DNA from: Paracoccaceae bacterium
GTDB taxonomy: Bacteria; Pseudomonadota; Alphaproteobacteria; MPNO01; UBA830
Direction of reading: 5' to 3'
DNA: 64,000 nucleotides
Assembly (NCBI GenBank): GCA_047638395.1
Contig: JBLIMV010000002.1
Location: 162,787 to 226,786 of the forward strand
Part shown: positions 1-64,000 of the stretch, in pieces
How the letters are laid out: each line of letters starts with the position of its first letter
Numbering within the stretch: the first letter of the stretch is position 1
Notes under the pieces: generated by a model
The model's database searches: none
The model's input: the letters and a program-made list of their open reading frames with translations, nothing else
Told to the model about the DNA's origin: nothing
Made by a program: the position numbers and the translations under genes

Positions 1-205
1 CGTCGTGATGGCGATCGGGTTGTCAAAGATCGGCCTGATGAATGTGGAAACCGCTCTGGTCTCCGCTATCGGCGTGATCCCGGTCTGGATCGGCCTGAAG
101 CTCGGCGGCAAAATCCGCCGCCGCCTCGCACCGGAGATCTTCCGCAAGCTCGTGATCTACATGCTGATGGCGTCGGGCGTTCTGCTCCTCGCCCGGGTGA
201 TCTGA
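1..205 (+). CDS. C-terminal fragment of a TSUP (TauE/SafE-like) membrane transporter; the 5' end lies outside the window
   Basis: Open frame from the window edge. Hydrophobic C-terminal helix with a G/K-rich TSUP-like tail. Confidence 0.4.
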   Translation, partial: VVMAIGLSKIGLMNVETALVSAIGVIPVWIGLKLGGKIRRRLAPEIFRKLVIYMLMASGVLLLARVI

Positions 206-238
206 CCGGAGATCTGAACGGTGATCTGACCGAAGCGG

Positions 239-1765
239 TTACGCCTCCGGCGTCATCAGCGAAATGCCAAGCCGGGCGCGGCGGGTCAGCCACGGGCTCG
301 GGCGGTAGCGCGGATCGCCGTAAAAATCGTGCATCGCCGTCAAAATCGCATGGATCTTTGCCGGCCCCAGCGTATCGCCGAATTCGAGCGGGCCCTGCGG
401 ATAGGCCAGACCGAGGCTGACTGCCTTGTTGATGTCTTCGGGCGTGGCGATGCGCATCTGCGCGATCTCGGCCGAAATATTGACGATGGTGGCGATCACC
501 CGCTGGGCGATAAAGCCGGGGCTGTCATGAATCACCGTCACGGCACCACCGTCGGATGCCAGCACGCCATGCGCCAGGTCACGCACGCCTTCATCGGTCA
601 CGCTCGTGGTCATCATCGTGCGCCGTCCCTCCAGCCCGAACAGGGTGTCGACCGCAACGGTGCGCTCCGCCTCGATACCGAGATCGATTGCCGTCATCGT
701 CGCATCGCGGCCCAGCGGGGCTACCATGCAGATCGCGCGGGCGGACGGCTTTGCGCCGGTCTCTATCTCGACCTTCCCTTTGAGGAAGTCGGCGAGGATC
801 TGCGTGCTGTCATGTCCTTCCGGTCCGATCCAGACACTGTCGGGCAGGTCCGTCGGCGCGGCGGGGGCGGCCGGTGCCACCTTTTTATTGTCTGCGTATT
901 CATAAAAGCCCCTGCCGACCTTGCGGCCATGAAGCCCCGCGGCCATGCGGTTGCGAATGAACGCCTGCGGCTTGAAACGCTGTTCCTGATAGAACTGCTC
1001 ATAGATCGATTCCATGACCACGCCGGACACATCGAGCCCGGTGGTGTCCATCAGTTCGAACGGCCCCATGCGGAAATTAGCCCCGCCTTCGCGCAAAACA
1101 TCATCAACCTGATGCGCTTCGGCGATGCCTTCGGCAAGGATGCGCGCACCTTCGGTATAGAGCCCGCGCCCTGCATGATTCACGAGGAAGCCGGGGGTAT
1201 CCTGCGTCCGCACCGGCTCGTGCCCGCATTTACGCGCAATGGCATCCAGCTTGTCGGCGACCCAGGGCGCCGTCATCTCGCCGTCGACCACCTCGACCAC
1301 TTTGAGAAGCGGCACCGGGTTAAAGAAATGGAACCCCGCGACGCGTTCGGGCTTCGCACAGCCCGCGGCAATCTGCGTGACCGACAGCGACGACGTGTTG
1401 GAGGCAAGAATTGTGTCTTCGGCAACGATGCCTTCAAGCTCGCTGAACACGGCGCGTTTGATGTCGAGATTTTCGACAATCGCTTCGATCACCATGCCGC
1501 AATCGGCCATCTCCGCCAGTGATCCGATGATCTGCAGACGGCCATTGGCGGCGGTCGCGTCCTCCTCGGATATCTGGCCCTTTTCAGCCGCGCGGCTCAC
1601 CATGCGGTTGATGAACTCCTGCGCTTTTTCGGCAGCCCCTTCCTGGGCGTCGAACATTTTGACCTTGAAGCCGCCGGTCACGGATATCTGCGCGATCCCG
1701 CGACCCATGGTGCCGGTGCCGATCACAGCAATTGTAAAATCGGGGGAATTGACGTCCTGCGCCAT
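239..1765 (-). CDS. 3-hydroxyacyl-CoA dehydrogenase (NAD-binding; PaaH/FadB-like with duplicated C-terminal domain)
   Basis: N-terminal Rossmann motif IAVIGTGTMGRGIA. 508 aa. 3HCDH-like sequence throughout. Confidence 0.8.
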   Translation of the reverse strand: MAQDVNSPDFTIAVIGTGTMGRGIAQISVTGGFKVKMFDAQEGAAEKAQEFINRMVSRAAEKGQISEEDATAANGRLQIIGSLAEMADCGMVIEAIVENLDIKRAVFSELEGIVAEDTILASNTSSLSVTQIAAGCAKPERVAGFHFFNPVPLLKVVEVVDGEMTAPWVADKLDAIARKCGHEPVRTQDTPGFLVNHAGRGLYTEGARILAEGIAEAHQVDDVLREGGANFRMGPFELMDTTGLDVSGVVMESIYEQFYQEQRFKPQAFIRNRMAAGLHGRKVGRGFYEYADNKKVAPAAPAAPTDLPDSVWIGPEGHDSTQILADFLKGKVEIETGAKPSARAICMVAPLGRDATMTAIDLGIEAERTVAVDTLFGLEGRRTMMTTSVTDEGVRDLAHGVLASDGGAVTVIHDSPGFIAQRVIATIVNISAEIAQMRIATPEDINKAVSLGLAYPQGPLEFGDTLGPAKIHAILTAMHDFYGDPRYRPSPWLTRRARLGISLMTPEA

Positions 1766-1780
1766 TTCTAAATCCTTTTT

Positions 1781-2764
1781 CTAAAGACTGTTCAGCCGGT
1801 CGCGAACCGCGGCGGCTTCGGCAATGATGCCGTCAATTATGGTTTCGACCGGCTCTATATCGCCGGCAAAGGCGACGGACTGACCGATGGATGCGGTGCC
1901 CTTGTTCCAGTCGCCGTCTTCGTAAGCTTCTTTTTGCAGCGTGCCCTGAACGTGCGGCCGGTAAGCCTCGTAATCGGTGACGCCTTCTGCTTCGAGTTCG
2001 AGAACCCGCGCCGAGGAAGCGTTGCTGAGCACACGCGAACTGTCGCCAAAAATATTCATGATCAGGCGCGTATCGCCGGCATCGAGCGCCGACAGGTGTT
2101 TCTTGTAGTTCTGATGCGCCCAGATTTCCTCCGACACGATCATCCGCGTCGCCAGAACCATGCCGTCAGCGCCGAGCGACAGGCAGGCCATCAGTTGGCG
2201 TCCCGTGCCCATGCCGCCCGCCAATGCCACCGGCACGGTGAGCGCCTGCGGCACGGTCGCGCCCTGAACCATGGTGCCGATCATGTCGCGTCCGGGATGA
2301 CCACCGGCCTCAGCACCAAGAATGATGATCGCATCGACCCCGGCGTTCTGGGCGGACACCGCGTGGCGCAGCGTCGTGCATTTATGCATCACGGTCATGC
2401 CCGCATCCTTGATGCGCGGTATGAACGCCTTGGGGGAGAAACCTGCGGATTCGATAAATTTCACGTCTTCCTCGATCGAGATTTCGAGGAACGTTTCCAG
2501 CATCTCATTCGCTTCGGGGCGCGCCGAGATATACAGGTTCACGCCGAACGGCTTGCCGTCGGACTGATCGTGCGCCATGCGCAGCTGTTCGCGAAAATCT
2601 TCCGGCGTCGGGAAGGATCGTGGCGTGATAAAACCGATACCCCCTGCCCGCGCGACCGCACTGACATAGGCCGCGTCGGCCAGCCACATCATCCCGCCGC
2701 AGATCAGCGGATGGTCGATCCCGAACAGATCGGTCAGGCGTGTGCGGAACGTCTGGGGGATCAT
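1781..2764 (-). CDS. nitronate monooxygenase / 2-nitropropane dioxygenase-like (FabK-like) FMN oxidoreductase
   Basis: NMO-family motifs: GGMMWLADAAYVSAVARAGGIGFI, and a glycine-rich FMN-binding region. Confidence 0.7.
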   Translation of the reverse strand: MIPQTFRTRLTDLFGIDHPLICGGMMWLADAAYVSAVARAGGIGFITPRSFPTPEDFREQLRMAHDQSDGKPFGVNLYISARPEANEMLETFLEISIEEDVKFIESAGFSPKAFIPRIKDAGMTVMHKCTTLRHAVSAQNAGVDAIIILGAEAGGHPGRDMIGTMVQGATVPQALTVPVALAGGMGTGRQLMACLSLGADGMVLATRMIVSEEIWAHQNYKKHLSALDAGDTRLIMNIFGDSSRVLSNASSARVLELEAEGVTDYEAYRPHVQGTLQKEAYEDGDWNKGTASIGQSVAFAGDIEPVETIIDGIIAEAAAVRDRLNSL

Positions 2765-2770
2765 GAAGCC

Positions 2771-3541
2771 CTATTTCCTGAAGACGGGCGCACGTTTTTC
2801 CATAAAGGCGGAGAAACCTTCCTGGAACTCACCGGCACCGAAGCAGCCGGCCTGGGCCAGCGCTTCCATTTCAAGCGCTTCTTCCAGCTTCACCGGTGCA
2901 AGACCGAGCTGCTGCTTTGCAATGGCAAAGGCGAAAGGCGGCATGGCTGCAAGTGTCAGCGCGCGTTCGATCGCGGTTTCCTCCGCCTTGCCCTCGGCGA
3001 CAAGCTCGTCAGCGAGGCCCATATCGACGGCGTCAGGCGCTTTGACCATCTTCGCATAGAGCAGCAACTGACGCGCCTTTGCCCCACCCGCGCGGCGCGG
3101 CAGCGTGTGCAGGATGCCGTAATCCGGAATCAGCCCGACTTTGAAAAACGGAAACCCGATGGTACCGCCCTCGGCGATCACCGCCGTGTCGCCCAACATG
3201 GCAAGCCCGGCACCGGCACCAACGGCGAAGCCCTCAATCGCCGTGACGACCGGCTTTTCGGCCTCGGCAATCATACGGACAATCTGATGATTGGCTTTCA
3301 TCCGGGCGCGGGCACCCTTTGAATCGAGACCTTCCATGCTGGCGATATCGCCACCGGCACAGAAATGCCCGCCTTCGCCGGTCAGCAGGAGGGCATGCAC
3401 GGCATCGTCACCGAGCAGTTTCGGCAGTTCGGCGATCAGCGTATTGCGCACGTCGTCATTCAGCGCGTTGCGCTTGTCGGGCCGGTTAATCGCGACCCGG
3501 CCAATGCCGTCAGCGCGGCGTTCAATATTAACGACTGCCAT
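2771..3541 (-). CDS. enoyl-CoA hydratase/isomerase (crotonase family)
   Basis: Crotonase fold signature (INRPDKRNAL...GGDI...) and 256 aa. Confidence 0.8.
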   Translation of the reverse strand: MAVVNIERRADGIGRVAINRPDKRNALNDDVRNTLIAELPKLLGDDAVHALLLTGEGGHFCAGGDIASMEGLDSKGARARMKANHQIVRMIAEAEKPVVTAIEGFAVGAGAGLAMLGDTAVIAEGGTIGFPFFKVGLIPDYGILHTLPRRAGGAKARQLLLYAKMVKAPDAVDMGLADELVAEGKAEETAIERALTLAAMPPFAFAIAKQQLGLAPVKLEEALEMEALAQAGCFGAGEFQEGFSAFMEKRAPVFRK

Positions 3542-3583
3542 CTGATTTTCCCTGTTTTGTCGCGATTTCTGTCTCGATTTCTA

Positions 3584-3994
3584 TCACGGGGCAATATTGC
3601 TGTTTTGATATCCGGCGGCAAGGCGAACAAGGTGCGCCCGACAGTCGCGGCAGTCGGAACTGCCAAATCCCGGAACCGGCACATCCGCCCCCGCCGCCAG
3701 CATGTCCGCGACCAGCGCGCATTCGCGCCCGCCGGGATAGGTTTTTACCTCTATGCAGGGAGCACGGGCCGACAGATGATCGATATGCCAGTGCGCTTTT
3801 TTCTGAACCCGCAAATTGCGGGACACCCGCGCACGAATACCGCCGGGCCCGAAGGCGCTGCCTGCATAGACATAAGTGCCTGCCGCCAGAACAGGGTTTT
3901 TCAGACTGGAAATCGGCAGGGTGACAGGGTCGTCCAGCCGGAAAGTCAGGGCGTAGGCCCCGGGCTCACCCGGCAGAGCGTCCGCTGTGATCAC
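3584..3994 (-). CDS. DUF123 / GIY-YIG-like domain protein
   Basis: GTYVYAG (GIY-YIG-like) and HWHIDHL motifs characteristic of DUF123. Overlaps the downstream gene by 4 bp. Confidence 0.5.
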   Translation of the reverse strand: MITADALPGEPGAYALTFRLDDPVTLPISSLKNPVLAAGTYVYAGSAFGPGGIRARVSRNLRVQKKAHWHIDHLSARAPCIEVKTYPGGRECALVADMLAAGADVPVPGFGSSDCRDCRAHLVRLAAGYQNSNIAP

Positions 3995-5100
3995 CCAATC
4001 GGCTTCTGGTCCGCCAATGCCTTGCCAAAGGCAGACATCAGATCGTCGATCTCGACACTGGCGAATTCGACTTCATCGCGGCCCATGAAGGCCGTGACAG
4101 CGTCGCGGATAGCCGCTTCGGTCGCATCCACCCCGGCAAGCGCTTCTTCAAGCCAGCCAACGGAATCGATCGGACGGGGATGCCAGTCGCCGTTCAGGAT
4201 AGCGTGCATCACCTTGCCGTCACGGACCACGAGGGTCGCCCACAGCATGCCGCCGACGGCCTTTTCACGGCCACGCCCGACGGTGTCGCCGGCCTGGGTC
4301 AAATCGCCGAACCGGACCTTTTCGCTTTTGCCGAACAGCCAGACGTCATTGTCGTATTCAGCGCGGAATTCCTCGGCATATTTGCGCTCGGCATCGATCA
4401 GCTCGCCTGGCTCCAATACGGGATTACTGAACGCGTGGGCCACGGCGCTGCGGGCCATGTCTTCGAGGTCGGCGGCCGAGATCTCCCGGCCGGCTTCGCG
4501 TTCGAGACAGGTGAAGCGCGACTGCAGGTCCTTGAGCACCTTGTCCTTCACCTTTTCGGGCGGCATCGGCATCGCGGTTCCGGCGATTTCGGTATTCATT
4601 TCCTTCACGTTGACGACAAAACGGAACGTCATCACGCCGTTCTCGATTTTGAGCGAAGTCGGCACCAGCTTGCGGCCTTCGACCTGCACGTCGTTCAGCG
4701 GACGGTATTCAGCGGGAAAGCCGAACTTTTCGCTCAGCGTCTCAGCAAAGGCGGTCAGAATTTTGGGGAATGCTTCGGCTGTCGTTTCCGGCACGTCGGG
4801 GTGCGATGTGGGCACAAAATAGACCATGAAGGCAGAGCCGGTGCCGGTATAGATCGCACCGCCGCCATTTACCCGCCGGCGAAAGTCGATGTTGTTTTCA
4901 CGGCAGAAGTCGAGGTTAAGCACCTGTTCGGGATCTTCATTGACGCCGACGGTGATCGAATCCTGATCGAACACATTGAGGAAAATCGTCGGCGGCGCTT
5001 CACCGTTGACGACCGCCTTTTCAACGGCGGGAGAAACAGACACGGAAAAGTCGGCATAGGAATTCTTGTCAACGAGCAACCGCCACGGGGTATCAGTCAT
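3991..5100 (-). CDS. lipoate-protein ligase A family protein (BPL/LPL catalytic domain)
   Basis: N-terminal BPL/LPL catalytic-domain similarity (NVFDQDSITVGVNED...RRVNGGGAIY). 369 aa including a C-terminal domain. Confidence 0.6.
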   Translation of the reverse strand: MTDTPWRLLVDKNSYADFSVSVSPAVEKAVVNGEAPPTIFLNVFDQDSITVGVNEDPEQVLNLDFCRENNIDFRRRVNGGGAIYTGTGSAFMVYFVPTSHPDVPETTAEAFPKILTAFAETLSEKFGFPAEYRPLNDVQVEGRKLVPTSLKIENGVMTFRFVVNVKEMNTEIAGTAMPMPPEKVKDKVLKDLQSRFTCLEREAGREISAADLEDMARSAVAHAFSNPVLEPGELIDAERKYAEEFRAEYDNDVWLFGKSEKVRFGDLTQAGDTVGRGREKAVGGMLWATLVVRDGKVMHAILNGDWHPRPIDSVGWLEEALAGVDATEAAIRDAVTAFMGRDEVEFASVEIDDLMSAFGKALADQKPIG

Positions 5101-5132
5101 TTTGTACTTTCCACAATTCGTTTTGTACGTGC

Positions 5133-6305
5133 CTAGGCGCGCTCATCGACCGCAAGCGGCCCTTCTTCAAGACTATCGGCAAAGACAATTTCGTCTGCCG
5201 AAATCAGCGTCTGGCTTTTGAACCGCCGGGCGATCTCGGCCGAGACGTCATCGTTACCCGCCCCTTCGACGGCCAGCGCCAGGCGATCGCCGCCGCCATC
5301 CTTGGCCGATACCGTCAGACGATAAGTACCGGTCGGCCCTTCAAGGCCAAGCAACACGGCACGGACTTCGGACGGATAAATCTTCACACCCTTTACCTTC
5401 ACCATATTGTCGGTTCGCCCAAAGACGACACGCGGCAGATTAACCGTCCGGCCATGGACCGGACCGGTCGTCTGGCGGACCGTCAGATCACCGGTCCGGT
5501 AGCGCACCAGCGGCTGTGCTTCTTTCTTCAGATGAGACAGCACCAGCTCGCCGCGTTCGCCGTCAGCGACAAGTTCGCCGGTCGCCGGATCGATGACTTC
5601 AGCATAAACCAGCTCGTCAAACACATGCACGCCCGTGCCGCCCGGAAACGTGCGCGCAACCGGCAGGAATTCCGACAGCGAAAACGAATCCACGAGGATC
5701 GTGTCGGGCATGGCCGCCTTTACGGCGCCATACAGTGTAGGATTGCCGGTAAACGCTTCACCGCCGGCAAAGAACACCTTCGGCGGTGTGAGACCGGCTT
5801 CAATCAGTTTCAGTGAAAACGACGGATTACCCGCCAGCACGGTCACATTGTGTTTGGCGCAAACATCGACGGTGCGTTCGGCCTCACCCGGTCCGAGCGG
5901 AATACACGCGACCCCGTGGGCTTCCATCTGCGACTGGTAAAACAACCCGGCGACAAACATGTGATAGCCGAATGTGACGGCACAGACATCGCCCGGGCCG
6001 ATCCCGCAGGCATCCAGCTGGGTGCGCGCGGCGGCGATCATGTTGGCCATATCGCCCGCCGTCTGCATGGCCGGCACAAGGGACGCGCCCATCGGGCTCA
6101 GATTCATGCGCACCGGGTTGGTGCCGCCAAAGGCGCCGTAGCCCGGCTTTTCCATCTCGGCGACAAGATCGCCACGGCCCATCAGAGGTGCGTTCGCGGC
6201 AAAATCCGCCGCATCGGCAACGCTGGCCGGCAGCCGTCCCTTGTAGAACGGATGTGCCGCCAGTTTATCGAGCTGCGCGTTCAGGGCATCAGTCGGAAAC
6301 GTCAT
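5133..6305 (-). CDS. phenylacetate-CoA ligase (PaaK/F390-synthetase) family adenylate-forming enzyme
   Basis: About 390 aa. PaaK-like AMP-binding core (YRTGD, KVKG motifs). Confidence 0.65.
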   Translation of the reverse strand: MTFPTDALNAQLDKLAAHPFYKGRLPASVADAADFAANAPLMGRGDLVAEMEKPGYGAFGGTNPVRMNLSPMGASLVPAMQTAGDMANMIAAARTQLDACGIGPGDVCAVTFGYHMFVAGLFYQSQMEAHGVACIPLGPGEAERTVDVCAKHNVTVLAGNPSFSLKLIEAGLTPPKVFFAGGEAFTGNPTLYGAVKAAMPDTILVDSFSLSEFLPVARTFPGGTGVHVFDELVYAEVIDPATGELVADGERGELVLSHLKKEAQPLVRYRTGDLTVRQTTGPVHGRTVNLPRVVFGRTDNMVKVKGVKIYPSEVRAVLLGLEGPTGTYRLTVSAKDGGGDRLALAVEGAGNDDVSAEIARRFKSQTLISADEIVFADSLEEGPLAVDERA

Positions 6306-8056
6306 TAGCGCACTGCGTCCGCTTTGGCGGCGGCGTCGTCATACGTTGTATGAACGTTGATCACCGCCTGGCGCTTGTCGACTTCGACAGACTTGATCCC
6401 GCGTTCGAGCGCCGCCTGCAGGTCAGCCGGATCGCTCACTTCCTCGCCATAGCCGTCGGAGGCCTGGACGATCTTGTGATATTCGGGCGCCGGATCGAGA
6501 TAGGTCAGTGGCGCCTGGTTGGAGCTGGATGCCGCACCGTCGGGATAAAGACCAAGAGTAGCCTTGCGGACCGAACCCCACATCTTGTTATTCATGATCA
6601 CGGTGAGGACCGGCAGGTCATAGGCCGCCGAGACGAAATGCGCAGGTGTCGGGTTGCCGAACATATAGGCACCATCACCGACAACACAGAACACCCGCTT
6701 ATCCTTCTGGCCGAGCTTCACGCCATGCGATGCGCCAAGCCCCCAGCCAAGTCCTCCCGACGGGCTTGTACCGAAGAAGCTTCCGGGATCACGCAGCGAG
6801 AGGTTGCCAAGCGCGAGTTGGGATTCGGATATCAGGATGTCTTCGTCCTGCTTCACCTGATTGAGGCAATGCGCGACCCAGGCATTGTCCATCGCGGCAG
6901 TGCCGGATGCGATCTTTTCAATCCGCGCCTGATTGGCGGCGGCCTGATCGCCCTTGATGCCAGCGATTTTGGACCGGCGTGCATCAATGCGGCCCTGAGC
7001 CGCTTTTTCGCGGCTCGCCATCGCTTCTTCGAGCATCGGAATAGATGAGCCCGAGCTGCCCCGGATTCCGAGATCGCAGGGAAATCCGCGAACCGGGTAG
7101 TTTTCGAAAAGCGGATCGGCACCGAGATGGATAACCTTGGCGTCGGGGTTCAGCTTGTGCAGCGACGGTATCCACGGCACATCGCAATCGAGCACGAGGA
7201 TTGCATCCGCATCGGGCAGATAAGGACCTGGTTCGTAGCCCATATGCATCGGATGATCCGTCGAAATATTCACATAACGCGGCCGATAGGTGATCACCGG
7301 CAGGGCGTAGCGCTCGGCGAGTGATTCCAGCGCCGGGACGGCGGCGCGGTTCTGGCCCATGCTGGCCGTGATGATGATCGGATTTTCGGCAGCAGCCAGG
7401 ATCTCGGCGGCTTCGTCGATAGCGTTCGCATCGGCGGAAGCGGCACGCGCCGGCTGGCGGCGGGTCGGCGACTGATACGTGAAATCGCCCGGCTTTTCAG
7501 CCAGAACTTCGCGCGGCAGGGACAGATAGACCGGGCCACGGGGTTCGGTCATGGCGATGGTAACGGCGCGGTCGACGATGGTTTCGACCTGCTTCGCATT
7601 ACGCAGCTCGTAATCCCATTTGACCATTTCGCGCATCACGCCACCCTGGTCGAACATTTCCTGTCCCCAGTGAATATAAAGCGAGCGCGATCCGTCGAAG
7701 CCTTCTTCTGTCAGCGGTGTACGGCCGGATGTCATCAGGACGGGCACATTCTCACGCGCGGCGTTCATCACGCCGCAGATCGCGTTCGCGGTGCCGACAT
7801 TCACATGCACCATCACCGATGCAAGCCGGCCGGTCGCGACGTAATAGCCATGGGCCATCGCGACGCCGAGGTTTTCATGCGGCACCGTGATGGGAGTCGG
7901 CGCGCTGCCCTCGCCTGTCAGCGATTTGGACAGGCCTTCGATGATCGATGGAAAATCCGTGCCGGCATTGCCGAACAGGTAGTCGACTCCACGGTCTTTC
8001 AGGAGCGTCAGATAGGCTTCTGCGGCACTATCGACCTTGATTGTCTTGGCTGGCAT
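6305..8056 (-). CDS. thiamine-pyrophosphate-dependent enzyme (acetolactate synthase large-subunit family)
   Basis: N-terminal TPP pyrimidine-binding domain (GVDYLFGNAGTDFPSII). C-terminal GDGAY TPP-binding motif. 583 aa. Confidence 0.8.
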   Translation of the reverse strand: MPAKTIKVDSAAEAYLTLLKDRGVDYLFGNAGTDFPSIIEGLSKSLTGEGSAPTPITVPHENLGVAMAHGYYVATGRLASVMVHVNVGTANAICGVMNAARENVPVLMTSGRTPLTEEGFDGSRSLYIHWGQEMFDQGGVMREMVKWDYELRNAKQVETIVDRAVTIAMTEPRGPVYLSLPREVLAEKPGDFTYQSPTRRQPARAASADANAIDEAAEILAAAENPIIITASMGQNRAAVPALESLAERYALPVITYRPRYVNISTDHPMHMGYEPGPYLPDADAILVLDCDVPWIPSLHKLNPDAKVIHLGADPLFENYPVRGFPCDLGIRGSSGSSIPMLEEAMASREKAAQGRIDARRSKIAGIKGDQAAANQARIEKIASGTAAMDNAWVAHCLNQVKQDEDILISESQLALGNLSLRDPGSFFGTSPSGGLGWGLGASHGVKLGQKDKRVFCVVGDGAYMFGNPTPAHFVSAAYDLPVLTVIMNNKMWGSVRKATLGLYPDGAASSSNQAPLTYLDPAPEYHKIVQASDGYGEEVSDPADLQAALERGIKSVEVDKRQAVINVHTTYDDAAAKADAVR

Positions 8057-8147
8057 GGCTGTCCCTCATCCCTAATGTTTATGGGTTGTTTGTGGCTTTT
8101 CGATAGCACGGACCAGACGGCATTGCCACCGCCCGGCACGGCGAATA

Positions 8148-8936
8148 TCAGGCCGCGAGAATTTCCCTCAATTTCGCATCCGTCTCGTTCCGCGGCACGT
8201 CAAAACGGTCCCGGTCGGCATCGCTTAGTACATCTTCGATACAGGGCCCGTAGGTCGGACGCGCCTTCATGGCGGCAAACCAGCGGGTGATATTGGGCCG
8301 GTCCGCCCATAACCCTTCCATGCCCAGCATCTCGGCGCGATTGATATAGGGCGTCAGCGCCGCATCGGCGAGCGACCAGGCATCGCCGGCCAGAAATTCC
8401 GTGTCGGCAAGATCGGCTTCCATCTGTGTCGCCGCCTTTTCGTACTGTCGGATGGCGTTCGCGACCAGCGGGGCCGCCAAGCCCATTTCAACCGATTGCT
8501 GCTGGCGTTCGCGATAGGCGGGATCGGGAATGCGGGCAAAATGCGCGGCAAGATCTTCGGGCGATTTCAGGATAAGCACCTTGCGGTTGGCGGTCGCAAA
8601 GGTCACGACGCCGATCGCTGCATGCAGCACATCGTCCACCCGCTTCATCCAGAGCCGGGCCCGCGCCCGCAGCACAGGGTCGGCGGGCATCAACGGCGGC
8701 TCGGGGAACGCTTCGTCCAGGTAGCCCAGAATAATCGAGGATTCGATGATGACATTACCGTCATGGACCAGCGTCGGGATGACGCCGTTCGGGTTGAGCT
8801 TCAGATATTCCGGCGTGTGCTGATCGCCCCGTTGCAGATTCAGGATTTCGCCTTCCCAGTCGAGACCCTTTTCAGCCAGGACAAGACGCACCTTGATGGC
8901 ACAGACGGATGTCGTGCCGTGATAGAGCTTGATCAA
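8148..8936 (-). CDS. glutathione S-transferase family protein
   Basis: GST N-terminal thioredoxin-like fold (KLYHG...NPNGVIPTLV) and an alpha-helical C-terminal domain. Confidence 0.75.
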   Translation of the reverse strand: MIKLYHGTTSVCAIKVRLVLAEKGLDWEGEILNLQRGDQHTPEYLKLNPNGVIPTLVHDGNVIIESSIILGYLDEAFPEPPLMPADPVLRARARLWMKRVDDVLHAAIGVVTFATANRKVLILKSPEDLAAHFARIPDPAYRERQQQSVEMGLAAPLVANAIRQYEKAATQMEADLADTEFLAGDAWSLADAALTPYINRAEMLGMEGLWADRPNITRWFAAMKARPTYGPCIEDVLSDADRDRFDVPRNETDAKLREILAA

Positions 8937-8945
8937 TGTAAATTC

Positions 8946-9650
8946 CTACTCGGCGGCGGCAACGTCGTTATGACGGATCATGCGGTCCATCACCTCATCC
9001 GACGTCATCACATCGCCAAACTGCTGGATAAAGGTCTCCAACGAGGCAAGATGCTCGTCATCGGACGACGCGGCGCAGCAGTCGGACACCATGACCGATT
9101 TAAAATCGAGCATCATCGCGTCCCGTGCGGTGGAATCGCAGCACACATTGGTCTTGGTGCCGCCGACCAGAACGGTGTCGATGCCACGGCTTCGCAACAC
9201 CCGCTCAAGCGTTGACGAGCCATGCGCGAAGGCGCTGTAGCGGTTCTTGATCAACGTGATATCGCCCTCTTCAACAACCAGATCGTCCCAGACCTTCTGG
9301 GATTCTGGCGCCAGGCTTTCGACCATGCGCTGGCGGATATCCGGATTGCGCACCACGTGATTAAAGAAAACTTCCCAGTCGCTGATCCCGTCATTGAGTG
9401 TGTTGGTATGCAGCACCCAGAAGACCGGCACACCAAGCGAGCGCAACCTGGCGGCCAGGTCGTTGATCGACGGCACGACATCCCGGGCGGTGGGTACTTC
9501 GCCGGGGGCGCCGGGCAGACAGAACGTGTTCTGCATATCGATGATCACAAGTGCGGATTTGCGCGGGTCGAGTTCTGTAAACCAGTGAATGTCGCCGCGC
9601 CGGGCGACCACGCGGTCGACAATGTGCTGGCTGATAGAGACGTTATGCAT
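8946..9650 (-). CDS. isochorismatase-family (cysteine) hydrolase
   Basis: ALVIIDMQNTF motif and a catalytic-Cys region (NVCCDSTARDA). Confidence 0.75.
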   Translation of the reverse strand: MHNVSISQHIVDRVVARRGDIHWFTELDPRKSALVIIDMQNTFCLPGAPGEVPTARDVVPSINDLAARLRSLGVPVFWVLHTNTLNDGISDWEVFFNHVVRNPDIRQRMVESLAPESQKVWDDLVVEEGDITLIKNRYSAFAHGSSTLERVLRSRGIDTVLVGGTKTNVCCDSTARDAMMLDFKSVMVSDCCAASSDDEHLASLETFIQQFGDVMTSDEVMDRMIRHNDVAAAE

Positions 9651-9794
9651 CTGTTGGCCCTCATCTGCTTACCGGTGATCCCATCACCCGTGGATACCTA
9701 ATCGTATCACCGGCATCGCACTGGGAATACCCGTCGCCCTATGGGTATAGTTATCTTTCAGAACTATGTCGTGACGCTGAGAAGGGAACTATCG

Positions 9795-11159
9795 ATGTCC
9801 GGAAATCTGAGCGAACTTGTGGGGCGCGGCCGGGTCAGCCGGCGGCTGTATACCGACCCAGCGATTTTCGAAGAGGAGATGAAACGCATCTTCGGCCGTG
9901 CCTGGCTCTGGCTTGGGCATGAGAGCCAGATCAAGAACCCGGGCGATTTCTTCACCACGCGCATGGGCCGCGACCGGATCATCGTCGCCCGGCACGACGA
10001 CGGTGAAATATACGCCTTCCATAACCGCTGCACCCATCGCGGTGCCGAGGTCTGTCCCAAAAAATCGGGCAACGCGGCGCATTTCGAATGCCCCTATCAC
10101 GCCTGGACATTCCGCACCGACGGCTCGCTCAAATCGGTGCCACTGCGCAAGGGCTACGATTCCGGTTTTGATGCGCGGATCGACGCCCTGGCGCTCGAAC
10201 CCGTCGCACGGCTGGACAGCTACCAGGGGTTTATCTTCGGAAGCCATGCCGCCGACGGAGACGACCTGCAGACCTATCTCGGCCCGGATGTCCGCGCCGC
10301 GTTCGATAATTTCATCGACCGGTCGCCGGACGGCACGGTGGAGATGGCGGGCGGCACCACGGTGCAGCGCTATCGCGGCAACTGGAAGCTTCAGATCGAG
10401 AATTCCATCGACCTTCTGCACCCGCTGATCCTGCATAACAGTGCGGTCGATGCCGCGGACCGGGTCGATCACGGCGGGCGCGAGCCGTCCATCGAATGGG
10501 ACACAGTCAAGGCAAACGGGCTCAGCTTCAGCGAATGGGACGAATTGCATGTCGCCGCCCTGCCCCGTGGCCATTGCTGGATGGGTGGATTCCTGACCAA
10601 GTCGATCGACGACGATGCCGAAAAGGCCGTCATGGACGAAAACGGCTGGCGGGCCCTGCAGTCCCAGTACCGCGACACCATGATCGCGGCCCATGGCGAA
10701 GAACGGACGGATGAAGTGCTCGCCTTCAACCGTCACAACACCATCGTCTATCCCAATCTGTTGGTGAATTCCCGCCTGGCGCAGATCCGTATTCTGCACC
10801 CGTCGGCGGCGGACTGCACCGAGCAGCACGGCTACATCTTCCGCCGCGGCGGCGCACCGGAACGCATGTTCGAAGCATCGGTCCGGATGGTGAACGCCAA
10901 TAACTCACCATCATCCATCGTGACCAGCGACGACCACGAAGTGTTCGAACGCATTCAGGAAGCACTGGAATTCGGCACGTCCGAATGGCTCGACTGGTCA
11001 CGCGGGATCGATCAGGAGCGTGAACTGGAAGGCGGCACCGGCGGCGCCGGCACCAATGAAGTGGCAATGCGCAACCAGCACCGCGCCTGGGCGGAATATA
11101 TGGCGGCCGAATACATAGTGGACGAAGACAGGGCGCCCGCACCCATGGCAGACGCCTGA
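9795..11159 (+). CDS. Rieske aromatic ring-hydroxylating dioxygenase, alpha subunit
   Basis: Rieske motif CTHRGAEVC...CPYHAW. Strong RBS (GAAGGGAA) before ATG 9795. The ORF-track start at 9741 is probably too early. Confidence 0.8.
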
Positions 11160-11160
11160 G

Positions 11161-11673
11161 ATGCCCCCCGGCGCGACGGCATCACTCGAACGCTGGCACA
11201 CGGTACAGCAGTTTCTGTTTCACGAAGCCCGGTTGCTGGACGAACGCCACTGGGACGACTGGCTGAATCTATACCAGGACGATGCCGAATACTGGATGCC
11301 CTATGAATGGGGACAACAGAGCGCGACCGACCATGTGTCGCTGTTCTTTGAAGACAAAACCCTGCTGCGGATGCGGATCGACCGGTTGAAGAACGATCTG
11401 TCGCCGCTCGAATGGCCGCCGGCGCGGACCAACCGGCACCTTTCCAATGTGCAGATCACCGACGATACCGGCGACCGGGTAACCGCGACCGCGTATCTCG
11501 CCTTCGTCGAATACCGGCGTGAGGAGCAGCGCTGGTATTCAGGCCGCGTCACCTGGGCGCTCGACGCGGCCGGGGACGGAAACGGGGACGGCTTTCGGAT
11601 CGCGGCCAAGCGGGTCGATCTGCTGAACTGCGATCAGGAAAGCGGGCATCTGCGGTTTGCGGCACCGATGTAG
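11161..11673 (+). CDS. aromatic ring-hydroxylating dioxygenase, beta subunit (SnoaL-like)
   Basis: Start is 2 bp after the alpha-subunit stop. Beta-subunit signature FLFHEARLLDERHWDDWLNLY. Confidence 0.8.
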   Translation: MPPGATASLERWHTVQQFLFHEARLLDERHWDDWLNLYQDDAEYWMPYEWGQQSATDHVSLFFEDKTLLRMRIDRLKNDLSPLEWPPARTNRHLSNVQITDDTGDRVTATAYLAFVEYRREEQRWYSGRVTWALDAAGDGNGDGFRIAAKRVDLLNCDQESGHLRFAAPM

Positions 11674-11863
11674 GGTCGTTGATCGCCAGCGTGAATGATC
11701 GCACCACCCAAGGGAGCAATACTGAATGTCACCCCAGCCTTGTGCCGGGGTCCAGTCTTCAAAGGCACCACACCTGGGTCCCGGCACAAGGCCGGGATGA
11801 CACATTGATCGTCCTGTCCAATATCTGTTGAGCCGTGAAACGTGCTAAAGGGTCACCGCAATC

Positions 11864-12994
11864 ATGGCAGTTCGTTTTTCCTTTTATTACGCAGCGATCT
11901 TTCTGGCGGTCGGCATTCATCTGCCGTTCTGGCCGGCATGGCTGAAATATCGCGGGCTCGACGCGACGGAGATCAGTTTGATCCTGTCGGTTGCCGTGTG
12001 GATACGCGCCTTCGCCAGCCCGCTGATCGCCCATTTCGCTGACCGCTCAGGCGCCCATAAGAAAATCATCATGATCTCGGCGGGCGGCGGCGTGATTACC
12101 TATGCGCTGTTCGGCATCGCCGACGGGTTCTGGGCACTGTTCGTGGTCAACGTGCTGGCGAGCGCGATGTTCATGGCGCTGATACCGCTCGGCGAAAATC
12201 TCGCATCCCGCGCCTCGGTCGAACACGGCTTCGATTACGGACGCGTGCGACTGTGGGGATCGATCACATTTATCCTTGCCGCCTATGCGGGCGGCTGGGT
12301 GGTCGAACGGTCCGGCGATGAAGCGATCCTGTGGATGATTGTCGCGGCGATGGTCGCGGCCTTTGTCGCCGGATTCGGCCTGCCCGACCGGCCGGCGCGC
12401 GACCGGCCAGTGGTGCGGTTTCCCGCCTTCGTGTTGTTGCGGCAAAAACCGTTCCTGGTGTTTATCGCCGCGGTCAGCCTGCTGCAGTCGAGCCACGCGG
12501 TGCTCTATGTGTTCGGGACGATCCACTGGCGAGAAGCGGGACTGCCGGACGATGTGATCGGCGCGCTGTGGGCCGAGGGCGTGATCGCCGAGATTATCCT
12601 GTTTGCCTTCTCGGGCGCGGTCCTCGCCCGGATCAGCCCGATACGGCTGATGTATATCGCTGCCATCGGCGGCATTATCCGCTGGGTGATCCTGGCAAAC
12701 ACGACCGACATCGGGATGCTGTTTGCGACCCAGTGGCTCCACGGGCTGACATTCGGTGCGGCCCATCTGGCGGCGATGCATCACATGCTGCAAACGATAC
12801 CGGAACACATGTCGGCATCGGCGCAGAGCCTGTATTCGGGCTTTGCCATCGGTCTGGTGATGGGCCTGACAATGCTGGTCGCGGGCGGTTTATATGAAAA
12901 TCTGGCAGGCGGCGCGTTCTACGCGATGATCGGACTGTCCGCCGCCGGGGGGGCCGCCGCTATCTGGCTGGCCCGACTAAAGCAGCCCGTTTAG
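11864..12994 (+). CDS. MFS transporter (HcaT/3-phenylpropionate-transporter-like)
   Basis: 12-TM hydropathy pattern. MFS_1-like family sequence. Confidence 0.7.
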   Translation: MAVRFSFYYAAIFLAVGIHLPFWPAWLKYRGLDATEISLILSVAVWIRAFASPLIAHFADRSGAHKKIIMISAGGGVITYALFGIADGFWALFVVNVLASAMFMALIPLGENLASRASVEHGFDYGRVRLWGSITFILAAYAGGWVVERSGDEAILWMIVAAMVAAFVAGFGLPDRPARDRPVVRFPAFVLLRQKPFLVFIAAVSLLQSSHAVLYVFGTIHWREAGLPDDVIGALWAEGVIAEIILFAFSGAVLARISPIRLMYIAAIGGIIRWVILANTTDIGMLFATQWLHGLTFGAAHLAAMHHMLQTIPEHMSASAQSLYSGFAIGLVMGLTMLVAGGLYENLAGGAFYAMIGLSAAGGAAAIWLARLKQPV

Positions 12995-13033
12995 GCTGCC
13001 CAACTAAAGCAAGCTCGACTAACCAAAAGCCGT

Positions 13034-13240
13034 TTAGTGAAGCTGCTCTTCGTGGTCCATCGACGTGCGGATCAGCAGGAAGACAAACAGCACGGCGAAG
13101 ACGAATATCGCCAGACCGCCATAATAGCCGAGGCCGACGCCGGCCCGTGCCGCGACGAACAGGCCGCCGAGGCCCATCACGATGGTGGCAAAGCCGAGAA
13201 TCCAGTTCGAAAAATTGTTCATAGCCTGTTCCGCCGTCAA
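13034..13240 (-). CDS. small two-TM membrane protein (hypothetical)
   Basis: 68 aa with two hydrophobic helices (ILGFATIVMGLGGLFVAA and GLAIFVFAVLFVFLLI). Confidence 0.4.
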   Translation of the reverse strand: MTAEQAMNNFSNWILGFATIVMGLGGLFVAARAGVGLGYYGGLAIFVFAVLFVFLLIRTSMDHEEQLH

Positions 13241-13303
13241 TCTATTGGTCTGCCAAATCGTCTGCCGGGATAAATAAACGCTCCCGGGGTTCTTCGCAAC
13301 GCG

Positions 13304-14776
13304 CTATTCCGCCGCATTCGCAGGCGGGCCTGGTTCGGCGGCGCCGGTCTGCGCCGTCCGCCCGAAGCGCACGCGCTCTCGTTTCTCTTCTACCGGCAGG
13401 CGCAGCACGAATGTCGTGCCGTCCTCGCCGCTTCGCGCCAGTTCCGCATCGCCGCCGTGACCACGCATCAAATCGCGGGCAATGGCGAGTCCGAGGCCGG
13501 TACCGCCAACACGGGTAGAGCCCTGAAATGGCTCAAACAGGTGATCACGCACCTTGGCCGGCAGGCCGGGGCCGTTATCGGCGACCTCGATCGATGTCAT
13601 CTCTGCATCGGCCTGGGCCGTCACCGCAACCTTGGTCGCACCTGCCTGAAAGGCATTAAGCACCAAATTGGATAACACCCGGTAAAGCTGGTCCCGGTCG
13701 GCAAATATATGCAATTCGCGGGCGACCGAGTTCTCGATCATGCCGCTCTGGCGTTCGCGGGCCGAAATCTCGGTTGCAATGTCGCTGACCAGCCCGGCGA
13801 GATCGAAATGCGTGAGTTCGGGCGCCGGTGTGCCCTCGTTGGAAAATGTCAGCGTCCGGCTGCACAACGCCACCGCGCGGTCGATTGCGCCGAGCAGCGT
13901 CGGCGCTATGCGCTTTACGTTCGGGTCGGCACTATCCGATACATGATCGGAGACCAGCTGCGCGGTTGCCAGAATATTGCGCAGGTCGTGATTGATCTTG
14001 GTGACCGCGGTGCCGAGTGCCGCCAGGCGGGCGCGCTGTTTGAGCGCATCGCGCAGACGCCGCTGCATCTGGGCCAGTTCGCGCTGGGCCCGGCCGATCT
14101 CGTCGCGCCGGCGGCTGGGACGGATCAGACGGCGGGCGTCTTCGGGATTGCGGCGGAATTTTTCCATGCTGTCGGTGATGCCCAGCATCGGGCGCACGAA
14201 CAGCCATTGCAGGCTGAGGAACACCAGTGTCGCGGTCATCAGCGAAATCATGACGGAGAGGAGAAGGATCCTGCTGGAATAATCCAGCATCATTTCGCGC
14301 AGGACCCATTCGTTAATCACTGTTTCGACCAGGACATCCGGATTTGTCGGCGACGGCCCGACGATGCGGATCATCCGGCGGTCGGTATTCCACATCACCG
14401 ACAGCGCCTCGCCGATCAACGCGAAGAACTCCTTGTCCCGCGTATCGTAACCCGCATGAACCTTGGGCGGCATGTTGCGGCTCAGCATTAAGGCCTTGGA
14501 TTCGGGGCGGCGCAGAACAATCCCGTAGGACTTCGCGCTTTTGAGCAGTTCTTCGAGCAACGCGGTGCTGACGCGGTTATCGGTCGGCGCTTCGAGTGCG
14601 AGGCTCGCCAGATGGGCGGCGGCGATCCGCTCTTCCATATAGGTGATGCGGTAGCGGCCGATAGACGGCGCATAGATAAAAACCTCGCTCAGCATCACGA
14701 AGAACATCGTGAGCAGCAGCAGCCGCGCGGACATCCCGGTCAGAAGCATCGGCAGGCGTTTGGGTTTCTCATCCAT
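13304..14776 (-). CDS. sensor histidine kinase (two N-terminal TM segments, HisKA + HATPase_c); no response regulator nearby
   Basis: H-box INHDLRNILATAQL. G-boxes GGTGLGLAIA. Confidence 0.8.
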   Translation of the reverse strand: MDEKPKRLPMLLTGMSARLLLLTMFFVMLSEVFIYAPSIGRYRITYMEERIAAAHLASLALEAPTDNRVSTALLEELLKSAKSYGIVLRRPESKALMLSRNMPPKVHAGYDTRDKEFFALIGEALSVMWNTDRRMIRIVGPSPTNPDVLVETVINEWVLREMMLDYSSRILLLSVMISLMTATLVFLSLQWLFVRPMLGITDSMEKFRRNPEDARRLIRPSRRRDEIGRAQRELAQMQRRLRDALKQRARLAALGTAVTKINHDLRNILATAQLVSDHVSDSADPNVKRIAPTLLGAIDRAVALCSRTLTFSNEGTPAPELTHFDLAGLVSDIATEISARERQSGMIENSVARELHIFADRDQLYRVLSNLVLNAFQAGATKVAVTAQADAEMTSIEVADNGPGLPAKVRDHLFEPFQGSTRVGGTGLGLAIARDLMRGHGGDAELARSGEDGTTFVLRLPVEEKRERVRFGRTAQTGAAEPGPPANAAE

Positions 14777-14821
14777 GGAGGGGACTATAGCGAAGCTCCC
14801 CGGCAGGCTCTACGCCCTTGA

Positions 14822-14858
14822 TATAAAAGAAAACGCCCTCCCCGAGGGGGAGGGCGTT
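14822..14858 (-). terminator. rho-independent terminator downstream of the Cys-rich small-protein gene
   Basis: Perfect 12-bp inverted repeat AACGCCCTCCCC-GAG-GGGGAGGGCGTT, followed on the minus strand by TTTTCTTTT. Confidence 0.6.
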
Positions 14859-14890
14859 CGATAGCTTCGTAAAAGCGTGAAGAAACGCTC

Positions 14891-15154
14891 TTACATTTTC
14901 TTTTTTGCACCGCAGGGATTGCAGGGATTCTTCGCCTTGCAAGGATTACAGGGGTTCTTCGCGGCGCAGGGATTTTTCGCCTTGCACGGATTGCAGGGGT
15001 TCTTCGCTGCACACGGGTTCTTCGCTTTGCACGGACCGCAGGCGGCGATCTGGACCAGCGTGTCACTGGAAATGCCAGCCGCGGCGGCAGGCATTGCGAC
15101 GGTGCCGGCGGCGAGAGCAACAACGCTGAGGGTCGTGATGGTTTTCTTGATCAT
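14891..15154 (-). CDS. small secreted cysteine-rich protein made of tandem (K)AKNPC / NPC repeats
   Basis: Signal peptide MIKKTITTLSVVALAAGTVAMPAAAA, then CKAKNPCAAKNPCNPC repeated. The underlying DNA is a 15-nt tandem repeat. Confidence 0.6.
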   Translation of the reverse strand: MIKKTITTLSVVALAAGTVAMPAAAAGISSDTLVQIAACGPCKAKNPCAAKNPCNPCKAKNPCAAKNPCNPCKAKNPCNPCGAKKKM

Positions 15155-15317
15155 AGATTATCTCCCAATGACGATACGTAAATCTGGGACTGCGGAGGAA
15201 TTCCGCTGTCCCAGTGATTAGATGGGGATTCCTCCCGCCAAACAATGCACACTATGCTCACCGGTTCTCAACTAGTTGTGAGCATGAGGTTTTATCCACC
15301 GAAGACAGCGCAGAATC

Positions 15318-16757
15318 TCAACCCAGCTTCAGCAGGAATCGGACAATTTTCTTCGTCTTCTCGCTGAACAGCTTCGGCGTGTAATAGCTGCCCGCGGCCC
15401 GCTTGTTCACTTCGCCAAGCGTCGGATAGGGAATAATCAGCCCCGCGACAGCGCCGATTTTCATTTTCTTCTGGATCGGCAGAAGCCAGCTTTGCAGCAA
15501 TTCACCGGCATGGGGGCCGACAATCGACGCGCCGACGACAACCCCCTTGGCCGTGGTGATAACCTTGGCCATGCCGTCGGTTTCCCGTTCTGCCTGGGCA
15601 CGGTCGTTCTCGGCGAAGGGATGCCGCAAGACGCGGATATCTCCATGTTTTTCCTTGGCCTGGGCCTCGGTCATACCGACATGGGCCAGTTCCGGGTCGG
15701 TATAGGTAACCCAGGGCAGCGCCGAATAATCAACCTTCGCCGGCAGCCGGAACAGCACGTTCCGGATCACAATACCCGCGTGATACCCGGCTACATGGGT
15801 AAACTGGAACCCGCCGGCCACATCGCCGATGGCGAAGACTTTCTTGTTGGTCGTACGCAGCCGAGCATCCACTGTGATGCCGCGCTTGTCATATTCGATA
15901 CCGGCTGCTTCAAGATCGAGCCCGTCGAGATTGGGCACGCGTCCGGCAGATACCAGCAGGTCCGATCCTTCGATACGTTCTTCCTTGCCCCCACCTTCGG
16001 TGTCGGGGTCTTCAATAATCACGGCAACACCATTATTGGCGCGCTCGACCTTTACGATCTTGATGCCTTCGCGCATCACGATGCCCTCGGCCTTCATCCG
16101 GTTTTTGACGACCTCGGTCAGTTCGGGGTCGTCTTTTCCCAGCACAGAGAACATCTCGAGGATCGTCACCTTGCAGCCAAGCCGCCGATGCGCCTGGGCA
16201 AGCTCACTGCCGATGGGCCCACCACCGATCACGATCAGGTGGTCGGGCGCCGCCTTTTTATCGAAGACCGTCTCGTTGGTCAGGAACGGTACGTCTTCCA
16301 GGCCCGGGATCGGCGGCACGCCGGCACGAGAGCCGGTCGATATCACGACGCGCTTCGCAGTAATGACGGTGTCACCCGCCTGCACCCTGTTTCGGCCAAT
16401 GAACCTGCCGCGCTCCTGAATGACGCGAACGCCCATGCCTTCAAACCGTTCGACGGAATCGTGCGGGGCGATGGCGCCGATGACGCCGTGGACATGGTCA
16501 TGAACCTTTTCGAAATCGACCTTGGGTTCCCCGCTGTCGATCCCGAACCGGCCGGCGCTGCGCACCGCGTGGGCCGCATGGGCCGCCGCAATCATCGCCT
16601 TGGACGGGACACAGCCATAGTTCAGGCAGTCACCGCCCATCTTGCCGCTTTCGAGCAGGACCACGTCGGCCCCCATCTGGGAAGCACCGGCAGCAACGGA
16701 CAAACCTCCGGAGCCGCCGCCGATGACGCAAATGTCGGCGGTAATTTCGTTCGTCAT
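15318..16757 (-). CDS. FAD-dependent pyridine-nucleotide disulfide oxidoreductase (dihydrolipoyl dehydrogenase / mercuric-reductase-like family)
   Basis: GGGSGG FAD motif. Redox-active disulfide GGDCLNYGCVPSK. C-terminal dimerisation domain. 479 aa. Confidence 0.8.
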   Translation of the reverse strand: MTNEITADICVIGGGSGGLSVAAGASQMGADVVLLESGKMGGDCLNYGCVPSKAMIAAAHAAHAVRSAGRFGIDSGEPKVDFEKVHDHVHGVIGAIAPHDSVERFEGMGVRVIQERGRFIGRNRVQAGDTVITAKRVVISTGSRAGVPPIPGLEDVPFLTNETVFDKKAAPDHLIVIGGGPIGSELAQAHRRLGCKVTILEMFSVLGKDDPELTEVVKNRMKAEGIVMREGIKIVKVERANNGVAVIIEDPDTEGGGKEERIEGSDLLVSAGRVPNLDGLDLEAAGIEYDKRGITVDARLRTTNKKVFAIGDVAGGFQFTHVAGYHAGIVIRNVLFRLPAKVDYSALPWVTYTDPELAHVGMTEAQAKEKHGDIRVLRHPFAENDRAQAERETDGMAKVITTAKGVVVGASIVGPHAGELLQSWLLPIQKKMKIGAVAGLIIPYPTLGEVNKRAAGSYYTPKLFSEKTKKIVRFLLKLG

Positions 16758-16804
16758 GTCAGATACCTTATTTTGGGCAGTATGGTTCAGGCAGGCTGGG
16801 TGGT

Positions 16805-17671
16805 TCAGGCCGACGGAGCGGCTTTCCGCGCTTTGATCTTCTTATAGACGATCGGAATGCACGCGAGGACCGCAAGCCCGACAATCGGCGCCAGGAAACG
16901 CGGCGCGAAAATTATGCCGAGATTGAGATCGCCCCCGGCATCGAGCACCGCACCTGCACCGTCACCGACCAGCGCATAGACAAAAGCGCCCGGGATAATT
17001 CCAAGAAGTGTGCCGATCGTATAGGTCCGCAGGCTGACGCCGAGGAATGCCGGCACGAGATTCACAAGCCAGAACGGAAACAGCGGGACAAGACGCAGGA
17101 TAAGCAGGTAGCTCAGCTCGTTTTCGCGAAACCCGGCCTCCATGCGTTTAATCGCGGGGCCGGCCTTGGCGCGCAGAATATCCCCGACGGCGTACTTGGC
17201 GGCCAGAAAAACACCGACCGCGCCGATGGTCGCGCCGATCACCACATAGACGGTGCCGAGATACGGCCCGAACATAAACCCGCCGGCAATGGTGATAAAC
17301 ACGGCACCGGGAATGGAAAACGCCACCGCAACGGCGTAGATCCCGGCGAAGACCAGCGCCGACAGGGTGCCGTAATTGGTGACCCAGGACTGGAGTACCT
17401 CGCGGTTCTCTTTCAGCGCATCAAGCGAGATGTACTGATTTAGATCGAATGCGAAAAACGCAGCCAGACCGGCCGTCAGAAGGCCCAGCGGGATAATCCG
17501 TCCAAGCGAAAACACCGATTTCTTCTTCGGCGCGGCTTCGACATTCTCTGTTGCGTCATCCATGGGAGGGCCTTTCGGGGTTATATTCTTATTTATGCCA
17601 CCGGAAGGGGCCGGCGTCGCCGTGGAAGGGGAATTGACGATATCCGTGGTGGTCGCGGTTGGAGACACCAT
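16805..17671 (-). CDS. TVP38/TMEM64 (DedA/SNARE-associated) family membrane protein
   Basis: DedA-like TM core. Strong SD (AAGGGAGGA, 7-nt spacer) before ATG at 17671. An alternative start is MDD at 17566. Lies directly upstream of the disulfide reductase. Confidence 0.65.
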   Translation of the reverse strand: MVSPTATTTDIVNSPSTATPAPSGGINKNITPKGPPMDDATENVEAAPKKKSVFSLGRIIPLGLLTAGLAAFFAFDLNQYISLDALKENREVLQSWVTNYGTLSALVFAGIYAVAVAFSIPGAVFITIAGGFMFGPYLGTVYVVIGATIGAVGVFLAAKYAVGDILRAKAGPAIKRMEAGFRENELSYLLILRLVPLFPFWLVNLVPAFLGVSLRTYTIGTLLGIIPGAFVYALVGDGAGAVLDAGGDLNLGIIFAPRFLAPIVGLAVLACIPIVYKKIKARKAAPSA

Positions 17672-17871
17672 AACAAATCCTCCCTTTTTTGTTGCCTGTC
17701 GGGCGCATTATCAACGGCATATCGCCGCTTCCGGTCTCCGATATCTGGATTTCGGCTGCGCCCAAGGCTAATCAACACCCTGTAAACAAAGCGTGAGGGG
17801 CCCGAAAAACCCTGTGATGGAGCCATCTTTGGCCCAAATCGCATCAATATGGCAATCACGTCGCTGTTTCG

Positions 17872-17900
17872 TTGACTTGGCCGAACCAAAACCTTATACA
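17872..17900 (+). promoter_or_regulatory. sigma70-like promoter for rpmH-rnpA-yidD-yidC
   Basis: TTGACT (-35), 17-bp spacer, TATACA (-10), about 40 bp upstream of the rpmH start. Confidence 0.5.
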
Positions 17901-17940
17901 CCGGGCCTGTTTTTCGACCAGATCGTAGCCGGAGTCAGCC

Positions 17941-18075
17941 TTGAAACGTACATTCCAACCCAGCGTCATCGTACGCAAACGTCGGCACGGCTTTCGCGCG
18001 CGCAAGCAAACCGTAGGCGGTCGCCGGGTGTTATCCCGTCGCCGTGCAAGGGGCCGCAAGCGTCTTTCCGCTTAA
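17941..18075 (+). CDS. rpmH: 50S ribosomal protein L34
   Basis: TTG-initiated 44-codon ORF translating to [51 protein letters not shown]. Absent from the ORF track because it is under 60 aa. Confidence 0.9.
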
Positions 18076-18079
18076 TCCG

Positions 18080-18466
18080 ATGGGCGCACATCTTGAGCGC
18101 CTAAAAACCCGCCGTCAGTTTCTAAGAGTGGCAGCGGGCAAACGGAAATGGGCCGCACCGGGCATCGTGCTGCAGGTTGCGCCCCAGCCACCCGAAGACC
18201 GGGCGGCATCGGAAGGGCCTCGCTATGGCCTCACGGTAAGTAAGCGTGTCGGGAATGCCGTGATACGAAACCGTGCCCGCAGGCGTCTGCGGGCGGCGGC
18301 GGAGGAAGTTCTTTCGAACTGTGCCCTGACAGCGCACGACTATGTCCTGATCGGGCGGCAGGGAACGCCAACGCGGAACTTCCGCGCTCTGAAAAACGAC
18401 CTGGAAACGGGGCTGCGCAAGCTCGGAGCGTTCCGGCAGGCCGCTGAGGAAAACGGAACGGCATGA
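18080..18466 (+). CDS. rnpA: ribonuclease P protein component
   Basis: Follows rpmH. RnpA-like basic sequence ([11 protein letters not shown]...). The ORF-track start at 18044 overlaps rpmH, so ATG 18080 is preferred. Confidence 0.8.
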
Positions 18467-18720
18467 ACGCTCTAAAAACACTCATCGTCAGGATATCAAG
18501 CATGCTGCTTATCGGCATCGCACGGGGGTATCAGCTTCTGATATCTCCTGTATTGCCGCAGACCTGCCGGTTTCATCCAACATGTTCGGGATACGCTATC
18601 GATGCAATCCGACTGCACGGCCCCGGCCGCGGCGGATTACTGGCGTTACGGCGTATTGCCCGCTGCCACCCATGGGGCGGTCAGGGATTTGATCCCGTGC
18701 CCGACGGAGACGGACGCTAA
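18463..18720 (+). CDS. yidD: membrane protein insertion efficiency factor YidD
   Basis: [23 protein letters not shown] signature. 4-bp overlap with rnpA. Confidence 0.85.
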
Positions 18721-18722
18721 TT

Positions 18723-20708
18723 ATGGACCAACGTAATCTCATCCTCGCCATCGTTCTGTCGGTGTCCATCCTGCTGGGTTTCCAGGTCTTCATCGAAGGC
18801 CCCCGCGTGGAAGAACAACGCGTGCTTCAGGAAGCTCAGAAGGCCAAGGAAGCGGCGCAGGCGATCAACCCCGCAATACCGGGTCAGACTGTCGCCCCCA
18901 TTCCTGGGCAAAGCATCGGTGGCGTGCCGGGGCAATCCATCGTACCGACGCCGGGCGCAGTGCCGCCGGGTGCAGGCGCACCAGTCGCCGGCCAGCCCGT
19001 CGCGCCGCGCAGCATTTCGCGCGCCGCCGTTGTCGCCGCCGACCCGCGGGTCAAAATCGCCACCAACAGGGTCATCGGCTCGATCCGGCTGAAGGGCGGG
19101 CTGATCGACGATCTCACCCTGCTCAACTATCGCCAGACGCTGGAGAAAGACAGCGAGAACATCGTGATGCTGTCGCCGCTTGGCACCGAAAACCCCTATT
19201 ACGCCCAGTTTGGCTGGACCACGACGACGACCGGCATCACCCTGCCGAATGCCGAAACCGTCTGGACCTCCGACCGGTCCACGCTGTCCGTCGGCCAGGC
19301 CGTGACCCTGCGCTGGACCAATCCCGAGGGCATTGAATTCTCACAGGTCATTTCGATCGACGAGAATTTCATGTTTGCTGTCGATCAGCGCATTACCAAT
19401 AACGGTACCCAGACCGCGGTTATCCACCCGTTCGGCCTGATTTCGCTCTCCGGCATGCCGGAAACCGCCGGTTTCTGGATTTTGCATGAAGGCATGATCG
19501 GCGTTTTCGACGAAACGCTGACCGAGGTCGATTACGACGACCTGCCGGACGAACCAAACGGCATCCAGGCCGTTGACGGGGCGGCCAAATGGCTCGGCAT
19601 CACCGCCAAGTATTTTGCAACTTCCCTCGTCCCCGATCAGAAGGTCACCAATAACGGCCGGTTCGTTCACACGGCACCGGGCGGCAAGGACAAATTCCAG
19701 GCAGATTACCTGGCAGCCTCACAGACAGTAGCGCCCGGTCAGTCCGTTGCCTTCTCGACCCGCCTGTTTGCCGGCGCCAAAGAAGTCAGGCTACTGGATT
19801 CATATGAAGAAAAACTCGGCATTCCGCGGTTTGACCGCATGGTCGATTTCGGCTGGTTCTATTTCCTGACCAAACCGATCTTCTACGCCATCGATTATTT
19901 CTATCAGCTGCTCGGCAATTTCGGCCTCGCGATCCTGTTGCTGACGGTCCTGATCAAGCTCGCGTTCTTCCCGCTCGCGAACAAGTCCTACAAATCCATG
20001 AGCCGGCTGAAGAAACTGCAGCCCAAAATGGTCGAGATCCGCGAAAAACATAAAGACGACAAACAGCGCCAGAACACGGCGATGATGGAGCTGTACAAGA
20101 AGGAAGGCGCCAACCCGATGTCGGGTTGCTTCCCCATCCTGATCCAGATCCCGGTCTTCTTCGCGCTCTACAAGGTGTTGTTCGTCACGATTGAGATGCG
20201 CCATGCGCCGTTCTTCGGCTGGATTCAGGATCTATCGGCGCCCGATCCGTTCGGGTTGCTGATCGGTTTCGGTCTGTTCAACTGGGACGTCCCGCAGAGC
20301 CTGCAGATCGTCAATGTCGGCATCTGGCCCATCATCATGGGTATCACGATGTTCCTGCAGCAACGGCTCAACCCGCAGCCGGCGGATCCGATGCAGCAGA
20401 AAATCTTCATGCTGCTGCCCATCGTGTTCACGTTCCTGCTCGGCAGTTTCCCGGCCGGACTGGTCATTTACTGGGCCTGGAACAACACGCTGTCGATTGC
20501 CCAGCAATGGGTGATCATGCGCAGAATGGGTGTCTCAGCCTCGGGCAAGACGATCAACGAAGAGCCGCCCAAGGCACCGCCACGCGGAAACAAGAAGAAA
20601 AAGGGCGACTCCGACGACGCCGCGGATAGCGAAGAGCCGGAGAAAAAACCCGGCCCGACCCCGCCATCCGCGAAGGGCAAAACCCGCCGTCAGCGCAAGA
20701 AGCGCTGA
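18723..20708 (+). CDS. yidC: membrane protein insertase YidC
   Basis: 661 aa. Periplasmic domain plus the conserved 60-kDa IMP core (LLPIVFTFLLGSFPAGLVIYW). Basic C-terminal tail. Confidence 0.9.
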   Translation: MDQRNLILAIVLSVSILLGFQVFIEGPRVEEQRVLQEAQKAKEAAQAINPAIPGQTVAPIPGQSIGGVPGQSIVPTPGAVPPGAGAPVAGQPVAPRSISRAAVVAADPRVKIATNRVIGSIRLKGGLIDDLTLLNYRQTLEKDSENIVMLSPLGTENPYYAQFGWTTTTTGITLPNAETVWTSDRSTLSVGQAVTLRWTNPEGIEFSQVISIDENFMFAVDQRITNNGTQTAVIHPFGLISLSGMPETAGFWILHEGMIGVFDETLTEVDYDDLPDEPNGIQAVDGAAKWLGITAKYFATSLVPDQKVTNNGRFVHTAPGGKDKFQADYLAASQTVAPGQSVAFSTRLFAGAKEVRLLDSYEEKLGIPRFDRMVDFGWFYFLTKPIFYAIDYFYQLLGNFGLAILLLTVLIKLAFFPLANKSYKSMSRLKKLQPKMVEIREKHKDDKQRQNTAMMELYKKEGANPMSGCFPILIQIPVFFALYKVLFVTIEMRHAPFFGWIQDLSAPDPFGLLIGFGLFNWDVPQSLQIVNVGIWPIIMGITMFLQQRLNPQPADPMQQKIFMLLPIVFTFLLGSFPAGLVIYWAWNNTLSIAQQWVIMRRMGVSASGKTINEEPPKAPPRGNKKKKGDSDDAADSEEPEKKPGPTPPSAKGKTRRQRKKR

Positions 20709-20728
20709 GCGGTGAGAGACTCCCTGTC

Positions 20729-21388
20729 ATGACCGATGCGCCCGATACAGAGCATGAGCATGACGCCGCCTCGCTGGAACGCGGTCGCTGGCTGTTCGCA
20801 CAGGAAGCCGTCTTTATCTCCGGCGCCGCGGATTACGATGGCGTGCCGGTGACCCGGATTCCCGAGATCGCTTTCGTCGGGCGCTCCAATGTCGGCAAAT
20901 CGAGCCTGATCAACGCCCTGACCGGCCGCCGGACTCTCGCCCGGACATCAAACACGCCCGGGCGCACACAACAGATTAATTTCTTCCAGATTCTCGATGC
21001 GCTGATGCTCGCCGATTTGCCCGGTTACGGATATGCAAAGGCATCGAAGACCGAGATTGAGCGCTGGACCACGATGATATTCGACTATCTGCGGGGCCGC
21101 GCACCCCTGCGCCGCGTCTGCCTGCTGATCGACGCACGGCACGGGCTCAAAGACAGCGATATCGGCGTGATGAAGGACCTGGACACCGCTGCGGTGTCCT
21201 ATCAGATCGTGCTCACCAAGTGTGACAAGGTCAAAGCGGAAGCAATGGACCGCCTGATGGCCGACACAAAGGCCAAGATTGCGCAACACGTCGCCGCCCA
21301 TCCCGTCATCGTCCAGACCAGTTCGGTCAAGGGCGGTGGCATCGAATTCCTGCGCGCAGAACTGGCAATGATCGCCGATATCCGCTAA
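20729..21388 (+). CDS. engB: ribosome biogenesis GTP-binding protein YihA/YsxC (EngB)
   Basis: G1 motif GRSNVGKSSLINAL. DxPG. TKCD. Confidence 0.85.
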   Translation: MTDAPDTEHEHDAASLERGRWLFAQEAVFISGAADYDGVPVTRIPEIAFVGRSNVGKSSLINALTGRRTLARTSNTPGRTQQINFFQILDALMLADLPGYGYAKASKTEIERWTTMIFDYLRGRAPLRRVCLLIDARHGLKDSDIGVMKDLDTAAVSYQIVLTKCDKVKAEAMDRLMADTKAKIAQHVAAHPVIVQTSSVKGGGIEFLRAELAMIADIR

Positions 21389-21433
21389 ACGCGGACGGCA
21401 ATTTCATCCTATCCTCTGGCCCGAGAGCACAAG

Positions 21434-22360
21434 ATGGCAGTCTCCAAGAAGAACGAGCCCAAAAACATTTCCGAGATCAAATCGTTGATTCGTACTGCCG
21501 AAACCCTGACCGAGGCCCTGCCCTATCTTCAGGAATTCGGCGGCAAGACCTTCGTCATCAAGTATGGCGGACACGCGATGGGCGACGCCCGGCTCGCCGA
21601 ACAGTTTGCGAGCGACATCGTTCTGCTGAAACAGGTCGGTATCAACCCGGTCATCGTCCATGGCGGCGGCCCGCAGATCGGCCGGATGCTGAAGCAGCTC
21701 AAGATCGAAAGTGAATTTATCGACGGGCTTCGGGTCACCGACAAACGGACCGTCGAAATCGTCGAGATGGTGCTGGCAGGATCGATCAACAAAGAGGTCG
21801 TCACCGCGATCAACGATGCCGGGGGCACCGCCGTCGGTATATCAGGCAAGGACGGAAACCTGATCCGGGCGGAGAAGCTAAAACATCGCCAGAAGACCGA
21901 TTCCAACATCGAGAAAGTCGTCGATCTAGGTTTTGTCGGCGTCCCCGTTGCCATCAACACGAAGGTTCTCGATACGCTGGCCGGATCGCACATGATCCCG
22001 GTCATTGCCCCGCTCGGGATCGGCGAGGGCGGCACCACCTACAACATCAATGCCGATACCGCCGCCGGTGCCATTGCCGGCGCGATCGGGGCGACCCGCC
22101 TTTTGATGCTGACCGACGTGACCGGCGTGCTGAACAAGAAAGGCGAGCTGATCACCGATATCACGGCACGCCAGGCAAAAGCGCTGATTAAAAACGGCAC
22201 CATTACGGGCGGTATGATCCCCAAGATCGAGACCTGTCTGGACGCCGTCAAAGAGGGTGTCGAGGCATCGGTCATCATGGATGGCCGCGTACCGCATGCG
22301 TTGCTGCTTGAAATATTCACCGAGCACGGCGCCGGCACCATGATCCGCGCCAAAAAATAA
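21434..22360 (+). CDS. argB: acetylglutamate kinase
   Basis: [10 protein letters not shown] and [10 protein letters not shown] amino-acid-kinase motifs. 308 aa. Confidence 0.85.
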
Positions 22361-22378
22361 CAACCGGACGTCTCTGAC

Positions 22379-23638
22379 CTAGCCGCCGAAGAATTCCACC
22401 TGCCAGGCCAGGTCCTTTTCAGACATCGCGTAATTCCCGCCCCGCGGCTTGATCGCCTCCGACGGAGATACTTTTGCAAGCCGGAGCTGCAGCTGGTGCG
22501 CAAGCTCCGCGGACAATCCCGCCTTCCAGGACAGTGCCGCAACGCCCTTGGCGCTGGCGAGCGAGAAAGCCTTGCGCACGGCGGGGCCGGCTGTCTCACC
22601 CAGGACCGCTATCGCCTCGATCACAAACTGCCGGTCACCCCGCAGCATCGCTGCCTTCACGTCGCTTTCGGTCAGTCTTTGTTCGGCATATAGCCTGCGG
22701 ACTTTCTCCGACGCGGGCTCGTCATCGTCGCTATCGACACCAGCATCACCCAGTCGGCGCCGAACGCCTTCACCGATCGCGTCGGTGACACTGGTATCCA
22801 GATCTTTGCGGGCAGCAAGTGTCTCGAGAAGAGCTTCCGTCACGAAGCGTGACAGGGCGGAGCCTGCCCGCGCCGACAGGGAAGGCCGGGCCACCAAGGG
22901 TGCGTGCCAGGCGTCCTGATCGGCTGCACTGTCGACGATCCTGTCCAGTGTCTCTTCGCGAATCTGTGCGCTTTTGTTCGAAAGAAGCGTGGTGATGACA
23001 TCCGTATCGTCGGTGGCAACGATTGCATCGGTCACATCGGCGCCGAGCGCATGACGACCGGAGATAGCGTGAAGCGCCGCGCGGACCGGGCCGCTTTCGA
23101 TGATCTCGACCAGAAACTCATCCGACAAAAGGGGCGAATTCCCCAGAACGGGCACGCAGACAGCTTCATCCGGATCGCGCGCCAGCTGCTCGATCACGGA
23201 AGCGGGCACACCTTTGGCGTCTTTCAGGGAGTCTGAAAGTACTCTGCGAATTTTGACGGCTTCGTCACGCGCCAGGTTTTCGAGAATACCGGTGACGATA
23301 TCGCCCGCGCGATCGCGTTCGGCGGCGGACAGTTCGGGCGCAAGCGCTGCGATCTTGTAGGCAACCCGTTCCCTCACGGCATCGTCAGCATCTTTCGACA
23401 GGACTTCGTCCGCCTGAACCGGCGTGGACGGATTGGCCGCGATCTCGGCGCGGACTCCGGCATCGGAATCCTCGGCCAGAAAATACAGGATTTCGGGTTG
23501 AACGTTTGCGCGCTTCGCCAGTTTCCGGCGCGCGCCGGTATTCGGATCTGCGGCCCGCGATTTCGCCTGATCGTATTCCATCATCGCGCCGCCCTGCCGG
23601 CGGCCAAGCGACATCAGTCCCGATAGTAAGCTGCTCAT
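22379..23638 (-). CDS. hypothetical protein with alpha-helical (HEAT-like) repeats; probably DUF2336 family
   Basis: Repeat-rich acidic/Ala-rich sequence. Family assignment is from memory only. Confidence 0.45.
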   Translation of the reverse strand: MSSLLSGLMSLGRRQGGAMMEYDQAKSRAADPNTGARRKLAKRANVQPEILYFLAEDSDAGVRAEIAANPSTPVQADEVLSKDADDAVRERVAYKIAALAPELSAAERDRAGDIVTGILENLARDEAVKIRRVLSDSLKDAKGVPASVIEQLARDPDEAVCVPVLGNSPLLSDEFLVEIIESGPVRAALHAISGRHALGADVTDAIVATDDTDVITTLLSNKSAQIREETLDRIVDSAADQDAWHAPLVARPSLSARAGSALSRFVTEALLETLAARKDLDTSVTDAIGEGVRRRLGDAGVDSDDDEPASEKVRRLYAEQRLTESDVKAAMLRGDRQFVIEAIAVLGETAGPAVRKAFSLASAKGVAALSWKAGLSAELAHQLQLRLAKVSPSEAIKPRGGNYAMSEKDLAWQVEFFGG

Positions 23639-25200
23639 CCCGTTTCCTGCAGATCGTTTTCCGGCACCTCTTTGGGCGCGGTTGTTTCCGTTTCGCCCGT
23701 TTGTTCCGGCTGTGCTTCGGCGGCAATGACGTAGCCGGATTTCCCGCCATGCTTGATGTCATACATCGCTGCGTCCGCACGCGCCGTAAGGTCGGCGACG
23801 GTTTCATTCGCGCCCTCGGCGTCAAACACCGCAACACCGACGGAAATCCCAAGCGGCTTGTCCGGTGCGCCGGAATAGATACGCAGTCCTCTGGAGGCTG
23901 CGATCAGCCCGGCCGCCCGTTTCTTTGCGACACCCTGGTCTGTGCGGTCCATCCACATGGCGAACTCGTCGCCGCCAAGCCGGGCAACCAGGTCGCCCGG
24001 ACGGGTCTGCGTCACCAGAAGATCGGCAAGAGCGATCAACGCCTCATCACCGCGCTGGTGGCCATGGACGTCGTTGACGGCCTTGAAGTTGTCGAGATCG
24101 ACATAAAACAGCGACCCGTCAGACCCGCCGGCACCGGCGCGCGCCGTGCGGTCGGCAAGTTCCGCCAGAAACGCCCGGCGGTTAAGCAGGCCGGTCATTT
24201 CATCGGTCCGGGCCATCGCCTCAAGCTTGTGGTGGCTGTCGACCTGAGCGATCAGAATGGCAAACTGGTTCGCAAGTTCGTCACAGAACCGGCGCTCATC
24301 ATCGCTGAAAGCATTGTCTTCCAGCTTGCGCGAGACGAGCAGCACAGCAATCACCGAATCCTGAAAAACGACGGGCGCACAAAGATGAAAACACTCGCTG
24401 TCGGCCGCCGTGACCAGCGACCGGCTTTCGGCCATCCGGTTGAAAACCGTCTTGAGGACCGGCGCATCTTTATCACCGGTGTCTTGCGCGCTGACGAGAA
24501 GCTGGAACGTGCCATCTTCATCGGGGCGGCGAATATCGGCGTAATCTGCCGCAAGCGTGTCACGGGTTTCAGCCAATGCGGATGCGAGAACGTTATCGGG
24601 ATCAAATTCGCAACTCGCCGCACGCACGATACGGGCCATGGCCGCGTCCCGGTACTGCAGGGCGGCAAAGGCCGCGTTCTGGCGGCGTTCTTCGGTCACA
24701 TCCCGACACACGCCCCGGGCGCCCGCATAAACACCGGCATCGTCCACGATCGGAATGGCCGACGTGCTCAGACAGGCATCTCTGCCGTTGGACGCACGCA
24801 GCCAGATATCGACATCGCGCACAGCCGCGCGCGCTTCGAACGGCGTTTCAGCGGGTTGGCCACCGCCCTCCGCCAGGAAGCGCTTTGCCGGTGCGCCGAT
24901 CAATTCTTCCGGGCGGTATCCCAGTGTCAGTCCCGGTGAGACAAAAACAAACCCGCCGGCAGCATCTGTTTCCCACGCGAAGTCGCCGGACACCTCAACG
25001 ATTTCCTTGAAACGCCGCCGAGATTCGACCAGCGCATCGATAAGCGCCCGATCGGGGCGTTCACCGGTCCGTTCACCACCTCGTTCACCCTGGGGGATTG
25101 TTTTGGCTTTGGCAGGTGGTCCGGAAAGTTCTGCCACTGGAGCAACCGGCGCCGTCGAGGCGCTGGCGCTTGGGCGGGTTTTGATCAATCCAAACAGCAT
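23635..25200 (-). CDS. PAS-sensor diguanylate cyclase (GGDEF)
   Basis: GGDEF active site (RLGGDEFAMW) with upstream PAS-like regions. Start placed at MLFGLIK (25200) to avoid a 120-bp overlap with the EAL gene. Confidence 0.75.
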   Translation of the reverse strand: MLFGLIKTRPSASASTAPVAPVAELSGPPAKAKTIPQGERGGERTGERPDRALIDALVESRRRFKEIVEVSGDFAWETDAAGGFVFVSPGLTLGYRPEELIGAPAKRFLAEGGGQPAETPFEARAAVRDVDIWLRASNGRDACLSTSAIPIVDDAGVYAGARGVCRDVTEERRQNAAFAALQYRDAAMARIVRAASCEFDPDNVLASALAETRDTLAADYADIRRPDEDGTFQLLVSAQDTGDKDAPVLKTVFNRMAESRSLVTAADSECFHLCAPVVFQDSVIAVLLVSRKLEDNAFSDDERRFCDELANQFAILIAQVDSHHKLEAMARTDEMTGLLNRRAFLAELADRTARAGAGGSDGSLFYVDLDNFKAVNDVHGHQRGDEALIALADLLVTQTRPGDLVARLGGDEFAMWMDRTDQGVAKKRAAGLIAASRGLRIYSGAPDKPLGISVGVAVFDAEGANETVADLTARADAAMYDIKHGGKSGYVIAAEAQPEQTGETETTAPKEVPENDLQETG

Positions 25201-25204
25201 CCGA

Positions 25205-26929
25205 TCAGCCGTTCGCCGCGTTTTTGCGGCTCCAACCGCCACTGAGGACCTTCTTGCGCGCCACCCGTTTCGGCGCAAAGCTGAATATATCGGGGGACGG
25301 CTTTCCGTAAAGATAGCCCTGCGCATAGGGGATGCCGCAGTCCGTCAGAAACTCTACGGTGGCTTCCTCTTCGACCATTTCGGCAATCGTGTCGATGTCG
25401 AGTTCACGGCACAGACCGGCAATTGCTTTTATGAACGCACGGAGTTTCCGGTCGTTATGCGCTTCCTGAATGTAGGCGCCATCGATCTTGACGACATCGA
25501 TGTCGAGCGCATGCAGATATTTGAGCGCCGCCGACCCTGCGCCAAAATCATCAAGGCAGACCTGATGTCCTGCCGAGCGAAGGCTCTGGATGATGTCGTT
25601 TACACGGCGCAGATCATGAATTTTGGCGGATTCAGTGATTTCGATCGCAATCTGGCTCCGTAGATTGTCATGTTTCGCAAGCAGCTTCAGCAGGGCTTCC
25701 ACGAAGGACGGGTTTTCAATGGACCGACCCGACAGGTTCACCGCGAGGTTGAGAACCTGACCCTTTTTCCGCCAACCGCGCAGCAACCCGATAACCTTGC
25801 GGAACATGGCGAAATCGAAATCGCAGATCAGGCCCATATTTTCGGCGAACGTGATCAGCTCATAAGGCGACCTGTCGAGCCCACCGGCAAAACGGGCAAG
25901 AACTTCGTAGTGATGGATTTCTTTTGACGGCAGGCCGACGATGGGCTGGAACACGGCATCGAAACTGTCGGCGGACACCATTTCGCGAAATTCGACCATC
26001 TTTGCCGACGTGTCGGCAAGAAGACTGTCAAGATTTTCGCTCAGGCTTTTGATTGCGGGTTCGCTGCTTGGGTCCGCGCAATAATGATTGATCGTATAGA
26101 GAAACGCCTTCACGGCATCCTGCGGATCTGCGCCTTTAAAATCCGCTGGTGCGGTACTGCTGTTGACGCGAATCCCGATTCCTTTGGGATCAGCCGCCTT
26201 GAGGTGTGTTTGCAGACGTTCGCGCAGCGCCGCGACATCGAATGCCCCGTCATGCAAGACGCCGTAGTTCTCGTCGTCGAACTTGGCGGCAACATCCTTA
26301 TTCCCGGCGCCATCGTCGAAACAGTGGCCCAGGGTGCGCATAAGGTCCTGGTCGGCTTCCTCGTCAAGACGGGTCCGGAGCTCGCCCATGTCTTCGAGAC
26401 GCAGCATCGTGACCTTCAGCTCCTCGCCGTCAGCCTCCGCGTCCTTGATGCGCTGGGTCGCAAATTCGGCAAACGCATCCTTATTGAGAAGTCCGGTCTC
26501 CGTATCGCGTCGCGGATCGGAACTACCCGCAAACGACTCTTCTTTGCTGGTTAGCCGCAGCGCAAAGAAAAACGATCCGGGCAAGTCAGGCAGGTGGTAA
26601 CCGGTCAGCATCAGCCGCGGCGTCGGACCGTTCGGACCGGACAACCGCACCATCATGGGCTCAAGTCGGTTCGCCGAGCCCAGACCTTCGAGCCGCCGGC
26701 CCACATAATCCCGCTCGACCGAATCGATCAAGTCGACAAACGCCTTGCCAATCACGTCATGGGGTTCGAAGTCAGTTAGCGCCTTGGTTGCACCGGCAGC
26801 ATAGGTAATCGTCTGGTCCTGATTGACCTCAAACAGCATATCCGCCGCACAAAAAGCGAGCGCGACGAAGCGGTCACGCTCTTTCTTGAGCGTATCGACA
26901 TATTCAGGTTGTGCCTGCGGTTGCACCAT
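25205..26929 (-). CDS. EAL-domain c-di-GMP phosphodiesterase with N-terminal PAS and a degenerate GGDEF-like domain
   Basis: EAL signature (HHYEVLARF). DDFGAG and KIDGAYIQ motifs. Confidence 0.75.
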   Translation of the reverse strand: MVQPQAQPEYVDTLKKERDRFVALAFCAADMLFEVNQDQTITYAAGATKALTDFEPHDVIGKAFVDLIDSVERDYVGRRLEGLGSANRLEPMMVRLSGPNGPTPRLMLTGYHLPDLPGSFFFALRLTSKEESFAGSSDPRRDTETGLLNKDAFAEFATQRIKDAEADGEELKVTMLRLEDMGELRTRLDEEADQDLMRTLGHCFDDGAGNKDVAAKFDDENYGVLHDGAFDVAALRERLQTHLKAADPKGIGIRVNSSTAPADFKGADPQDAVKAFLYTINHYCADPSSEPAIKSLSENLDSLLADTSAKMVEFREMVSADSFDAVFQPIVGLPSKEIHHYEVLARFAGGLDRSPYELITFAENMGLICDFDFAMFRKVIGLLRGWRKKGQVLNLAVNLSGRSIENPSFVEALLKLLAKHDNLRSQIAIEITESAKIHDLRRVNDIIQSLRSAGHQVCLDDFGAGSAALKYLHALDIDVVKIDGAYIQEAHNDRKLRAFIKAIAGLCRELDIDTIAEMVEEEATVEFLTDCGIPYAQGYLYGKPSPDIFSFAPKRVARKKVLSGGWSRKNAANG

Positions 26930-27033
26930 TCGTTCAACTTTGCCCTTTGATCACCGAGGAACCGTTCGCCATCGTAACAACCGGGCCTTAACGATTCCTT
27001 GCGTCTCTGAAGATCACGCGCCACATTCCGGTC

Positions 27034-27729
27034 ATGCAAGAAAATGGCCCCACAACCGCAAAAAACATCGATTCCAGCGGTATCGACACCTGGATTTTCG
27101 ATCTCGACAACACGCTTTACCGCACCAGTCCGGAAATGCTGGCCCAGATCGACCATTTGATGGGGTCTTTCATCAGCGACTTCCTGAATGTCGACCGCGT
27201 TGAAGCCCGGCGCATCCAGAAAGGATATTTCCGCACCCACGGACTGACCCTTCGCGGCCTGATGCTCGAACACGGACTCGACCCACAGGACTATATCGAC
27301 CACCTGTCACAGCTTGATCTGTCGGATGTTGCGCCGAATCCGGAGCTCGCCGACACACTGAACCGGCTGGAAGGCCGCAAGATCATCTATACCAACGCGT
27401 TTACAGAACATACGCGCGAGGTGATGGAGCGCATCGGTATCACCACCCATTTCGATGCCGTCTACGATATCGGCGATGCGGATTACGTCCCGAAACCGGC
27501 CATCGATTCCTATCGCCGCCTGTGTGACCTGCACGATGTCGATCCGACGCGGGCAGCAATGGTCGAGGATATTTCGCGAAATCTCGAACCGGCCGCCGAA
27601 CTGGGGATGACAACCGTCTGGGTCCGGACCGATACAAGCTGGGCAAAAGACGTGACTGAAACGGGTCATATCGACCATATCACCGACGATCTGACCGCCT
27701 GGCTGCAAAATCTCGGAAATAGCACCTGA
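27034..27729 (+). CDS. HAD-superfamily hydrolase (pyrimidine 5'-nucleotidase-like, subfamily IA)
   Basis: HAD motif I WIFDLDNTLY. Motifs III/IV are present. Confidence 0.7.
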   Translation: MQENGPTTAKNIDSSGIDTWIFDLDNTLYRTSPEMLAQIDHLMGSFISDFLNVDRVEARRIQKGYFRTHGLTLRGLMLEHGLDPQDYIDHLSQLDLSDVAPNPELADTLNRLEGRKIIYTNAFTEHTREVMERIGITTHFDAVYDIGDADYVPKPAIDSYRRLCDLHDVDPTRAAMVEDISRNLEPAAELGMTTVWVRTDTSWAKDVTETGHIDHITDDLTAWLQNLGNST

Positions 27730-27797
27730 CGCGTTTCCTCCGGCGACGATAATGATCTATATTCCCGCCGAATTTTAAGAGACAAGGCGTAGATAAC

Positions 27798-28655
27798 ATG
27801 ACCGACACAGCACTCGAACAATCCATTGATCAGGCGTGGGAAGACCGCGATTCGATTACGCCGCAATCCACAGGCGCCGCACGCGACGCGATCGAAACCG
27901 CTCTCGAAGGGCTCGATTCCGGTACACTGCGGGTTGCCGAAAAAGGTGCCGACGGCTGGACCGTCAACCAGTGGCTCAAAAAGGCCGTGCTGCTGTCGTT
28001 CCGTATATACGACATGGCGCCGCTGCCGGGCGGCCCCACTTTCCCCGGCCTGGGCGAAAGTGCCTGGTTCGACAAGGTGCCGTCGAAATTCGCCGGCTGG
28101 GATGAAGAAAAATTCCGCGCTGCCGGATTCCGCACCGTACCGAACTGCACCGTGCGCCGGTCCGCCTTCCTGGCACCCAACGTCATTCTGATGCCGAGCT
28201 TCGTAAACCTCGGTGCCTATGTCGATTCCGGCACGATGGTCGATACCTGGGCGACGATCGGTTCCTGCGCGCAAATCGGCAAGAACTGCCATATATCGGG
28301 CGGCGTCGGCATTGGCGGCGTTCTGGAGCCGTTGCAGGCGGATCCGGTCATCATCGAGGATAACTGCTTCATCGGTGCCCGGTCGGAAGTGGCCGAAGGG
28401 GTGATCGTCGAAGAAGGCGCCGTTCTGTCCATGGGCGTGTTCCTCGGGCAGTCGACCAAGATCATCAACCGGGAGACCGGCGCAATCCATATGGGCCGCG
28501 TGCCGTCTTATTCAGTCGTCGTCCCGGGCACGCTGCCGGGCAAACCGCTGCCCGATGGCAGTGAAGGCCCCAGCCTCTACTGTGCCGTGATCGTCAAAAG
28601 GGTCGATGAGCAGACCCGGTCCAAGACGTCGATCAACGACCTGCTGCGGGACTGA
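27798..28655 (+). CDS. dapD: 2,3,4,5-tetrahydropyridine-2,6-dicarboxylate N-succinyltransferase
   Basis: DapD N-terminal domain plus hexapeptide-repeat left-handed beta-helix region. 285 aa. Confidence 0.85.
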
Positions 28656-28741
28656 CCGCCATCGTTGACGCCGTCGAACTTTCCCGCGACCTGATCCGCT
28701 GTCCCAGCATTACGCCGGCGGATGCAGGCGCGCTGGATGTA

Positions 28742-29806
28742 TTGCAGGCGGCGCTCGAGGAAATCGGCTTTGTCTGCCACCGGCTGAAATTTTCAGATAG
28801 CGACACGCCGGATATCGACAACCTCTACGCCCGGTTTGGCGAAGCGGCGCCGAATTTCTGCTTCGCCGGCCACACGGACGTCGTCCCGCTCGGCAATCCC
28901 GACGCCTGGTCGGTCGACCCGTTCGGCGGTGAGATCATCGACGATGTACTCTATGGCCGTGGCGCCACCGACATGAAAAGCGCGGTCGGCGCGTTTGTCG
29001 ATGCCGCATCGCGTGTTGTCGAAGCCGGAACGGTAAAGGGATCGATCAGCCTCCTGATCACCGGCGACGAGGAAGGCCCCGCGGTCAACGGCACCACCAA
29101 GGTGCTCGACTGGATGGCGGAAAACGGCGAGGTGATCGACGTCTGCCTGGTCGGTGAGCCGACGAACCCGCTTAACCTCGGCGACATGATCAAGATCGGC
29201 CGCCGCGGCAGCATGACGGGCACGCTTACCGTCACCGGCGTGCAGGGACATACCGCTTATCCGCACCTTGCCGACAATCCATTGCCCCGGCTGATCGCGA
29301 TTCTCGATGCCATGGCCAATACGAAACTGGATGATGGCACCGATCACTTCCAGCCATCGAACCTGCAACTCACCACCATCGATACCGGTAACCCGGCAAC
29401 CAATGTCACCCCTGCCGAGGCAGCCGCCGGTTTCAATATCCGGTTCAACGACCTGCATACGGGCGCCAGCCTGACCGAATGGTTGCACGAACACTGCAAG
29501 GCGGCCGGCGGACAATACGATCTGGATATCCGGATATCGGGCGAAGCTTTCCTGACACCGCCGGGCGATTTCAGCGCGCTGATGTCCCGGGTCGTGAAGG
29601 AGATCACCGGGCTGGAGCCGGAGCTCAGCACGTCAGGCGGTACATCCGATGCGCGGTTTATCAAGGATTACTGCCCGGTCGCGGAATTCGGACTGGTCGG
29701 TCAGACCATGCACAAGGTGGACGAGCGCATCGCCGTTGCCGACATCCGCGCACTGGCCGATATTTACGCCGCGATCCTCGACGGATATTTCGCGGCGCGC
29801 GGCTAA
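28742..29806 (+). CDS. dapE: succinyl-diaminopimelate desuccinylase (M20 peptidase)
   Basis: M20 motifs ([21 protein letters not shown]). Conserved DapE N-terminal residues are encoded in-frame from 28652 with no canonical start, so the true start is probably upstream of ATG 28742. Confidence 0.8.
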
Positions 29807-29814
29807 GCACCGGC

Positions 29815-30393
29815 ATGGTCAATCCCCGCGAACTCTCCATCGCGCTCTACGGCTCCTGGCGCTTTGCGACGCTCGACCGGGCGGCCGTTCAGTTTTTCGA
29901 CAATACCCCGAACGCCTTGTGGAAATCGTTCAATGCTGCCTGGCTTGCCCTGCCAGCCTATGCGCTTCTTGTCCTGCTGAGTTTTGCGCAACACCCGGTC
30001 GACGCCGGCGCATTCCGCATACTGTCCGTCGAAATGATTTCCTATGTAATCGGCTGGGTGCTTTTTCCACTGGTCATGGTCGCGTTCACGGATACGACAA
30101 AATCCGCCCAGAATTATTTCCGGTTCATCTCCGCCTGGAACTGGTCAATCGTGCTCCAGGCATATTTCTTCCTGAGTATATCCGCCTTTTCGGCGAGCGG
30201 CACAGTACCGGAGAGCCTGGGCGGCCTGATCAGCCTTGTGGCCACGCTGGCGATATTTTTCTATCAGGGCTTTATCGCGAAGACGACGCTGGACGTGACG
30301 GTCCCGGTCGCTGTCATGATTGTCGTAATTGATCTTACGATTGCCATCGGTCTCAGCCTCGTCAGCCGATCACTCTATCTGGCCGCTGCCTGA
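29815..30393 (+). CDS. hypothetical integral membrane protein
   Basis: ATG at 29815, in-frame within the longer ORF-track ORF. About 4 TM helices. Confidence 0.5.
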   Translation: MVNPRELSIALYGSWRFATLDRAAVQFFDNTPNALWKSFNAAWLALPAYALLVLLSFAQHPVDAGAFRILSVEMISYVIGWVLFPLVMVAFTDTTKSAQNYFRFISAWNWSIVLQAYFFLSISAFSASGTVPESLGGLISLVATLAIFFYQGFIAKTTLDVTVPVAVMIVVIDLTIAIGLSLVSRSLYLAAA

Positions 30394-30461
30394 ATCTCAC
30401 GCCTGTCTGGCTGGATGTATAACGGCGCCCGCGCCCCGGCCTTTTTCTAACTGATCTTTTT

Positions 30462-31223
30462 CTAACCGGCCTTTTTCTGATCGTCCGGATAGGCCACCGA
30501 TATCAGAGACAACCCCTCGGGCGGTGCCGTCGCACCGGCAGCCGCGCGGTCGCGGGCATCCAATGCCACCGACACATCCTCCGCCGTCCATCTTCCGGCC
30601 CCGACCCGCTCCAGCGTGCCGACGATATTGCGCACCTGATGATGCAGAAACGACCGCCCGCGGGCATGAAAATGAATCTCGTCGCCCGCCTTGCGGACAT
30701 CCAACACGTCCAATGTCTTCACCGGAGATTTGGCCTGGCACACGGTCGCCCGGAAGCTGGTGAAGTCATGCGTCCCGACGAGACATTGGGCGGCTTCATG
30801 CATCGCATCGGCATCCAGGTCCCACGGGATATGCCAGACCCGCCCCTGATCGATAGCGGGTGGCGGGCGGCGATTAAGAACACGATAAAGATAGACCCGC
30901 TCACGGGCCGAGATCCGTGCGTGAAATCCGTCGGCGGCCACCATGGCCTCCACGACTGAAATCGGCTCATCCCGAAGATGCGCATTGATCGCATCGCGCA
31001 CGGTGTCCGCGGTCGTCGGCCTCTCGATATCGATATGCGCAACCTGGCCGACCGCATGCACCCCGGCATCGGTGCGTCCCGCGCCATAGACGCGCGTCTG
31101 TTCACCGCAAAATTTAAAGACCGCCTCTTCAAGCGCTTGCTGGATGGACGGTCCGTTTTTCTGACGCTGCCAGCCGACATACGGGCCGCCGTCATATTCG
31201 ATGCGGATACGCCAGCGCGTCAT
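30462..31223 (-). CDS. truA: tRNA pseudouridine(38-40) synthase
   Basis: TruA signature ([15 protein letters not shown]..., catalytic RTDAGVHA). Confidence 0.85.
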
Positions 31224-32125
31224 TGCAGGACCGTCCCCGCCGGCACCGGATTGCCGCGCACATATTCATCAGCCGCCATTGCCGATTTGCCGGCATGCTG
31301 CACCCGGTCCAGCCGCAAAGCGCCGTCACCGCAGGCAACCGTCAGGGGTGCTGCGATCACCATGCCGGGTTCGCCGGATCCAGGCACCGGCGTCGCCGCC
31401 AGCACGCGGAGCCGGGCCTCATCGCGTTCACACCACACACCCGGCCAGGGGTTGAGGGCCCTGATTTTGAGATCGAGGACCGCGGCGGTCTCGGTCCAGT
31501 CGATCCGGCCTTCTGCGCGGTCCAGCTTGGGCGCGTAGGTCGATCCATCCTCGGGTTGCGGGACCGCTGGCGGCAATTTACCGGACAGCACCTCCACAAC
31601 CAGCTTCCCGCCGAGGGCGGCCAGCGCATCATGCACATCGGATGCTGTCGTCTTGTCACCGATGGGATACTTTCCGGTCGCCAGCATCGGCCCGGTATCG
31701 AGCCCTTCATCCATCTGCATGATGGTCACACCGGTTTCGGTATCGCCGGCAAGGATGGCCCGCTGAATCGGTGCCGCACCGCGCCAGCGTGGCAACAACG
31801 AAGCATGAATATTGATGCAGCCGAACGACGGCGCGTTGAGAACCGCTTTGGGAAGGATCAACCCGTAAGCAGCGACGATTGCGGCGTCTGCGTTGAGCGC
31901 AACGAAATCCGCCTGGGCGTCGGCGGTTTTCAGGCTCACCGGGTATCTGACATCGATCCCGTGTTCCTGGGCATATCGCTGAACCGGAGACGGCTGCTCC
32001 TTGTGGCCGCGCCCGGCAGGCCGCGGCGGCTGCGAATAGACACAGACCACGTCGTGACCGGCATCGATCAGGGCGGCGAGCGCGGGGACCGCGAAATCAG
32101 GCGTCCCCATAAAGATCAGACGCAT
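31220..32125 (-). CDS. fmt: methionyl-tRNA formyltransferase
   Basis: [15 protein letters not shown]-terminus. Formyltransferase core. Lies downstream of def. Confidence 0.85.
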
Positions 32126-32137
32126 TGGGAGTCTCCC

Positions 32138-32662
32138 TCAGGCGCCGGCTTTGACGTCTTGTTTTTTGAGCTTGGTCAGCTTGCGCATAATCATCCCGCG
32201 TTTGAGGCCCGAGATATGATCGACAAACAGGATACCGTCGAGATGATCCATCTCGTGCTGGACGCAGGTCGACAGGAACCCGTCCATTTCGTGTTCGCGA
32301 ATTTCGTTCTCGCGGTCGAGATACCGAATGCGCACACGTTCGGGGCGCTTTACCTCGGCGAAGTGCTCGGGCAGCGACAGGCAACCCTCCTCGAATACGG
32401 CACGTTCCTTGGATGCCTCGATGATTTCAGGATTGGCCATCAGCATTGGCTGCGGCGCGTCACCAGACCGGGCGACATCCGCAACAATTACCCGTTTCGA
32501 CACACCTACCTGCGGCGCGGCCAGCCCGACACCGGGGGCCGCGTACATGGTTTCCAGCATGTCATCCATCAGGCGCCGGATATCGTCATCCACGGCATCG
32601 ATTCTGGATGCAACGATCTTCAGGCGCGGATCGGGCGCAGTGATGATGGGCAGTAAGGCCAT
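32138..32662 (-). CDS. def: peptide deformylase
   Basis: GVGLAAPQVG, EGCLS and HEMDHL motifs. Confidence 0.9.
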   Translation of the reverse strand: MALLPIITAPDPRLKIVASRIDAVDDDIRRLMDDMLETMYAAPGVGLAAPQVGVSKRVIVADVARSGDAPQPMLMANPEIIEASKERAVFEEGCLSLPEHFAEVKRPERVRIRYLDRENEIREHEMDGFLSTCVQHEMDHLDGILFVDHISGLKRGMIMRKLTKLKKQDVKAGA

Positions 32663-32843
32663 CGGAGCGAATTACCTCTTGAACAGAACGCGTTAGGTAT
32701 GCGGTTGCGCTCATAGGGTCAAGTCTGTGGGTCAAGCCTGCGGATTGAGTCTGCGGGTCGGGTCTGCGGTGAAGCCGGCGCCCGGGCTGGGGCGGCACGA
32801 TCCGATTCGCCCCGGCGCTGCAGGTTCGTGTTATGTTCCTCCC

Positions 32844-34013
32844 ATGGAACCTGTGACGATTATGGCGCTTTTCATCGCCGCCGCTGCTATTGGCGTGGCG
32901 GCATTTGCCCTTCTGCGCGGCAATGGCCGCAATGACGGCGCAGCGGACGAACGCACCGAACATATGACGCGGACGACCGAACGCCTGGTCGCCGCCCAGG
33001 CGGAACTCGCCGGGCGCCTGTCGCAGATTGCCGAGGCAGATGCGGCGAGCCAGAAGGCGTTGTCCGAGCGTCTGCAGAACCAGGAAATCGCGATCACCAA
33101 AACGCTTGAAGCGCGTCTCGCGGATGTGAGCAAGAAAGTCGGTGATTCGCTGCAGCAATCCAGTGTCAAATCATCGGAGACCATGACCAAGCTGCAGGAA
33201 CGCCTGGCGGTGATCGATGTTGCGCAAAAAAATATCACCGGCCTGTCCGAACAAGTCGTCCAGCTGCAGGATGTCCTGTCCAATCGCCATGCGCGCGGCG
33301 CCTTTGGCGAAGTGCAGTTGCAGGACCTGGTGAAGTCCGCCCTGCCACCATCCGCCTATTCTTTTCAGCAGACCCTGACCAACGGCAAGCGGGTCGACTG
33401 CCTGCTGATGCTGCCCAACCCGCCGGGGGCCATCGCGGTCGATGCGAAGTTCCCGCTGGAAAGCTATCATGCGCTGCGTAACGCGACGGACGATACAGCC
33501 AAAACCCAGCATTCCCGTGCCTTTGCGGCGGACGTATTGAAACACGTTCGCGATATTGCCGACCGCTATATCGTGCCGGGTGAAACCGCCGAATCCGCCC
33601 TGATGTTTCTGCCATCCGAGGCGGTTTACGCGGAGCTTTATGCCAATCACCAGGCAACGGTAGAAAAATCCCACCGCGCCAAAGTCTGGATCGTTTCGCC
33701 GACGACGCTCATGGCGACGCTGAACACAATCCGCGCCGTCCTGAAGGATGCATCGATGCAGGAACAGGCCGGCGTCATCCAGACCGAAGTACGCAAGATG
33801 CTGATCGACGTGGAACGGATCGACGAGCGTGTCGGCAATCTCAAAAAGCACTTCAAACAGGCCGAAAAAGACATTGGCGACATCAGCATTTCGACCAACA
33901 AGGTCACCAGCCGCGGCGAGAAGATCGAGCAGATCGAACTTGGCGAAGGCGCCGACCCTGATGAGATCACCGCCGGTGCGGAAATCCATACGCTGGAGCG
34001 CGGCAACGGCTGA
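32844..34013 (+). CDS. rmuC: DNA recombination protein RmuC
   Basis: N-terminal TM helix, long coiled-coil, and conserved RmuC C-terminal domain. Start placed at MEPVTIMALF rather than the upstream ORF-track start. Confidence 0.7.
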   Translation: MEPVTIMALFIAAAAIGVAAFALLRGNGRNDGAADERTEHMTRTTERLVAAQAELAGRLSQIAEADAASQKALSERLQNQEIAITKTLEARLADVSKKVGDSLQQSSVKSSETMTKLQERLAVIDVAQKNITGLSEQVVQLQDVLSNRHARGAFGEVQLQDLVKSALPPSAYSFQQTLTNGKRVDCLLMLPNPPGAIAVDAKFPLESYHALRNATDDTAKTQHSRAFAADVLKHVRDIADRYIVPGETAESALMFLPSEAVYAELYANHQATVEKSHRAKVWIVSPTTLMATLNTIRAVLKDASMQEQAGVIQTEVRKMLIDVERIDERVGNLKKHFKQAEKDIGDISISTNKVTSRGEKIEQIELGEGADPDEITAGAEIHTLERGNG

Positions 34014-34138
34014 TCGCGCCGACCAACTTCTGCCGCGCTCACCTGACTCGGCTGGTTCAACCAGGCGTCATTTGCACCCTGCAAATATGAATGAAATACT
34101 CCCCGAAGATATTTTGATCGCCCGTGGAGTTCCCCGAT

Positions 34139-35368
34139 ATGAAAGCATTCTGGCGTAGCCCCGTATTCGTTCTGTTTGCGGCAACGGCGATTATCCTGAT
34201 TGCCAACGGTTCGCGTCAGAGCTTCGGGCTGTTTGTGGTCCCCATCAGTACCGATCTCGGTTGGGGCCGCAGTGAATTCGCGTGGGCGATTGCGATCCAG
34301 AATCTTGTCATGGGCTGCGCCGCCCCCTTTGTTGCCGCCCTTGGTGATCGCATCGGGCCCATCCGTGTGATTGCGGTATCTGCCGCCCTCTACGCGACCG
34401 GCATGGCGCTGATATCGATTTCGACAACACCGGAGAGCATGATCCTGTCGGCGGGCTTCGTGGTCGGGCTTGGGGCGGCCGGTGTCGGCTTCACCCTGCC
34501 GCTCGCCCTTGTGGGTCGCGTCGCGCCTGCACAGTCGCGGGTCTTATGGTTGGGCATTGTCACCGCGGGCGGATCCGCAGGGCAGTTCGTTTTTGCGCCG
34601 ACCAGCACCGTGCTCATCGGATCCTTCGGCTGGTCCGAAGGGCTGGTGATCCTCGCCATCATGGTCGCGGTCGCCATTCCATTGGCGCTGTCGATGAAAG
34701 CAGGCAGCGCTGAAACGCTGGCCCAGCCGGACCATCAGAGCCTGTCCACAGCCCTACGCGAAGCCAGCCGGCACAGGGGATACTGGCTCCTGGTGATGGG
34801 TTTCTTCGTGTGTGGCTTCCATGTCCAGTTCGTCGGCACCCATCTTCCCGGTTTCCTGAACGACGCGGGCGCGGATGATTATCTCGCTGGCTGGGCGCTT
34901 GCCACGATCGGTCTGTTTAATATCGCCGGCACGATTATCGCCGGTCGCCTGGGATCGCGCTGGAGTAAGAAAAATCTGCTGTGCCTGTTGTATTTGTCCC
35001 GCGCGGCCCTGTTCATGACGTTCATATACCTGCCGGTAAACGCCGTAACGGTGCTGGGCTTCGCCGCCATTATGGGGCTCCTGTGGCTTTCCACGGTCCC
35101 CCTGACAAGCGGGATCGTCGCCCAGGTTTTCGGACCGAGATACATGGGAACGCTGTTCGGGATCGTGTTCCTGAGCCATCAATTGGGGAGCTTTACGGGC
35201 GTCGCCCTCGGCGGCATTCTGTACGACCTTTACGGCACCTATGAAGCTGTCTGGTGGATCGCAATCGCGCTGGGGGGCGTCGCAGCCCTTATCCACTGGG
35301 GAATCGACGAAGCACCTCTTGAACGCCCGGTTTCGGACCCAAGTAGTGCCGGTGAAAAGGCTGGCTGA
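34139..35368 (+). CDS. MFS transporter
   Basis: 12 predicted TM helices. ATG at 34139 has a GGAG RBS. A GTG at 34124 is an alternative start. Confidence 0.7.
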   Translation: MKAFWRSPVFVLFAATAIILIANGSRQSFGLFVVPISTDLGWGRSEFAWAIAIQNLVMGCAAPFVAALGDRIGPIRVIAVSAALYATGMALISISTTPESMILSAGFVVGLGAAGVGFTLPLALVGRVAPAQSRVLWLGIVTAGGSAGQFVFAPTSTVLIGSFGWSEGLVILAIMVAVAIPLALSMKAGSAETLAQPDHQSLSTALREASRHRGYWLLVMGFFVCGFHVQFVGTHLPGFLNDAGADDYLAGWALATIGLFNIAGTIIAGRLGSRWSKKNLLCLLYLSRAALFMTFIYLPVNAVTVLGFAAIMGLLWLSTVPLTSGIVAQVFGPRYMGTLFGIVFLSHQLGSFTGVALGGILYDLYGTYEAVWWIAIALGGVAALIHWGIDEAPLERPVSDPSSAGEKAG

Positions 35369-35434
35369 CGTACCGTCTTGCGCCGCCGATGGCGAACTGG
35401 AACACTCCCCACAACATAACGAAGGAGAGTTCCA

Positions 35435-35857
35435 ATGGCCGAAACGACCGCATCCCTGAAACTGACCCATGAAGGCGCACTTGCCGCGCTGAACGCCGGA
35501 ATTGCAAAGGCGACCGCAATGGGACAGCCGCAATGCATTTCAATCGTCGATCCCGGTGGGCATCTGCTGGCATTTGTGCGGATGGATGGTGCTTTTCACA
35601 TGTCGCTCGAAACATCGCTGCGCAAGGCAAAGACGGCTGCGTGCTACGGCGCGCCGACAGGTGGGATGCAGGACGACGTTGCCATCAAACTCGCCCTCGG
35701 GACCGACGGCCAGCGAATCAATCTGCCGGGCGGATTGCCGATTATCGTCGACGGTCACTGCATCGGCGGGGTCGGTGTCGGATCCGGCACGGGCGAACAG
35801 GACCGTGAGGTCGCGACGCAGGCCATTGCCGCCATTCCGGGCTCTCAATCCTTCTGA
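35435..35857 (+). CDS. GlcG/HbpS-like heme-binding protein (DUF336)
   Basis: DUF336 pattern (ISIVDPGGHLLAF...GGLPIIVDG..IGGVGVGSGT). Confidence 0.7.
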   Translation: MAETTASLKLTHEGALAALNAGIAKATAMGQPQCISIVDPGGHLLAFVRMDGAFHMSLETSLRKAKTAACYGAPTGGMQDDVAIKLALGTDGQRINLPGGLPIIVDGHCIGGVGVGSGTGEQDREVATQAIAAIPGSQSF

Positions 35858-36345
35858 TCAAGCCCCGGTCAGGACGATCGGGAAATCACCGCCGGTAGAA
35901 CGGGGTCGATTTAACCAGTTGTCCACAGGACCCTGCCCGGACTCCGGGAAATCTGCGCGGTACTGCCCGTGCGGCGGGTTAATTTTGGTTAAAATTCAGA
36001 AATATTTACAGATTCATTACCCCCCAAAGCTAAACCCGTGATATTCTGTCTTTTGTCGGCTCACTCAAAAAATTGGGGTGTCGGCGGCTACAAAGTGTTC
36101 CGTCAGAAAACAACATCTGACCGGATACACGGCAGGATGGGACAGTAAGGGATAGCAATGCCACAGTGACCGACCTTCGGCTCAAGAAGGGACGGCCCAA
36201 CTAAAAAATTGAACGAAAAAGGTATTGCCTGAGGCGATAAGCCAATGAGCGCGGATATTAAGAACAGGCCACGAAAAAGTGGCCGGGACACCTGACGATC
36301 TGACGACTGACTTACAACTTACGACGCAAAGAGGGAGCCTTTAAA

Positions 36346-36525
36346 TGAGCGATTCGAACACCGGTTCATTGGATGCTGAAGAAATTGTCTTGGACCACCG
36401 CGCGGCCACGGACGTTCCGATCGACCGCAAATGCATGTCATGCAGTGAAAAGTTTGCAAGCGAGGGATGGCATAATCGTTTGTGCCTGCGCTGCCGGAAA
36501 CGCAGCGAGCCCGATTTCGTCTAAC
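36346..36525 (+). CDS. small zinc-ribbon protein (59 aa, two CxxC pairs); not in the ORF track
   Basis: Strong SD (AGAGGGAG) 8 nt upstream of ATG. CMSC...CLRC motifs. Followed immediately by a strong terminator. Confidence 0.5.
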
Positions 36526-36544
36526 CTCTGAAATTACGATCACA

Positions 36545-36577
36545 AAAATCCCGGTGCATTGCGCCGGGATTTTTTTA
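36545..36577 (+). terminator. rho-independent (bidirectional) terminator
   Basis: AAATCCCGG-TGCATTGCG-CCGGGATTTTTTT hairpin with a flanking A-run and T-run. Confidence 0.65.
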
Positions 36578-36648
36578 TGCCCGCATTCCGGAGTCGGCGT
36601 GTGAATGATAGGCTCTCACCGTAAACCCTAACCGATGGAGAATCCTGA

Positions 36649-37101
36649 ATGGCATTGATTGCTGCCGGCGTTGACGCGCCTGATTTCAGCCTCCCGAACC
36701 AGGACGGTGCTGCGGTGAAGAAAGACGACTTCACCGGCCGTTACGTCCTGCTCTGGTGGTACCCCAAAGCCGACACACCCGGCTGAACGATCGAAGGCAA
36801 CGGGTTCCGTGATAGAATCCAAGACTTTGAAGACCGTAACGCGGTCATCCTCGGCGTCAGCTATGACAGCGCCGCCGATAATGGTGCGTTTCGTGAAAAA
36901 TTCTCGTTTCCCTATGACCTCGTAAGCGACGAGGACGGTGCGGTATCGATCGCTTATGGCGTATCGGAGCCGGACAGTGCCCGTTCGCCGCGCAAGTCGG
37001 TGCTGATCGGCCCCGATGGCAAGGTCGCTGCATCCTATGACGCGGTAAAACCGGCGGATCACCCCGCCGAAATCATCGCTGATCTGGACCGCCTGAAGTA
37101 G
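36649..37101 (+). CDS. bcp: Bcp-type peroxiredoxin (thiol peroxidase) with an in-frame TGA at the peroxidatic-Cys position; putative selenoprotein
   Basis: GGAGAA RBS. Aligns with E. coli Bcp: FYPKAMTPGCTVQACGLRD versus WYPKADTPG[TGA]TIEGNGFRD. TGA at 36784-36786 is codon 46. The frame continues 104 codons to TAG at 37099. Confidence 0.55.
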
Positions 37102-37230
37102 CGAATATCCACGAGAGCAATGCTTAGGGGCGGATCTTTGATCCGCCCCTTTTCCGATAGGATATCCGGGGGCGAACAGGCCTCCGGAAACGCTGGACAC
37201 GGCAGCGCCGGCATACGAAAGGAAGATGAA

Positions 37231-37683
37231 ATGATAAAAACCCGCATCCATGCGATTGCCGGAATCATAGCCTTTCTGACCATCCTGACGTTCTGGCTGT
37301 CCACCCTGGTATCGGAAATATTCGGCAGCCTTGCCGACATTGCACAGGTCAAAAACGCGATTCTGTGGGGCATGATTATCCTGGTCCCCTGCCTGATGCT
37401 GACCGGGGGGACCGGCGCGTCGCTGGGTAAACGACGGAACGATCCACGCGTTTCGGCGAAGAAAAAACGCATGCCGCTGATTGCCGGTAACGGCCTGGTC
37501 GTCCTGGTTCCCTCCGCGGTACTGCTGTCCTTCATGGCAAGTAACGGCGATTTCAGCACCGCGTTTTACGCCGTCCAGGCGCTCGAACTGGTCGTCGGCA
37601 CAGTTAACCTGACCCTGATGGGTCTCAATATCCGGGACGGTTTCGCACTGAGAAAACCGTTGCCGAAAGAACCGGCGACATAG
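37231..37683 (+). CDS. hypothetical membrane protein (4 TM)
   Basis: GGAAG RBS. Hydrophobic helices. Confidence 0.45.
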   Translation: MIKTRIHAIAGIIAFLTILTFWLSTLVSEIFGSLADIAQVKNAILWGMIILVPCLMLTGGTGASLGKRRNDPRVSAKKKRMPLIAGNGLVVLVPSAVLLSFMASNGDFSTAFYAVQALELVVGTVNLTLMGLNIRDGFALRKPLPKEPAT

Positions 37684-37767
37684 GTTGATGTCGGGCCGGC
37701 GCAAACACAGACTTTAAGAATCGGGCTATGCGCGATAGCCTGCCGGAAGCCCGACAAAGGATTCTGA

Positions 37768-38199
37768 ATGTTTGCCGCAACCGCCATTACCGTTTTCATC
37801 AGCGCGCTCGTTATTCTGGTGCATTTCGAAATTATGACCTGGCTGACCAAGGCCGCCCGCACGGCCCGGTTGCCAACCCGGATCAGCCTGCTGCTTGGTG
37901 TCTTTGTTCTATTCGCGGCACATTCTCTCGAAGTCTGGATTTTTGCCGGGGGGCTGTATTTCGCGCGCGAAGTTGCTGAGCTCGGCGACCTGACCGGCGC
38001 ATTCGACAGCAGCGCGCGGGATTATCTGTATATATCGCTGGTGAACTACACGACGCTCGGCTACGGCGAAATCGTGCCGACAGGACACCTGCGGACGATC
38101 TGCGGTTTCGAAGCCCTGATCGGCCTGCTGATGATGGCGTGGTCAGCGGCCTTCACCGTGTTCCGCCTGACTGACCGCTGGCGGGCAAACCTGGACTGA
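37768..38199 (+). CDS. two-TM potassium-channel pore-domain protein (Ion_trans_2)
   Basis: Selectivity-filter-like YTTLGYGEIVP between two TM helices. 143 aa. Confidence 0.6.
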   Translation: MFAATAITVFISALVILVHFEIMTWLTKAARTARLPTRISLLLGVFVLFAAHSLEVWIFAGGLYFAREVAELGDLTGAFDSSARDYLYISLVNYTTLGYGEIVPTGHLRTICGFEALIGLLMMAWSAAFTVFRLTDRWRANLD

Positions 38200-38222
38200 G
38201 GATCAGGCTTTAGGCCAGGCGA

Positions 38223-39599
38223 TCAGGTTCCCTCAAACAGGTTCCGGAAGAACGGGACGAGAAACCGTCCACCTGGGTCATGTGTCTGCCGAAGGGCCAT
38301 GAACTGGCCGATCTCCGGCCCGAATGCCCTCTGCGCCTGTGCCGGCGTGATGGCCGGCGTCTGGTTAAACAGCGGCGTGCCATTATGGCGGCTGCAGAAC
38401 GCGTCATAGGCGACCAGGTAATCTTCCCAGCCCGGACCGCCGGTCGAAACGGGATCGAGCGTCAGCGCCGCGGATTTTCGTGTATAGGAAAACAGCGATT
38501 GGCGATCTTCGGCGATGTGATAGCCGACATTTAACAGATCGCAACGGAAGCCGGTTTCGGCATAATAGTCGCGGCAGAACCTGAAATAGGCGCGCAGCGT
38601 GTCCGGATATTCGGCCCGCGGGAACGCCCAGATGCTGAACGTATAGGCGCTGAAGCCCCCCACATCCGGGTAGCGGATGATCTGGTCGGCGGGGCTCGTC
38701 GATGCTCCCCGCAGCAGCTTCGCCGCCATCAGTAACGTCAGCCGGTTCATCATGTTCAGCAGAAAACCGCGCAGGCGCCGAAACGGCACATAGCCGGTCA
38801 CGATTTTGCTGAAGCCCGGGCCGAGCTTGCTCCAGACGAAATTCCGCAGGCGCCATTGCCACGCATTGGCCCGCACCGGCGGCGTACCCTCCGAGCGGTA
38901 TTCGACCATTACGCGGTCAAGGAACGGAAACAGATAGAGCATGATTGACCGGTCGCCGGCGACCAGGTCGTCCAGATTGTCGGCGAATTCATCCACGCTG
39001 TAGCGAATATGTTCGACCGCCATCGGTGCGATTTCCTTGACCCGGAACGTGACCTCGTAAATCACGCCAAGCATGCCGTAGCTCGATCGCATCGCCGCCA
39101 TCAGATCGCCATCGGCCTCCGTGACCTCTATCAGGTCGCCCCCAGCATCGACGGCCTTGATGCCGATTGCGTAGGACGCAACCTGACCGAACTCCCAGCC
39201 TTCGGCCGCAGAGAAGAACGACGCATCCTTGGTGCCGCCGCAGGCACCGCTACCCACCGTCATGTTGCCGATCTCGACATTGACGTAGAATTGCAACCCT
39301 TCGCGTTCGAGCGCCTTCGCGGCATCGATATGCAGCACCCCCGCCTGCATGGTGATGGTCATCGCCACGCGGTCGATCCCAAGGATTTTGTTCATCTGTG
39401 TCATGTCGATGACGGTGCCGCCCTCGTTCACGACGCAGCGGGTCGTCGAATGGTGCGAACCCTTCACCCGCACCGGGCCAGGGTATTTTCCCCGATCCTT
39501 AACAATCCGGACGATGTCCGCGACGCTTCGTGCATATTCGAGCGAATATGCGTGATACGTGACTTCGCGCTTCCAGTTCTGCAGACGCACCTGTGCCAT
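38223..39599 (-). CDS. FAD-linked oxidase (D-arabinono-1,4-lactone / gulonolactone oxidase-like)
   Basis: PCMH-type FAD-binding N-terminal domain (VRVKGSHHS) and an ALO-like C-terminal domain. Confidence 0.65.
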   Translation of the reverse strand: MAQVRLQNWKREVTYHAYSLEYARSVADIVRIVKDRGKYPGPVRVKGSHHSTTRCVVNEGGTVIDMTQMNKILGIDRVAMTITMQAGVLHIDAAKALEREGLQFYVNVEIGNMTVGSGACGGTKDASFFSAAEGWEFGQVASYAIGIKAVDAGGDLIEVTEADGDLMAAMRSSYGMLGVIYEVTFRVKEIAPMAVEHIRYSVDEFADNLDDLVAGDRSIMLYLFPFLDRVMVEYRSEGTPPVRANAWQWRLRNFVWSKLGPGFSKIVTGYVPFRRLRGFLLNMMNRLTLLMAAKLLRGASTSPADQIIRYPDVGGFSAYTFSIWAFPRAEYPDTLRAYFRFCRDYYAETGFRCDLLNVGYHIAEDRQSLFSYTRKSAALTLDPVSTGGPGWEDYLVAYDAFCSRHNGTPLFNQTPAITPAQAQRAFGPEIGQFMALRQTHDPGGRFLVPFFRNLFEGT

Positions 39600-39810
39600 G
39601 GCTGAAATACCTCCCTGTTTTCAGCACCGGCAACGCGGTTTTGAGCCTACCTCATAACGCACCGACGCCCGGCGCTGTCCAAATCATGCCCTGTTGCGAT
39701 CCGGCCTGTAAAGCCGCCGGCCGCTGTAGCATGAGGGTTGCGATGGCAGCACGGGCGTCTATCCTGACCGCGTGCGTGCTGACATGGACCATTCGGGAGG
39801 CGACGGAATG

Positions 39811-40419
39811 AAACGATATTCGGTGTTATTCTGCCTCGCCCTTCTCGTGGCATTGACCTCGGGGCCGTCGGTCACCTTCGCCCATGGCGGCGGACTTGAC
39901 GGTCAGGGATGTCATCACAACCGCAAAGCAGGCGGATATCACTGCCACCGGGGGCCGCTGGCGGGTAAATCTTTCGAGTCCAAATCCGATGCCGCACGCG
40001 CGCTCAGCCGACCGGTCACACCGCGCACGATCGTCGGCAAAGCCAACATTATCGACGGCGATACGATTGAAATCTCCGGCAGGCAGATCGATCTTTTCGG
40101 TATCAGTGCACCAAAACCCGGTCAGTTCTGCGAAGCCGCGGGCAAAAAATGGGCCTGCGGCCAGAACGCCACCTTTGGCCTGTCAGCCATTATCGAGCGC
40201 CAATGGGTCCACTGTCATCCCAAAACACCGGATACTAATGGGCGGATCGCTGCCGTCTGCAGGCTGGCAGGCGCCAACGGGCCCGACGTCAATGCCGCCA
40301 TGGTCAGGCAGGGATGGGCGCAGGCCGACCGGCGCGGCACCGCCCCGTATCTGACGGAAGAAAAGGCGGCACGCGCTGCGAAGGCCGGTATCTGGGTCGG
40401 TCAGGACAGCGCGCGTTAA
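39811..40419 (+). CDS. secreted YHYH-domain / staphylococcal-nuclease-like (thermonuclease) fusion protein
   Basis: GGAGG RBS. Signal peptide. HGGGLDGQGCHHNRKAGGYHCH (YHYH-like). An SNase-like region (IIDGDTIEI...). Confidence 0.55.
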   Translation, partial: KRYSVLFCLALLVALTSGPSVTFAHGGGLDGQGCHHNRKAGGYHCHRGPLAGKSFESKSDAARALSRPVTPRTIVGKANIIDGDTIEISGRQIDLFGISAPKPGQFCEAAGKKWACGQNATFGLSAIIERQWVHCHPKTPDTNGRIAAVCRLAGANGPDVNAAMVRQGWAQADRRGTAPYLTEEKAARAAKAGIWVGQDSAR

Positions 40420-40450
40420 GGGCCGCTGCCCCGCACCGGGATCACCGCAC

Positions 40451-41296
40451 TTAAGACTGACCGCCGCTGCAATTGATCACGTCGCCGGTGACGAAGCTTG
40501 CATCATCGGAGGCCAGAAAGGCGACGGCGGCTGCATGCTCATCCGGCACGCCACGCCGGGACAGGGATTGCTGAGTGCGGATGTCCGCGACCATTTCCTG
40601 GCGGAATTCATCAGCCTGTTCCTGCGCCAGATCTTCCGCCATGACACCCTGGCCAAGGGACAGTCGCGGCGTTATCCGGTCCGGAATATCGGTGCCGCCC
40701 GGCGACAGCGTGTTCACCCGAATGCCATACCGCCCGTATTCCATGGCCAGCACCTTACCGAGCGCGAGGATCCCCCCTTTGCTGGAGGCATACGGCGCGC
40801 GATAGAGACCGCGCACCGATTGCGAACCGATGTTGATGATCGAGCCTGCATTCTGTTCCATCATGATCGGCAGCACGGCCCGGCACCCCCACAGGGTCGG
40901 CATCAGCGAGCGCTCGAGCTCCAGCTTCACCTCGTCTTCGCTGTAGAGATGAAACGGCTTCATCCAGATCGTACCGCCCACATTGTTGACGAGCACATCG
41001 ATCCGCCCGAACGCCGTCATCGCCGCGTCCATCATCTCCTCGGCGCCGGCAAATGTGCTCAGATCGACAAGCGTCTTGATCGCCTCGACACCATGCGCAA
41101 GCAGTTCATCGGTCGTCTGGGTGGCGCCCTCATCGACCCGGTCGGCAACGACAATTTTCCCGCCTTCCTGTCCGAGCCGCCGGGCAATCGCCTGCCCGAT
41201 GCCCTGACCGGCGCCGGTGACGACACATACCTTATTCTTTAACCGGCGCGCGCCGGCGGCTTTTGGATCGAGTTCATCAGTCACATTCAACTCCAT
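40451..41296 (-). CDS. SDR-family oxidoreductase
   Basis: VCVVTGAGQGIGQAIA cofactor motif. Catalytic YxxxK region. Confidence 0.75.
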   Translation of the reverse strand: MELNVTDELDPKAAGARRLKNKVCVVTGAGQGIGQAIARRLGQEGGKIVVADRVDEGATQTTDELLAHGVEAIKTLVDLSTFAGAEEMMDAAMTAFGRIDVLVNNVGGTIWMKPFHLYSEDEVKLELERSLMPTLWGCRAVLPIMMEQNAGSIINIGSQSVRGLYRAPYASSKGGILALGKVLAMEYGRYGIRVNTLSPGGTDIPDRITPRLSLGQGVMAEDLAQEQADEFRQEMVADIRTQQSLSRRGVPDEHAAAVAFLASDDASFVTGDVINCSGGQS

Positions 41297-41356
41297 TGGT
41301 AGCGCGCCGCCAAAACCCCGGGCCTGAGCGATGCTGTTTTTGATTTTCGATTCAGG

Positions 41357-42640
41357 TCAGATCGACCTATGGGCGACGCCCTTCTTGACCTTCATAGGTT
41401 CTCCGGGCGCCTCGTTAAACGGTATCTCTCGGGGCAGCTCGAACGATGCGGAACGCACAGCCTGCGCGGCCTCATCAAGGCCGGGCGGCGGCTTGCCCGT
41501 CTCCAGGTCGCGTGCGGAATCCTGCAACTGACGCCGCGCCATGAAGATGGCCTTGTCGGTCATGACCAGGTTCTCTCTGGCCCGGTCCTGAACCGGACCC
41601 ATGCTTTCCTGCAGCGCTGCATCCTGCATGGCGATACCTTTGACACCGCTAAAGGATTTCCGCGTCTTTTGCGCGTCACGGTCCATCATGTAGTCGTTGT
41701 CCCTGTTCATCACCGGCCGGGACGTCCCCGGAATCAGCTCGACATGGAGGCTGCCGCCGTTGCGCATAACGTCGAGTTCCAGCTCGTTCAGCGGGCGCGA
41801 CGGGTGATAGGAAAATGTCCAGGCAAAGCAGTTCTCGTCGTCGATCGGCACCCAGGCATGACCGTGCAGCGGGTTGTCGCCGTAAGGCGGCACGATCGTA
41901 TACCAGGGCATGATCCACGGCGTGATGCGCCAGTAGTATTTATCGTCGCCCGCGTTACGCCGAACGCCGATGTTCAGGCCACCCGGCGATTCGACGATCT
42001 CAAATTTGGGTGTCAGGTCGGACAGGTGATAGTCCGACCCCTTTGATCCGTGGTGCAACGGATCGCTCCGCAACTCGCCGCTATGCAGAAACGCCACATG
42101 ACTGGAATCGATTCCGCCTTCCAGCGCCTGGAGATAATTGCATTCCTCCAGGCGCTTCGAATGGTAGCGCTGGTCCGCGGGCACCGTGGTCCATTCAAAC
42201 GCCGGTGGCGGCGGCTGTTCCTCCGGCGGGCCCATATAGGTCCAGATGATTCCACCGCGCTCCACGCACGGATAAGACGTCAGCGCGACCTCCTGGCAAA
42301 ACCGGCTCTCCGGGGGCTCGGACGGAATTTCCAGACACTGGCCGGCGACGTCAAATTTCCAACCGTGATAGGGACAGCGAATACCCCCCTCTTCAACGCG
42401 GCCGAACCACAAAGAAACCCGGCGATGGGCGCAGAATTCTTCTATCAGGCCAAGCTTGCCATCGGTGTCGCGAAACGCCAGCAGATGTTCAGAGAGCAGC
42501 TTGACGCGAACAGGCGGGCAGTCGTTCCCGGCAACCTCTTCGGATAACAGGAACGGTATCCAGTAACGGCGAAACAGGTTGCCGGTCGGTGTCCCTGGAC
42601 CGGTTTCGGTAACCAGCTTGTTTCTCTCAGCAGTCAGCAC
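41357..42640 (-). CDS. Rieske [2Fe-2S] oxygenase alpha subunit (phthalate-dioxygenase / VanA-like, single-component class)
   Basis: CAHRRVSLWFG...CPYHGWKF Rieske motif. Mononuclear-iron region. Confidence 0.75.
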   Translation of the reverse strand: MLTAERNKLVTETGPGTPTGNLFRRYWIPFLLSEEVAGNDCPPVRVKLLSEHLLAFRDTDGKLGLIEEFCAHRRVSLWFGRVEEGGIRCPYHGWKFDVAGQCLEIPSEPPESRFCQEVALTSYPCVERGGIIWTYMGPPEEQPPPPAFEWTTVPADQRYHSKRLEECNYLQALEGGIDSSHVAFLHSGELRSDPLHHGSKGSDYHLSDLTPKFEIVESPGGLNIGVRRNAGDDKYYWRITPWIMPWYTIVPPYGDNPLHGHAWVPIDDENCFAWTFSYHPSRPLNELELDVMRNGGSLHVELIPGTSRPVMNRDNDYMMDRDAQKTRKSFSGVKGIAMQDAALQESMGPVQDRARENLVMTDKAIFMARRQLQDSARDLETGKPPPGLDEAAQAVRSASFELPREIPFNEAPGEPMKVKKGVAHRSI

Positions 42641-43194
42641 GGGTTTTCTTCCTTTCTGGCGTGGTATTCGCAGATTCCTGATGCGCCAGGGCCCGCGCGC
42701 GGCCCTGCTCGGGAACTATAGAACGACACGACACGAGCGACCATTCAGAAGAGATCCACCATCCAAAAAATTCACCCATACCCCCTAATTTTCGATGGAT
42801 TCAGTAGACAGGAAAATGTTTTTCCTAACAGTATCGGTTACAAATTATATTTGGTTTTGTCCGGTTCATTAGTGTTTTTTGAAAAATTATTTTTCAAAAG
42901 AGCATTTAGATGAATATTGATATAAAAACAGGAACGAATTCCATAAATTGTTTTCCGTATTACAAATCTTTACAATTTTACGTGCATCCCAATTTAATTT
43001 TGGGTTATGGTCATTGCAATAACAGTCGTTCTGGGGTTGCCGGTCCGGGCAGTCAGATGACTTTTTGGCGTTCGTTGGCAGGCGACGTTTGAAAGTGAAA
43101 TCTCTCAAACGGGTCTGCCGTGCGCGAACCTCCAGAATAGAACGAGCGACACCATGCCCGACAGGGTTGGGCACGGTGTCGATGACTGAGGGTA

Positions 43195-45270
43195 GTGTTG
43201 GTGCGTATAGAATATCCGAGCAATGAAGCGGCACGCGTCGAGGCGCTTCATCGATTTAGAATACTGGACACCCCCCCTGAAATAAATTTCGACCGCGTTA
43301 CAAAGCTGGCGAGCGATATCTGTGAAGCGCCGATTGCGCTGATTTCACTGATCGACAGCGAACGGCAGTGGTTCAAATCGAAAGTCGGTCTGGACGCTGG
43401 AGAAGCCCCGAGAGACATCGCATTTTGTGCACACGCGATCCTCGACGACGAATTGTTCATTGTGCCGGATGCAGCCACCGATGACCGGTTCAAAGACAAC
43501 CCTTTCGTCCTGGGATTCCCGCACATCCGCACCTATATGGGCGCGCCACTCATTACCAAAGCAGGCTATCGGCTCGGAACGCTTTGCGTCATATATCCTG
43601 AGATTACGCCCGTTCGTGAATCGTGGAAGGAGCGCATAACCTCCCTTGCCGCGATTGTGGTCGATGAACTCGAATGCCGGGTTGCGCTGGCAGATGTTGA
43701 AGAAAATGCGGACAGATCCCGCGACATCGTCGAAACCGCCGGTGAGTGGATCTGGGAAACCGACGAAAATCATCGATACATCTATCATTCCGACAACGGC
43801 CCGAGACGGATATTTCCGACATCTCAACTCCTCGGACGAACGCGCTGGGAACTTCCCGGCGTTGATACCGACATCGCCCAGTTTGACGTACTCAAGGAAG
43901 CGCTCGACCAGTATCAACCGTTCCGTGATTTTGAATATGTTTTTACAGACGCACAGGGGAACCATCAGCATCGGAAAGTAAGTGGCAATCCGGTCTTTGC
44001 TGAAAACGGCGGTTTCAAGGGCTATCGTGGAACATCGGCAGATATCACGGAGCGGGTAGAAACGTTCGAAAACCTGAAAGCAGCGACAGTCGCGGCAGAA
44101 CAGGCAAATAATGCGAAATCGGCGTTTCTCGCGAATATGAGCCACGAGCTCCGGACACCGCTTAATGCGATTATCGGCTTCTCGGACATGATGCTGAGCG
44201 CAACACCGGATGCTTTCTCAAAACCGGAATATGTCGAGTATACGAATGACATCAAGCATTCCGGCGAAGACCTGCTGAAAATCCTGAATGACGTTCTTGA
44301 CCTTTCGGAGGCCGAAGCCGGTCACGCCGAACTTAATGAAGAGCCAGTTGATGTTGCCGCCATCATCGATACATGCGTGCAACGTTTATTGTTTGAGGCC
44401 GAGGCGGCGAACCTCTTCGTTACCACGCTATATGCAGACGACATACCGCGCCTGGTGGCTGACGACCGCAAACTGAAACAGATCCTGGTCAATCTGCTGT
44501 CCAACGCGATTAAATTTACACCATCGCCGGGCGTGATAACCGTATCCGCCGATTTTTCGGCCGACTCCGGACACCTGATCAAGGTGTCCGACACCGGGAT
44601 CGGCCTGGCATCTGAAAATTTTGATAACGTCATTGCCCCTTTCAAGCAACTGGACTCCGGTTTTAACCGGAAATATGGCGGCACCGGTCTTGGCCTGCCC
44701 CTCGCCGTTTCATACACGGAGATGCATGGGGGCACCCTGAGGATCTTGAGCGAGGTGGGCGCCGGCACAACGGTCGAAATCCGGTTACCACCCGACAGAG
44801 CCATTCAGTCGGGAGATCAGGGCATGGATGCAACCCTGTCGCTGGACGGGGCTATGCAGCTGATTTCCGGGGAGGAACAGGCCCGGTCCTGCATCATTAC
44901 GGACCCGAGATTGCCGGACAATCCGATTGTTTATGTCACGCCTGAATTCGAAAAACAGACAGGCTACCCACAGGACGAGGTTATCGGCCGCAATTGTCGT
45001 TTTCTCCAGGGACCCAAAACAAGCGCGGGCGCCATCGCAAGCATCAGACACGCAATAGATAATGTTCTGCCGGTGACCACCGAAATTCTGAACTACCGGA
45101 AGGATGGCAGCCCCTTCCGCAACGTCGTGTCAATTCGACCAACGTTCGATATCCACGGCAATGCGGTCTCTTTTGTGGCGATCCAGTCGATAACGGACGT
45201 GGACGGATCGGACGTGCATGATGCAGGCCAGATCGACGATCCCGAAGACGGAGCCGGCACGCCCCACTGA
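43195..45270 (+). CDS. GAF-PAS-HisKA-HATPase sensor histidine kinase with a C-terminal LOV domain
   Basis: H-box MSHELRTPLNAI. G-box GGTGLGLP. C-terminal LOV signature GRNCRFLQG within an ...IVYVTPEF...LNYRKDG... context. GTG start. Confidence 0.75.
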   Translation: MLVRIEYPSNEAARVEALHRFRILDTPPEINFDRVTKLASDICEAPIALISLIDSERQWFKSKVGLDAGEAPRDIAFCAHAILDDELFIVPDAATDDRFKDNPFVLGFPHIRTYMGAPLITKAGYRLGTLCVIYPEITPVRESWKERITSLAAIVVDELECRVALADVEENADRSRDIVETAGEWIWETDENHRYIYHSDNGPRRIFPTSQLLGRTRWELPGVDTDIAQFDVLKEALDQYQPFRDFEYVFTDAQGNHQHRKVSGNPVFAENGGFKGYRGTSADITERVETFENLKAATVAAEQANNAKSAFLANMSHELRTPLNAIIGFSDMMLSATPDAFSKPEYVEYTNDIKHSGEDLLKILNDVLDLSEAEAGHAELNEEPVDVAAIIDTCVQRLLFEAEAANLFVTTLYADDIPRLVADDRKLKQILVNLLSNAIKFTPSPGVITVSADFSADSGHLIKVSDTGIGLASENFDNVIAPFKQLDSGFNRKYGGTGLGLPLAVSYTEMHGGTLRILSEVGAGTTVEIRLPPDRAIQSGDQGMDATLSLDGAMQLISGEEQARSCIITDPRLPDNPIVYVTPEFEKQTGYPQDEVIGRNCRFLQGPKTSAGAIASIRHAIDNVLPVTTEILNYRKDGSPFRNVVSIRPTFDIHGNAVSFVAIQSITDVDGSDVHDAGQIDDPEDGAGTPH

Positions 45271-45337
45271 CCCCCCAAACCCTCCGCCGCGCAAAGATTG
45301 GCAGGCGCAGGGAACATCGGAAAAATCTGATCGGTCC

Positions 45338-45392
45338 GGCGGAAATTGGTGGACCTGAAGGGACAAAGTTCGAACTCGTTGTTTGATGAGCT
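45338..45392 (-). repeat. degenerate copy of the tRNA-Ala 3'-end/att repeat (direct repeat of 60611-60680)
   Basis: Shares tccggNggaaattggtggaSc...tcgaactc with the 60.6-kb tRNA fragment, in the same orientation. Confidence 0.45.
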
Positions 45393-45679
45393 GGCGGAAT
45401 GGAACGTGGCTTTGGGTGGCTCTCGAGTTGAAACAATATCGTCTATCAACTTCGAAGGCAGCCCGGATACTGAAGCAGGAGCCTGCTTCGGCCCTGAAAG
45501 CAGATATTAGGCGTCAACGTGCCTGGTGACTGTTTCTGATCCATTGTGGATATTGTCATTCAGATGTGAATACAGTGGATTCCACGCGGGCGTGTCGCCC
45601 ATATAGCCCGAACGGGGAATAGTTATTGAAGTACCGAGGCGAAGCGGCGTAAGTATAGAGATGCGTATCGGGTCGAAAA

Positions 45680-47383
45680 TTGCAATCTCGTAGCTTCCTT
45701 CCGAGCAGTCTTGCGTTCGTTATCTGGAGTATCGCGTTACTGAACCCAGTTCCGGCGTTATCCCAACTTCAGCAACTGCCGAGCAGCGCCGAGCCCGGCC
45801 GACAGGCGCCGCGGCCGCCCGAATTGCCGCCCGCGCTCACCGACCTGGAGTGGAGCGTGCAGCTGCCGCCAGGCGCAGAACCACCGCCGTCATTGAAATC
45901 GGAACCGCTGGAGCTCAAGGATCTTCGCCTGACCGGCGTGACCGCCTATTCGCGCGCCCAGCTTATTGACCTTTTCAGAGACGATCTCGGCAAAACGATC
46001 ACGTTTGAGCGATTCTATGCGATCGCGCGGGCGATACAGCAGCGTTACCGCAGAGACGGATATATTCTGAGTTTTTCCTACGTTCCGCCGCAATCGGTCG
46101 AAGATGGCGTCTTTACGATTGCGGTTGTCGAAGGATTTGTCGAAGCGGTGCAGATAGGCGATGTCGAAGGCACCCTGAAGGACACGCTGGCCAACGCGCT
46201 TAGCCCCATCACAGCGATCAGACCGCTAAACGTCCGGACGCTGGAACGTTACCTGCTCCTGGCGAACGACCTTGCCGGGGTCAAAGTCACCGCCGTGCTG
46301 CGACCGTCGAAATCAACCCAGGGCGCGACTGTCCTGGTCGCCAAGGTTCGCCGCACACCTTTCGGTGGCGGCGCCTCGATCGACAACCGGTCATCGGATT
46401 TTACCGGCCCATGGGGTTCGAGCGTTTCAGCGTCCGCGAACTCCCTGCTCGGGACCGGCGAACGGCTGGGTCTGACCCTGTCGGAAGCGGGCGGGCTAAA
46501 GGAAAAGAAGGCTGTGTCGGCGACCTATCAGCAACCCTTCGGTACAGAGGGCCTGCGGATCGATTTAGGCGTCAGTCAAACCGACAGTGAACCCGGCTCG
46601 ACCCTCGCGGAATTCGAGGTCGAAACGTCGACCCTGGAACTCACCTCGGATATTTCCTATCCCGTCATCCGCTCACGGGCGGAAACCCTGTCTATCGGTG
46701 GTGGTTTTACCTTTCGAAATGCCGAAGTCGACCTGCTCGGCCAGCCATTTAACCAGGACCGGCTTCGGCTGCTCCGGGCAAACGTGAATTACAGCAATGG
46801 CTCGGTGCTGGGTGGCAGCACCCGGATCATTCTGGGTGCGACCCAGTCGATGCAGATCTGGAGCTCTACAGACCCCAGCACGGACACAACATCCCGCGGC
46901 GACGCCGATATGGATTTTGCCAAACTGAATCTGGATGTCGTCTATGCCCGACCGATTGGCGCGGGAGTAACGGCACAGATCTCGATGACGGCCCAATACG
47001 CGACCCGCCCGACCCCGGCGTCCGAGGAATTCTCGCTCGGCGGAGACGGGTTTGGCCGGGCCTATAATTCCGGCGAACTGAGCGGCGAAGACGGTATCGG
47101 GTTTTCGGCGGAATTCAGCCGCAGCCTCGGCATCCGGCACCCGCAACTTCGCTACCTGAATGCCTATGGCTTCTACGATATCGGCAAGGTGTGGGACCGG
47201 GCATCGGCGTCGTCCCTGGGACCCGCGGATTCGCTGGCATCTGCCGGTGCCGGGCTGCGCGCGGGTTTACCATTCGGGTTAACCCTGCGGCTTGAATACG
47301 ATTTCCCGCTGACCCGCGAACCGAGCCACCAGAACGGCGAAAAGCACGGACGGCTCTTCTTTTTTGCGAGCTGGACGTACTAG
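45680..47383 (+). CDS. two-partner-secretion outer-membrane transporter (TpsB; ShlB/FhaC/HecB family)
   Basis: TTG start. Signal peptide. POTRA region. C-terminal beta-barrel ending in an aromatic residue. 567 aa. Confidence 0.75.
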   Translation: MQSRSFLPSSLAFVIWSIALLNPVPALSQLQQLPSSAEPGRQAPRPPELPPALTDLEWSVQLPPGAEPPPSLKSEPLELKDLRLTGVTAYSRAQLIDLFRDDLGKTITFERFYAIARAIQQRYRRDGYILSFSYVPPQSVEDGVFTIAVVEGFVEAVQIGDVEGTLKDTLANALSPITAIRPLNVRTLERYLLLANDLAGVKVTAVLRPSKSTQGATVLVAKVRRTPFGGGASIDNRSSDFTGPWGSSVSASANSLLGTGERLGLTLSEAGGLKEKKAVSATYQQPFGTEGLRIDLGVSQTDSEPGSTLAEFEVETSTLELTSDISYPVIRSRAETLSIGGGFTFRNAEVDLLGQPFNQDRLRLLRANVNYSNGSVLGGSTRIILGATQSMQIWSSTDPSTDTTSRGDADMDFAKLNLDVVYARPIGAGVTAQISMTAQYATRPTPASEEFSLGGDGFGRAYNSGELSGEDGIGFSAEFSRSLGIRHPQLRYLNAYGFYDIGKVWDRASASSLGPADSLASAGAGLRAGLPFGLTLRLEYDFPLTREPSHQNGEKHGRLFFFASWTY

Positions 47384-47498
47384 TCCCAAAATTTTCGTTT
47401 TTCATCTATTTTTTCAATGACTTACAAGACCTGAAGTCCTGCCGCCGCTTAACGCTGCGTAAACCTAGATTGTTCATACTAAATCCGTACCGAACCGG

Positions 47499-50400
47499 TT
47501 GTTCGCTCAGGATTTATCAGTGGTCGAGAGTTCGAAGTATTCACGCGCGCGTTCAGGACGCGGGAAACGGCACCGGCACTCGTCCGGATGGCGACGGCTG
47601 AGCAATGCTGGCGAACTGTGCCTGCGGCTCGTCCTCGGTGCGGCACTTACCGGTTCGCTACCGATCCAGGTTTTTGCGAACCCGCAGGGCGGCGCCGTCA
47701 CGGAGGGATCAGCGACGATCCAGCAATCGGGCAACCGTGTCGATGTTCACCAGGCCACCGACCGAGCCGTAATCGACTGGCGGTCGTTTTCGATCGCCCC
47801 CGGTGAGATCACCCAGTTTCACCAACCTTCGGCAGGCTCTATTGCGCTGAACCGCGTAACAGGCGCCGACCCGTCCCGCATTTTCGGCACGTTGCGTGCG
47901 AATGGCCGCGTCTTTCTGATCAACCCCAATGGAATCATGTTCGGTGCCGGGTCCCGCGTGGACGTCTCCGGTCTGGTCGCGACGACATCCAATATCCGCA
48001 ATGAGGATTTTATGGCCGGACGGATGGAATTTTCCATCCCGTCGCTGAATCCGCAGGCTTCCGTCGTTAATGAGGGGGATATCAGTATCGCGGATGCCGG
48101 ATATGCCGCCCTTGTCGCACCGCATGTACGAAATTCCGGCGTCATAAACGCCCGGCTCGGCCGGGTCACACTGGGCGCCGCGGATGCCTTCGCCATCGAC
48201 CTCTACGGCGATGATCTGGTGACCTTTCGGGTGGGTGTCGGGCGAACACCGGTAGATGCCGACGGTAACCCGGTCGACAGCCTTATTGATAACCAGGGCA
48301 GCATTCTGGCCGGGGGCGGAATCGTGCGGCTCGCGACACACAATGTAGAAGCCGTGGTCCGCAACGTGATCAATACCGATGGCGTGATCTATGCCAATAC
48401 GATCGAGCGACGGGACGGAAAGATCATCCTTGGTGCGGCCGGCAAGGGCGCTATTTCGGCGAAGGGCGAACTCTCCGCGACGGGCGGGTCAATTGAAATC
48501 GCGGGCAACGAAGATATTTCGCTGTCCGGAACACGTATCGCGGCAACTGATGTGGCAATCAACGCCGATGCCGACAAATCCGGCGCCGGCGACCTGAACG
48601 CCGGGACAAGCGGCGGCGATGCGATCCTGACCGATATCGATATCGATACAGCCGCGGGCAATGATGAAGGCGGCCGCGTGGTGATAACCGGCGACCGTGT
48701 CGCCATATTGGGCGCTTCGACTATCGATGCTTCGGGCGAGGCGGGCGGCGGCGAAATTCTCATCGGCGGCGATTTTCAGGGCAATGGCGTAACCCGAAAC
48801 GCCGATGCGACAATCGTCGGCGAAGATGTCCGCCTGAAGGCCGATGCGCTTGAGTTCGGCAACGGCGGGCGCGTGATTTTATGGGCGGACGGATTTACCC
48901 GCTTTCATGGCGCGATCTCGGCTATCGCAGGGCTGACGGCCGGCGATGGCGGCTTTACCGAGGTGTCGGGCAAACAGAACCTCGACTTCCAGGGCAGCGT
49001 GGATGTGACCGCCGCGGCGGGCGAAATCGGCACGCTTCTTCTCGATCCCGTCGATATTATCGTTTCAGCAGACAACACGGATGGCGCCACAGGCACGGGT
49101 CTGGGCAGCATCCTGTTCGCAGACGCTCCGGGCCTGAATCCCTGGAACGTCAGTCCGGCAGCTCTGGATGCCGTGAGCGGCAATATTCTGTTGCAGGCAA
49201 CCAATGACATCACGATCAGCAACGACATCAACCTGACCACACTGGGTGCGACATTCACGGCGACGGCGAATAACGACATCATCGTCAATGCCGGCGTGAC
49301 AACCAATAATGCGGCGATCACCCTGACGGCCGATGACGATGGTAGCGGTGTTGGCGAGCTTACCATTGCCGCCAGCCAGACCGTGACCAGTGGTAATAAC
49401 GCCGTCAACATCTCGGCCAACGACGTCGCGTTTACGGGCGGGATCGACAGCGGCACCGGCACAACCACGATCCTGATATCCGATGGCGGCACCATAAAAC
49501 TCGGCGGCACCCCCAGCGGCAACATGACCATTTCCGGGTCGGAACTTCAGAACATTACCGCCGCCAACCTGATCATCGGCGACGCGACGAACGGCAATAT
49601 CGAGGTCAAGAACGTCAGCGCGGCGGAGAGCAACAATGTGGGCACGGTCACGCTGAACGCCACCAAAGCAGGGGCCACCGTCGATATGAGCACCGGTGGC
49701 GGCAATGTCTTCAATGCCCTGGTGATCAATGCCGACGCCGCGGTTGCGACAAAAATCCTGACCACCGATACCGGCGGGCTGACGATCAATTCAGGCAACG
49801 GCGTAACGATTTCAGACAATGTAACGTCAGCCGGTGCGACAGTCATCGACGCCGACACCGACAATAACGGAACCGGTACATTCACGGTGACCAGCACATT
49901 CGCGCTGAACACGGCGGGCAATTCGTTGTCCATCACTGCGGACGACATCAACATCGCCGGCACCATCAACACTGGCGCCGCGGCGACCACGATACTGATC
50001 TCCGACGCGGGAACGATCGGATTCGGCAACAGCGCCCGGAATATGACGATATCCGGCGCAGAGCTTCAGAATATCACGGCCACAGGCCTGACCATCGGCG
50101 ACGCGACGAATGGCGACATCACGGTTGACGGCATTTCGGCGGCAAACAGCAACAACATCACCGGCACGGTCACGCTGAACGCGACGAATGCCGCCGCCTC
50201 GATTTCGATTTCGAACGCGGGGTCGACGTTCAACGCGCTGACCGCCAACGCGGCCAACACCATTACAGGCAATATTCCGCTGGTGACGGATACCGGCGCG
50301 CTGACACTGACTGCAGGGGCCGGAATTACGTTCAACGACACGGTTACAACAGCCGGCGCGGCTGTTTTCGATGCCGACAGCGATAACAACGGCACGGGCG

Positions 50401-53400
50401 ATTTCACGCTGAGCAATGCCCTCAATACATCAAACAACACGCTGACGATCACGGCCAATGACGTCGTGCTGTCCAACACGATCAATACCGGCACGGCCGC
50501 CACGACAATCCTGATCTCCGACGGCGGAACCATCGGGCTGGGCGCGACAGCGGGTGGCATGACGATTTCCGGCGCCGAGCTGCAAAACATCACCGCGACC
50601 GGGCTGACCGTCGGGGATGCCACCAGCGGCAACATCACGGTCAACGGGATCACGGCGGCAAACAGCAACAATATCTCGGGTACGGTCACGCTGAATGCGA
50701 CACAGGACAACGCGACCCTCTCGTTTTCGGGCGCCGCCTCGACATTCAACGCCATTGCCGCGAATGCGGATGACGGGATCAGTATCAGTCAGAATATCTC
50801 AACCGATGTCGGCGGTCTCGCGCTCGACGGCGATGCCGACAACGCGGCGGATATCAACGACAATCTCACGTTCTCCGCCGGGGTGACACTGAGCAGTTTC
50901 GGAAATATCACGCTTGATGCGACGATCGGGAATATGTCCGGCGCTGGCGCGCTTACACTGAATGCGCGCAGCGGGTTGACCTTCAATGACAGCCTGGCGA
51001 CCGCCGGGGCAACAGCGTTGAACGCCGACACCAACAATAACGGCAGTAGTATGCTGACCCTCGCCGCAGGCGCTGCACTCGCCACCGGCGGCAACACCCT
51101 GTCGATAACGGCAAGTGACATAAACGTCTTGGGCACGATCACCAGCGGGGCTGCAGCAACCACAATCCTGGTATCCGCGGGCGGCAGCATCGGGCTTGGC
51201 GCCACGGCCGGCAGCATGACCATCGACGGGACCGAGCTGCAGAACATCACGGCGAACGGCCTCACCATCGGCGACACGTCCGCCGGGAATATAACCGTCA
51301 ACGGCATCACAGCAGCCAACAGCAACAACATTACCGGTACGACGTCGCTTGTAGCAGGCAGCAATGGCGCAGCAGTCACCTTTGCCACGGCGGCCTCCAC
51401 GTTCAATGCGCTAACGGCCAGCGGTGACAATCGCGTTATCGTCAATGTCGCCATCACCACGGATGCGGGCGACCTGGACCTGAACGGCGACCTCGACAAC
51501 GCTGCCGATACCAACGACGACATCGCCATAGCTGCAGGCCTGACCCTGACCTCCGCCGGGTCGATCAAACTGGCGGCGACGAACACGGGCATATCGGCAA
51601 GTGGTGCGCTCACGCTGAATGCACAGAGCGGTGTGACGCTGAATGACAGCCTGGTTGTCGGAGGTGCCGCGGTCATCGATACCGATACGGACAATAACGG
51701 GATCGGCGATTTCACGATCAACGCATCGCGCACACTGACGACGAACAACAACACGTTGACGATCACGGCAAACGACCTGGCCCTTTCGGGTGCATTGAAC
51801 AGCGGATCTGCGGCGACCACGGTCCTGACATCCGACGGTGCATCGATTGGCCTTGGCGCAACAGCCGGGGGCATGACAATCGATGGTGCCGAGCTTCAGA
51901 ACATCACAGCGACAGGCCTGACCATTGGAGATTCGACAACCGGAGGCATCACGGTCGACGGGATTACCGCGGCCAATAGCAACAATATCACGGGGACCGT
52001 CACGCTGAACGCGGCGGCCGACAATGCCACCGCATCGTTCGTGACAACGGCATCGACTTTCAATGCGCTCGACGTCAATGCGGATGACCGGATCTCGGTC
52101 AACGTCAACATCACAACCGACATCGGAGATCTCGCGCTGGATGGCAACGTGGATAACGCCGCAGATGTGAACGATGATATTGCGTTTGCTGCAGGTGTCA
52201 CGCTGTCTTCCGCTGGATCTCTCACCCTCGATGCCACGACCGGGAACATGACAAGTGCCGGGGGGCTGACCCTGAACGCCAATAACAGCGTTACCCTGAA
52301 TGATACCCTGACGACGGCCGGCGCGACGGTTATCGACGCCGATGACGACACGAACGGTAGTGGTACCTTCATCGTCGTTGCATCAAAAACGGTGAATTCC
52401 ACCAATAACTCCCTCCAGATCGTTGCGAACAAAATCGACCTTGCCGGGGAGCTGAACAGCGGCACCCAGTCAACCACGTTGACGGCAACGAACGGCGCCG
52501 CCATCGACCTCGGGTCCGCAACCGACATCGCTGCCAATACGTTCGAACTCTCGAACAGCGAACTCCAATCCATCACGGCGGCAAATCTGACAATCGGCGA
52601 TGGGACGGCCGGCGCGATCACGGTATCCGCTGACGTAACGCCCGGTAACGCCGCGGGCGCCAACGTCATCACACTCAATCTTGTCACGGGTTCGACAATG
52701 ACCGCCTCGGCCGGCGCCATAATAGAGACGAACCTGTCGGTCGTGGCCGCCGGTGCTGTCACATTCAGTGCCGCAACCACGGATACCGACGTAATCGCCA
52801 TCGATACCTCCACCGGGGATATCGCCTATACAGATATCGACGGGTTCACAGTCGACACCGTTGGCGCTGTCACCGGTGTCGACACGGCGGCTGGCGCAAT
52901 CACGCTCATCGCGACGACCGGCAATATCATTGTGGCCAATACCGCAGCCGCCAACGATATCGGCGCGACGGGCCTCATCACGCTCAAGGCATCCGCAGAC
53001 AACGCGGCAATCAATATACTGACGGGCGCAGACACTGAATCTACGGGCGGCGCGCACAGCTACACCGCCGACGACATCGAAATAAGCGGAACGATCACGG
53101 CAACCGGACAGGACGTTACGCTGGCTTCAAGCACAGCCGGCGACGCCATCGATGTGGGCGACCCCGGCGGCGGGGGCGACAACGTGGCAAATACGCTGGA
53201 ACTTGCGGGCGCCGAGCTACAGAACATTACGGCGACCAACCTGAATATTGGTGGCGCTGCCGCCGGCAATATGACGATCGAGGGCATTTCTGCCGCCAAC
53301 AGCAATAACATCTCGGGTCTGGTAACGCTTACCGCCAACGGAAACGGGTCGACGGTGACATTCCAGAACGCGGCGTCGACGTTCAACGCGCTGAGTGCTC

Positions 53401-54668
53401 ATGCCGACGACCGGCTGGCCGTGGACATCGATGTCACGACCGACGTCGGTAATATGACCCTGGACGCCGATTCCGATGATGCTGCCGATACCAATGACGA
53501 CCTGGTATTTGCCGCAGGTGTGACAATAACGTCGGCAGGCTCCTTGACGCTTGCCGCCACGACAGGCGGAATCACCGGCACCGGTGCATTGACGCTGGAT
53601 GCTCAAAACGGGCTCTCGGTCGGCAATGCCTATACCGGTTCCGGGAATGCCGCATTCAACGCCGATAGCGACGGGAACAGCGCGGGTAACTTCACTGCGA
53701 CAACGATGGCTCTCGGTGCCAACACCCTGAATGTTACGGGTGCGTCGGTAAATACCGGGACCAGTCTCGCGGCGGGGACCACGACGCTGAACGGTGCCGT
53801 CACCGGATCCGGCCTGACTGTCACGGCTCTTACCCTCACCGGCGCCAGCGCGACATTGACCGGCACAACCATTGGCGGGCAGTCAGGAAACGATGCTGCT
53901 GCAGCGGCGACGATGCCCGACGCCGCGACCCACACCATCAATGGCTGTCAGAACACCCGTTGTGTTGTCGCGGTTGTCACGCCAACGCCGCCGCCCGACC
54001 TGGACAATGTGCAGGTCGATACAGGCGGCACAGGCGGCATCGGTACAGGTGGTACAGGCGGCAGTTCGGGCGGAACGGACACTGGCGGTAGCACCGATAG
54101 CGATACGTCGGGCGGCGACACTGGCGGTTCAGAGACCGGCGACACGAGCGGCGGAGACACTTCGGGCGGAGACAGCTCTGACGGCGGCGGATCTACCACC
54201 AATGACAATAGTGGCGGCGGCACATCCGGCGGAGACACCTCATCCCCCAATGGGAGTTCCGACGACGTTGCCGGCGGAGACAGCAATGTCGGAGACAGCG
54301 GCGGCGGATGGAGCGACGGGTCGTTCAATGCCGCATCCGGCGATGTGCTGTTGACCGGATCGGTCGGCAATTTTGAGGTGTTCTTCGAAGCGCTCAAGGA
54401 AGATGGCGCAAGTACCCTGGAATTGCTGGAGGCATCGGAAAATCTCGAAAACACCGAGCTCGCATCGCTTGTAAAAGCGCTGGGCGACATTCTGGGTGAA
54501 TATGAATTCGTCTCGACATCGATCCCGACGAACGCATTTGACGACAAGGCGACAACCCTGCTGCCCGGCCTTCTCACGTTCGATCCCGCCGCGACTGGCA
54601 ACGATACCGCCACCTCCCCCGCATCGCGCAAATATCAACCGCCGAGCTTCGGCCGGTTCCAGTTCTAA
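47499..54668 (+). CDS. large TpsA exoprotein (filamentous-hemagglutinin N-terminal TPS domain, 2389 aa, beta-helical repeats)
   Basis: TPS/haemagg_act domain (NPQGG...IDWRSFSI...QFHQPSA...ALNRVTG...INPNGIMFG). TTG start as given by the ORF track; GTG 47520 is an alternative. Confidence 0.8.
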   Translation: MFAQDLSVVESSKYSRARSGRGKRHRHSSGWRRLSNAGELCLRLVLGAALTGSLPIQVFANPQGGAVTEGSATIQQSGNRVDVHQATDRAVIDWRSFSIAPGEITQFHQPSAGSIALNRVTGADPSRIFGTLRANGRVFLINPNGIMFGAGSRVDVSGLVATTSNIRNEDFMAGRMEFSIPSLNPQASVVNEGDISIADAGYAALVAPHVRNSGVINARLGRVTLGAADAFAIDLYGDDLVTFRVGVGRTPVDADGNPVDSLIDNQGSILAGGGIVRLATHNVEAVVRNVINTDGVIYANTIERRDGKIILGAAGKGAISAKGELSATGGSIEIAGNEDISLSGTRIAATDVAINADADKSGAGDLNAGTSGGDAILTDIDIDTAAGNDEGGRVVITGDRVAILGASTIDASGEAGGGEILIGGDFQGNGVTRNADATIVGEDVRLKADALEFGNGGRVILWADGFTRFHGAISAIAGLTAGDGGFTEVSGKQNLDFQGSVDVTAAAGEIGTLLLDPVDIIVSADNTDGATGTGLGSILFADAPGLNPWNVSPAALDAVSGNILLQATNDITISNDINLTTLGATFTATANNDIIVNAGVTTNNAAITLTADDDGSGVGELTIAASQTVTSGNNAVNISANDVAFTGGIDSGTGTTTILISDGGTIKLGGTPSGNMTISGSELQNITAANLIIGDATNGNIEVKNVSAAESNNVGTVTLNATKAGATVDMSTGGGNVFNALVINADAAVATKILTTDTGGLTINSGNGVTISDNVTSAGATVIDADTDNNGTGTFTVTSTFALNTAGNSLSITADDINIAGTINTGAAATTILISDAGTIGFGNSARNMTISGAELQNITATGLTIGDATNGDITVDGISAANSNNITGTVTLNATNAAASISISNAGSTFNALTANAANTITGNIPLVTDTGALTLTAGAGITFNDTVTTAGAAVFDADSDNNGTGDFTLSNALNTSNNTLTITANDVVLSNTINTGTAATTILISDGGTIGLGATAGGMTISGAELQNITATGLTVGDATSGNITVNGITAANSNNISGTVTLNATQDNATLSFSGAASTFNAIAANADDGISISQNISTDVGGLALDGDADNAADINDNLTFSAGVTLSSFGNITLDATIGNMSGAGALTLNARSGLTFNDSLATAGATALNADTNNNGSSMLTLAAGAALATGGNTLSITASDINVLGTITSGAAATTILVSAGGSIGLGATAGSMTIDGTELQNITANGLTIGDTSAGNITVNGITAANSNNITGTTSLVAGSNGAAVTFATAASTFNALTASGDNRVIVNVAITTDAGDLDLNGDLDNAADTNDDIAIAAGLTLTSAGSIKLAATNTGISASGALTLNAQSGVTLNDSLVVGGAAVIDTDTDNNGIGDFTINASRTLTTNNNTLTITANDLALSGALNSGSAATTVLTSDGASIGLGATAGGMTIDGAELQNITATGLTIGDSTTGGITVDGITAANSNNITGTVTLNAAADNATASFVTTASTFNALDVNADDRISVNVNITTDIGDLALDGNVDNAADVNDDIAFAAGVTLSSAGSLTLDATTGNMTSAGGLTLNANNSVTLNDTLTTAGATVIDADDDTNGSGTFIVVASKTVNSTNNSLQIVANKIDLAGELNSGTQSTTLTATNGAAIDLGSATDIAANTFELSNSELQSITAANLTIGDGTAGAITVSADVTPGNAAGANVITLNLVTGSTMTASAGAIIETNLSVVAAGAVTFSAATTDTDVIAIDTSTGDIAYTDIDGFTVDTVGAVTGVDTAAGAITLIATTGNIIVANTAAANDIGATGLITLKASADNAAINILTGADTESTGGAHSYTADDIEISGTITATGQDVTLASSTAGDAIDVGDPGGGGDNVANTLELAGAELQNITATNLNIGGAAAGNMTIEGISAANSNNISGLVTLTANGNGSTVTFQNAASTFNALSAHADDRLAVDIDVTTDVGNMTLDADSDDAADTNDDLVFAAGVTITSAGSLTLAATTGGITGTGALTLDAQNGLSVGNAYTGSGNAAFNADSDGNSAGNFTATTMALGANTLNVTGASVNTGTSLAAGTTTLNGAVTGSGLTVTALTLTGASATLTGTTIGGQSGNDAAAAATMPDAATHTINGCQNTRCVVAVVTPTPPPDLDNVQVDTGGTGGIGTGGTGGSSGGTDTGGSTDSDTSGGDTGGSETGDTSGGDTSGGDSSDGGGSTTNDNSGGGTSGGDTSSPNGSSDDVAGGDSNVGDSGGGWSDGSFNAASGDVLLTGSVGNFEVFFEALKEDGASTLELLEASENLENTELASLVKALGDILGEYEFVSTSIPTNAFDDKATTLLPGLLTFDPAATGNDTATSPASRKYQPPSFGRFQF
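49440..53640 (+). repeat. about seven tandem coding repeats (510-680 bp each) within the TpsA gene
   Basis: Recurring ...TTILISDGGTIGLG...MTISGAELQNITATGLTIGD..GNITV.GI.AANSNNITGTVTLNAT...STFNAL... blocks. Confidence 0.7.
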
Positions 54669-54677
54669 GGTGATGAG

Positions 54678-57254
54678 ATGACCAGAAACCGCAACGGGCT
54701 CAACCCGTTCGCCTCACTCCTGTTTATCGGCTGTATCGGGCTATGGACGCCTTCGGTCGCCAATGACAAGCGCCAAGCCGCCCCGCCCGCAGCCAACCCC
54801 GCAGCGGACAAGGCCGATTATCGCACGCTCCTTGACGACGGCATCAGGAATAACAGTCTCGGCCGTCACGGCGTCGCCGAAAAATCTTTTCGGGCCGCGC
54901 TGCTGCAATGCCAAAGCCTGCCTTCCGCGGAATGTGGCGATATTACCCTGCGGCTTGCCCTGGAGCTCAGCAATCAGGAAAGATTCGAGGAAGCCGACCT
55001 GCATTTCGCGCGGCTTGAGAAGACGATCCGGGCGTCTACAATCAGCCTTGGCCTGCCACGATATCTGACCTATCGCGCGATGGATTATACGAACCGGCGG
55101 GATTTTCCCGAAGCGATGAAATTTATCTCGGACGCCAATCAGAAGCGCAAAGCACTGCTCAAAACCGCCTTTGAGAATGCGCGTTCGGCAGATCCGGCGG
55201 CGAAGCAACAGCTCGACCGCACGATGATCGAGCTCGCACACGGCCTGTATGTCCAGGCCAGCATCAGCTTCAAAATGGGCAAGACCGCAGACGCAAAGGT
55301 GACGGCACATCTGGTGCGCGCACTTGTCAGCAAGATAAAGAACATCCCCGATTGGTGGATCGCGTTTGCGGACGCGTTGCTCGCAGACATAGAGCTGCGC
55401 GACGGAAATATCGAAGCTGCTGAAAAACGATTGCGGAGCGCCCTTAAAGCGAAGCAGGTAGCGCTTGGCAACACACGGGCAGTGGCGCTTTCCTATATGG
55501 CGCTCGGCGCAATCTTTCACGGATCGAAGCGCGATAAAGACGCCATTGATACATCGCGTCCCGGGCTTTCAATTCTGCGTGGCGAACTGCGCCAGGCGCC
55601 CGGAATAAGCATCGAACGCCTCGAGCCTTTTCTCGAAGCGTCGCTCAAGATAGCGGAACAAAATCCCGGGCGACGGGCAGAACTCCATGGCGAGATGTTT
55701 GCCGCAGCCCAACTTGCGCGCACATCCCAGACCGCCCGCACCGTCGGACAGATGGCAGCGCGCTTTGCAACCGGGCGGCCCGAGATTGCCGAAATGGTCC
55801 GCCGCCTTCAGGTTCAGACGCAGCTGCGGGACGAGCTTCGTATCACGCTCGGCCGCTCAATGATCGCGTCTGCCGGCAAGGCCAATTCGCGCGGGATTAA
55901 CAAGCTCAAAGCGTCCTATTCAAAGGCCGCAACCAGCGTCGGCACGTTGTCGAAAAAAATCGAGACGCTGTTTCCCAGTTACTCCGAACTGGTGAGCCCG
56001 ACCCCGTCCAGCGCCGAGGCTGTCCAGGCAACGCTCAAAGCCGATGAAGCCCTGGTCTATTTTGTGTTCGGCGACACCAGCGGTTACGTGTTTGCCGTCC
56101 GGCCCGACGGGATAACAGCAGCCCGCGTGAATATCCGCCGCTCTGAAATAGGCGGCCTGATACGCCAATTGAGAAAACCCTTCGAGAAAACGGGTGCGCG
56201 CATCGCCCCCTATGACCTTCCAGCGGCATACGATGTGTATCGCAAGCTGCTGGACCCTGTTGAGCAGGCTCTTTCGGGCGCGAAACATCTTATCATTGTA
56301 TCGTCAGGCGAACTCTTGAGCCTGCCGTTTCCGCTGCTGGTCTCGCGACCGCCTGCTGATGGCCCGGACCGGTACCGCTCGGCAGACTGGCTGATCCGGC
56401 GATACGCCTTCACCCAGATGCCCTCGGTGCGCACCTTCACCACGTTCAGGCAAACAGTCCGGCCGTCGGCGGCACCCAATCCATTTATCGGTTTCGGCAA
56501 TCCTGCTTTCGAGGGGAAAGCATCGACAGCGGGGATCGCAGCCCTGTCTCAGCACTGTCAGTTGGAGGCTTCGCTCCCGCCGGGTCTGCTCCGCGGCCTT
56601 GCACCGCTGCCTGACACCGCCGTCGAATTGACCCGCGTCGCCGCAACTCTGAAGGCCGGGCAAGAAAATGTGATCCTCGGGGCCGACGTCACCGAACAAC
56701 GTTTACGCAGCCTGCCGCTGGATCAGTACCGGGTTGTCTATTTCGCGACGCATGGATTGCTGCCGGGAGAACTGCGGTGCCAATCGCAACCTGCCCTCGC
56801 GCTGTCCCCCGCGACGCAGATCTCGCCAACCCGAACGGAGGACGGCCTGCTGGAGGCAAGCGAGATTGCGGGTCTGAAGCTCGATGCCGATCTCGTCGTC
56901 CTATCGGCATGCAATACCGGCGGCGGCGGCAGCGGGAAACTGGGCGGCGAATCCCTGTCGGGTCTCGCCCGCGCTTTCTTTCAGGCGGGGACGCGCTCGG
57001 TACTTGTTTCGCACTGGCAGGTCGACAGTGTTGCCACGACGCGCCTGATGACCCGGACATTCGGACATATCGGCAAGGCGGATCGGCGCCATACCGCGCA
57101 AGCGCTTCAACGGGCCCAGCTCGACCTGCTGCGGAACACCGAAACCGCGCACCCCTATTTCTGGGCCGCCTTTACGCTGGTTGGCGAAGGACGGGACCTG
57201 AAGACTGACCCGCGTTCTCCGCCGCAGAAGCAAATCGGCATGTCCTCCGAATAG
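54678..57254 (+). CDS. exported TPR-repeat + CHAT-domain (caspase-like) protease
   Basis: N-terminal signal/lipoprotein-like peptide (LLFIGC). TPR-like helical N-terminal half. C-terminal CHAT His/Cys dyad context (VVYFATHG ... VLSACNTGGGG). Confidence 0.7.
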   Translation: MTRNRNGLNPFASLLFIGCIGLWTPSVANDKRQAAPPAANPAADKADYRTLLDDGIRNNSLGRHGVAEKSFRAALLQCQSLPSAECGDITLRLALELSNQERFEEADLHFARLEKTIRASTISLGLPRYLTYRAMDYTNRRDFPEAMKFISDANQKRKALLKTAFENARSADPAAKQQLDRTMIELAHGLYVQASISFKMGKTADAKVTAHLVRALVSKIKNIPDWWIAFADALLADIELRDGNIEAAEKRLRSALKAKQVALGNTRAVALSYMALGAIFHGSKRDKDAIDTSRPGLSILRGELRQAPGISIERLEPFLEASLKIAEQNPGRRAELHGEMFAAAQLARTSQTARTVGQMAARFATGRPEIAEMVRRLQVQTQLRDELRITLGRSMIASAGKANSRGINKLKASYSKAATSVGTLSKKIETLFPSYSELVSPTPSSAEAVQATLKADEALVYFVFGDTSGYVFAVRPDGITAARVNIRRSEIGGLIRQLRKPFEKTGARIAPYDLPAAYDVYRKLLDPVEQALSGAKHLIIVSSGELLSLPFPLLVSRPPADGPDRYRSADWLIRRYAFTQMPSVRTFTTFRQTVRPSAAPNPFIGFGNPAFEGKASTAGIAALSQHCQLEASLPPGLLRGLAPLPDTAVELTRVAATLKAGQENVILGADVTEQRLRSLPLDQYRVVYFATHGLLPGELRCQSQPALALSPATQISPTRTEDGLLEASEIAGLKLDADLVVLSACNTGGGGSGKLGGESLSGLARAFFQAGTRSVLVSHWQVDSVATTRLMTRTFGHIGKADRRHTAQALQRAQLDLLRNTETAHPYFWAAFTLVGEGRDLKTDPRSPPQKQIGMSSE

Positions 57255-57417
57255 GCCAGCGAATTGCGCCGTAATCCCTGAATTCAGCGCTTTGTGGTTA
57301 ACCGCCCTTAACCATTTCGCTTCAGGAACGCTTAAGACCTGTTGCTTATGGTTTCGTCATAACCTGCTCAACCGGGCCAACCGGTGGGCCACATAAGACC
57401 AACAAAGGAGCGATGAG

Positions 57418-58146
57418 ATGAAGCGGATGATCCAGACCAGTATGGCAGCGATGCTGCTCGCGACGACGGCCTTTTCGGCACACGCCAAACAGGGCGCCTA
57501 TGAAATGGTGGTTCTCCACGTAGAGGGAACCGCGCTGAAACGTGGCGCTGTTATCGATGGAAACCAGACACTGACGCTTAAGAGCGGGGCCAAGGTCACG
57601 CTGGTGGGCGCAGATGGAAAGACCGTAACCGTTCAGGGTCCGTCGTCGGGCAAACCGGCCGGACGTGGCAGCAACGGCGCGAAATCCTCCGGCAAGGTTG
57701 CGGCTATTCTCGGCGCATTGCTGTCCAACGAAGAGCGCTCTACCCGCGCCCTCGGGGTTGTCCGCTCCGCCAGTGCGACCGGCTCGGAAACATTGCCCGA
57801 CGCATGGGCCGTGAACGTGGGACAGTCCGGCACGAAATGTGTGACTGCAGATGTCGTCAAATTATGGCGCCCGGATGCAACCGGTGCCGCAAAACTGCAA
57901 ATTCGCAAGGCACAGAGCGCTCACAGCGCCAAGGCAGATTGGCCTGCCGGTCAGGCGTTCCTGCCGATAAACGCGAAGACTTTTCAGTCCGGTCAGAACT
58001 ATATCATCAGCGTGAATGGACGTAGTTCTGAAATGAAGTTCAACGTCATGCCGGCTGGACTGAACAATCCGACCGAGCAGGCTGCATGGATGGCTCGCCA
58101 CAATTGCCGGGACCAGGCGCTCGCCATGGTCGACGGTATTCGGTAG
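57418..58146 (+). CDS. secreted hypothetical protein
   Basis: Signal peptide MKRMIQTSMAAMLLATTAFSAHA. AGGAG RBS. No recognisable domain. Confidence 0.5.
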   Translation: MKRMIQTSMAAMLLATTAFSAHAKQGAYEMVVLHVEGTALKRGAVIDGNQTLTLKSGAKVTLVGADGKTVTVQGPSSGKPAGRGSNGAKSSGKVAAILGALLSNEERSTRALGVVRSASATGSETLPDAWAVNVGQSGTKCVTADVVKLWRPDATGAAKLQIRKAQSAHSAKADWPAGQAFLPINAKTFQSGQNYIISVNGRSSEMKFNVMPAGLNNPTEQAAWMARHNCRDQALAMVDGIR

Positions 58147-58225
58147 ATGCATTGAGGCGGACCGACACCCATATTTCTGGATGGTCAGCGTCGCCGCCGA
58201 ACAATTCCGACAATCTACAAGCAAT

Positions 58226-58256
58226 CTCAGGGCGGGATCTTTTCTCCCGCCCTGAG
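58226..58256 (+). terminator. stem-loop (probable terminator) after the secreted-protein gene
   Basis: 12-bp perfect stem CTCAGGGCGGGA-tcttttc-TCCCGCCCTGAG. Weak U-tract. Confidence 0.4.
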
Positions 58257-58276
58257 GTATTTCCGGTGACGCCGTA

Positions 58277-60574
58277 ATGCTCAGGTTGTTCAGACAGAAC
58301 CCAGCCCTCAATTACATCCTGATCGGGATACTCTGTGCGGCAGGCAGCCTTATGTCGCCAAGGGCATTTTCCGTCCTCGAATTCATCGAAAACTGGCTGG
58401 CGGACCTCCGCCTGACCAGCATCGCGCCGCCGATGGAAACTCATCCGGATATCGTCGTATTTACGATCACCGAAGACACCCTGGCCCAGTATCCATATCG
58501 CTTTCCGCTAGACCGCAGCATGCTCGCCGACGCGGTGAAGCGCTTCAATGCCGCCGGGGTCAAGGCGATCGGCATGGACGTTCTGTTCGATCAGCCGACC
58601 GAAACGCAAAAAGACAACCGACTGGCCGAGGCGATTGCCGAAAGCCGGGCCCCCGTCGTCGTCGGATGGGCATCCGGCGAAGAAGGGCTGACAGACAAGC
58701 AGGTAGAATACCTCCGGAGCTATCTGCCCGAAGCAATTCATGCACCGTCCAACCTGGTAAAGGCCCCCGGGGACGGCACCGTCCGGTGGGTGTATCCAGG
58801 CACCGTCACACCCAATGGATATCGGACGGCATTCGCGCCGGCACTGGCAGAAGCCGGCGGCGTAAAACCCACCCGCGAGACCCGGGATCTTTATTTCCGA
58901 AGCGGCGTGGACGGCGGCACGGCTCCCTTTCGGGTTTTCCCGCTCCATTTGCTGCCGAACCTCCCGCCACAATGGTACGCCGACAAGATCGTGTTGATCG
59001 GCGCTGATTTGCCGAACGAAGACCGCCACAGAACGCCTTTTGCAGCATTGCTCGGAAATGACGCGGGTTCATTGCCGGGTGTTGTTGTGCACGCCTTTGC
59101 GATCGCTCAGTTGATCGACGGAAAAACGTTCGATCGCCAGAATCTGATCATAGAATTGATTGCCGCCATCGTCGTCGCCGGGCTGGGCGTCTGGCTCGCC
59201 CTTCTTGGCATAGGGCTCGTTGCCAAGCTGGCGATGGCGGCGCTGGGAATCGCCATCATCTGGGGGAGCGGTTTCGCGCTGTTTTACGTGGCCAATGTAA
59301 TGGTGCCGATCTTTACCCCGAGCATGGCATTTGTAACGGCAATCGGGATAAGTACGGCTCTGGTCGGGCATTTCCACCGCCAGGAAAAGAAATTCGCCGA
59401 AGCGATGGTGCGCCGCCGGAATGAATCGCTCCACAAAATCGTCGAAAACAGTTTCGATGCGATCGTGGTCGCGACATCCGACGGCGAGATTAGATCGACC
59501 AACTCATCGGCGGATTTGGTTATGGGCTGGCACCCGGAAGATATCATCGGGTCGCAGATCACCGAGCACTTCCCCGACGTCGAGGAACTCAGCGAAGACT
59601 TCCTCGAACGCGACAAGCAGTACCGGCGAACGTCGAAGGGCGAGATCCAGCCACTCGAAATCGAATGTGCCCGCGCCGACGGCACACCGTTTACGATGGA
59701 GCTTGTCGTTTACACAGCGCCAGTGTCGGATCTGTCTGGAACGACCAACCTTGCCGGCGAACGTGTTTCCTATATTTACTCATTCCGCGACATTACCGCC
59801 CGCCACATGGCGGAACAGGCGCGCGAGGAGGCTCGCCAGCAAGCCGAAGCCGCCAACCGGGCAAAGACTGAATTCCTGGCAAACATGAGCCATGAACTCC
59901 GCACACCGCTGAATGCGATTATCGGGTTCTCAGAACTGATGCGGACGGAAGCGCTTGGGCCATTGGGGTCGCCCCAGTATCTGGAATACATGAACGACAT
60001 CAACGGCAGCGGCCAGCAACTTATCCAGGTCATCAACGATATTCTCGATATGTCTAAAATCGAGGCCGGGGAGCTGACCCCAATGGAAGAGGAATTCGAT
60101 TTTGTAACCGCCGCAGACACGTCCGTCCGACTGGTCGCGGACAGGGCCCAGAAAGGCGAGATAACTCTATTGAACACGGTTCCGGCCGACCTCCCGCTCC
60201 TCCTCGCCGATGAGCGAATGATCAAACAGATATTGCTGAACCTGCTGTCGAATGCGGTGAAATTCACACCCGAAGGGGGAATGGTGGAGCTCAGTGCCGA
60301 AGCGAGCTCTCTCGGTCTTGTTTTCTCCGTATCCGATACCGGTTGCGGCATCCCGGAAGATAAGATGGACGTTATCCTCGAACCCTTCGGTCAGGCCGAT
60401 ATGTCCCTGCAGCGCAACTACGAAGGCACCGGCCTTGGCCTGCCGCTGGTCAAGGCGATGGTCGAACTGCACGGAGGCACCCTGGAGATCTTAAGCCGAG
60501 AAGGCAAAGGAACCACCGCGACTGTCCGTATGCCCGCGAGCTGCCTTCTGGAAGACCGACGAAAAATAGCGTAG
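58277..60574 (+). CDS. CHASE2-PAS-HisKA-HATPase sensor histidine kinase
   Basis: N-terminal TM, periplasmic CHASE2-like domain, multi-TM block, PAS, H-box [12 protein letters not shown]. Paralogous to the 43195 kinase. Confidence 0.75.
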   Translation: [765 protein letters not shown]

Positions 60575-60626
60575 CGAACCTGCTTTGTAGCGGGTTTCAC
60601 AACTATCAACGCGATCCGGGGGAAAT

Positions 60627-60680
60627 TGGTGGAGCCGAGGAGGATCGAACTCCCGACCTCAGCGTTGCGAACGCTAGGGT
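60627..60680 (-). tRNA. tRNA-Ala(CGC)-like 3' fragment (anticodon arm to CCA); probable att site rather than an intact tRNA
   Basis: Minus strand reads UAGCG-UUCGCAA-CGCUG, AGGUC, GGGAG-UUCGAUC-CUCCU, CGGCUCC-A-CCA (U70 present). The upstream 5' half does not form acceptor or D arms. Confidence 0.5.
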
Positions 60681-60852
60681 GGGTAGTTTACCCATGATTC
60701 CCCGAGCACCCCTAGAAATTTCCGAACGCTACTTTCCCTTTGTTTCTGCCGATTAATTGGGTTACTTTTAACGCTGTGGTCATTTCTGATCATTACTGGA
60801 CGTTACCCTCAACGGGTGCCCTTTAGGTGCCCTAGTAAAAACAGGCACAGAC

Positions 60853-62175
60853 TTGGAATCGCGCACACTCACAAACACCGTCCTTCTAGATGCCTTAAAA
60901 CGGTACGGGAAGACTCCTCAGAAGGAATACCGTCTATGGGATGGTGGCACGGACGGGGTGCGTGGATTTGGTATTAGGGTGAAGCCAAGCGGAACGCGTT
61001 CGTTCTTCTATCAGTACACGTCGCCGACACTCCATAAAAAGCGACGGATCACTATCGGGCAGTACCCCGCCATACAGATCAAGTTCGCGAGGGAGGCAGC
61101 CCAAAAGTATGCTGTAAGGGTTCTCAATGGCGAAGACCCGCTGGAGACCAACCGGCTAGAAGAAGGCCCACAAACAGTATCCGAACTATGTGACCTATAT
61201 CTTGACCGCGCCCGTAAAGGGCTGATCCTGTATCGCGGACAGCCCAAAAAAACGTCTACAATTCAGACGGACGCTGGACGGATCGAGCGTCATATCAAAC
61301 CGGTTCTGGGCAAGCGCCGACTCAACGAAGTCAGGCAATCTCATGTCGAAGTGTTTAGGGACAAGATCGCTGCAGGAGAAACAGCCGCGACCGTCAAGAC
61401 CGGCCTTCGCGGGCTCGCGCGGGTTACTGGCGGCCACGGCGCAGCTACCCGCGCTATCGAGCTGCTCGGTTCAATTTTTTCATTTGCTATCCGTAACGCA
61501 TACATGGAAGGCGAAAACCCTGTGAAGGGTGTTGAGAAAAGCCGAAGTGTCTCGAATGATCGGTATCTGCGCCCCGATGAATATAAAGCCTTCGCTGATG
61601 CCCTAGGTGCGATGGAGAGAGAGGGAAAGAACGCCCCTGCCCTGAAGGCGTTCAGGCTGTTGGCACTCACAGGCGCCCGCCGCAACGAGATATTTGAACT
61701 GAAGCCCCATGAGGTTCAGCTAACAGAAAGCTATTTCGAATTCGATGATACTAAGACTGGCAAGCAACGCCGCGCATTCGGGAAAGCGGCAGCAAAGCTG
61801 TTGGCTGATACCATGAATGAGTCCGCCGACCGAACGTACCTTTTCCCAGGCGCGAGGCCGGGCACCCACACCCAAAATACGAAATTATTCAGAGCGGTCT
61901 GCCAAAGAGCGAAGCTGAAAGGGGTGACCCCGCACATATTAAGGCATTCTTTCTCGACCGTCGCAGGAAAACTGAATTATGCGGAGGTAACGATTGGGGC
62001 ACTTCTAGGACACTCTGGAACAACGGTCACTAGCCGGTACACACACCCAGTGGACGACGCAATCATCAGCGCAGCAGACAAGGTTTCTCAGACCATCGCC
62101 GGGTACATGAAGAACGGTGCGAAACCGCAAATAGCGAAAGTTGTCGAGTTCCCCAGCGAAAAGGTAAGGGGTTAG
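60853..62175 (+). CDS. int: tyrosine-type site-specific integrase (phage integrase family)
   Basis: C-terminal catalytic region (...HILRHSFST...LLGHSGTTVTSRYTH) with an R-H-R-Y-type pattern. Adjacent to the tRNA fragment. Confidence 0.8.
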   Translation: MESRTLTNTVLLDALKRYGKTPQKEYRLWDGGTDGVRGFGIRVKPSGTRSFFYQYTSPTLHKKRRITIGQYPAIQIKFAREAAQKYAVRVLNGEDPLETNRLEEGPQTVSELCDLYLDRARKGLILYRGQPKKTSTIQTDAGRIERHIKPVLGKRRLNEVRQSHVEVFRDKIAAGETAATVKTGLRGLARVTGGHGAATRAIELLGSIFSFAIRNAYMEGENPVKGVEKSRSVSNDRYLRPDEYKAFADALGAMEREGKNAPALKAFRLLALTGARRNEIFELKPHEVQLTESYFEFDDTKTGKQRRAFGKAAAKLLADTMNESADRTYLFPGARPGTHTQNTKLFRAVCQRAKLKGVTPHILRHSFSTVAGKLNYAEVTIGALLGHSGTTVTSRYTHPVDDAIISAADKVSQTIAGYMKNGAKPQIAKVVEFPSEKVRG

Positions 62176-62178
62176 GCC

Positions 62179-62880
62179 ATGCCATTCCATGATGAACAGC
62201 CAGAATTATGGCATTGGACCCAAGCCGTAGCGTGGATTGCATTCGATGATGATGACACAGAGGTCGGGGAGATAAGCCAAATCACTTATTTGCCTCGTTG
62301 CAGCGACAGCTACGGTGCCGCGAAGAATATTACCAGAGCAATACGTCAGATCGTTGAGCAAGTCGCAAACGAGATCATTCACCCAGTCATATGGCGCAAC
62401 AAACCATTCGAGTCGGACAAATGGAAACAACGCTTTGAATCTGACGGTCTAAGGATGTTCAACCGCGACTTGGAGGACACGCGTTCAGCTTTGTACGACG
62501 CAGTGTACAGCAAGTCGCGAATGGACTTCAGTTACCTCCATTTTCGTCGTAGTGACGTTCTTGCGCTTTGGCCTATCAAAGAACTGAACCAATTTCAGAA
62601 TGATCAGTTCGCCCCAGCAGACGTGCCATCAAATGAAACAGCCCCCAAAAAGTTGGAGCGAGACAATCCAACCGATAAAGAAATCTCCGCATTTACGACC
62701 AATCTCATTGCCGAACTATCTGCGAGTGGCGGGCGGCTAAATCGGAAGGTGTTTAGGGAAGCCTATTGTGAGAAATTTCCTGGACCGCAGCAGTCCAACG
62801 CCGATTTGGCATATGCAGACTTTGTCCCCGACGATGCAAAACCGAAAGCTGGCCGTCCCAAGAAATCCGCGATTCATTGA
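62179..62880 (+). CDS. hypothetical protein (island cargo)
   Basis: ORF of 233 aa, lower GC, no recognisable domain. Confidence 0.4.
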   Translation: MPFHDEQPELWHWTQAVAWIAFDDDDTEVGEISQITYLPRCSDSYGAAKNITRAIRQIVEQVANEIIHPVIWRNKPFESDKWKQRFESDGLRMFNRDLEDTRSALYDAVYSKSRMDFSYLHFRRSDVLALWPIKELNQFQNDQFAPADVPSNETAPKKLERDNPTDKEISAFTTNLIAELSASGGRLNRKVFREAYCEKFPGPQQSNADLAYADFVPDDAKPKAGRPKKSAIH

Positions 62881-63044
62881 GTGCGAAATCGGCCTACTCC
62901 GTTGATAATATTCACTTATTAATTCGCGGAATTTAATTCGCGATCTTTTAATTGGCGGCGGATTTAAACAACTTCGTCGCCAATTTTCTGTGTGTTTCTC
63001 TCATCTCCGTCGCCCACTGCGGGCATTACCCAGATGAGGAAAAG

Positions 63045-63293
63045 CTAGTGCTAAATCTCGAATCCCTCCCCGAAAACCTGATTCGGAAAGATGCATCAGA
63101 GTACTTGTTGCGGGTTCACGGTGTAAGCCGGAAGCCTAAAACGCTAGCCAAGTTGGCATGCGTCGGAGGTGGCCCAAAATTTCGAAAAGATGGTCGCTTC
63201 CCTCTCTATCCAGTCATCGAACTTGACGCCTATGCCCGTACAAAACTCGGCGAGCTCGTCAGTTCAAACGCTGAGGCTAGAGAAGCAGCCTGA
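63045..63293 (+). CDS. excisionase/AlpA-like helix-turn-helix DNA-binding protein
   Basis: GTG start with a GAGGA RBS. HTH-like ...ASEYLLRVHGVSRKPKTLAKLACVGGGPKFRK... The upstream 63-codon extension in the ORF track is probably non-coding (it overlaps the direct repeats). Confidence 0.45.
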   Translation, partial: LVLNLESLPENLIRKDASEYLLRVHGVSRKPKTLAKLACVGGGPKFRKDGRFPLYPVIELDAYARTKLGELVSSNAEAREAA

Positions 63294-63385
63294 TGCAAAC
63301 CGCCAAAAAAGAAACCCCGGCGCAGCAACGCCGAGGCTTCAAATCTTTTCGCGCTCTATCCCCCGTTTAAAAAGGATCAAGACAG

Positions 63386-63702
63386 TGATTAATATAGTAA
63401 CCGACGCCGGAAACGGCAACAAGAACCCCCTGCCCACCGTCGCTGGCCACCCTCGAAACCCCCTCGCCAAACTGGCTTCAATAAGTTTCCGTCGGTGCTT
63501 GCTCGATAGGAGCGACGGGTGGCCGAAGATTTATCGGGACTGCCTGAAGGCGCAGGGGCACGCCGCACCATATGAAATTCAATTTCTGACGGAGGTGACG
63601 GAACTTTGTGTGAACGGGCGACCGATCCCGAGCGCCGAGGCGGCAAAATTTGAGGCTCTCAGCAGTCGCATCATCCTAGGGCGTATAGGGGGTGTTCAAT
63701 GA
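63386..63702 (+). CDS. hypothetical protein (island)
   Basis: In-frame GTG with an AAGGA RBS inside ORF 63169-63702. Chosen to avoid a 125-bp overlap with the preceding gene. Confidence 0.3.
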
Positions 63703-64000
63703 ACGCCGAAACCATCGCGATAGCCCTCGGCGGAAAACGGGCGGGATCGGATTGGATGGCGCGTTGTCCGGCCCACAGCGACCGTACGCCATCCATGTCT
63801 TTAGCGGATGGCGATACGGGTAACGTCGTCGTCTGTTGCCATGCCGGATGCCCCCAGGAAGCGGTTATAGCCGCCTTGCGGGATAAGGGCGTATGGCCCG
63901 GCAAAAGCGATATAGAGCGCCCTGACCCGGCCCTGATCGCGCGTGAGTGCCTGAAACGCGAGCGTGAAGCGCAGGCCCGTATCGATTACGCGGTTGGTCT
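63699..64000 (+). CDS. phage/plasmid primase-like protein, N-terminal zinc-binding domain (partial, runs off the window)
   Basis: ATG overlaps the previous stop (ATGA). Motif ARCPAHSDRTPSMSL...VVCCHAGC is typical of P4-type primase zinc fingers. Confidence 0.5.
   Translation, partial: MNAETIAIALGGKRAGSDWMARCPAHSDRTPSMSLADGDTGNVVVCCHAGCPQEAVIAALRDKGVWPGKSDIERPDPALIARECLKREREAQARIDYAVG

Follow-up and report, generated by a model that had tools for sequence, protein, structure and literature searches.

The window, i.e., the whole stretch of 64,000 nucleotides that was analysed, carries at positions 36649–37101 of its forward strand a gene whose reading frame runs from an ATG to a TAG stop codon (37099–37101) and has a single in-frame interruption, a TGA at codon 46. 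The frame and its flanks are made up of the following features:

36549–36576: GC-rich hairpin followed by a T-run, upstream of the peroxiredoxin gene (read from the sequence)
36637–36640, forward strand: Shine-Dalgarno-like GGAG, 8 nt before the ATG at 36649 (read from the sequence)
36649–37101, forward strand: predicted coding sequence of a selenocysteine (Sec)-containing Bcp/PrxQ-type peroxiredoxin, 150 codons, Sec at codon 46, stop codon TAG (translation, Pfam, orthologs, dN/dS)
36766–36786, forward strand: active-site motif P39-K-A-D-T43-P-G-U46 (PxxxTxxU), from the translation, aligned to TPGC of E. coli Bcp and to BCP chains of the PDB
36784–36786, forward strand: TGA predicted to be read as selenocysteine (Sec46, the peroxidatic residue), conserved among the orthologous genes
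37127–37153, forward strand: terminator-like hairpin GGGGCGGATC-TTT-GATCCGCCCC followed by TTTT, 26 nt past the stop codon (read from the sequence)

A first, sequence-only reading of this locus had described a Shine-Dalgarno sequence, an ATG and 150 codons with one in-frame TGA, and had pointed out that the program-made list of open reading frames splits the gene and displays an antisense frame of 358 aa instead. Both descriptions agree with the sequence and its translation: the list holds a 45-aa ORF (36649..36786) and, on the reverse strand, the 358-aa ORF (36628..37704), which overlies the peroxiredoxin gene and extends into the one after it. With hairpins on either side, at 36549–36576 and 37127–37153, the peroxiredoxin gene looks monocistronic. 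A consensus scan for promoters and terminators found no sigma-70 promoter and called neither of the two hairpins, the downstream one being missed because its T-run has only four T.

Just upstream, at 36345–36524 on the forward strand, lies a 59-aa ORF with two CxxC pairs (CMSC...CLRC), followed by the terminator-like hairpin at 36549–36576; it has no match in Pfam, and its sequence suggests a zinc-ribbon-like protein. The neighbouring FAD-oxidase gene is also present on three short contigs from JGI and Logan samples. Farther along the window a 2389-aa ORF (47499–54668, forward strand) consists of highly repetitive units rich in Thr, Ala, Gly and Asn, and its N-terminus resembles, by eye, the secretion domain of two-partner-secretion (filamentous haemagglutinin-like) adhesins.

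The encoded protein and its active site

The protein searches were run with a cysteine substituted at codon 46. The translation matches the Pfam family AhpC-TSA (PF00578) with an E-value of 1e-30 and a score of 106.6 bits (cut-off 26), residues 7–128 covering positions 2–123 of the 124 positions of the profile, and it also matches the Pfam family Redoxin. An alignment with E. coli Bcp gives 39% identity over 144 residues and is ungapped near the active site, where U46 is matched to the peroxidatic cysteine of TPGC in the E. coli protein; the same alignment is obtained with the BCP chains of the PDB. The proposal that the protein is Bcp-like along its whole length, with the TGA at the catalytic cysteine of the TPGC motif, is thereby borne out. 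R115 aligns with the conserved arginine of E. coli Bcp (in R-I-S-F-L-I) and of 5enu, and the columns of the active-site motif are invariant or nearly so among the 81 orthologs described below.

Of the 15 PDB matches with E<=1e-10, 13 bear deposited names of the BCP/PrxQ type, and the top two NCBIfam matches are Bcp and PrxQ. The equivalog cut-offs of both are missed (Bcp, NF006960, 101.1 against 140 bits; PrxQ, NF053650, 100.2 against 260 bits), and the protein would therefore represent a BCP-like lineage of its own that is an equivalog of neither. With E. coli Bcp and the solved BCP/PrxQ structures (5enu, 3gkk, 5iph) it shares the PxxxTxxC motif, here with U in place of the last C, the conserved Arg and a size of about 150–160 aa, whereas it differs from E. 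coli Bcp in having Sec for the peroxidatic Cys, Asn51 for the resolving Cys, and no other cysteine. PrxU (NF040737) of Eubacterium (Peptoclostridium) acidaminophilum, an experimentally characterised Sec-peroxiredoxin, likewise has Sec at the peroxidatic position, but belongs to another peroxiredoxin subfamily, of the AhpC/Prx1 type with a profile of 233 aa; its equivalog cut-off was not reached (46.5 bits against 270).

The resolving cysteine of E. coli Bcp lies five residues past the peroxidatic one. A resolving Cys at this +5 position occurs only in the atypical 2-Cys BCPs, and many BCPs are without it. The sequence-only reading had placed a glycine there; the aligned residue is in fact Asn51, and Gly50 and Gly52 are only its neighbours. 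The peroxiredoxin of the window contains zero cysteines, and among the 81 orthologs a second Cys position is never conserved, 47 of the 81 having no Cys at all and the commonest position being occupied in 9 of the 81. Lacking a resolving Cys, or any Cys, the protein should act as a one-Sec peroxidase, i.e., by a mechanism of the 1-Cys type.

Conservation of the TGA and selection on the reading frame

One alternative is that an error of sequencing or assembly produced the TGA, or that a nonsense mutation turned a bcp gene into a pseudogene, and gene callers in effect treat the locus in this way: the JGI annotation (L083) misses the peroxiredoxin and shows an antisense ORF, and the long-contig entries of NCBI and ENA consist only of C-terminal fragments of 83–104 aa. 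It was weighed using a scan with one genome per species (GTDB representatives), which returned 250 relatives. The best 80 of these, from 80 different MAGs, were used; they are 62–94% identical at the amino acid level, and nearly all carry the label of marine Alphaproteobacteria, Rhodospirillaceae or Rhodospirillales. The orthologous codon is TGA in 80 of the 80 other species (81 of 81 when the gene of the window is counted), as found by motif search in 79 orthologs and by inspection in L027, which reads ADPPG*. Such a degree of conservation greatly exceeds what chance would give. Five of the orthologs lie on closed chromosomes, OZ251539.1 (L013), OZ244055.1 (L021), OZ241868.1 (L028), OX638326.1 (L045) and OZ253470.1 (L056). 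Two of the orthologs, L067 and L080, are in MAGs labelled Gammaproteobacteria and Verrucomicrobiales, which could be due to binning contamination or horizontal transfer; the labels of the other 78 are alphaproteobacterial or broad.

The strength of selection on the two sides of the TGA was compared by dN/dS, the median pairwise value being 0.14 in the 40 codons upstream and 0.16 in the 60 codons downstream (dS outside the hairpin codons, at about 1.4–1.5, is saturated). Purifying selection is thus equal on both sides, which argues that the frame is translated beyond the TGA. Since a TGA present in 81 of 81 independently assembled orthologs from different species can be neither a sequencing error nor a pseudogene, since the downstream codons are as constrained as the upstream ones, and since a conserved hairpin follows the TGA on its 3′ side (see below), an error or a pseudogene is extremely improbable.

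The antisense ORF at 36628..37704 on the reverse strand could in principle be the real gene, with the similarity to peroxiredoxins being incidental. Among the ORFs that cover the region it is the longest, and a 207-aa version of it is what JGI annotated (L083:6182-6805). It has, however, no match in Pfam, and the same frame contains one to seven stops in 57 of 80 orthologous regions, whereas the sense frame gives the AhpC-TSA match and is under purifying selection. There is practically no reason left to prefer the antisense frame over the sense frame that encodes the peroxiredoxin.

The treatment of the family in the protein databases follows from the same TGA. Among the best 120 protein-database clusters, the Sec position reads 'W' in 73 and Cys in 22, the other 25 being fragments (83–104 aa) that start just past the TGA. 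Most of the full-length entries (clusters P0001–P0066, e.g., P0002, P0005, P0009, P0013 and P0020) were translated with genetic code 4 and so display a Trp at the catalytic position; the 'W' calls come from short contigs, and several of the code-4 entries carry false C-terminal extensions past the real TGA stop.

A conserved hairpin behind the TGA

RNA folding downstream of the UGA gave a two-tier hairpin in which internal loops separate a lower from an upper stem, so that a SECIS-like structure does fold at the place where the sequence-only reading had suggested looking for one. Its parts are:

36791–36830, forward strand: predicted bacterial SECIS element (minimum-free-energy fold, covariation, frozen synonymous sites)
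36791–36796 paired with 36825–36830, forward strand: lower stem, UCGAAG / CUUUGA
36802–36807 paired with 36815–36820, forward strand: upper stem of 6 bp, GGGUUC / GAAUCC
36808–36814, forward strand: apical loop of 7 nt, CGUGAUA

The element of 40 nt has a minimum free energy of -10.1 kcal/mol, and the spacing from the UGA to the loop is 21 nt. Folding of the single sequence only modestly beats that of shuffled sequences (z = -1.3 to -2.0), and with this weak single-sequence significance the case for a SECIS rests on the comparison of orthologs. For this purpose an ungapped alignment of 80 sequences (A2) was used, with 78 distinct sequences for the pairing counts. In the upper stem every cell of these 78 sequences (100%) is paired. 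Two compensatory double changes keep it so, from U-A to C-G in L024, at the price of the substitutions F53L and I57A, and from G-C to A-U in L041; a further 12 one-sided changes (G-U to A-U or G-C) also preserve pairing. Over the whole structure 95.1% of the positions are paired, as opposed to 49–60% in a control in which the partners were slid by one column. RNAalifold independently arrived at the same upper stem together with the inner four pairs of the lower one, whose two outer pairs are less well kept and fail to form in 13 and 25 of the 78 sequences.

The codons that form the hairpin are also frozen at their synonymous sites. The loop CGUGAUN is almost invariant among the orthologs: R54 is encoded by CGT in 81 of 81, whereas R115 uses five codons, and F53 is TTC in 80 of 80, whereas the other invariant Phe positions divide between their two codons at about 2:1. 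D55 is GAT in 78 of 81 and I57 is ATC in 79 of 80, and G52 is encoded only by GGG or GGA, GGC being the codon that dominates at other glycines. Accordingly dS is 0.25 over codons 52–58, compared with about 1.4 elsewhere.

The anatomy may be held against the published bSECIS model (PMC13188914), which has a loop of 3–9 nt, an upper stem of 4–16 bp, a UGA-to-loop distance of 16–37 nt, a minimum free energy of at most -7.5 kcal/mol, and a G at loop position 1 or 2, with another G or a U usually coming next. The hairpin at 36791–36830, with 7 nt, 6 bp, 21 nt, a G at the second position followed by U, and -10.1 kcal/mol, lies within all of these ranges. Rfam contained no matching SECIS family for the element, a permissive search around the TGA giving chance matches only. 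A covariance model of the TGA plus SECIS (R1), run over the window with filters off, retrieved this element alone (80.4 bits), the next match scoring 10 bits (E=6). As in E. coli fdhF, the prototype of the bSECIS, the hairpin is part of the coding sequence and follows closely on the 3′ side of the UGA; the two elements have unrelated primary sequences. The SECIS of E. coli fdhF has a bulged U, and the upper stem here has none.

A different hairpin, ACGG-GUU-CCGU (36800–36810), had been put forward from the sequence as a weak SECIS candidate. Such a hairpin can be drawn, but 22 of the 78 distinct orthologs cannot form its second pair, and it is devoid of covariation. It overlaps the 5′ arm of the conserved hairpin, with which it is mutually exclusive, and was therefore rejected as a functional element; the conserved structure is the other, overlapping one.

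Homologs that use cysteine, with which an alignment had been proposed at the outset, were found: besides the 22 Cys clusters, the more distant homologs in L086 and L087 have TGC at the Sec codon. The first of these, P0017 (L086:120-572, from ENA ERZ27300294, contig k119_170300), is 62% identical and retains the hairpin sequence GGG TTC CGT GAT AGA ATC C intact, which suggests that Sec was exchanged for Cys only recently and that the SECIS stayed behind as a fossil. The second, P0062 in L087, is 57% identical and keeps the residues G-F-R-D-R, encoded as GGT TTC CGG GAT CGG, and here the hairpin is gone. Since L087 holds these residues without the hairpin, the hairpin is no by-product of the protein sequence. 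A sequencing error, a nonsense pseudogene and the lack of any SECIS, which had been named at the start as what could overturn the selenoprotein reading, are rejected by the conservation, the dN/dS and the hairpin.

Decoding of the TGA and place in a known family

The many entries with a Trp raise the question of whether TGA might have been reassigned genome-wide as a sense codon, as in translation tables 4 or 25; W stands at the Sec position, after all, in the translations of 73 of the 120 best homolog clusters. The same W translations, however, run past a genuine TGA stop into C-terminal extensions that themselves start with W. Moreover, TGA is the commonest stop of the long ORFs in the window (13 of 31), and 30 of the 81 prx genes terminate with TGA. 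With TGA an ordinary stop both in the window and in the prx orthologs, reassignment can be given next to no credence, and the UGA at codon 46 is better seen as a local exception to its use as a stop. A codon-usage scan of all in-frame TGAs in the window returned the one at 36784 and three others, the third of which (28795, reverse strand) was the weakest-scoring; those other coding-looking in-frame TGAs of the six-frame scan that were inspected turned out to be antisense artefacts. Two of them, considered as a possible second selenoprotein, are antisense to an enoyl-CoA hydratase-like gene and to the 2389-aa adhesin-like gene, and were discarded. A scan of the window and the ortholog loci for CxxU/UxxC motifs yielded one group of out-of-frame artefacts only, and no SelW-like neighbour.

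The machinery for Sec insertion was searched for in the window and around the orthologs. Using the E. coli proteins SelA, SelB and SelD as queries, tblastn found selA, selB and selD neither in the 64-kb window nor in the 80 ortholog loci, which took in as much as 10 kb of sequence to either side of the gene; one weak match to a GTPase was the only result. ARAGORN found no tRNA gene in the 64-kb window, nor was there any match in Rfam, and 79 of the 80 ortholog loci are likewise without a tRNA-Sec. The exception is L032, where ARAGORN located a tRNA-Sec with the anticodon UCA at 6110–6200 on the reverse strand, 2.9 kb downstream of the ortholog (L032:2757-3203), a call that reaches 79.3 bits with the Rfam model RF01852 against a gathering score of 47. 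This tRNA gene is situated between ORFs of 287 aa and 217 aa and does not adjoin selA or selB. In many of the closer relatives (L002, L004, L007–L013, L016, L017, L021, L023 and L025) a tRNA-Ala(CGC) is found on the opposite strand, 0.1–10 kb downstream of the ortholog; the window, unlike these, is without any tRNA gene, so that the local synteny differs.

Systems for SelB-dependent insertion of cysteine exist, in which a tRNA-Sec-like tRNA is charged with cysteine. The UGA could accordingly be recoded to something other than Sec, either by such an insertion of Cys or by read-through with a near-cognate Trp- or Cys-tRNA stimulated by the hairpin. In favour of such a recoding, selA and selD are absent from the window and from the ortholog-locus sequences that were searched. 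On the other hand, the family matches the catalogued Sec-Prx TxxU family, a canonical tRNA-Sec lies near one ortholog (L032), and an enzyme with Trp as its peroxidatic residue would be inactive. As for Cys, the lineages that use it simply carry TGC, which leaves a costly recoding for its insertion without an obvious rationale. Recoding to a residue other than Sec is thus considered very unlikely, and Sec is preferred as the residue at position 46.

Sec-containing peroxiredoxins had been mentioned in the sequence-only reading as known in bacteria, and the literature agrees. In the Sargasso Sea selenoproteome (Zhang, Fomenko & Gladyshev 2005, PMC1088965, Tables 1 and 3) Prx is listed under COG1225 with the motif TXXU and 43 sequences, and in the GOS analysis (Zhang & Gladyshev 2008, PMC2398784, Table 2) under pfam00578 with TxxU and 253 sequences; a 2026 review (PMC13188914) counts Prx (PF00578, TxxU, PxxxTxxU) among the established prokaryotic selenoproteins. 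The gene of the window agrees with this marine Sec-Prx family in its Pfam family, in the motif (T43-P-G-U46 being TxxU), in having Sec for the peroxidatic Cys, in a SECIS with a G in the apical loop right after the UGA, in its occurrence in marine bacteria and in having widespread Cys homologs. No difference from the family was found, the match being drawn from motif, COG/Pfam assignment and habitat. Some of the Prx genes in the GOS data adjoin SelW-like genes (PMC2398784), whereas the gene of the window has no such neighbour. Having the same attributes in the same kind of organism as the catalogued Sec-Prx, the gene is by its sequence a member of the marine Sec-Prx (TxxU) family described about twenty years ago.

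Taken together, the TGA in 80 of 80 species, the Cys homologs, the selection downstream, the SECIS and the normal use of TGA as a stop uphold the original proposal of a selenoprotein gene with Sec at the peroxidatic Cys, and 36649–37101 is very probably a genuine Sec-decoding gene for a functional Bcp/PrxQ-type peroxiredoxin. Judging from the anatomy of the element and the comparative data, SelB-GTP carrying Sec-tRNA(Sec) would bind the apical part of the hairpin at 36791–36830, and Sec would then be inserted at UGA codon 46, where release factor 2 would otherwise act. According to the chemistry of peroxiredoxins, the selenolate, activated by T43 and R115, would then reduce H2O2 or an organic hydroperoxide and become a selenenic acid, which an external thiol (thioredoxin, glutaredoxin or glutathione) would presumably recycle directly, thereby replacing the intramolecular resolving Cys. 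Unlikely, though still worth stating, is a bolder version in which the clade would have an obligately cysteine-free, single-Sec BCP whose selenenic acid is recycled by an undescribed partner or chemistry, with the CGUGAU loop as a lineage-specific SelB code in at least 80 species; or, more radically, SelB might decode the UGA as an amino acid other than Sec.

The Sec-peroxiredoxin gene is mis-handled by every pipeline that is represented in these data, which amounts to a systematic mis-annotation in the public databases. The alignment of 81 sequences together with the SECIS could serve as the starting point for a covariance or HMM model by which genes of the Sec-Prx family would be recovered automatically. 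Sec-Prx is among the most abundant selenoprotein families of ocean metagenomes, and the gene described here, read as above, confirms the expectation that marine Alphaproteobacteria use a Sec-containing peroxiredoxin of the Bcp type.

What the first reader, a model, noticed from the sequence alone, without database searches (positions are those of the whole stretch)
43195..45270. Histidine kinase with a LOV (blue-light) domain placed C-terminal to the catalytic core
Architecture is GAF - PAS - HisKA - HATPase_c - LOV. The canonical flavin-adduct motif GRNCRFLQG sits in a full LOV context (IVYVTPEF...LNYRKDG...). Known LOV histidine kinases carry LOV at the N-terminus. A C-terminal LOV after the ATPase domain is an unusual arrangement and could modulate the kinase or partner binding by light. 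This kinase is the paralogue of the CHASE2 kinase on the other side of the TPS locus.
Basis: seen in the sequence. Interest (0 to 1): 0.6.

Follow-up and report, generated by a model that had tools for sequence, protein, structure and literature searches.

The report
Histidine kinase with tail-end LOV sensor
A marine Paracoccaceae bacterium encodes a soluble sensor kinase with a complete blue-light (LOV) flavin sensor fused after its catalytic domain instead of before it, a rare reversed layout found here only in one small family of uncultured relatives and suggesting an untested, different way for light to control a kinase.

Summary
The ORF at 43195-45270 (+) encodes a 691-aa protein with the domain order GAF, PAS, HisKA, HATPase_c, LOV. 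GRNCRFLQG lies at residues 598-606, and every canonical flavin-contacting residue is present.

The arrangement is real and conserved. At least 10 independent metagenome assemblies, 57-72% identical, carry it. dN/dS on the LOV core (0.07-0.30) is as low as on the kinase core.

It is also rare. Among the 150 best of 1.84 billion representative proteins, only this family has kinase-then-LOV, while 50 have LOV-then-kinase. None of 80 GTDB genome loci and none of the 75 other metagenome loci has it.

New findings:
- The C-terminal module is a whole "short LOV" protein. It has an N-cap helix and a LOV core but no J-alpha helix. Its best fold match is DsLOV, and its nearest sequence relatives are stand-alone 137/171-aa LOV proteins.
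- The module sits where the closest relatives of the kinase part carry a receiver domain.
- A 12-residue, variable, fixed-length linker joins it to the kinase.
- One lineage has Gly in place of the adduct-forming Cys.

The claimed link to the CHASE2 kinase and the TPS locus is not supported. That block is an integrase-bearing insertion absent from orthologous loci.

Light control of the kinase is inferred, not shown. I rate this a new variant of a known kind, of moderate interest.

The parts
43195..45270 (+). HK-LOV gene (691 aa; the start is possibly GTG 43201, giving 689 aa)
   Evidence: ORF list. An identical protein is annotated in an NCBI Paracoccaceae MAG (P0001). It is called at 689 aa in an independent Logan assembly.
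43288..43635 (+). GAF domain (aa 32-147)
   Evidence: Pfam PF01590, E 1.9e-10.
43741..44058 (+). PAS domain (aa 183-288); no LOV motif
   Evidence: Pfam PAS_4, E 2.8e-7.
44113..44322 (+). HisKA/DHp domain (aa 307-376). The phospho-acceptor His317 lies in HELRTP (nt 44143-44160).
   Evidence: Pfam PF00512, E 2.5e-19. Translation. H317 is invariant in the family.
44461..44796 (+). HATPase_c catalytic domain (aa 423-534) with N, G1, F and G2 boxes: LLSNAIKFT, DTGIG, APF, GGTGLGL
   Evidence: Pfam PF02518, E 3.1e-24. The box residues are invariant in alignment A1.
44797..44832 (+). 12-residue linker (aa 535-546). Its sequence varies, its length is invariant, and it is predicted to be disordered.
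   Evidence: No indels in A1. Identity 8-58% and dN/dS 0.16-0.59. pLDDT below 50.
44809..44826 (+). TCGGGAG-N8-ATG (Met544). This is a possible fossil ribosome-binding site and start codon of a formerly separate short-LOV gene.
   Evidence: Met544 aligns with the initiator Met of stand-alone short LOVs. The same heptamer and spacing occur upstream of the stand-alone gene in L009. The ATG is present in 3 of 5 lineages.
44833..44892 (+). LOV N-cap / A'alpha region (aa 547-566, LSLDGAMQLISGEEQARSC)
   Evidence: It aligns with the N-terminus of stand-alone short LOVs. Helices are predicted at 550-556 and 559-562. dN/dS 0.14-0.43.
44893..45192 (+). LOV core (aa 567-666). GRNCRFLQG is at nt 44986-45012, the Cys601 codon at 44995-44997, and Gln664 lies on the last strand.
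   Evidence: AF2 pLDDT above 90. The Foldseek top hit is DsLOV, TM 0.91-0.94. dN/dS 0.07-0.30.
45193..45267 (+). Acidic Gly/Pro-rich tail (aa 667-691); no J-alpha helix
   Evidence: Not conserved. dN/dS 0.6-0.7. Residues 674-691 have pLDDT below 50, and no helix is predicted after the last LOV strand.

Best explanation
This is a soluble, catalytically competent HisKA-type sensor kinase that takes two kinds of input. GAF and PAS domains feed the DHp helix from the N-terminal side in the ordinary way. A complete short-LOV photosensor hangs from the end of the ATP-binding (CA) domain on a short flexible tether. That sensor has an N-cap helix and a LOV core but no J-alpha helix.

The module most likely arose when a stand-alone short-LOV gene was fused to the 3' end of a GAF-PAS kinase gene. 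It took the place that close relatives give to a receiver domain.

Proposed mechanism (inferred):
1. Blue light forms the FMN-Cys601 adduct.
2. The signal passes through Gln664 and the beta-sheet to the N-cap, as in DsLOV and VVD.
3. This changes either how the two LOV modules of the kinase dimer pair with each other, or how each docks on its own CA/DHp. Aureochrome works in a comparable way: its C-terminal LOV holds the effector in the dark and releases it and dimerises in the light.
4. The mobility of the CA domains changes, and with it the kinase/phosphatase balance toward an unlinked response regulator.

Shown: domain order, LOV residues, conservation under purifying selection, kinship to short LOVs, rarity, absence of J-alpha.

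Inferred: flavin binding, the photocycle, the coupling to kinase activity and its sign.
For: - Domain order and LOV identity.
- Kinase motifs are intact and invariant.
- No TM segment: the highest 19-residue hydropathy is 1.4.
- The layout is conserved in P0002-P0008, P0124 and L091-L095.
- The LOV core and N-cap are under purifying selection like DHp/CA, while the linker and tail are relaxed.
- The nearest LOV relatives are stand-alone 137/171-aa proteins at 55-61% identity, N-cap included.
- On a core-only NJ tree the family is monophyletic in 34/40 bootstraps, and its sister is a pure short-LOV clade in 33/40.
- The module model has pLDDT 79 overall and above 90 in the core, with N-cap helices, a disordered linker and tail, and no J-alpha.
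- The best fold match is DsLOV. [quoted passage not shown]
- The closest relatives of the kinase part are GAF-PAS-HisKA-HATPase-REC hybrids, with REC at 571-688 where LOV sits here.
- Aureochrome provides a precedent for effector-then-LOV signalling (PMC4721966).
Against: - There is no biochemical evidence for flavin binding, a photocycle or light-dependent kinase activity.
- A disordered, sequence-variable tether could mean there is little or no allosteric coupling.
- One lineage (P0004, L091-L094) has Gly at the adduct position, so canonical adduct chemistry is not universally required in the family.
- The full-length AF2 model was too poor (pLDDT 54) to show any LOV-kinase contact.
- No response regulator lies nearby to define an output.
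- The stand-alone short LOVs are not encoded next to kinases.
Confidence: 0.5

Rival explanations
1. The tethered LOV does not regulate the kinase allosterically. Instead it is a light-switched docking site that recruits another protein to the kinase, such as a response regulator, an anti-sigma-type factor or a free short LOV. This is how stand-alone short LOVs are thought to signal.
For: - The module equals a whole short-LOV protein.
- Short LOVs are proposed to act through partner proteins (PMC4335406).
- The tether is flexible and variable.
- The kinase is an orphan with no adjacent partner.
Against: - No candidate partner is conserved next to the gene in the window, L001, L002 or L092.
- The invariant linker length suggests a geometric constraint relative to the kinase itself.
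Confidence: 0.2
2. The C-terminal LOV is mainly a flavin redox/oxidative-stress sensor rather than a light sensor. It signals through flavin reduction to the neutral semiquinone.
For: - A whole lineage has Cys replaced by Gly but keeps every other flavin-contacting residue and stays under purifying selection.
- Several sister short LOVs carry Leu, Pro or Thr at that position.
- Cys-less LOVs can signal by photo- or chemical reduction (PMC4682037).
Against: - The window protein and most lineages keep the Cys within the canonical GRNCRFLQG.
- Cys-less LOVs still respond to light (PMC4682037), so this is not exclusive of light sensing.
- At least part of the family comes from marine metagenomes.
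Confidence: 0.15
3. The fusion has no functional consequence for the kinase. One version: the LOV part is also, or mainly, made as a separate short LOV from the internal TCGGGAG-N8-ATG (Met544). Another version: the junction is an assembly or frameshift artefact.
For: - An SD-like motif plus an ATG lies exactly at the position of the short-LOV initiator Met.
- This is present in 3 of 5 lineages.
Against: - The artefact version is excluded. The continuous ORF recurs in at least 10 independent assemblies at 57-100% identity with no stop or frameshift.
- The internal Met is missing in the L002 and L092 lineages, yet the fusion persists with an invariant linker length.
- Both halves are under purifying selection.
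Confidence: 0.08

Closest known systems
Canonical bacterial LOV histidine kinases (Brucella LOV-HK, Caulobacter LovK, Erythrobacter EL346, Pseudomonas syringae LOV-HK; engineered YF1)
   Same: A LOV flavin photosensor and a histidine kinase lie in one polypeptide. The LOV core is 45-50% identical to these.
   Different: - The order is reversed. In the canonical proteins LOV is N-terminal and drives the DHp through a J-alpha/coiled-coil linker.
- Here LOV follows the CA domain, has no J-alpha, and is joined by a disordered 12-residue tether.
- The LOV is phylogenetically nearer to short LOVs than to the LOVs of LOV-HKs.
DsLOV / VVD-type short LOV proteins (N-cap, no C-terminal helix), and an uncharacterised clade of 137/171-aa stand-alone LOVs
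   Same: - The module anatomy is identical: N-cap, core, no J-alpha.
- DsLOV is the best fold match (TM 0.91-0.94, rmsd about 1 A).
- The 137/171-aa clade is the nearest in sequence (55-61%, N-cap included) and is the sister group.
   Different: - Those proteins are free-standing, and the 137/171-aa ones sit in a DinB / FAD-monooxygenase / amidohydrolase context.
- Here the module is covalently attached to a kinase.
Inverted (effector-then-LOV) photoreceptors: aureochromes (bZIP-LOV), PAL (PAS-ANTAR-LOV), Methylocystis AraC-HTH-LOV
   Same: They share the rare effector-N-terminal, LOV-C-terminal topology (PMC4721966, PMC12797116, PMC4416707). In these proteins signalling must run through the LOV N-terminal side or through docking and dimerisation.
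   Different: - Their effectors bind DNA or RNA and are not enzymes.
- Aureochrome and PAL LOVs keep a J-alpha helix. This one does not.
- There is no sequence kinship beyond the LOV fold.
GAF-PAS-HisKA-HATPase-REC hybrid kinases (P0010, P0091, P0113, Cycloclasticus P0080)
   Same: The first ~540 residues share the same architecture and are 38-47% identical. Overall length is similar (694-703 aa).
   Different: Their C-terminal domain is a receiver (571-688). Here it is a LOV (567-666), and no receiver is present.

Membership tests
LOV domain (flavin-binding PAS subclass) | PAS fold | tested here: met
   Pfam PAS_9, E 6e-21. AF2 core pLDDT above 90. Foldseek hits to LOV structures at E about 1e-14.
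LOV domain (flavin-binding PAS subclass) | GXNCRFLQ motif with the adduct-forming Cys | tested here: met
   GRNCRFLQG at aa 598-606 with Cys601. Note that the P0004/L091-94 lineage has Gly here.
LOV domain (flavin-binding PAS subclass) | Flavin-contacting Asn/Arg/Gln set (AsLOV2 N449, R451, Q454, R467, N482, N492, Q513) | tested here: met
   N600, R602, Q605, R618, N633, N643 and Q664 are aligned and conserved.
LOV domain (flavin-binding PAS subclass) | Binds FMN/FAD and shows a reversible blue-light photocycle | not testable with these tools
   This needs the expressed protein and spectroscopy.
HisKA-type sensor histidine kinase | H-box His in the DHp, plus N, G1, F and G2 boxes in the CA domain | tested here: met
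   H317ELRTP. LLSNAIKFT, DTGIG, APF and GGTGLGL are invariant in A1. Pfam HisKA and HATPase_c.
HisKA-type sensor histidine kinase | Autophosphorylation and transfer to a cognate response regulator | not testable with these tools
   No REC-domain ORF was found in the 64-kb window or in the orthologous loci. The partner is unknown.
Canonical LOV-HK photoreceptor class | LOV lies N-terminal to the DHp and is coupled through a J-alpha/coiled-coil linker | tested here: not met
   LOV starts 33 residues after the end of HATPase_c. No helix follows the core.
Short LOV protein (DsLOV/VVD type) | N-cap plus core without a J-alpha helix | tested here: met
   PMC4335406.
Short LOV protein (DsLOV/VVD type) | Stand-alone, with no fused effector | tested here: not met
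   It is fused in-frame to a 546-residue kinase in all family members.
Hybrid histidine kinase | Receiver domain C-terminal to the CA domain | tested here: not met
   There is no Response_reg hit. Relatives have REC at the equivalent position.

The most novel reading that the evidence does not exclude
The fusion is a 'Rosetta stone'. It would reveal that stand-alone N-cap-only short LOV proteins (DsLOV and the 137/171-aa clade), whose signalling partners have never been identified, act by binding the catalytic/DHp region of HisKA-type kinases. It would also mean that a sensor placed after the CA domain can gate a histidine kinase by tethering its ATP-binding domains. That would be a regulatory route distinct from the universal N-terminal-sensor-to-DHp helix transmission.
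Probability: 0.15. Interest if true: 0.75.

Novelty: new variant of a known kind. Interest (0 to 1): 0.5.

Why it matters
Two-component kinases are almost always controlled from the N-terminal side, by helices that run into the DHp. Natural LOV kinases and the optogenetic tools built from them (YF1 and its relatives) follow this rule. A kinase family that has kept a J-alpha-less LOV after its ATP-binding domain, under purifying selection, suggests a second way to couple light to a kinase: a tethered regulator acting on CA mobility or on partner access.

If this were confirmed, it would give a new design principle for light-switchable kinases. It would also give a concrete, testable hypothesis for the unknown partners of bacterial short LOV proteins. 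The Cys-containing and Cys-less lineages within one family offer a natural comparison of adduct-based and semiquinone-based signalling.

Tried and rejected
- **Glantz et al. 2016 LOV census (PNAS):** this would list known architectures, but it is not held by DOI or by PMC id. I therefore cannot exclude that this layout appears in its tables.
- **Full-length AF2 model:** with 8 sequences it reached pLDDT 54 and pTM 0.29. I used it only for rough secondary structure.
- **Split-gene test:** stand-alone short LOVs are not encoded next to kinases. This gives no neighbourhood support for the fusion partner idea.
- **Apparent further kinase-then-LOV cases were false.** L066 and L130 are each two adjacent genes. 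L156 is an N-terminal LOV-PAS-GAF-SpoIIE protein. P0137, P0148, P0162 and similar hits are tandem-LOV proteins without a kinase.
- **GTDB genome scan:** it found no family member, so no cultured host or species name was obtained.
- **Promoter/terminator scan:** no better than shuffled sequence.
- **PADLOC:** nothing for the kinase or the CHAT protein. The CHASE2 kinase had only two marginal matches, E about 1e-3.
- **REC-domain search:** nothing in the window or the orthologous loci.
- **First tree script:** it timed out and was rerun with faster code.
- **Assembly artefact:** rejected, because the ORF recurs in many independent assemblies.
Full report
**1. Observation**

The window has an uninterrupted ORF at 43195-45270 on the + strand, encoding 691 aa. 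Pfam places the domains as follows:
- GAF at 32-147
- PAS_4 at 183-288
- HisKA at 307-376
- HATPase_c at 423-534
- PAS_9 at 573-664

The last domain is a true LOV:
- NCBIfam's YtvA-family and blue-light-kinase LOV models match residues 562-665, at E 4e-35 and 1e-31.
- 148 PDB chains match, all LOV domains, the best at E 2e-30.
- GRNCRFLQG is encoded at nt 44986-45012.
- Against AsLOV2, the residues N449/C450/R451/Q454/R467/N482/N492/Q513 all have identical counterparts: N600/C601/R602/Q605/R618/N633/N643/Q664.

The kinase part has an intact H-box (H317ELRTP) and intact N, G1, F and G2 boxes, all invariant among relatives. No stretch is hydrophobic enough to be a membrane helix.

**2. The arrangement is real and maintained**

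The identical protein is annotated in an NCBI Paracoccaceae MAG on a 234-kb contig. The same locus recurs in an independent read-set assembly.

Full-length relatives at 57-72% identity keep the kinase-then-LOV order: P0002-P0007 and the fragment P0124, with the domain order confirmed. P0008 only looked truncated, and its locus L095 continues into the LOV before the contig ends. Five more loci came from JGI/ENA metagenomes, at least some of them marine.

No member has an indel between the end of HATPase_c and the LOV core.

Per-domain codon analysis of four lineages gives these dN/dS ranges:

| Region | dN/dS |
|---|---|
| LOV core | 0.07-0.30 |
| N-cap | 0.14-0.43 |
| DHp | 0.08-0.31 |
| CA | 0.16-0.38 |
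| 12-residue linker | 0.16-0.59 |
| C-terminal tail | 0.6-0.7 |

The linker is only 8-58% identical between lineages. dS is near saturation, so these values are qualitative.

**3. The arrangement is rare**

I searched residues 420-691 exhaustively against 1.84 billion representative proteins. Among the best 150 hits, two have LOV after the CA domain, and both belong to this family. Fifty have LOV before it. Most of the rest are tandem or multi-LOV proteins.

None of the 80 best GTDB species-genome loci has the fused order, and the family itself is absent from that collection. Counting those 80 together with the 10 loci fetched earlier, 39 show the canonical order. Among the 80 metagenome loci, only the five family members have the fused order. 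Three apparent exceptions were adjacent genes or N-terminal LOV proteins.

The literature describes LOV-N-terminal as the rule and effector-then-LOV as rare. The named exceptions are aureochromes, PAL and a Methylocystis AraC-HTH-LOV (PMC4721966, PMC12797116, PMC4416707). I found no paper describing a kinase-then-LOV protein. The large census of Glantz et al. (more than 6,700 LOVs and more than 100 arrangements, cited in PMC6099885) is not held, so I could not check it.

**4. What the C-terminal module is**

A search with residues 540-691 returns small stand-alone proteins of 137 or 171 aa as its best hits, at 55-61% identity over 80-88% of the query. Their N-terminus (MRYITSLDEALEIITSDEQSRAC) aligns with what looked like the kinase-LOV 'linker' (ATLSLDGAMQLISGEEQARSC). 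The extension from about residue 547 is therefore an entire short-LOV protein, N-cap included.

On a tree of the LOV core alone, the kinase-borne LOVs are monophyletic in 34 of 40 bootstraps. Their sister is a pure short-LOV clade in 33 of 40, not the LOVs of canonical LOV kinases. The comparison sets came from searches seeded with this protein, so the sampling is not neutral.

I modelled residues 535-691 with a 92-sequence alignment. The model has pLDDT 79 overall and above 90 in the core. It predicts N-cap helices at 550-556 and 559-562, a disordered linker (535-546) and tail (674-691), and no J-alpha helix.

Its best structural match is DsLOV (TM 0.91-0.94, rmsd about 1 A). DsLOV is a Rhodobacterales short LOV noted for having an N-cap and no C-terminal extension. 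It dimerises through the N-cap, as VVD does (PMC4335406).

The stand-alone relatives are real genes in a conserved DinB / FAD-monooxygenase / LOV / amidohydrolase context, and none lies next to a kinase.

**5. What the kinase part is**

Outside the family, the closest full-length relatives are GAF-PAS-HisKA-HATPase-REC hybrid kinases of almost the same length. P0010 is 694 aa with REC at 571-683. P0091 and P0113 are 703 aa with REC at 574-688. P0086 is a 553-aa form with no C-terminal domain. The LOV (567-666) therefore occupies the slot that relatives give to a receiver.

The simplest history is that a short-LOV gene was appended to, or swapped into, the 3' end of such a kinase.

A possible trace of this remains in the DNA. 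Met544 aligns with the short-LOV initiator Met and is preceded by TCGGGAG-N8-ATG. The same heptamer and spacing occur upstream of a stand-alone short-LOV gene (L009). An ATG with a GGAG-like motif is present in 3 of 5 lineages. This is suggestive only.

**6. Surroundings**

Upstream genes are collinear with the orthologous loci L001 and L092 at about 90% protein identity. They include a Rieske/LigXa_C oxygenase, an SDR, an SNase-like protein and a FAD-binding oxidase. Synteny ends exactly at the HK-LOV stop codon.

Downstream, the window carries this block:
- TpsB, 45680-47383
- a 2389-aa TpsA, 47499-54668
- TPR-CHAT, 54678-57254
- a 242-aa ORF with no family match
- a CHASE2-PAS kinase, 58277-60574
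- a tyrosine integrase, 60853-62175

None of these is present beside the orthologues. The CHASE2 kinase shares only the DHp/CA core with HK-LOV (47% over 250 aa). It ranks 31st of 121 when kinases are scored against that core. The 'paralogue flanking the TPS locus' reading is therefore not supported, and the block looks like an inserted island.

No receiver-domain ORF occurs in the 64-kb window or in the orthologous loci. HK-LOV is an orphan kinase.

**7. How it most likely works**

Shown:
- A competent HisKA kinase with N-terminal GAF and PAS inputs.
- A complete, selectively maintained, J-alpha-less short-LOV module.
- A tether to the CA domain of fixed length but free sequence.

Inferred:
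1. FMN binds, and blue light forms the Cys601 adduct.
2. The Gln664/beta-sheet/N-cap relay operates as in DsLOV and VVD.
3. The output is a change in LOV-LOV pairing within the kinase dimer, or in LOV docking on CA/DHp. The nearest precedent is aureochrome, where the C-terminal LOV binds the effector in the dark, then releases it and dimerises in light (PMC4721966).
4. The CA domain must swing to reach His317, so tying or freeing the two CA C-termini is a plausible way to shift the kinase/phosphatase balance.

I put about 0.5 on this overall picture. Most of the uncertainty is in steps 3 and 4.

Rivals:
- The LOV is a light-switched recruitment site for a partner (0.2).
- The LOV is mainly a flavin redox sensor (0.15).
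- The fusion has no effect on the kinase, or the LOV is translated separately (0.08).

The redox reading gains some weight from the P0004/L091-L094 lineage. That lineage has Gly at the adduct position in several independent samples, but it keeps all other flavin residues and remains under purifying selection. Cys-less LOVs can still signal through the neutral semiquinone (PMC4682037).

**8. Verdict**

The finding is genuine. The protein is not a member of the canonical LOV-HK class, because the defining N-terminal LOV/J-alpha coupling was tested and is not met. It is not a stand-alone short LOV either. It is a new variant that combines both, in an effector-then-sensor topology previously characterised only for nucleic-acid-binding effectors.

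It is confined, as far as these searches reach, to a small group of uncultured bacteria. The source is a Paracoccaceae MAG, and at least some of the other members come from marine samples. Nothing about function has been measured.

Interest is moderate (0.5). A photoreceptor or two-component specialist would find the placement surprising and experimentally tractable. The mechanism remains inference.

Noticed in passing
window 45680-62175: A block of TpsB (ShlB/POTRA), a 2389-aa TPS-domain exoprotein, a TPR-CHAT protein (858 aa), a 242-aa ORF with no family match, a CHASE2-PAS-HisKA kinase and a tyrosine integrase. It is absent from the orthologous loci L001 and L092, and GC content falls at its far end (0.545 at 60-62 kb). 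It looks like an integrated island that couples a two-partner secretion system to a CHAT protease-like protein and a CHASE2 sensor. No held paper contains all three of the terms CHASE2, CHAT domain and filamentous hemagglutinin.
   Followed up: partly
window 44809-44826: TCGGGAG-N8-ATG lies inside the HK-LOV gene. The ATG (Met544) aligns with the start codon of stand-alone short-LOV genes. The heptamer and its spacing match the region upstream of one such gene (L009). It could be a fossil of the fusion or an internal start.
   Followed up: partly
L091-L094 (P0004 lineage), LOV motif: These orthologues, from several samples (at least two of them marine), read GRNGRFLQDP: Gly replaces the adduct-forming Cys. 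The rest of the LOV is conserved. Sister stand-alone short LOVs show Leu, Pro or Thr at the same position (P0277, P0287, P0289).
   Followed up: partly
L003, L005-L008 (stand-alone short-LOV loci): An uncharacterised clade of 137/171-aa short LOV proteins sits in a conserved context: ABC exporter, DinB, FAD-dependent monooxygenase, LOV, then a convergent amidohydrolase. The 171/173-aa versions overlap the downstream convergent gene by about 110 nt, so their true 3' end is uncertain.
   Followed up: no
window 37713-42658 versus 43195-45270: The upstream neighbours (FAD-binding oxidase, SNase-like, SDR, Rieske/LigXa_C oxygenase) are about 90% identical in protein to those in L001. HK-LOV itself is only about 72-75% identical. 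The kinase is evolving markedly faster than its syntenic neighbours.
   Followed up: no
window 42641-43194: A 550-bp AT-rich intergenic region lies between the divergently transcribed Rieske oxygenase and HK-LOV. The same divergent pairing is conserved in L001 and L092, which raises the untested possibility that the kinase's regulon includes these oxygenase/SDR genes.
   Followed up: no
P0121-P0123 (database hits, not in the window): Giant proteins of 1,611-4,197 aa contain 6-10 tandem PAS/LOV repeats. Three to seven of the repeats carry the NCRF(L/M) adduct motif.
   Followed up: no

Follow-up and report, generated by a model that had tools for sequence, protein, structure and literature searches.

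A two-partner secretion island and an integrase element as probable successive insertions at one tRNA-Ala(CGC) gene of a marine bacterium

In this marine bacterium, a fragment of a tRNA-Ala(CGC) gene lies between a two-partner secretion (TPS) locus and a tyrosine integrase gene. How was this tRNA gene split, and did the TPS locus and the integrase arrive by way of it? For the window (the whole stretch of 64,000 nucleotides that was analysed), the initial annotation proposed tandem integration at a tRNA-Ala gene, and this reading is supported by the present analysis: all three predicted states of the locus, that is, (i) empty, (ii) occupied by the TPS block, and (iii) occupied by the TPS block and the integrase element, are present in public sequence. 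The TPS island and the integrase element probably correspond to two successive site-specific insertions at one tRNA-Ala(CGC) gene. The best reading of the TPS block is that of an integrase-less island remnant (CIME-like), which was followed by a later accretion at the regenerated tRNA.

The split tRNA gene and the integrase element

The side of the locus with the integrase contains the following features; L003 and L031 are two metagenome contigs from different samples.

60612..60675, minus strand: displaced tRNA-Ala(CGC) 3' fragment plus the 15-nt flank of the old direct repeat (matches the intact tRNA in L003 and L031)
60676..60852, no strand: P arm, from the crossover region to the integrase gene (no homology to L003/L031 beyond 60675)
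60853..62175, plus strand: tyrosine integrase of P4/CP4-57-type architecture (Pfam PF13356, PF14659 and PF00589; PHROG integrase)
62179..64000, plus strand: further genes of the young element (PHROG; low GC3, 0.49-0.62)

The tRNA part of the fragment (60627-60675, minus strand) corresponds to nucleotides 28-76 of tRNA-Ala(CGC), and 60612-60626 is its flank. From 60675 to 60627, the minus strand reads AGCGTTCGCAACGCTGAGGTCGGGAGTTCGATCCTCCTCGGCTCCACCA, identical to nucleotides 28-76 of the intact tRNA-Ala(cgc) in L003, and the homology with L003 and L031 breaks at exactly 60675|60676 (megablast). The initial annotation placed a tRNA-Ala 3' half at 60627-60680; this is true up to 60675, but the last 5 nt (ACCCT) are not tRNA. 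It was also correct in that the 5' half is missing, as the stretch that can be aligned in its place is unlike the real one, GGGGCCGTAGCTCAGCTGGGAGAGCGC.

The gene would not be split at all if the sequence at 60.6 kb were a complete, functional tRNA with a divergent 5' half. Such an idea finds some basis in a permissive Rfam search, which gives 28.7 bits, barely below the gathering score of 29, for an alignment over the full length of the tRNA at 60630-60701. Nevertheless, this score comes from the 3' part, and the aligned "5' half" (GGAATCA...GGGTAAAC...) has two acceptor-stem mismatches, an aberrant D arm, and A3:U70 in place of the alanine identity pair G3:U70, so that a complete cloverleaf with that pair is not found here. 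No tRNA is called in the window by ARAGORN (hence, none at 60.6 kb) or by Rfam at gathering thresholds. Above all, contigs that are otherwise 100% identical have a canonical 5' half at exactly that position. The complete-tRNA explanation is already refuted by these contigs, in which the site is empty, and its remaining probability is negligible; the stretch at 60676-60701 is a chance tRNA-5'-half-like sequence inside the P arm.

The integrase gene begins 177 nt from the displaced fragment and is directed away from it. It encodes Arm-DNA-bind_3, SAM-like and catalytic domains, and the catalytic residues R...K...HxxR...H...Y are all present on inspection of the sequence (TGARRNE, HILRHS, LLGHSG, SRYTH). 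It is followed by genes for proteins of 233 aa, 81 aa (63048-63293) and 105 aa (63385-63702), and by the start of a Toprim primase gene (from 63699). The window ends inside the element; a contig identical to 60646-64000 (L001) runs 2.7 kb farther and adds a DUF3987 helicase gene and a 176-aa gene (PHROG primase and helicase matches). Conjugation or mobilisation genes were not seen in the available part of the element. A displaced tDNA fragment in the same orientation, an unoccupied site and an internal tyrosine integrase are thus found together. The integrase/primase/helicase element was therefore inserted recently, with the anticodon loop as the centre of the insertion: as far as 60675, L003 and L031 do not differ from the window, and from there they run on into the intact tRNA-Ala and yggT.

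Scanning IMG/VR with the helicase gave no sequence-level relative other than one helicase match (37% identity), and scanning it with the tRNA 3' half gave nothing. The nearest replication module (L037, helicase ~77-78% identity) is accompanied by an unrelated integrase (20% identity) and has no tRNA site. The exact helicase protein of the young element also occurs on a 234-kb MAG contig. Loci found through the exact YggT protein comprised empty sites and a different element, the element of the window not being among them. A junction of the L028 type was considered as its missing attL: the identity blocks of this junction and of the window's element share 12 bp (AGCGTTCGCAAC). However, L028 has an integrase fragment of its own beside the junction, unrelated to the integrase of the window, which now makes the idea unlikely. 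The L028-type element did not regenerate the gene at the same tRNA-Ala and, in consequence, regeneration of the tRNA by the window's element cannot be assumed.

Occupancy states and the order of the insertions

The empty state occurs in one Rhodospirillaceae MAG contig (L008) and three JGI contigs (L014, L015 and L018), which contain yggT, an intact tRNA-Ala(CGC), a convergent homologue of the LOV kinase of the window, and a Rieske oxygenase gene (89% amino acid identity in L018). No TPS block, integrase or second att copy is present in any of the four. As the tandem reading anticipated for relatives without the TPS block, the LOV-kinase homologue directly adjoins the intact tRNA-Ala, on its 3' side, in all four. 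The genomes with an empty site are those of other species (57-62% identity in the LOV kinase), and it is in these that the flanks are joined at the orthologous locus; for the species of the window itself, no contig free of the TPS block was found.

The state with the TPS block only is found in L003 and L031. As far as 60675, both match the window at 100% identity; they contain the CHASE2 kinase gene of the TPS block, an intact tRNA-Ala and yggT, and the integrase element is absent from them. The window itself represents the state with both insertions. Therefore, the TPS block came first and the integrase element later, which establishes the order that had been suggested for an older island of ~15 kb and a younger integrase element. 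All ~20 loci share yggT and folD on the 5' side of the tRNA gene and differ from one another on the 3' side: the 3' side of tRNA-Ala is a hot spot of this lineage for integration and deletion, and the 5' side (yggT, folD and their neighbours) is stable.

A GC profile, as had been advised, reveals a gradient in GC3: the highest values belong to the backbone (0.73-0.76), followed by the TPS genes (0.67-0.72) and the young element (0.49-0.62). The composition of the TPS genes is near that of the backbone, which counts against reading them as a foreign island.

The distal repeat and the origin of the TPS block

The TPS block and its far flank comprise the following features:

43195..45270, plus strand: GAF-PAS-HisKA-HATPase-LOV histidine kinase (Pfam)
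45332..45392, minus strand: degenerate direct repeat of the tRNA-Ala 3' end and downstream flank, an attR-like distal att of the TPS island (alignment, synteny breakpoint)
45393..45679, no strand: non-coding left end of the island (borders compared by blastn with loci that carry the module)
45680..47383, plus strand: TpsB outer-membrane transporter with POTRA_2 and ShlB (Pfam PF08479, PF03865)
47499..54668, plus strand: TpsA exoprotein of ~2,389 aa (Pfam PF05860, NCBIfam TIGR01901)
54678..57254, plus strand: TPR-CHAT (caspase-like) protease (Pfam PF12770, 1.2e-64)
57418..58146, plus strand: 242-aa protein of no known family, conserved in the module and with a signal peptide (sequence; homologues in every module copy)
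58277..60574, plus strand: CHASE2-PAS-HisKA-HATPase sensor histidine kinase, with which the genes of the island end (Pfam)

The LOV kinase, whose C-terminal domain matches the YtvA/LOV blue-light family, is outside the island and forms the chromosomal flank beyond its far side; in L012, the LOV kinase is absent. Between the two repeats, ~15.3 kb contain five genes, none of which is a recombinase (Pfam). An integrase, an excisionase or a pseudogene remnant of one is not found there, and a pseudogene remnant is not possible because the intergenic spaces are too short. The block, accordingly, has no integrase of its own.

According to the initial annotation, the tRNA 3' end recurs at 45338-45392 as a degenerate copy of the same orientation. 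This copy is real and its similarity to the 60.6-kb site is above chance. The sequence TCCACCAATTTCCCCCGGATCG (60612-60633) has a copy with two mismatches (20/22 nt) at 45332-45353 on the minus strand, for which 0.00 occurrences are expected (100 dinucleotide shuffles). With the 91-nt att region as query in local alignment, the 45.3-kb site is the best non-self match in the window, with a score of 20 (null maximum, 15.1 +/- 1.2; largest value 18, n=40). The TPS block is, therefore, bracketed by a tDNA 3' end and a cognate direct repeat that is significant against shuffles. The copy includes an identical 13-bp core, TCCACCAATTTCC, at 45341-45353, and its CCA end is at 45347; the plus strand of the flank reads …CGGTCCGGCGGAAATTGGTGGA. 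As had been claimed, the similarity extends beyond the CCA into the flank; instead of ~17 nt, it is clear for 15 nt and weak for ~33 nt. In the T arm (GAGTTCGA, 45370-45377), the similarity is loose, with a 3-nt indel, and hence the repeat rests mainly on 22-35 nt. The site coincides with the synteny breakpoint relative to genomes of the L008 type.

Could this similarity be fortuitous, or reflect a conserved feature of tRNA 3' ends, with a TPS block that is ancestral and was lost or relocated in the relatives? The convincing similarity is short (22 nt, of which 13 nt are exact), tRNA 3' flanks in other genomes likewise start with ATTT/ATTC, and the TPS block resembles the backbone in composition. 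On the other hand, none is expected in shuffles and the site ranks first in a two-strand search space of 128 kb; the copy contains the last 7 nt of the tRNA (TCCACCA) and the T-loop sequence, unexpected in a motif derived from the flank only; and the site is placed exactly where synteny with the L008-type genomes, which have no second copy, ends. Nor did these genomes show the repeat as a functional element (e.g., a terminator) conserved in the LOV-kinase 3' region. A fortuitous repeat is already disfavoured and must be regarded as very improbable. The two repeats were also considered as parts of a larger segmental duplication that includes both histidine-kinase genes, which share a 73-nt repeat of 82% identity (family D13). 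This was rejected, because only the HisKA/HATPase cores are similar (47% amino acid identity; in the LOV kinase this core is internal), and the 3' ends of the genes and their flanks are non-homologous. A third tRNA-derived repeat was sought at the LOV-kinase/Rieske junction and none was found, and comparison of the P arms of the two islands (60681-60852 with 45393-45680) revealed no similarity above shuffles.

Under tandem integration, the target would be the tRNA-Ala(CGC) gene on the minus strand, beside yggT. In a first step, a circular element with the five-gene envelope module would have recombined at the 3' end of the tRNA, through the identical 13-bp core and imperfect homology on either side of it. 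This would have regenerated the tRNA on the yggT side and left the partial copy at 45332-45392 by the LOV kinase. Since the TPS island has no integrase, we infer the recombination that produced its repeat; the recombinase gene of the island would have been lost afterwards, leaving a CIME-like remnant of ~15.3 kb between att-like repeats. In a second step, which the empty-site contigs show, a small element of lower GC, encoding a tyrosine integrase of the P4 type and a replication module of primase and helicase, entered the regenerated tRNA at the anticodon stem-loop, host identity picking up again at A28. This moved nucleotides 28-76 (60627-60675) and the whole TPS island away from the 5' part of the tRNA and from yggT. 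The segment 60612..60675 has two roles: for the TPS island it is the att site nearer the tRNA, and for the young element it is the attR. The insertions used different parts of the tRNA gene: the old one, the acceptor/CCA end (13-bp core); the young one, the anticodon loop.

An alternative is that an earlier, unrelated element decayed and left the 45.3-kb repeat as its scar, and that the TPS module arrived later by another route (e.g., homologous or illegitimate recombination from a related genome), so that the repeats bracket the module and did not deliver it. In relatives, the module resides at loci with neither tRNA nor repeats and has no recombinase; ~180 nt on the left (45393-45574) and 52 nt on the right have no homologue in the other copies of the module and could be leftovers of another element; and the GC3 of the module is near that of the backbone. 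Yet the five genes take up nearly all of the interval between the repeats, as is most simply explained if they were its cargo, and no remnant of another element's genes is found there. A later arrival of the module is considered unlikely, and insertion of the module with the older element is retained as the probable course.

The five-gene module, known systems and significance

The module contains a TpsB with POTRA and ShlB barrel domains next to a TpsA with an N-terminal TPS domain, as expected for two-partner secretion. TpsA also has internal repeats of ~657 nt (D1-D7) and a Gly/Asp/Ser-rich tract near its C-terminus. The true start of TpsB may lie downstream, as the Logan gene call (L006) starts at ~45857. 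The TPR-CHAT protease has a hydrophobic or lipobox-like N-terminal leader, judging from its sequence. The 242-aa protein has no match in Pfam, NCBIfam, PHROG or PADLOC, and no function could be assigned to the CHAT partner proteins with PADLOC, PHROGs and permissive Pfam, or by a PDB sequence search with the CHAT protein. Most likely, these genes make up a self-contained system of the cell envelope: the repetitive TpsA would be secreted through its TpsB pore; the CHAT protease, periplasmic or anchored to lipid, could process or regulate TpsA together with its partner protein; and the CHASE2 kinase would perform sensing at the envelope.

The same genes are found in the same order in L020, L021, L025, L026 and L027 (72-90% amino acid identity), in at least three other chromosomal contexts, and the homology stops at the module borders. 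On the left, nothing homologous to 45393-45574 is present in the other copies, and from ~45575 the sequence is homologous to the region upstream of tpsB in L026; on the right, the homology stops at the stop codon of the CHASE2 kinase gene, and the last 52 nt have no homologue. The module also occurs on Niveispirillum and Sphingobium replicons, where homologues of the 242-aa protein are found too. The five genes move as one unit. No direct repeats or tRNA-like remnants flank the module in L020, L021 and L025, and no tRNA is called in L020-L027; therefore, the module is not generally carried by a tRNA-targeting element. According to the initial annotation, the tandem model would be contradicted if related genomes carried the TPS locus in a repeat-free context, and, taken literally, this is what relatives show. 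These loci are read here as a sign of module movement and not as a refutation of the tandem model, because the orthologous tRNA-Ala locus exists in relatives without the module. It is a speculative and rather improbable extension that the module is a recombinase-less mobile cassette which borrows the integrases of tRNA-targeting elements to move among loci and genomes of marine Rhodospirillaceae. Were it true, the tRNA-Ala repeats would be the only preserved footprint of the mechanism, and the present tandem would be a stage of cis- or trans-mobilisation.

Regenerated tDNAs and displaced fragments are known to mark island ends, and tandem arrays at tDNAs have been documented (PMC4383910). As in the tDNA islands of Islander (Hudson, Lau & Williams 2015, PMC4383910), a tyrosine integrase element splits a tRNA gene here and a 3' fragment in the same orientation marks its end; two successive islands occupy one tDNA, as in the Islander tandem arrays; and small islands that lack phage structural genes, a size class of ~13 kb, are common in Islander, to which the present case is alike. 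But while each member of an Islander tandem has its own integrase, only one of the two islands has one here, and the integrase adjoins the displaced fragment instead of the 5' part of the tRNA. In terms of the sublocation classes of Williams (2002), the young insertion belongs to the anticodon-loop class "A" and the old repeat to the junction of the T-stem and the 3' end.

CIMEs retain att-like repeats and have lost integration and transfer genes, and their decay, followed by the accretion of a second element, has been described (PMC5704250). The TPS block has these same characteristics, and accretion by ICESt1-related elements of Streptococcus thermophilus (PMC5704250) can be named as a close known system. 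Unlike in ICESt1-type accretion, the incoming element used a different sublocation here, the anticodon loop, which is absent from the 45.3-kb repeat. Since the anticodon-loop core is missing at 45.3 kb, the integrase of the young element would probably be unable to excise the TPS block along with itself. P4-like and CP4-57-like elements share with the young element (i) the integrase architecture (Arm-DNA-bind_3); (ii) a tRNA gene as target; and (iii) the layout of integrase, small genes, Toprim primase and DUF3987/YfjI helicase. The TPS pair resembles FhaB/FhaC and ShlA/ShlB (PMC5422565) in its TpsB with POTRA_2 and ShlB domains and its adjacent large, repetitive TpsA. In contrast to those systems, the present pair always occurs together with a TPR-CHAT protease, an exported protein of 242 aa and a CHASE2 sensor kinase, and has no recognised toxin or immunity pair. 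In the literature searched, no work was found on the five-gene TPS/CHAT/CHASE2 module, and none that links CHAT or CHASE2 with TPS.

As regards tDNA integration, the island architecture is of a known kind and brings nothing new: the integration at this tRNA-Ala is a clear but ordinary case of tRNA genes gathering foreign DNA. In any case, one tRNA-Ala(CGC) gene of an uncultured marine alphaproteobacterial lineage can be seen in four natural states (empty, singly, doubly and alternatively occupied), and the metagenome variants fix the island boundaries to the nucleotide and give the order of events. Finally, the module spans from Rhodospirillales to Sphingomonadales and is a reasonable target for functional study.

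The tRNA-Ala fragment and the element inserted in it

Gene content was assigned by means of Pfam, NCBIfam and PHROGs. The features needed for the argument are the following:

43195-45270: GAF-PAS-HK-LOV kinase
45680-47383: TpsB
47499-54668: TpsA
54678-57254: TPR-CHAT protease
57418-58146: 242-aa protein with a signal peptide, no known family
58277-60574: CHASE2-PAS histidine kinase
60627-60675, minus strand: tRNA-Ala 3' fragment
60853-62175: tyrosine integrase

No tRNA was called by ARAGORN in the 64-kb window, and Rfam gave no match there at gathering thresholds. The minus strand from 60675 to 60627 reads AGCGTTCGCAACGCTGAGGTCGGGAGTTCGATCCTCCTCGGCTCCACCA, which holds most of the anticodon stem and the loop TTCGCAA (anticodon CGC), the variable loop AGGTC, the T arm GGGAG-TTCGATC-CTCCT, and the acceptor strand CGGCTCC with U70, followed by A73 and CCA. 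The initial annotation was right in describing a tRNA-Ala 3' half without a matching 5' half; of its limits, 60627-60680, only the start has to be moved, as tRNA identity begins at 60675.

A permissive Rfam scan gave an end-to-end tRNA alignment at 60630-60701 (28.7 bits, 0.3 short of the gathering score of 29). A complete tRNA at this position was rejected, as its 5' part shows two acceptor-stem mismatches, A3:U70 and an aberrant D arm, and bears no likeness to the genuine tRNA-Ala 5' half, known from the metagenome contig L003. The P arm, i.e. the DNA of the integrase element between crossover and integrase gene, adjoins the fragment and at 60676-60701 mimics a tRNA 5' half closely enough for the Rfam tRNA model to come that near its threshold. 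Automatic annotation could call a pseudo-tRNA there.

JGI contig L003 encodes the exact CHASE2 kinase, then an intact tRNA-Ala(cgc) on the minus strand, yggT, a DUF167 gene and folD; L031, from another sample, has the same CHASE2 kinase/tRNA-Ala/yggT arrangement. Since both contigs match the window at 100% identity as far as 60675 and show no relation to it past that point, the integrase element is an insertion within the tRNA, and host identity begins again at A28. The insertion thus lies at the anticodon region, the anticodon-centred sublocation that a large class of tDNA islands targets (PMC4383910; preprint 10.1101/2020.11.02.365908). What the window retains is the 3' part of the original gene, now displaced, because its downstream flank is identical to that of the unoccupied allele.

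The integrase gene lies 177 nt from the fragment and is transcribed away from it; its product has Arm-DNA-bind_3, SAM-like and catalytic domains, with the R/K/HxxR/H/Y set intact. Logan contig L001 is identical to the window at 60646-64000 and carries on with genes for a Toprim primase and a DUF3987 helicase and a gene of 176 aa. Both Logan contigs of sample SRR28416755 end within the 49-nt fragment, as would be expected of a repeat or an allele mixture in a short-k assembly. GC3 is 0.73-0.76 in backbone genes, 0.67-0.72 in the TPS genes, 0.605 in the LOV kinase and 0.49-0.62 in the young integrase element; the last range fits a recent foreign origin, and that of the TPS genes fits an older acquisition or a related donor.

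L037 (6676-12102) and L038 show a close relative of the young element's replication module, with 78% identity in the helicase and 60% in the 176-aa protein. Its partner there is an unrelated integrase, at 20% identity, and no tRNA lies at the site. Elements of this kind therefore swap integrase and replication modules.

The repeat at 45.3 kb and the tRNA-Ala locus in relatives

The second, same-orientation copy of the tRNA-Ala 3' end that had been proposed at 45.3 kb is real. The 22-mer TCCACCAATTTCCCCCGGATCG (60612-60633) recurs on the same strand at 45332-45353 with 2 mismatches, a second match seen in none of the shuffles used as chance control. When the 91-nt region was aligned locally against both window strands, the 45.3-kb site ranked first, with a score of 20 (null maxima, 15.1 +/- 1.2). 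This repeat has an exact 13-bp core, TCCACCAATTTCC, and retains the T-loop motif GAGTTCGA upstream of it; its T stem is scrambled and there is a 3-nt indel. Past the CCA, the flank ATTTCCGCCGGACC…TTTTCCGATGTTCC resembles, over a short length, the flank ATTTTTCGTTGGGACC…TTTCCCGATCCTCC of loci without the TPS block (L008 type), which is consistent with its being the original chromosomal flank. No second att-like copy was found at the examined tRNA-Ala loci of relatives.

Another similarity, between the LOV kinase (44125-44197) and the CHASE2 kinase (59873-59945), spans 73 nt at 82% identity (repeat family D13). It was rejected as part of the att repeats, because the stretch encodes the conserved H-box of paralogous kinase cores, which share 47% aa identity over 250 residues.

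The exact 76-nt tRNA was searched in GTDB species representatives (3 loci) and JGI metagenomes (9 loci), and an exact YggT protein look-up gave ten further places. At every examined locus, the 5' side of the tRNA carries yggT and folD (88-100% aa identity), and the 3' side is variable: (i) a convergent LOV-kinase homologue (57-62% identity) in L008, L014, L015 and L018, followed in L018 by a Rieske oxygenase (89% identity); (ii) Rieske, SDR and SNase genes directly (73-89% identity), without the LOV kinase, in L012; and (iii) unrelated genes in L009, L029 and others. The L008-type arrangement matches the window genes at 43195-45270 and 41357-42640 and is the one predicted by removing 45.39-60.63 kb. 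No same-species allele without the TPS block was found among the examined tRNA-Ala/YggT loci.

The LOV kinase, too, varies between loci. L012 (35-677) lacks it and has the Rieske gene directly after the tRNA; in L019 (1113-1532), what remains directly beside the tRNA is apparently an N-terminal GAF fragment. Between species, the kinase shares only 57-62% identity, against 87-95% for the neighbouring genes. A search for an att-like repeat at the far end of the kinase gene gave none.

A different element occupies this tRNA in six JGI contigs with identical YggT (L028, 1194-1454; L030, L032, L033, L035 and L036). Only nt 1-39 of the host tRNA-Ala are present, ending ...CAGCGTTCGCAAC; foreign AT-rich DNA follows, with a complete, different tRNA-Ala(cgc) (G3:U70) about 145 nt on, adjoining an 88-aa gene and an integrase fragment. 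This anticodon-loop insertion, which has no relation to the window's integrase, truncates the host gene without regenerating it and supplies its own replacement tRNA.

The taxonomic label of the source is uncertain, since NCBI gives 'Paracoccaceae bacterium' for the MAG with identical YggT and helicase proteins (P0077, P0197), and the GTDB collection gives Rhodospirillaceae or Alphaproteobacteria for relatives that share the tRNA and have YggT at 94-96% identity.

Order of events and the module elsewhere

The TPS block stood beside an intact tRNA before the integrase element was inserted. It would have entered by site-specific recombination at the tRNA 3' end. The attP rebuilt from both junctions would read …GAGTTCGAACTTTGTCCCTTCAGG-TCCACCAATTTCC-CCCGGATCGCGTTGATAG… and would share with attB the 13-bp identical core, flanked by imperfect arms; the degeneracy at 45.3 kb may, for this reason, be original attP sequence and not decay. 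The TPS island has no recombinase. By its kept att sites, its missing integrase and the second element adjoining it, the island is likened to cis-mobilizable elements (CIMEs) and accretion (PMC5704250): it is an integrase-less remnant beside which a second element has accreted. The present integrase is probably unable to excise the block, because the distal repeat lacks the anticodon-loop core.

CHAT homologues (79-90% identity) occur in related metagenome contigs, and the TpsB, TpsA, CHAT, 242-aa and CHASE2 genes keep the same order in every related metagenome context examined. Their neighbourhoods differ: (i) AOX and/or abhydrolase, then DctQMP, downstream (L020, L025, L027); (ii) DctM upstream (seen in L021) and a TPR protein and RecX downstream (L021, L022, L023); and (iii) a TonB-dependent receptor and HemS downstream (L026). 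No tRNA, tRNA remnant or flanking direct repeat was found at these loci. At the DNA level, homology to the window reaches no further than the stop codon of the kinase gene on one side and the neighbourhood of the tpsB start on the other, where the L026 match runs to about 105 nt upstream of the gene. The module is also present, ordered as in the window, on a replicon of Niveispirillum cyanobacteriorum and, permuted (CHAT, CHASE2, hypothetical protein, ShlB-family protein, large protein), on the Sphingobium herbicidovorans megaplasmid pMSHV. Among the contexts examined, only the window's lineage has it at tRNA-Ala, between tRNA-derived repeats. The five genes behave like a single unit that has been relocated.

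It is unlikely that the repeat stems from an earlier element and that the TPS module came to lie between the att sites only later. Tandem integration at tRNA-Ala, the interpretation initially put forward, is supported by natural empty-site variants (L003 and L031; the L008 type). Tandem arrays at tDNAs are documented (125 in Islander), and this is a textbook case of tDNA islands in tandem, which these variants make convincing.

Cargo of the TPS block

The conserved five-gene module (window 45680-60574, L020, L021, L025, L026, L027, L039 and L040) is found in taxa as far apart as marine Rhodospirillaceae, Niveispirillum and Sphingobium. An N-terminal hydrophobic, lipobox-like leader is present on the CHAT protein, and a clear signal peptide on the 242-aa protein; CHASE2 is an extracytoplasmic sensor domain, and TpsA and TpsB act at the outer membrane. 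Strict co-occurrence across orders suggests that the five genes form a single envelope system: protease and partner would process or control the secreted TpsA, with the CHASE2 kinase in control.

In TpsA, 4-6 tandem units lie at 49400-54320, with 60-80% identity and periods of about 516-657 nt, and a tract of Gly/Asp/Ser-rich short repeats is situated close to the C-terminus; TpsA length among close relatives, 1,963 to 2,976 aa, suggests that the repeats expand and contract. No defence-system, toxin or solved-structure match was found for the cargo, and neither literature linking CHAT or CHASE2 with two-partner secretion nor a published description of the five-gene association was found in the library searched. 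The TPS/CHAT/CHASE2 module is uncharacterised yet widely conserved and, together with the L028-type element and its replacement tRNA, is more unusual than the tandem islands.
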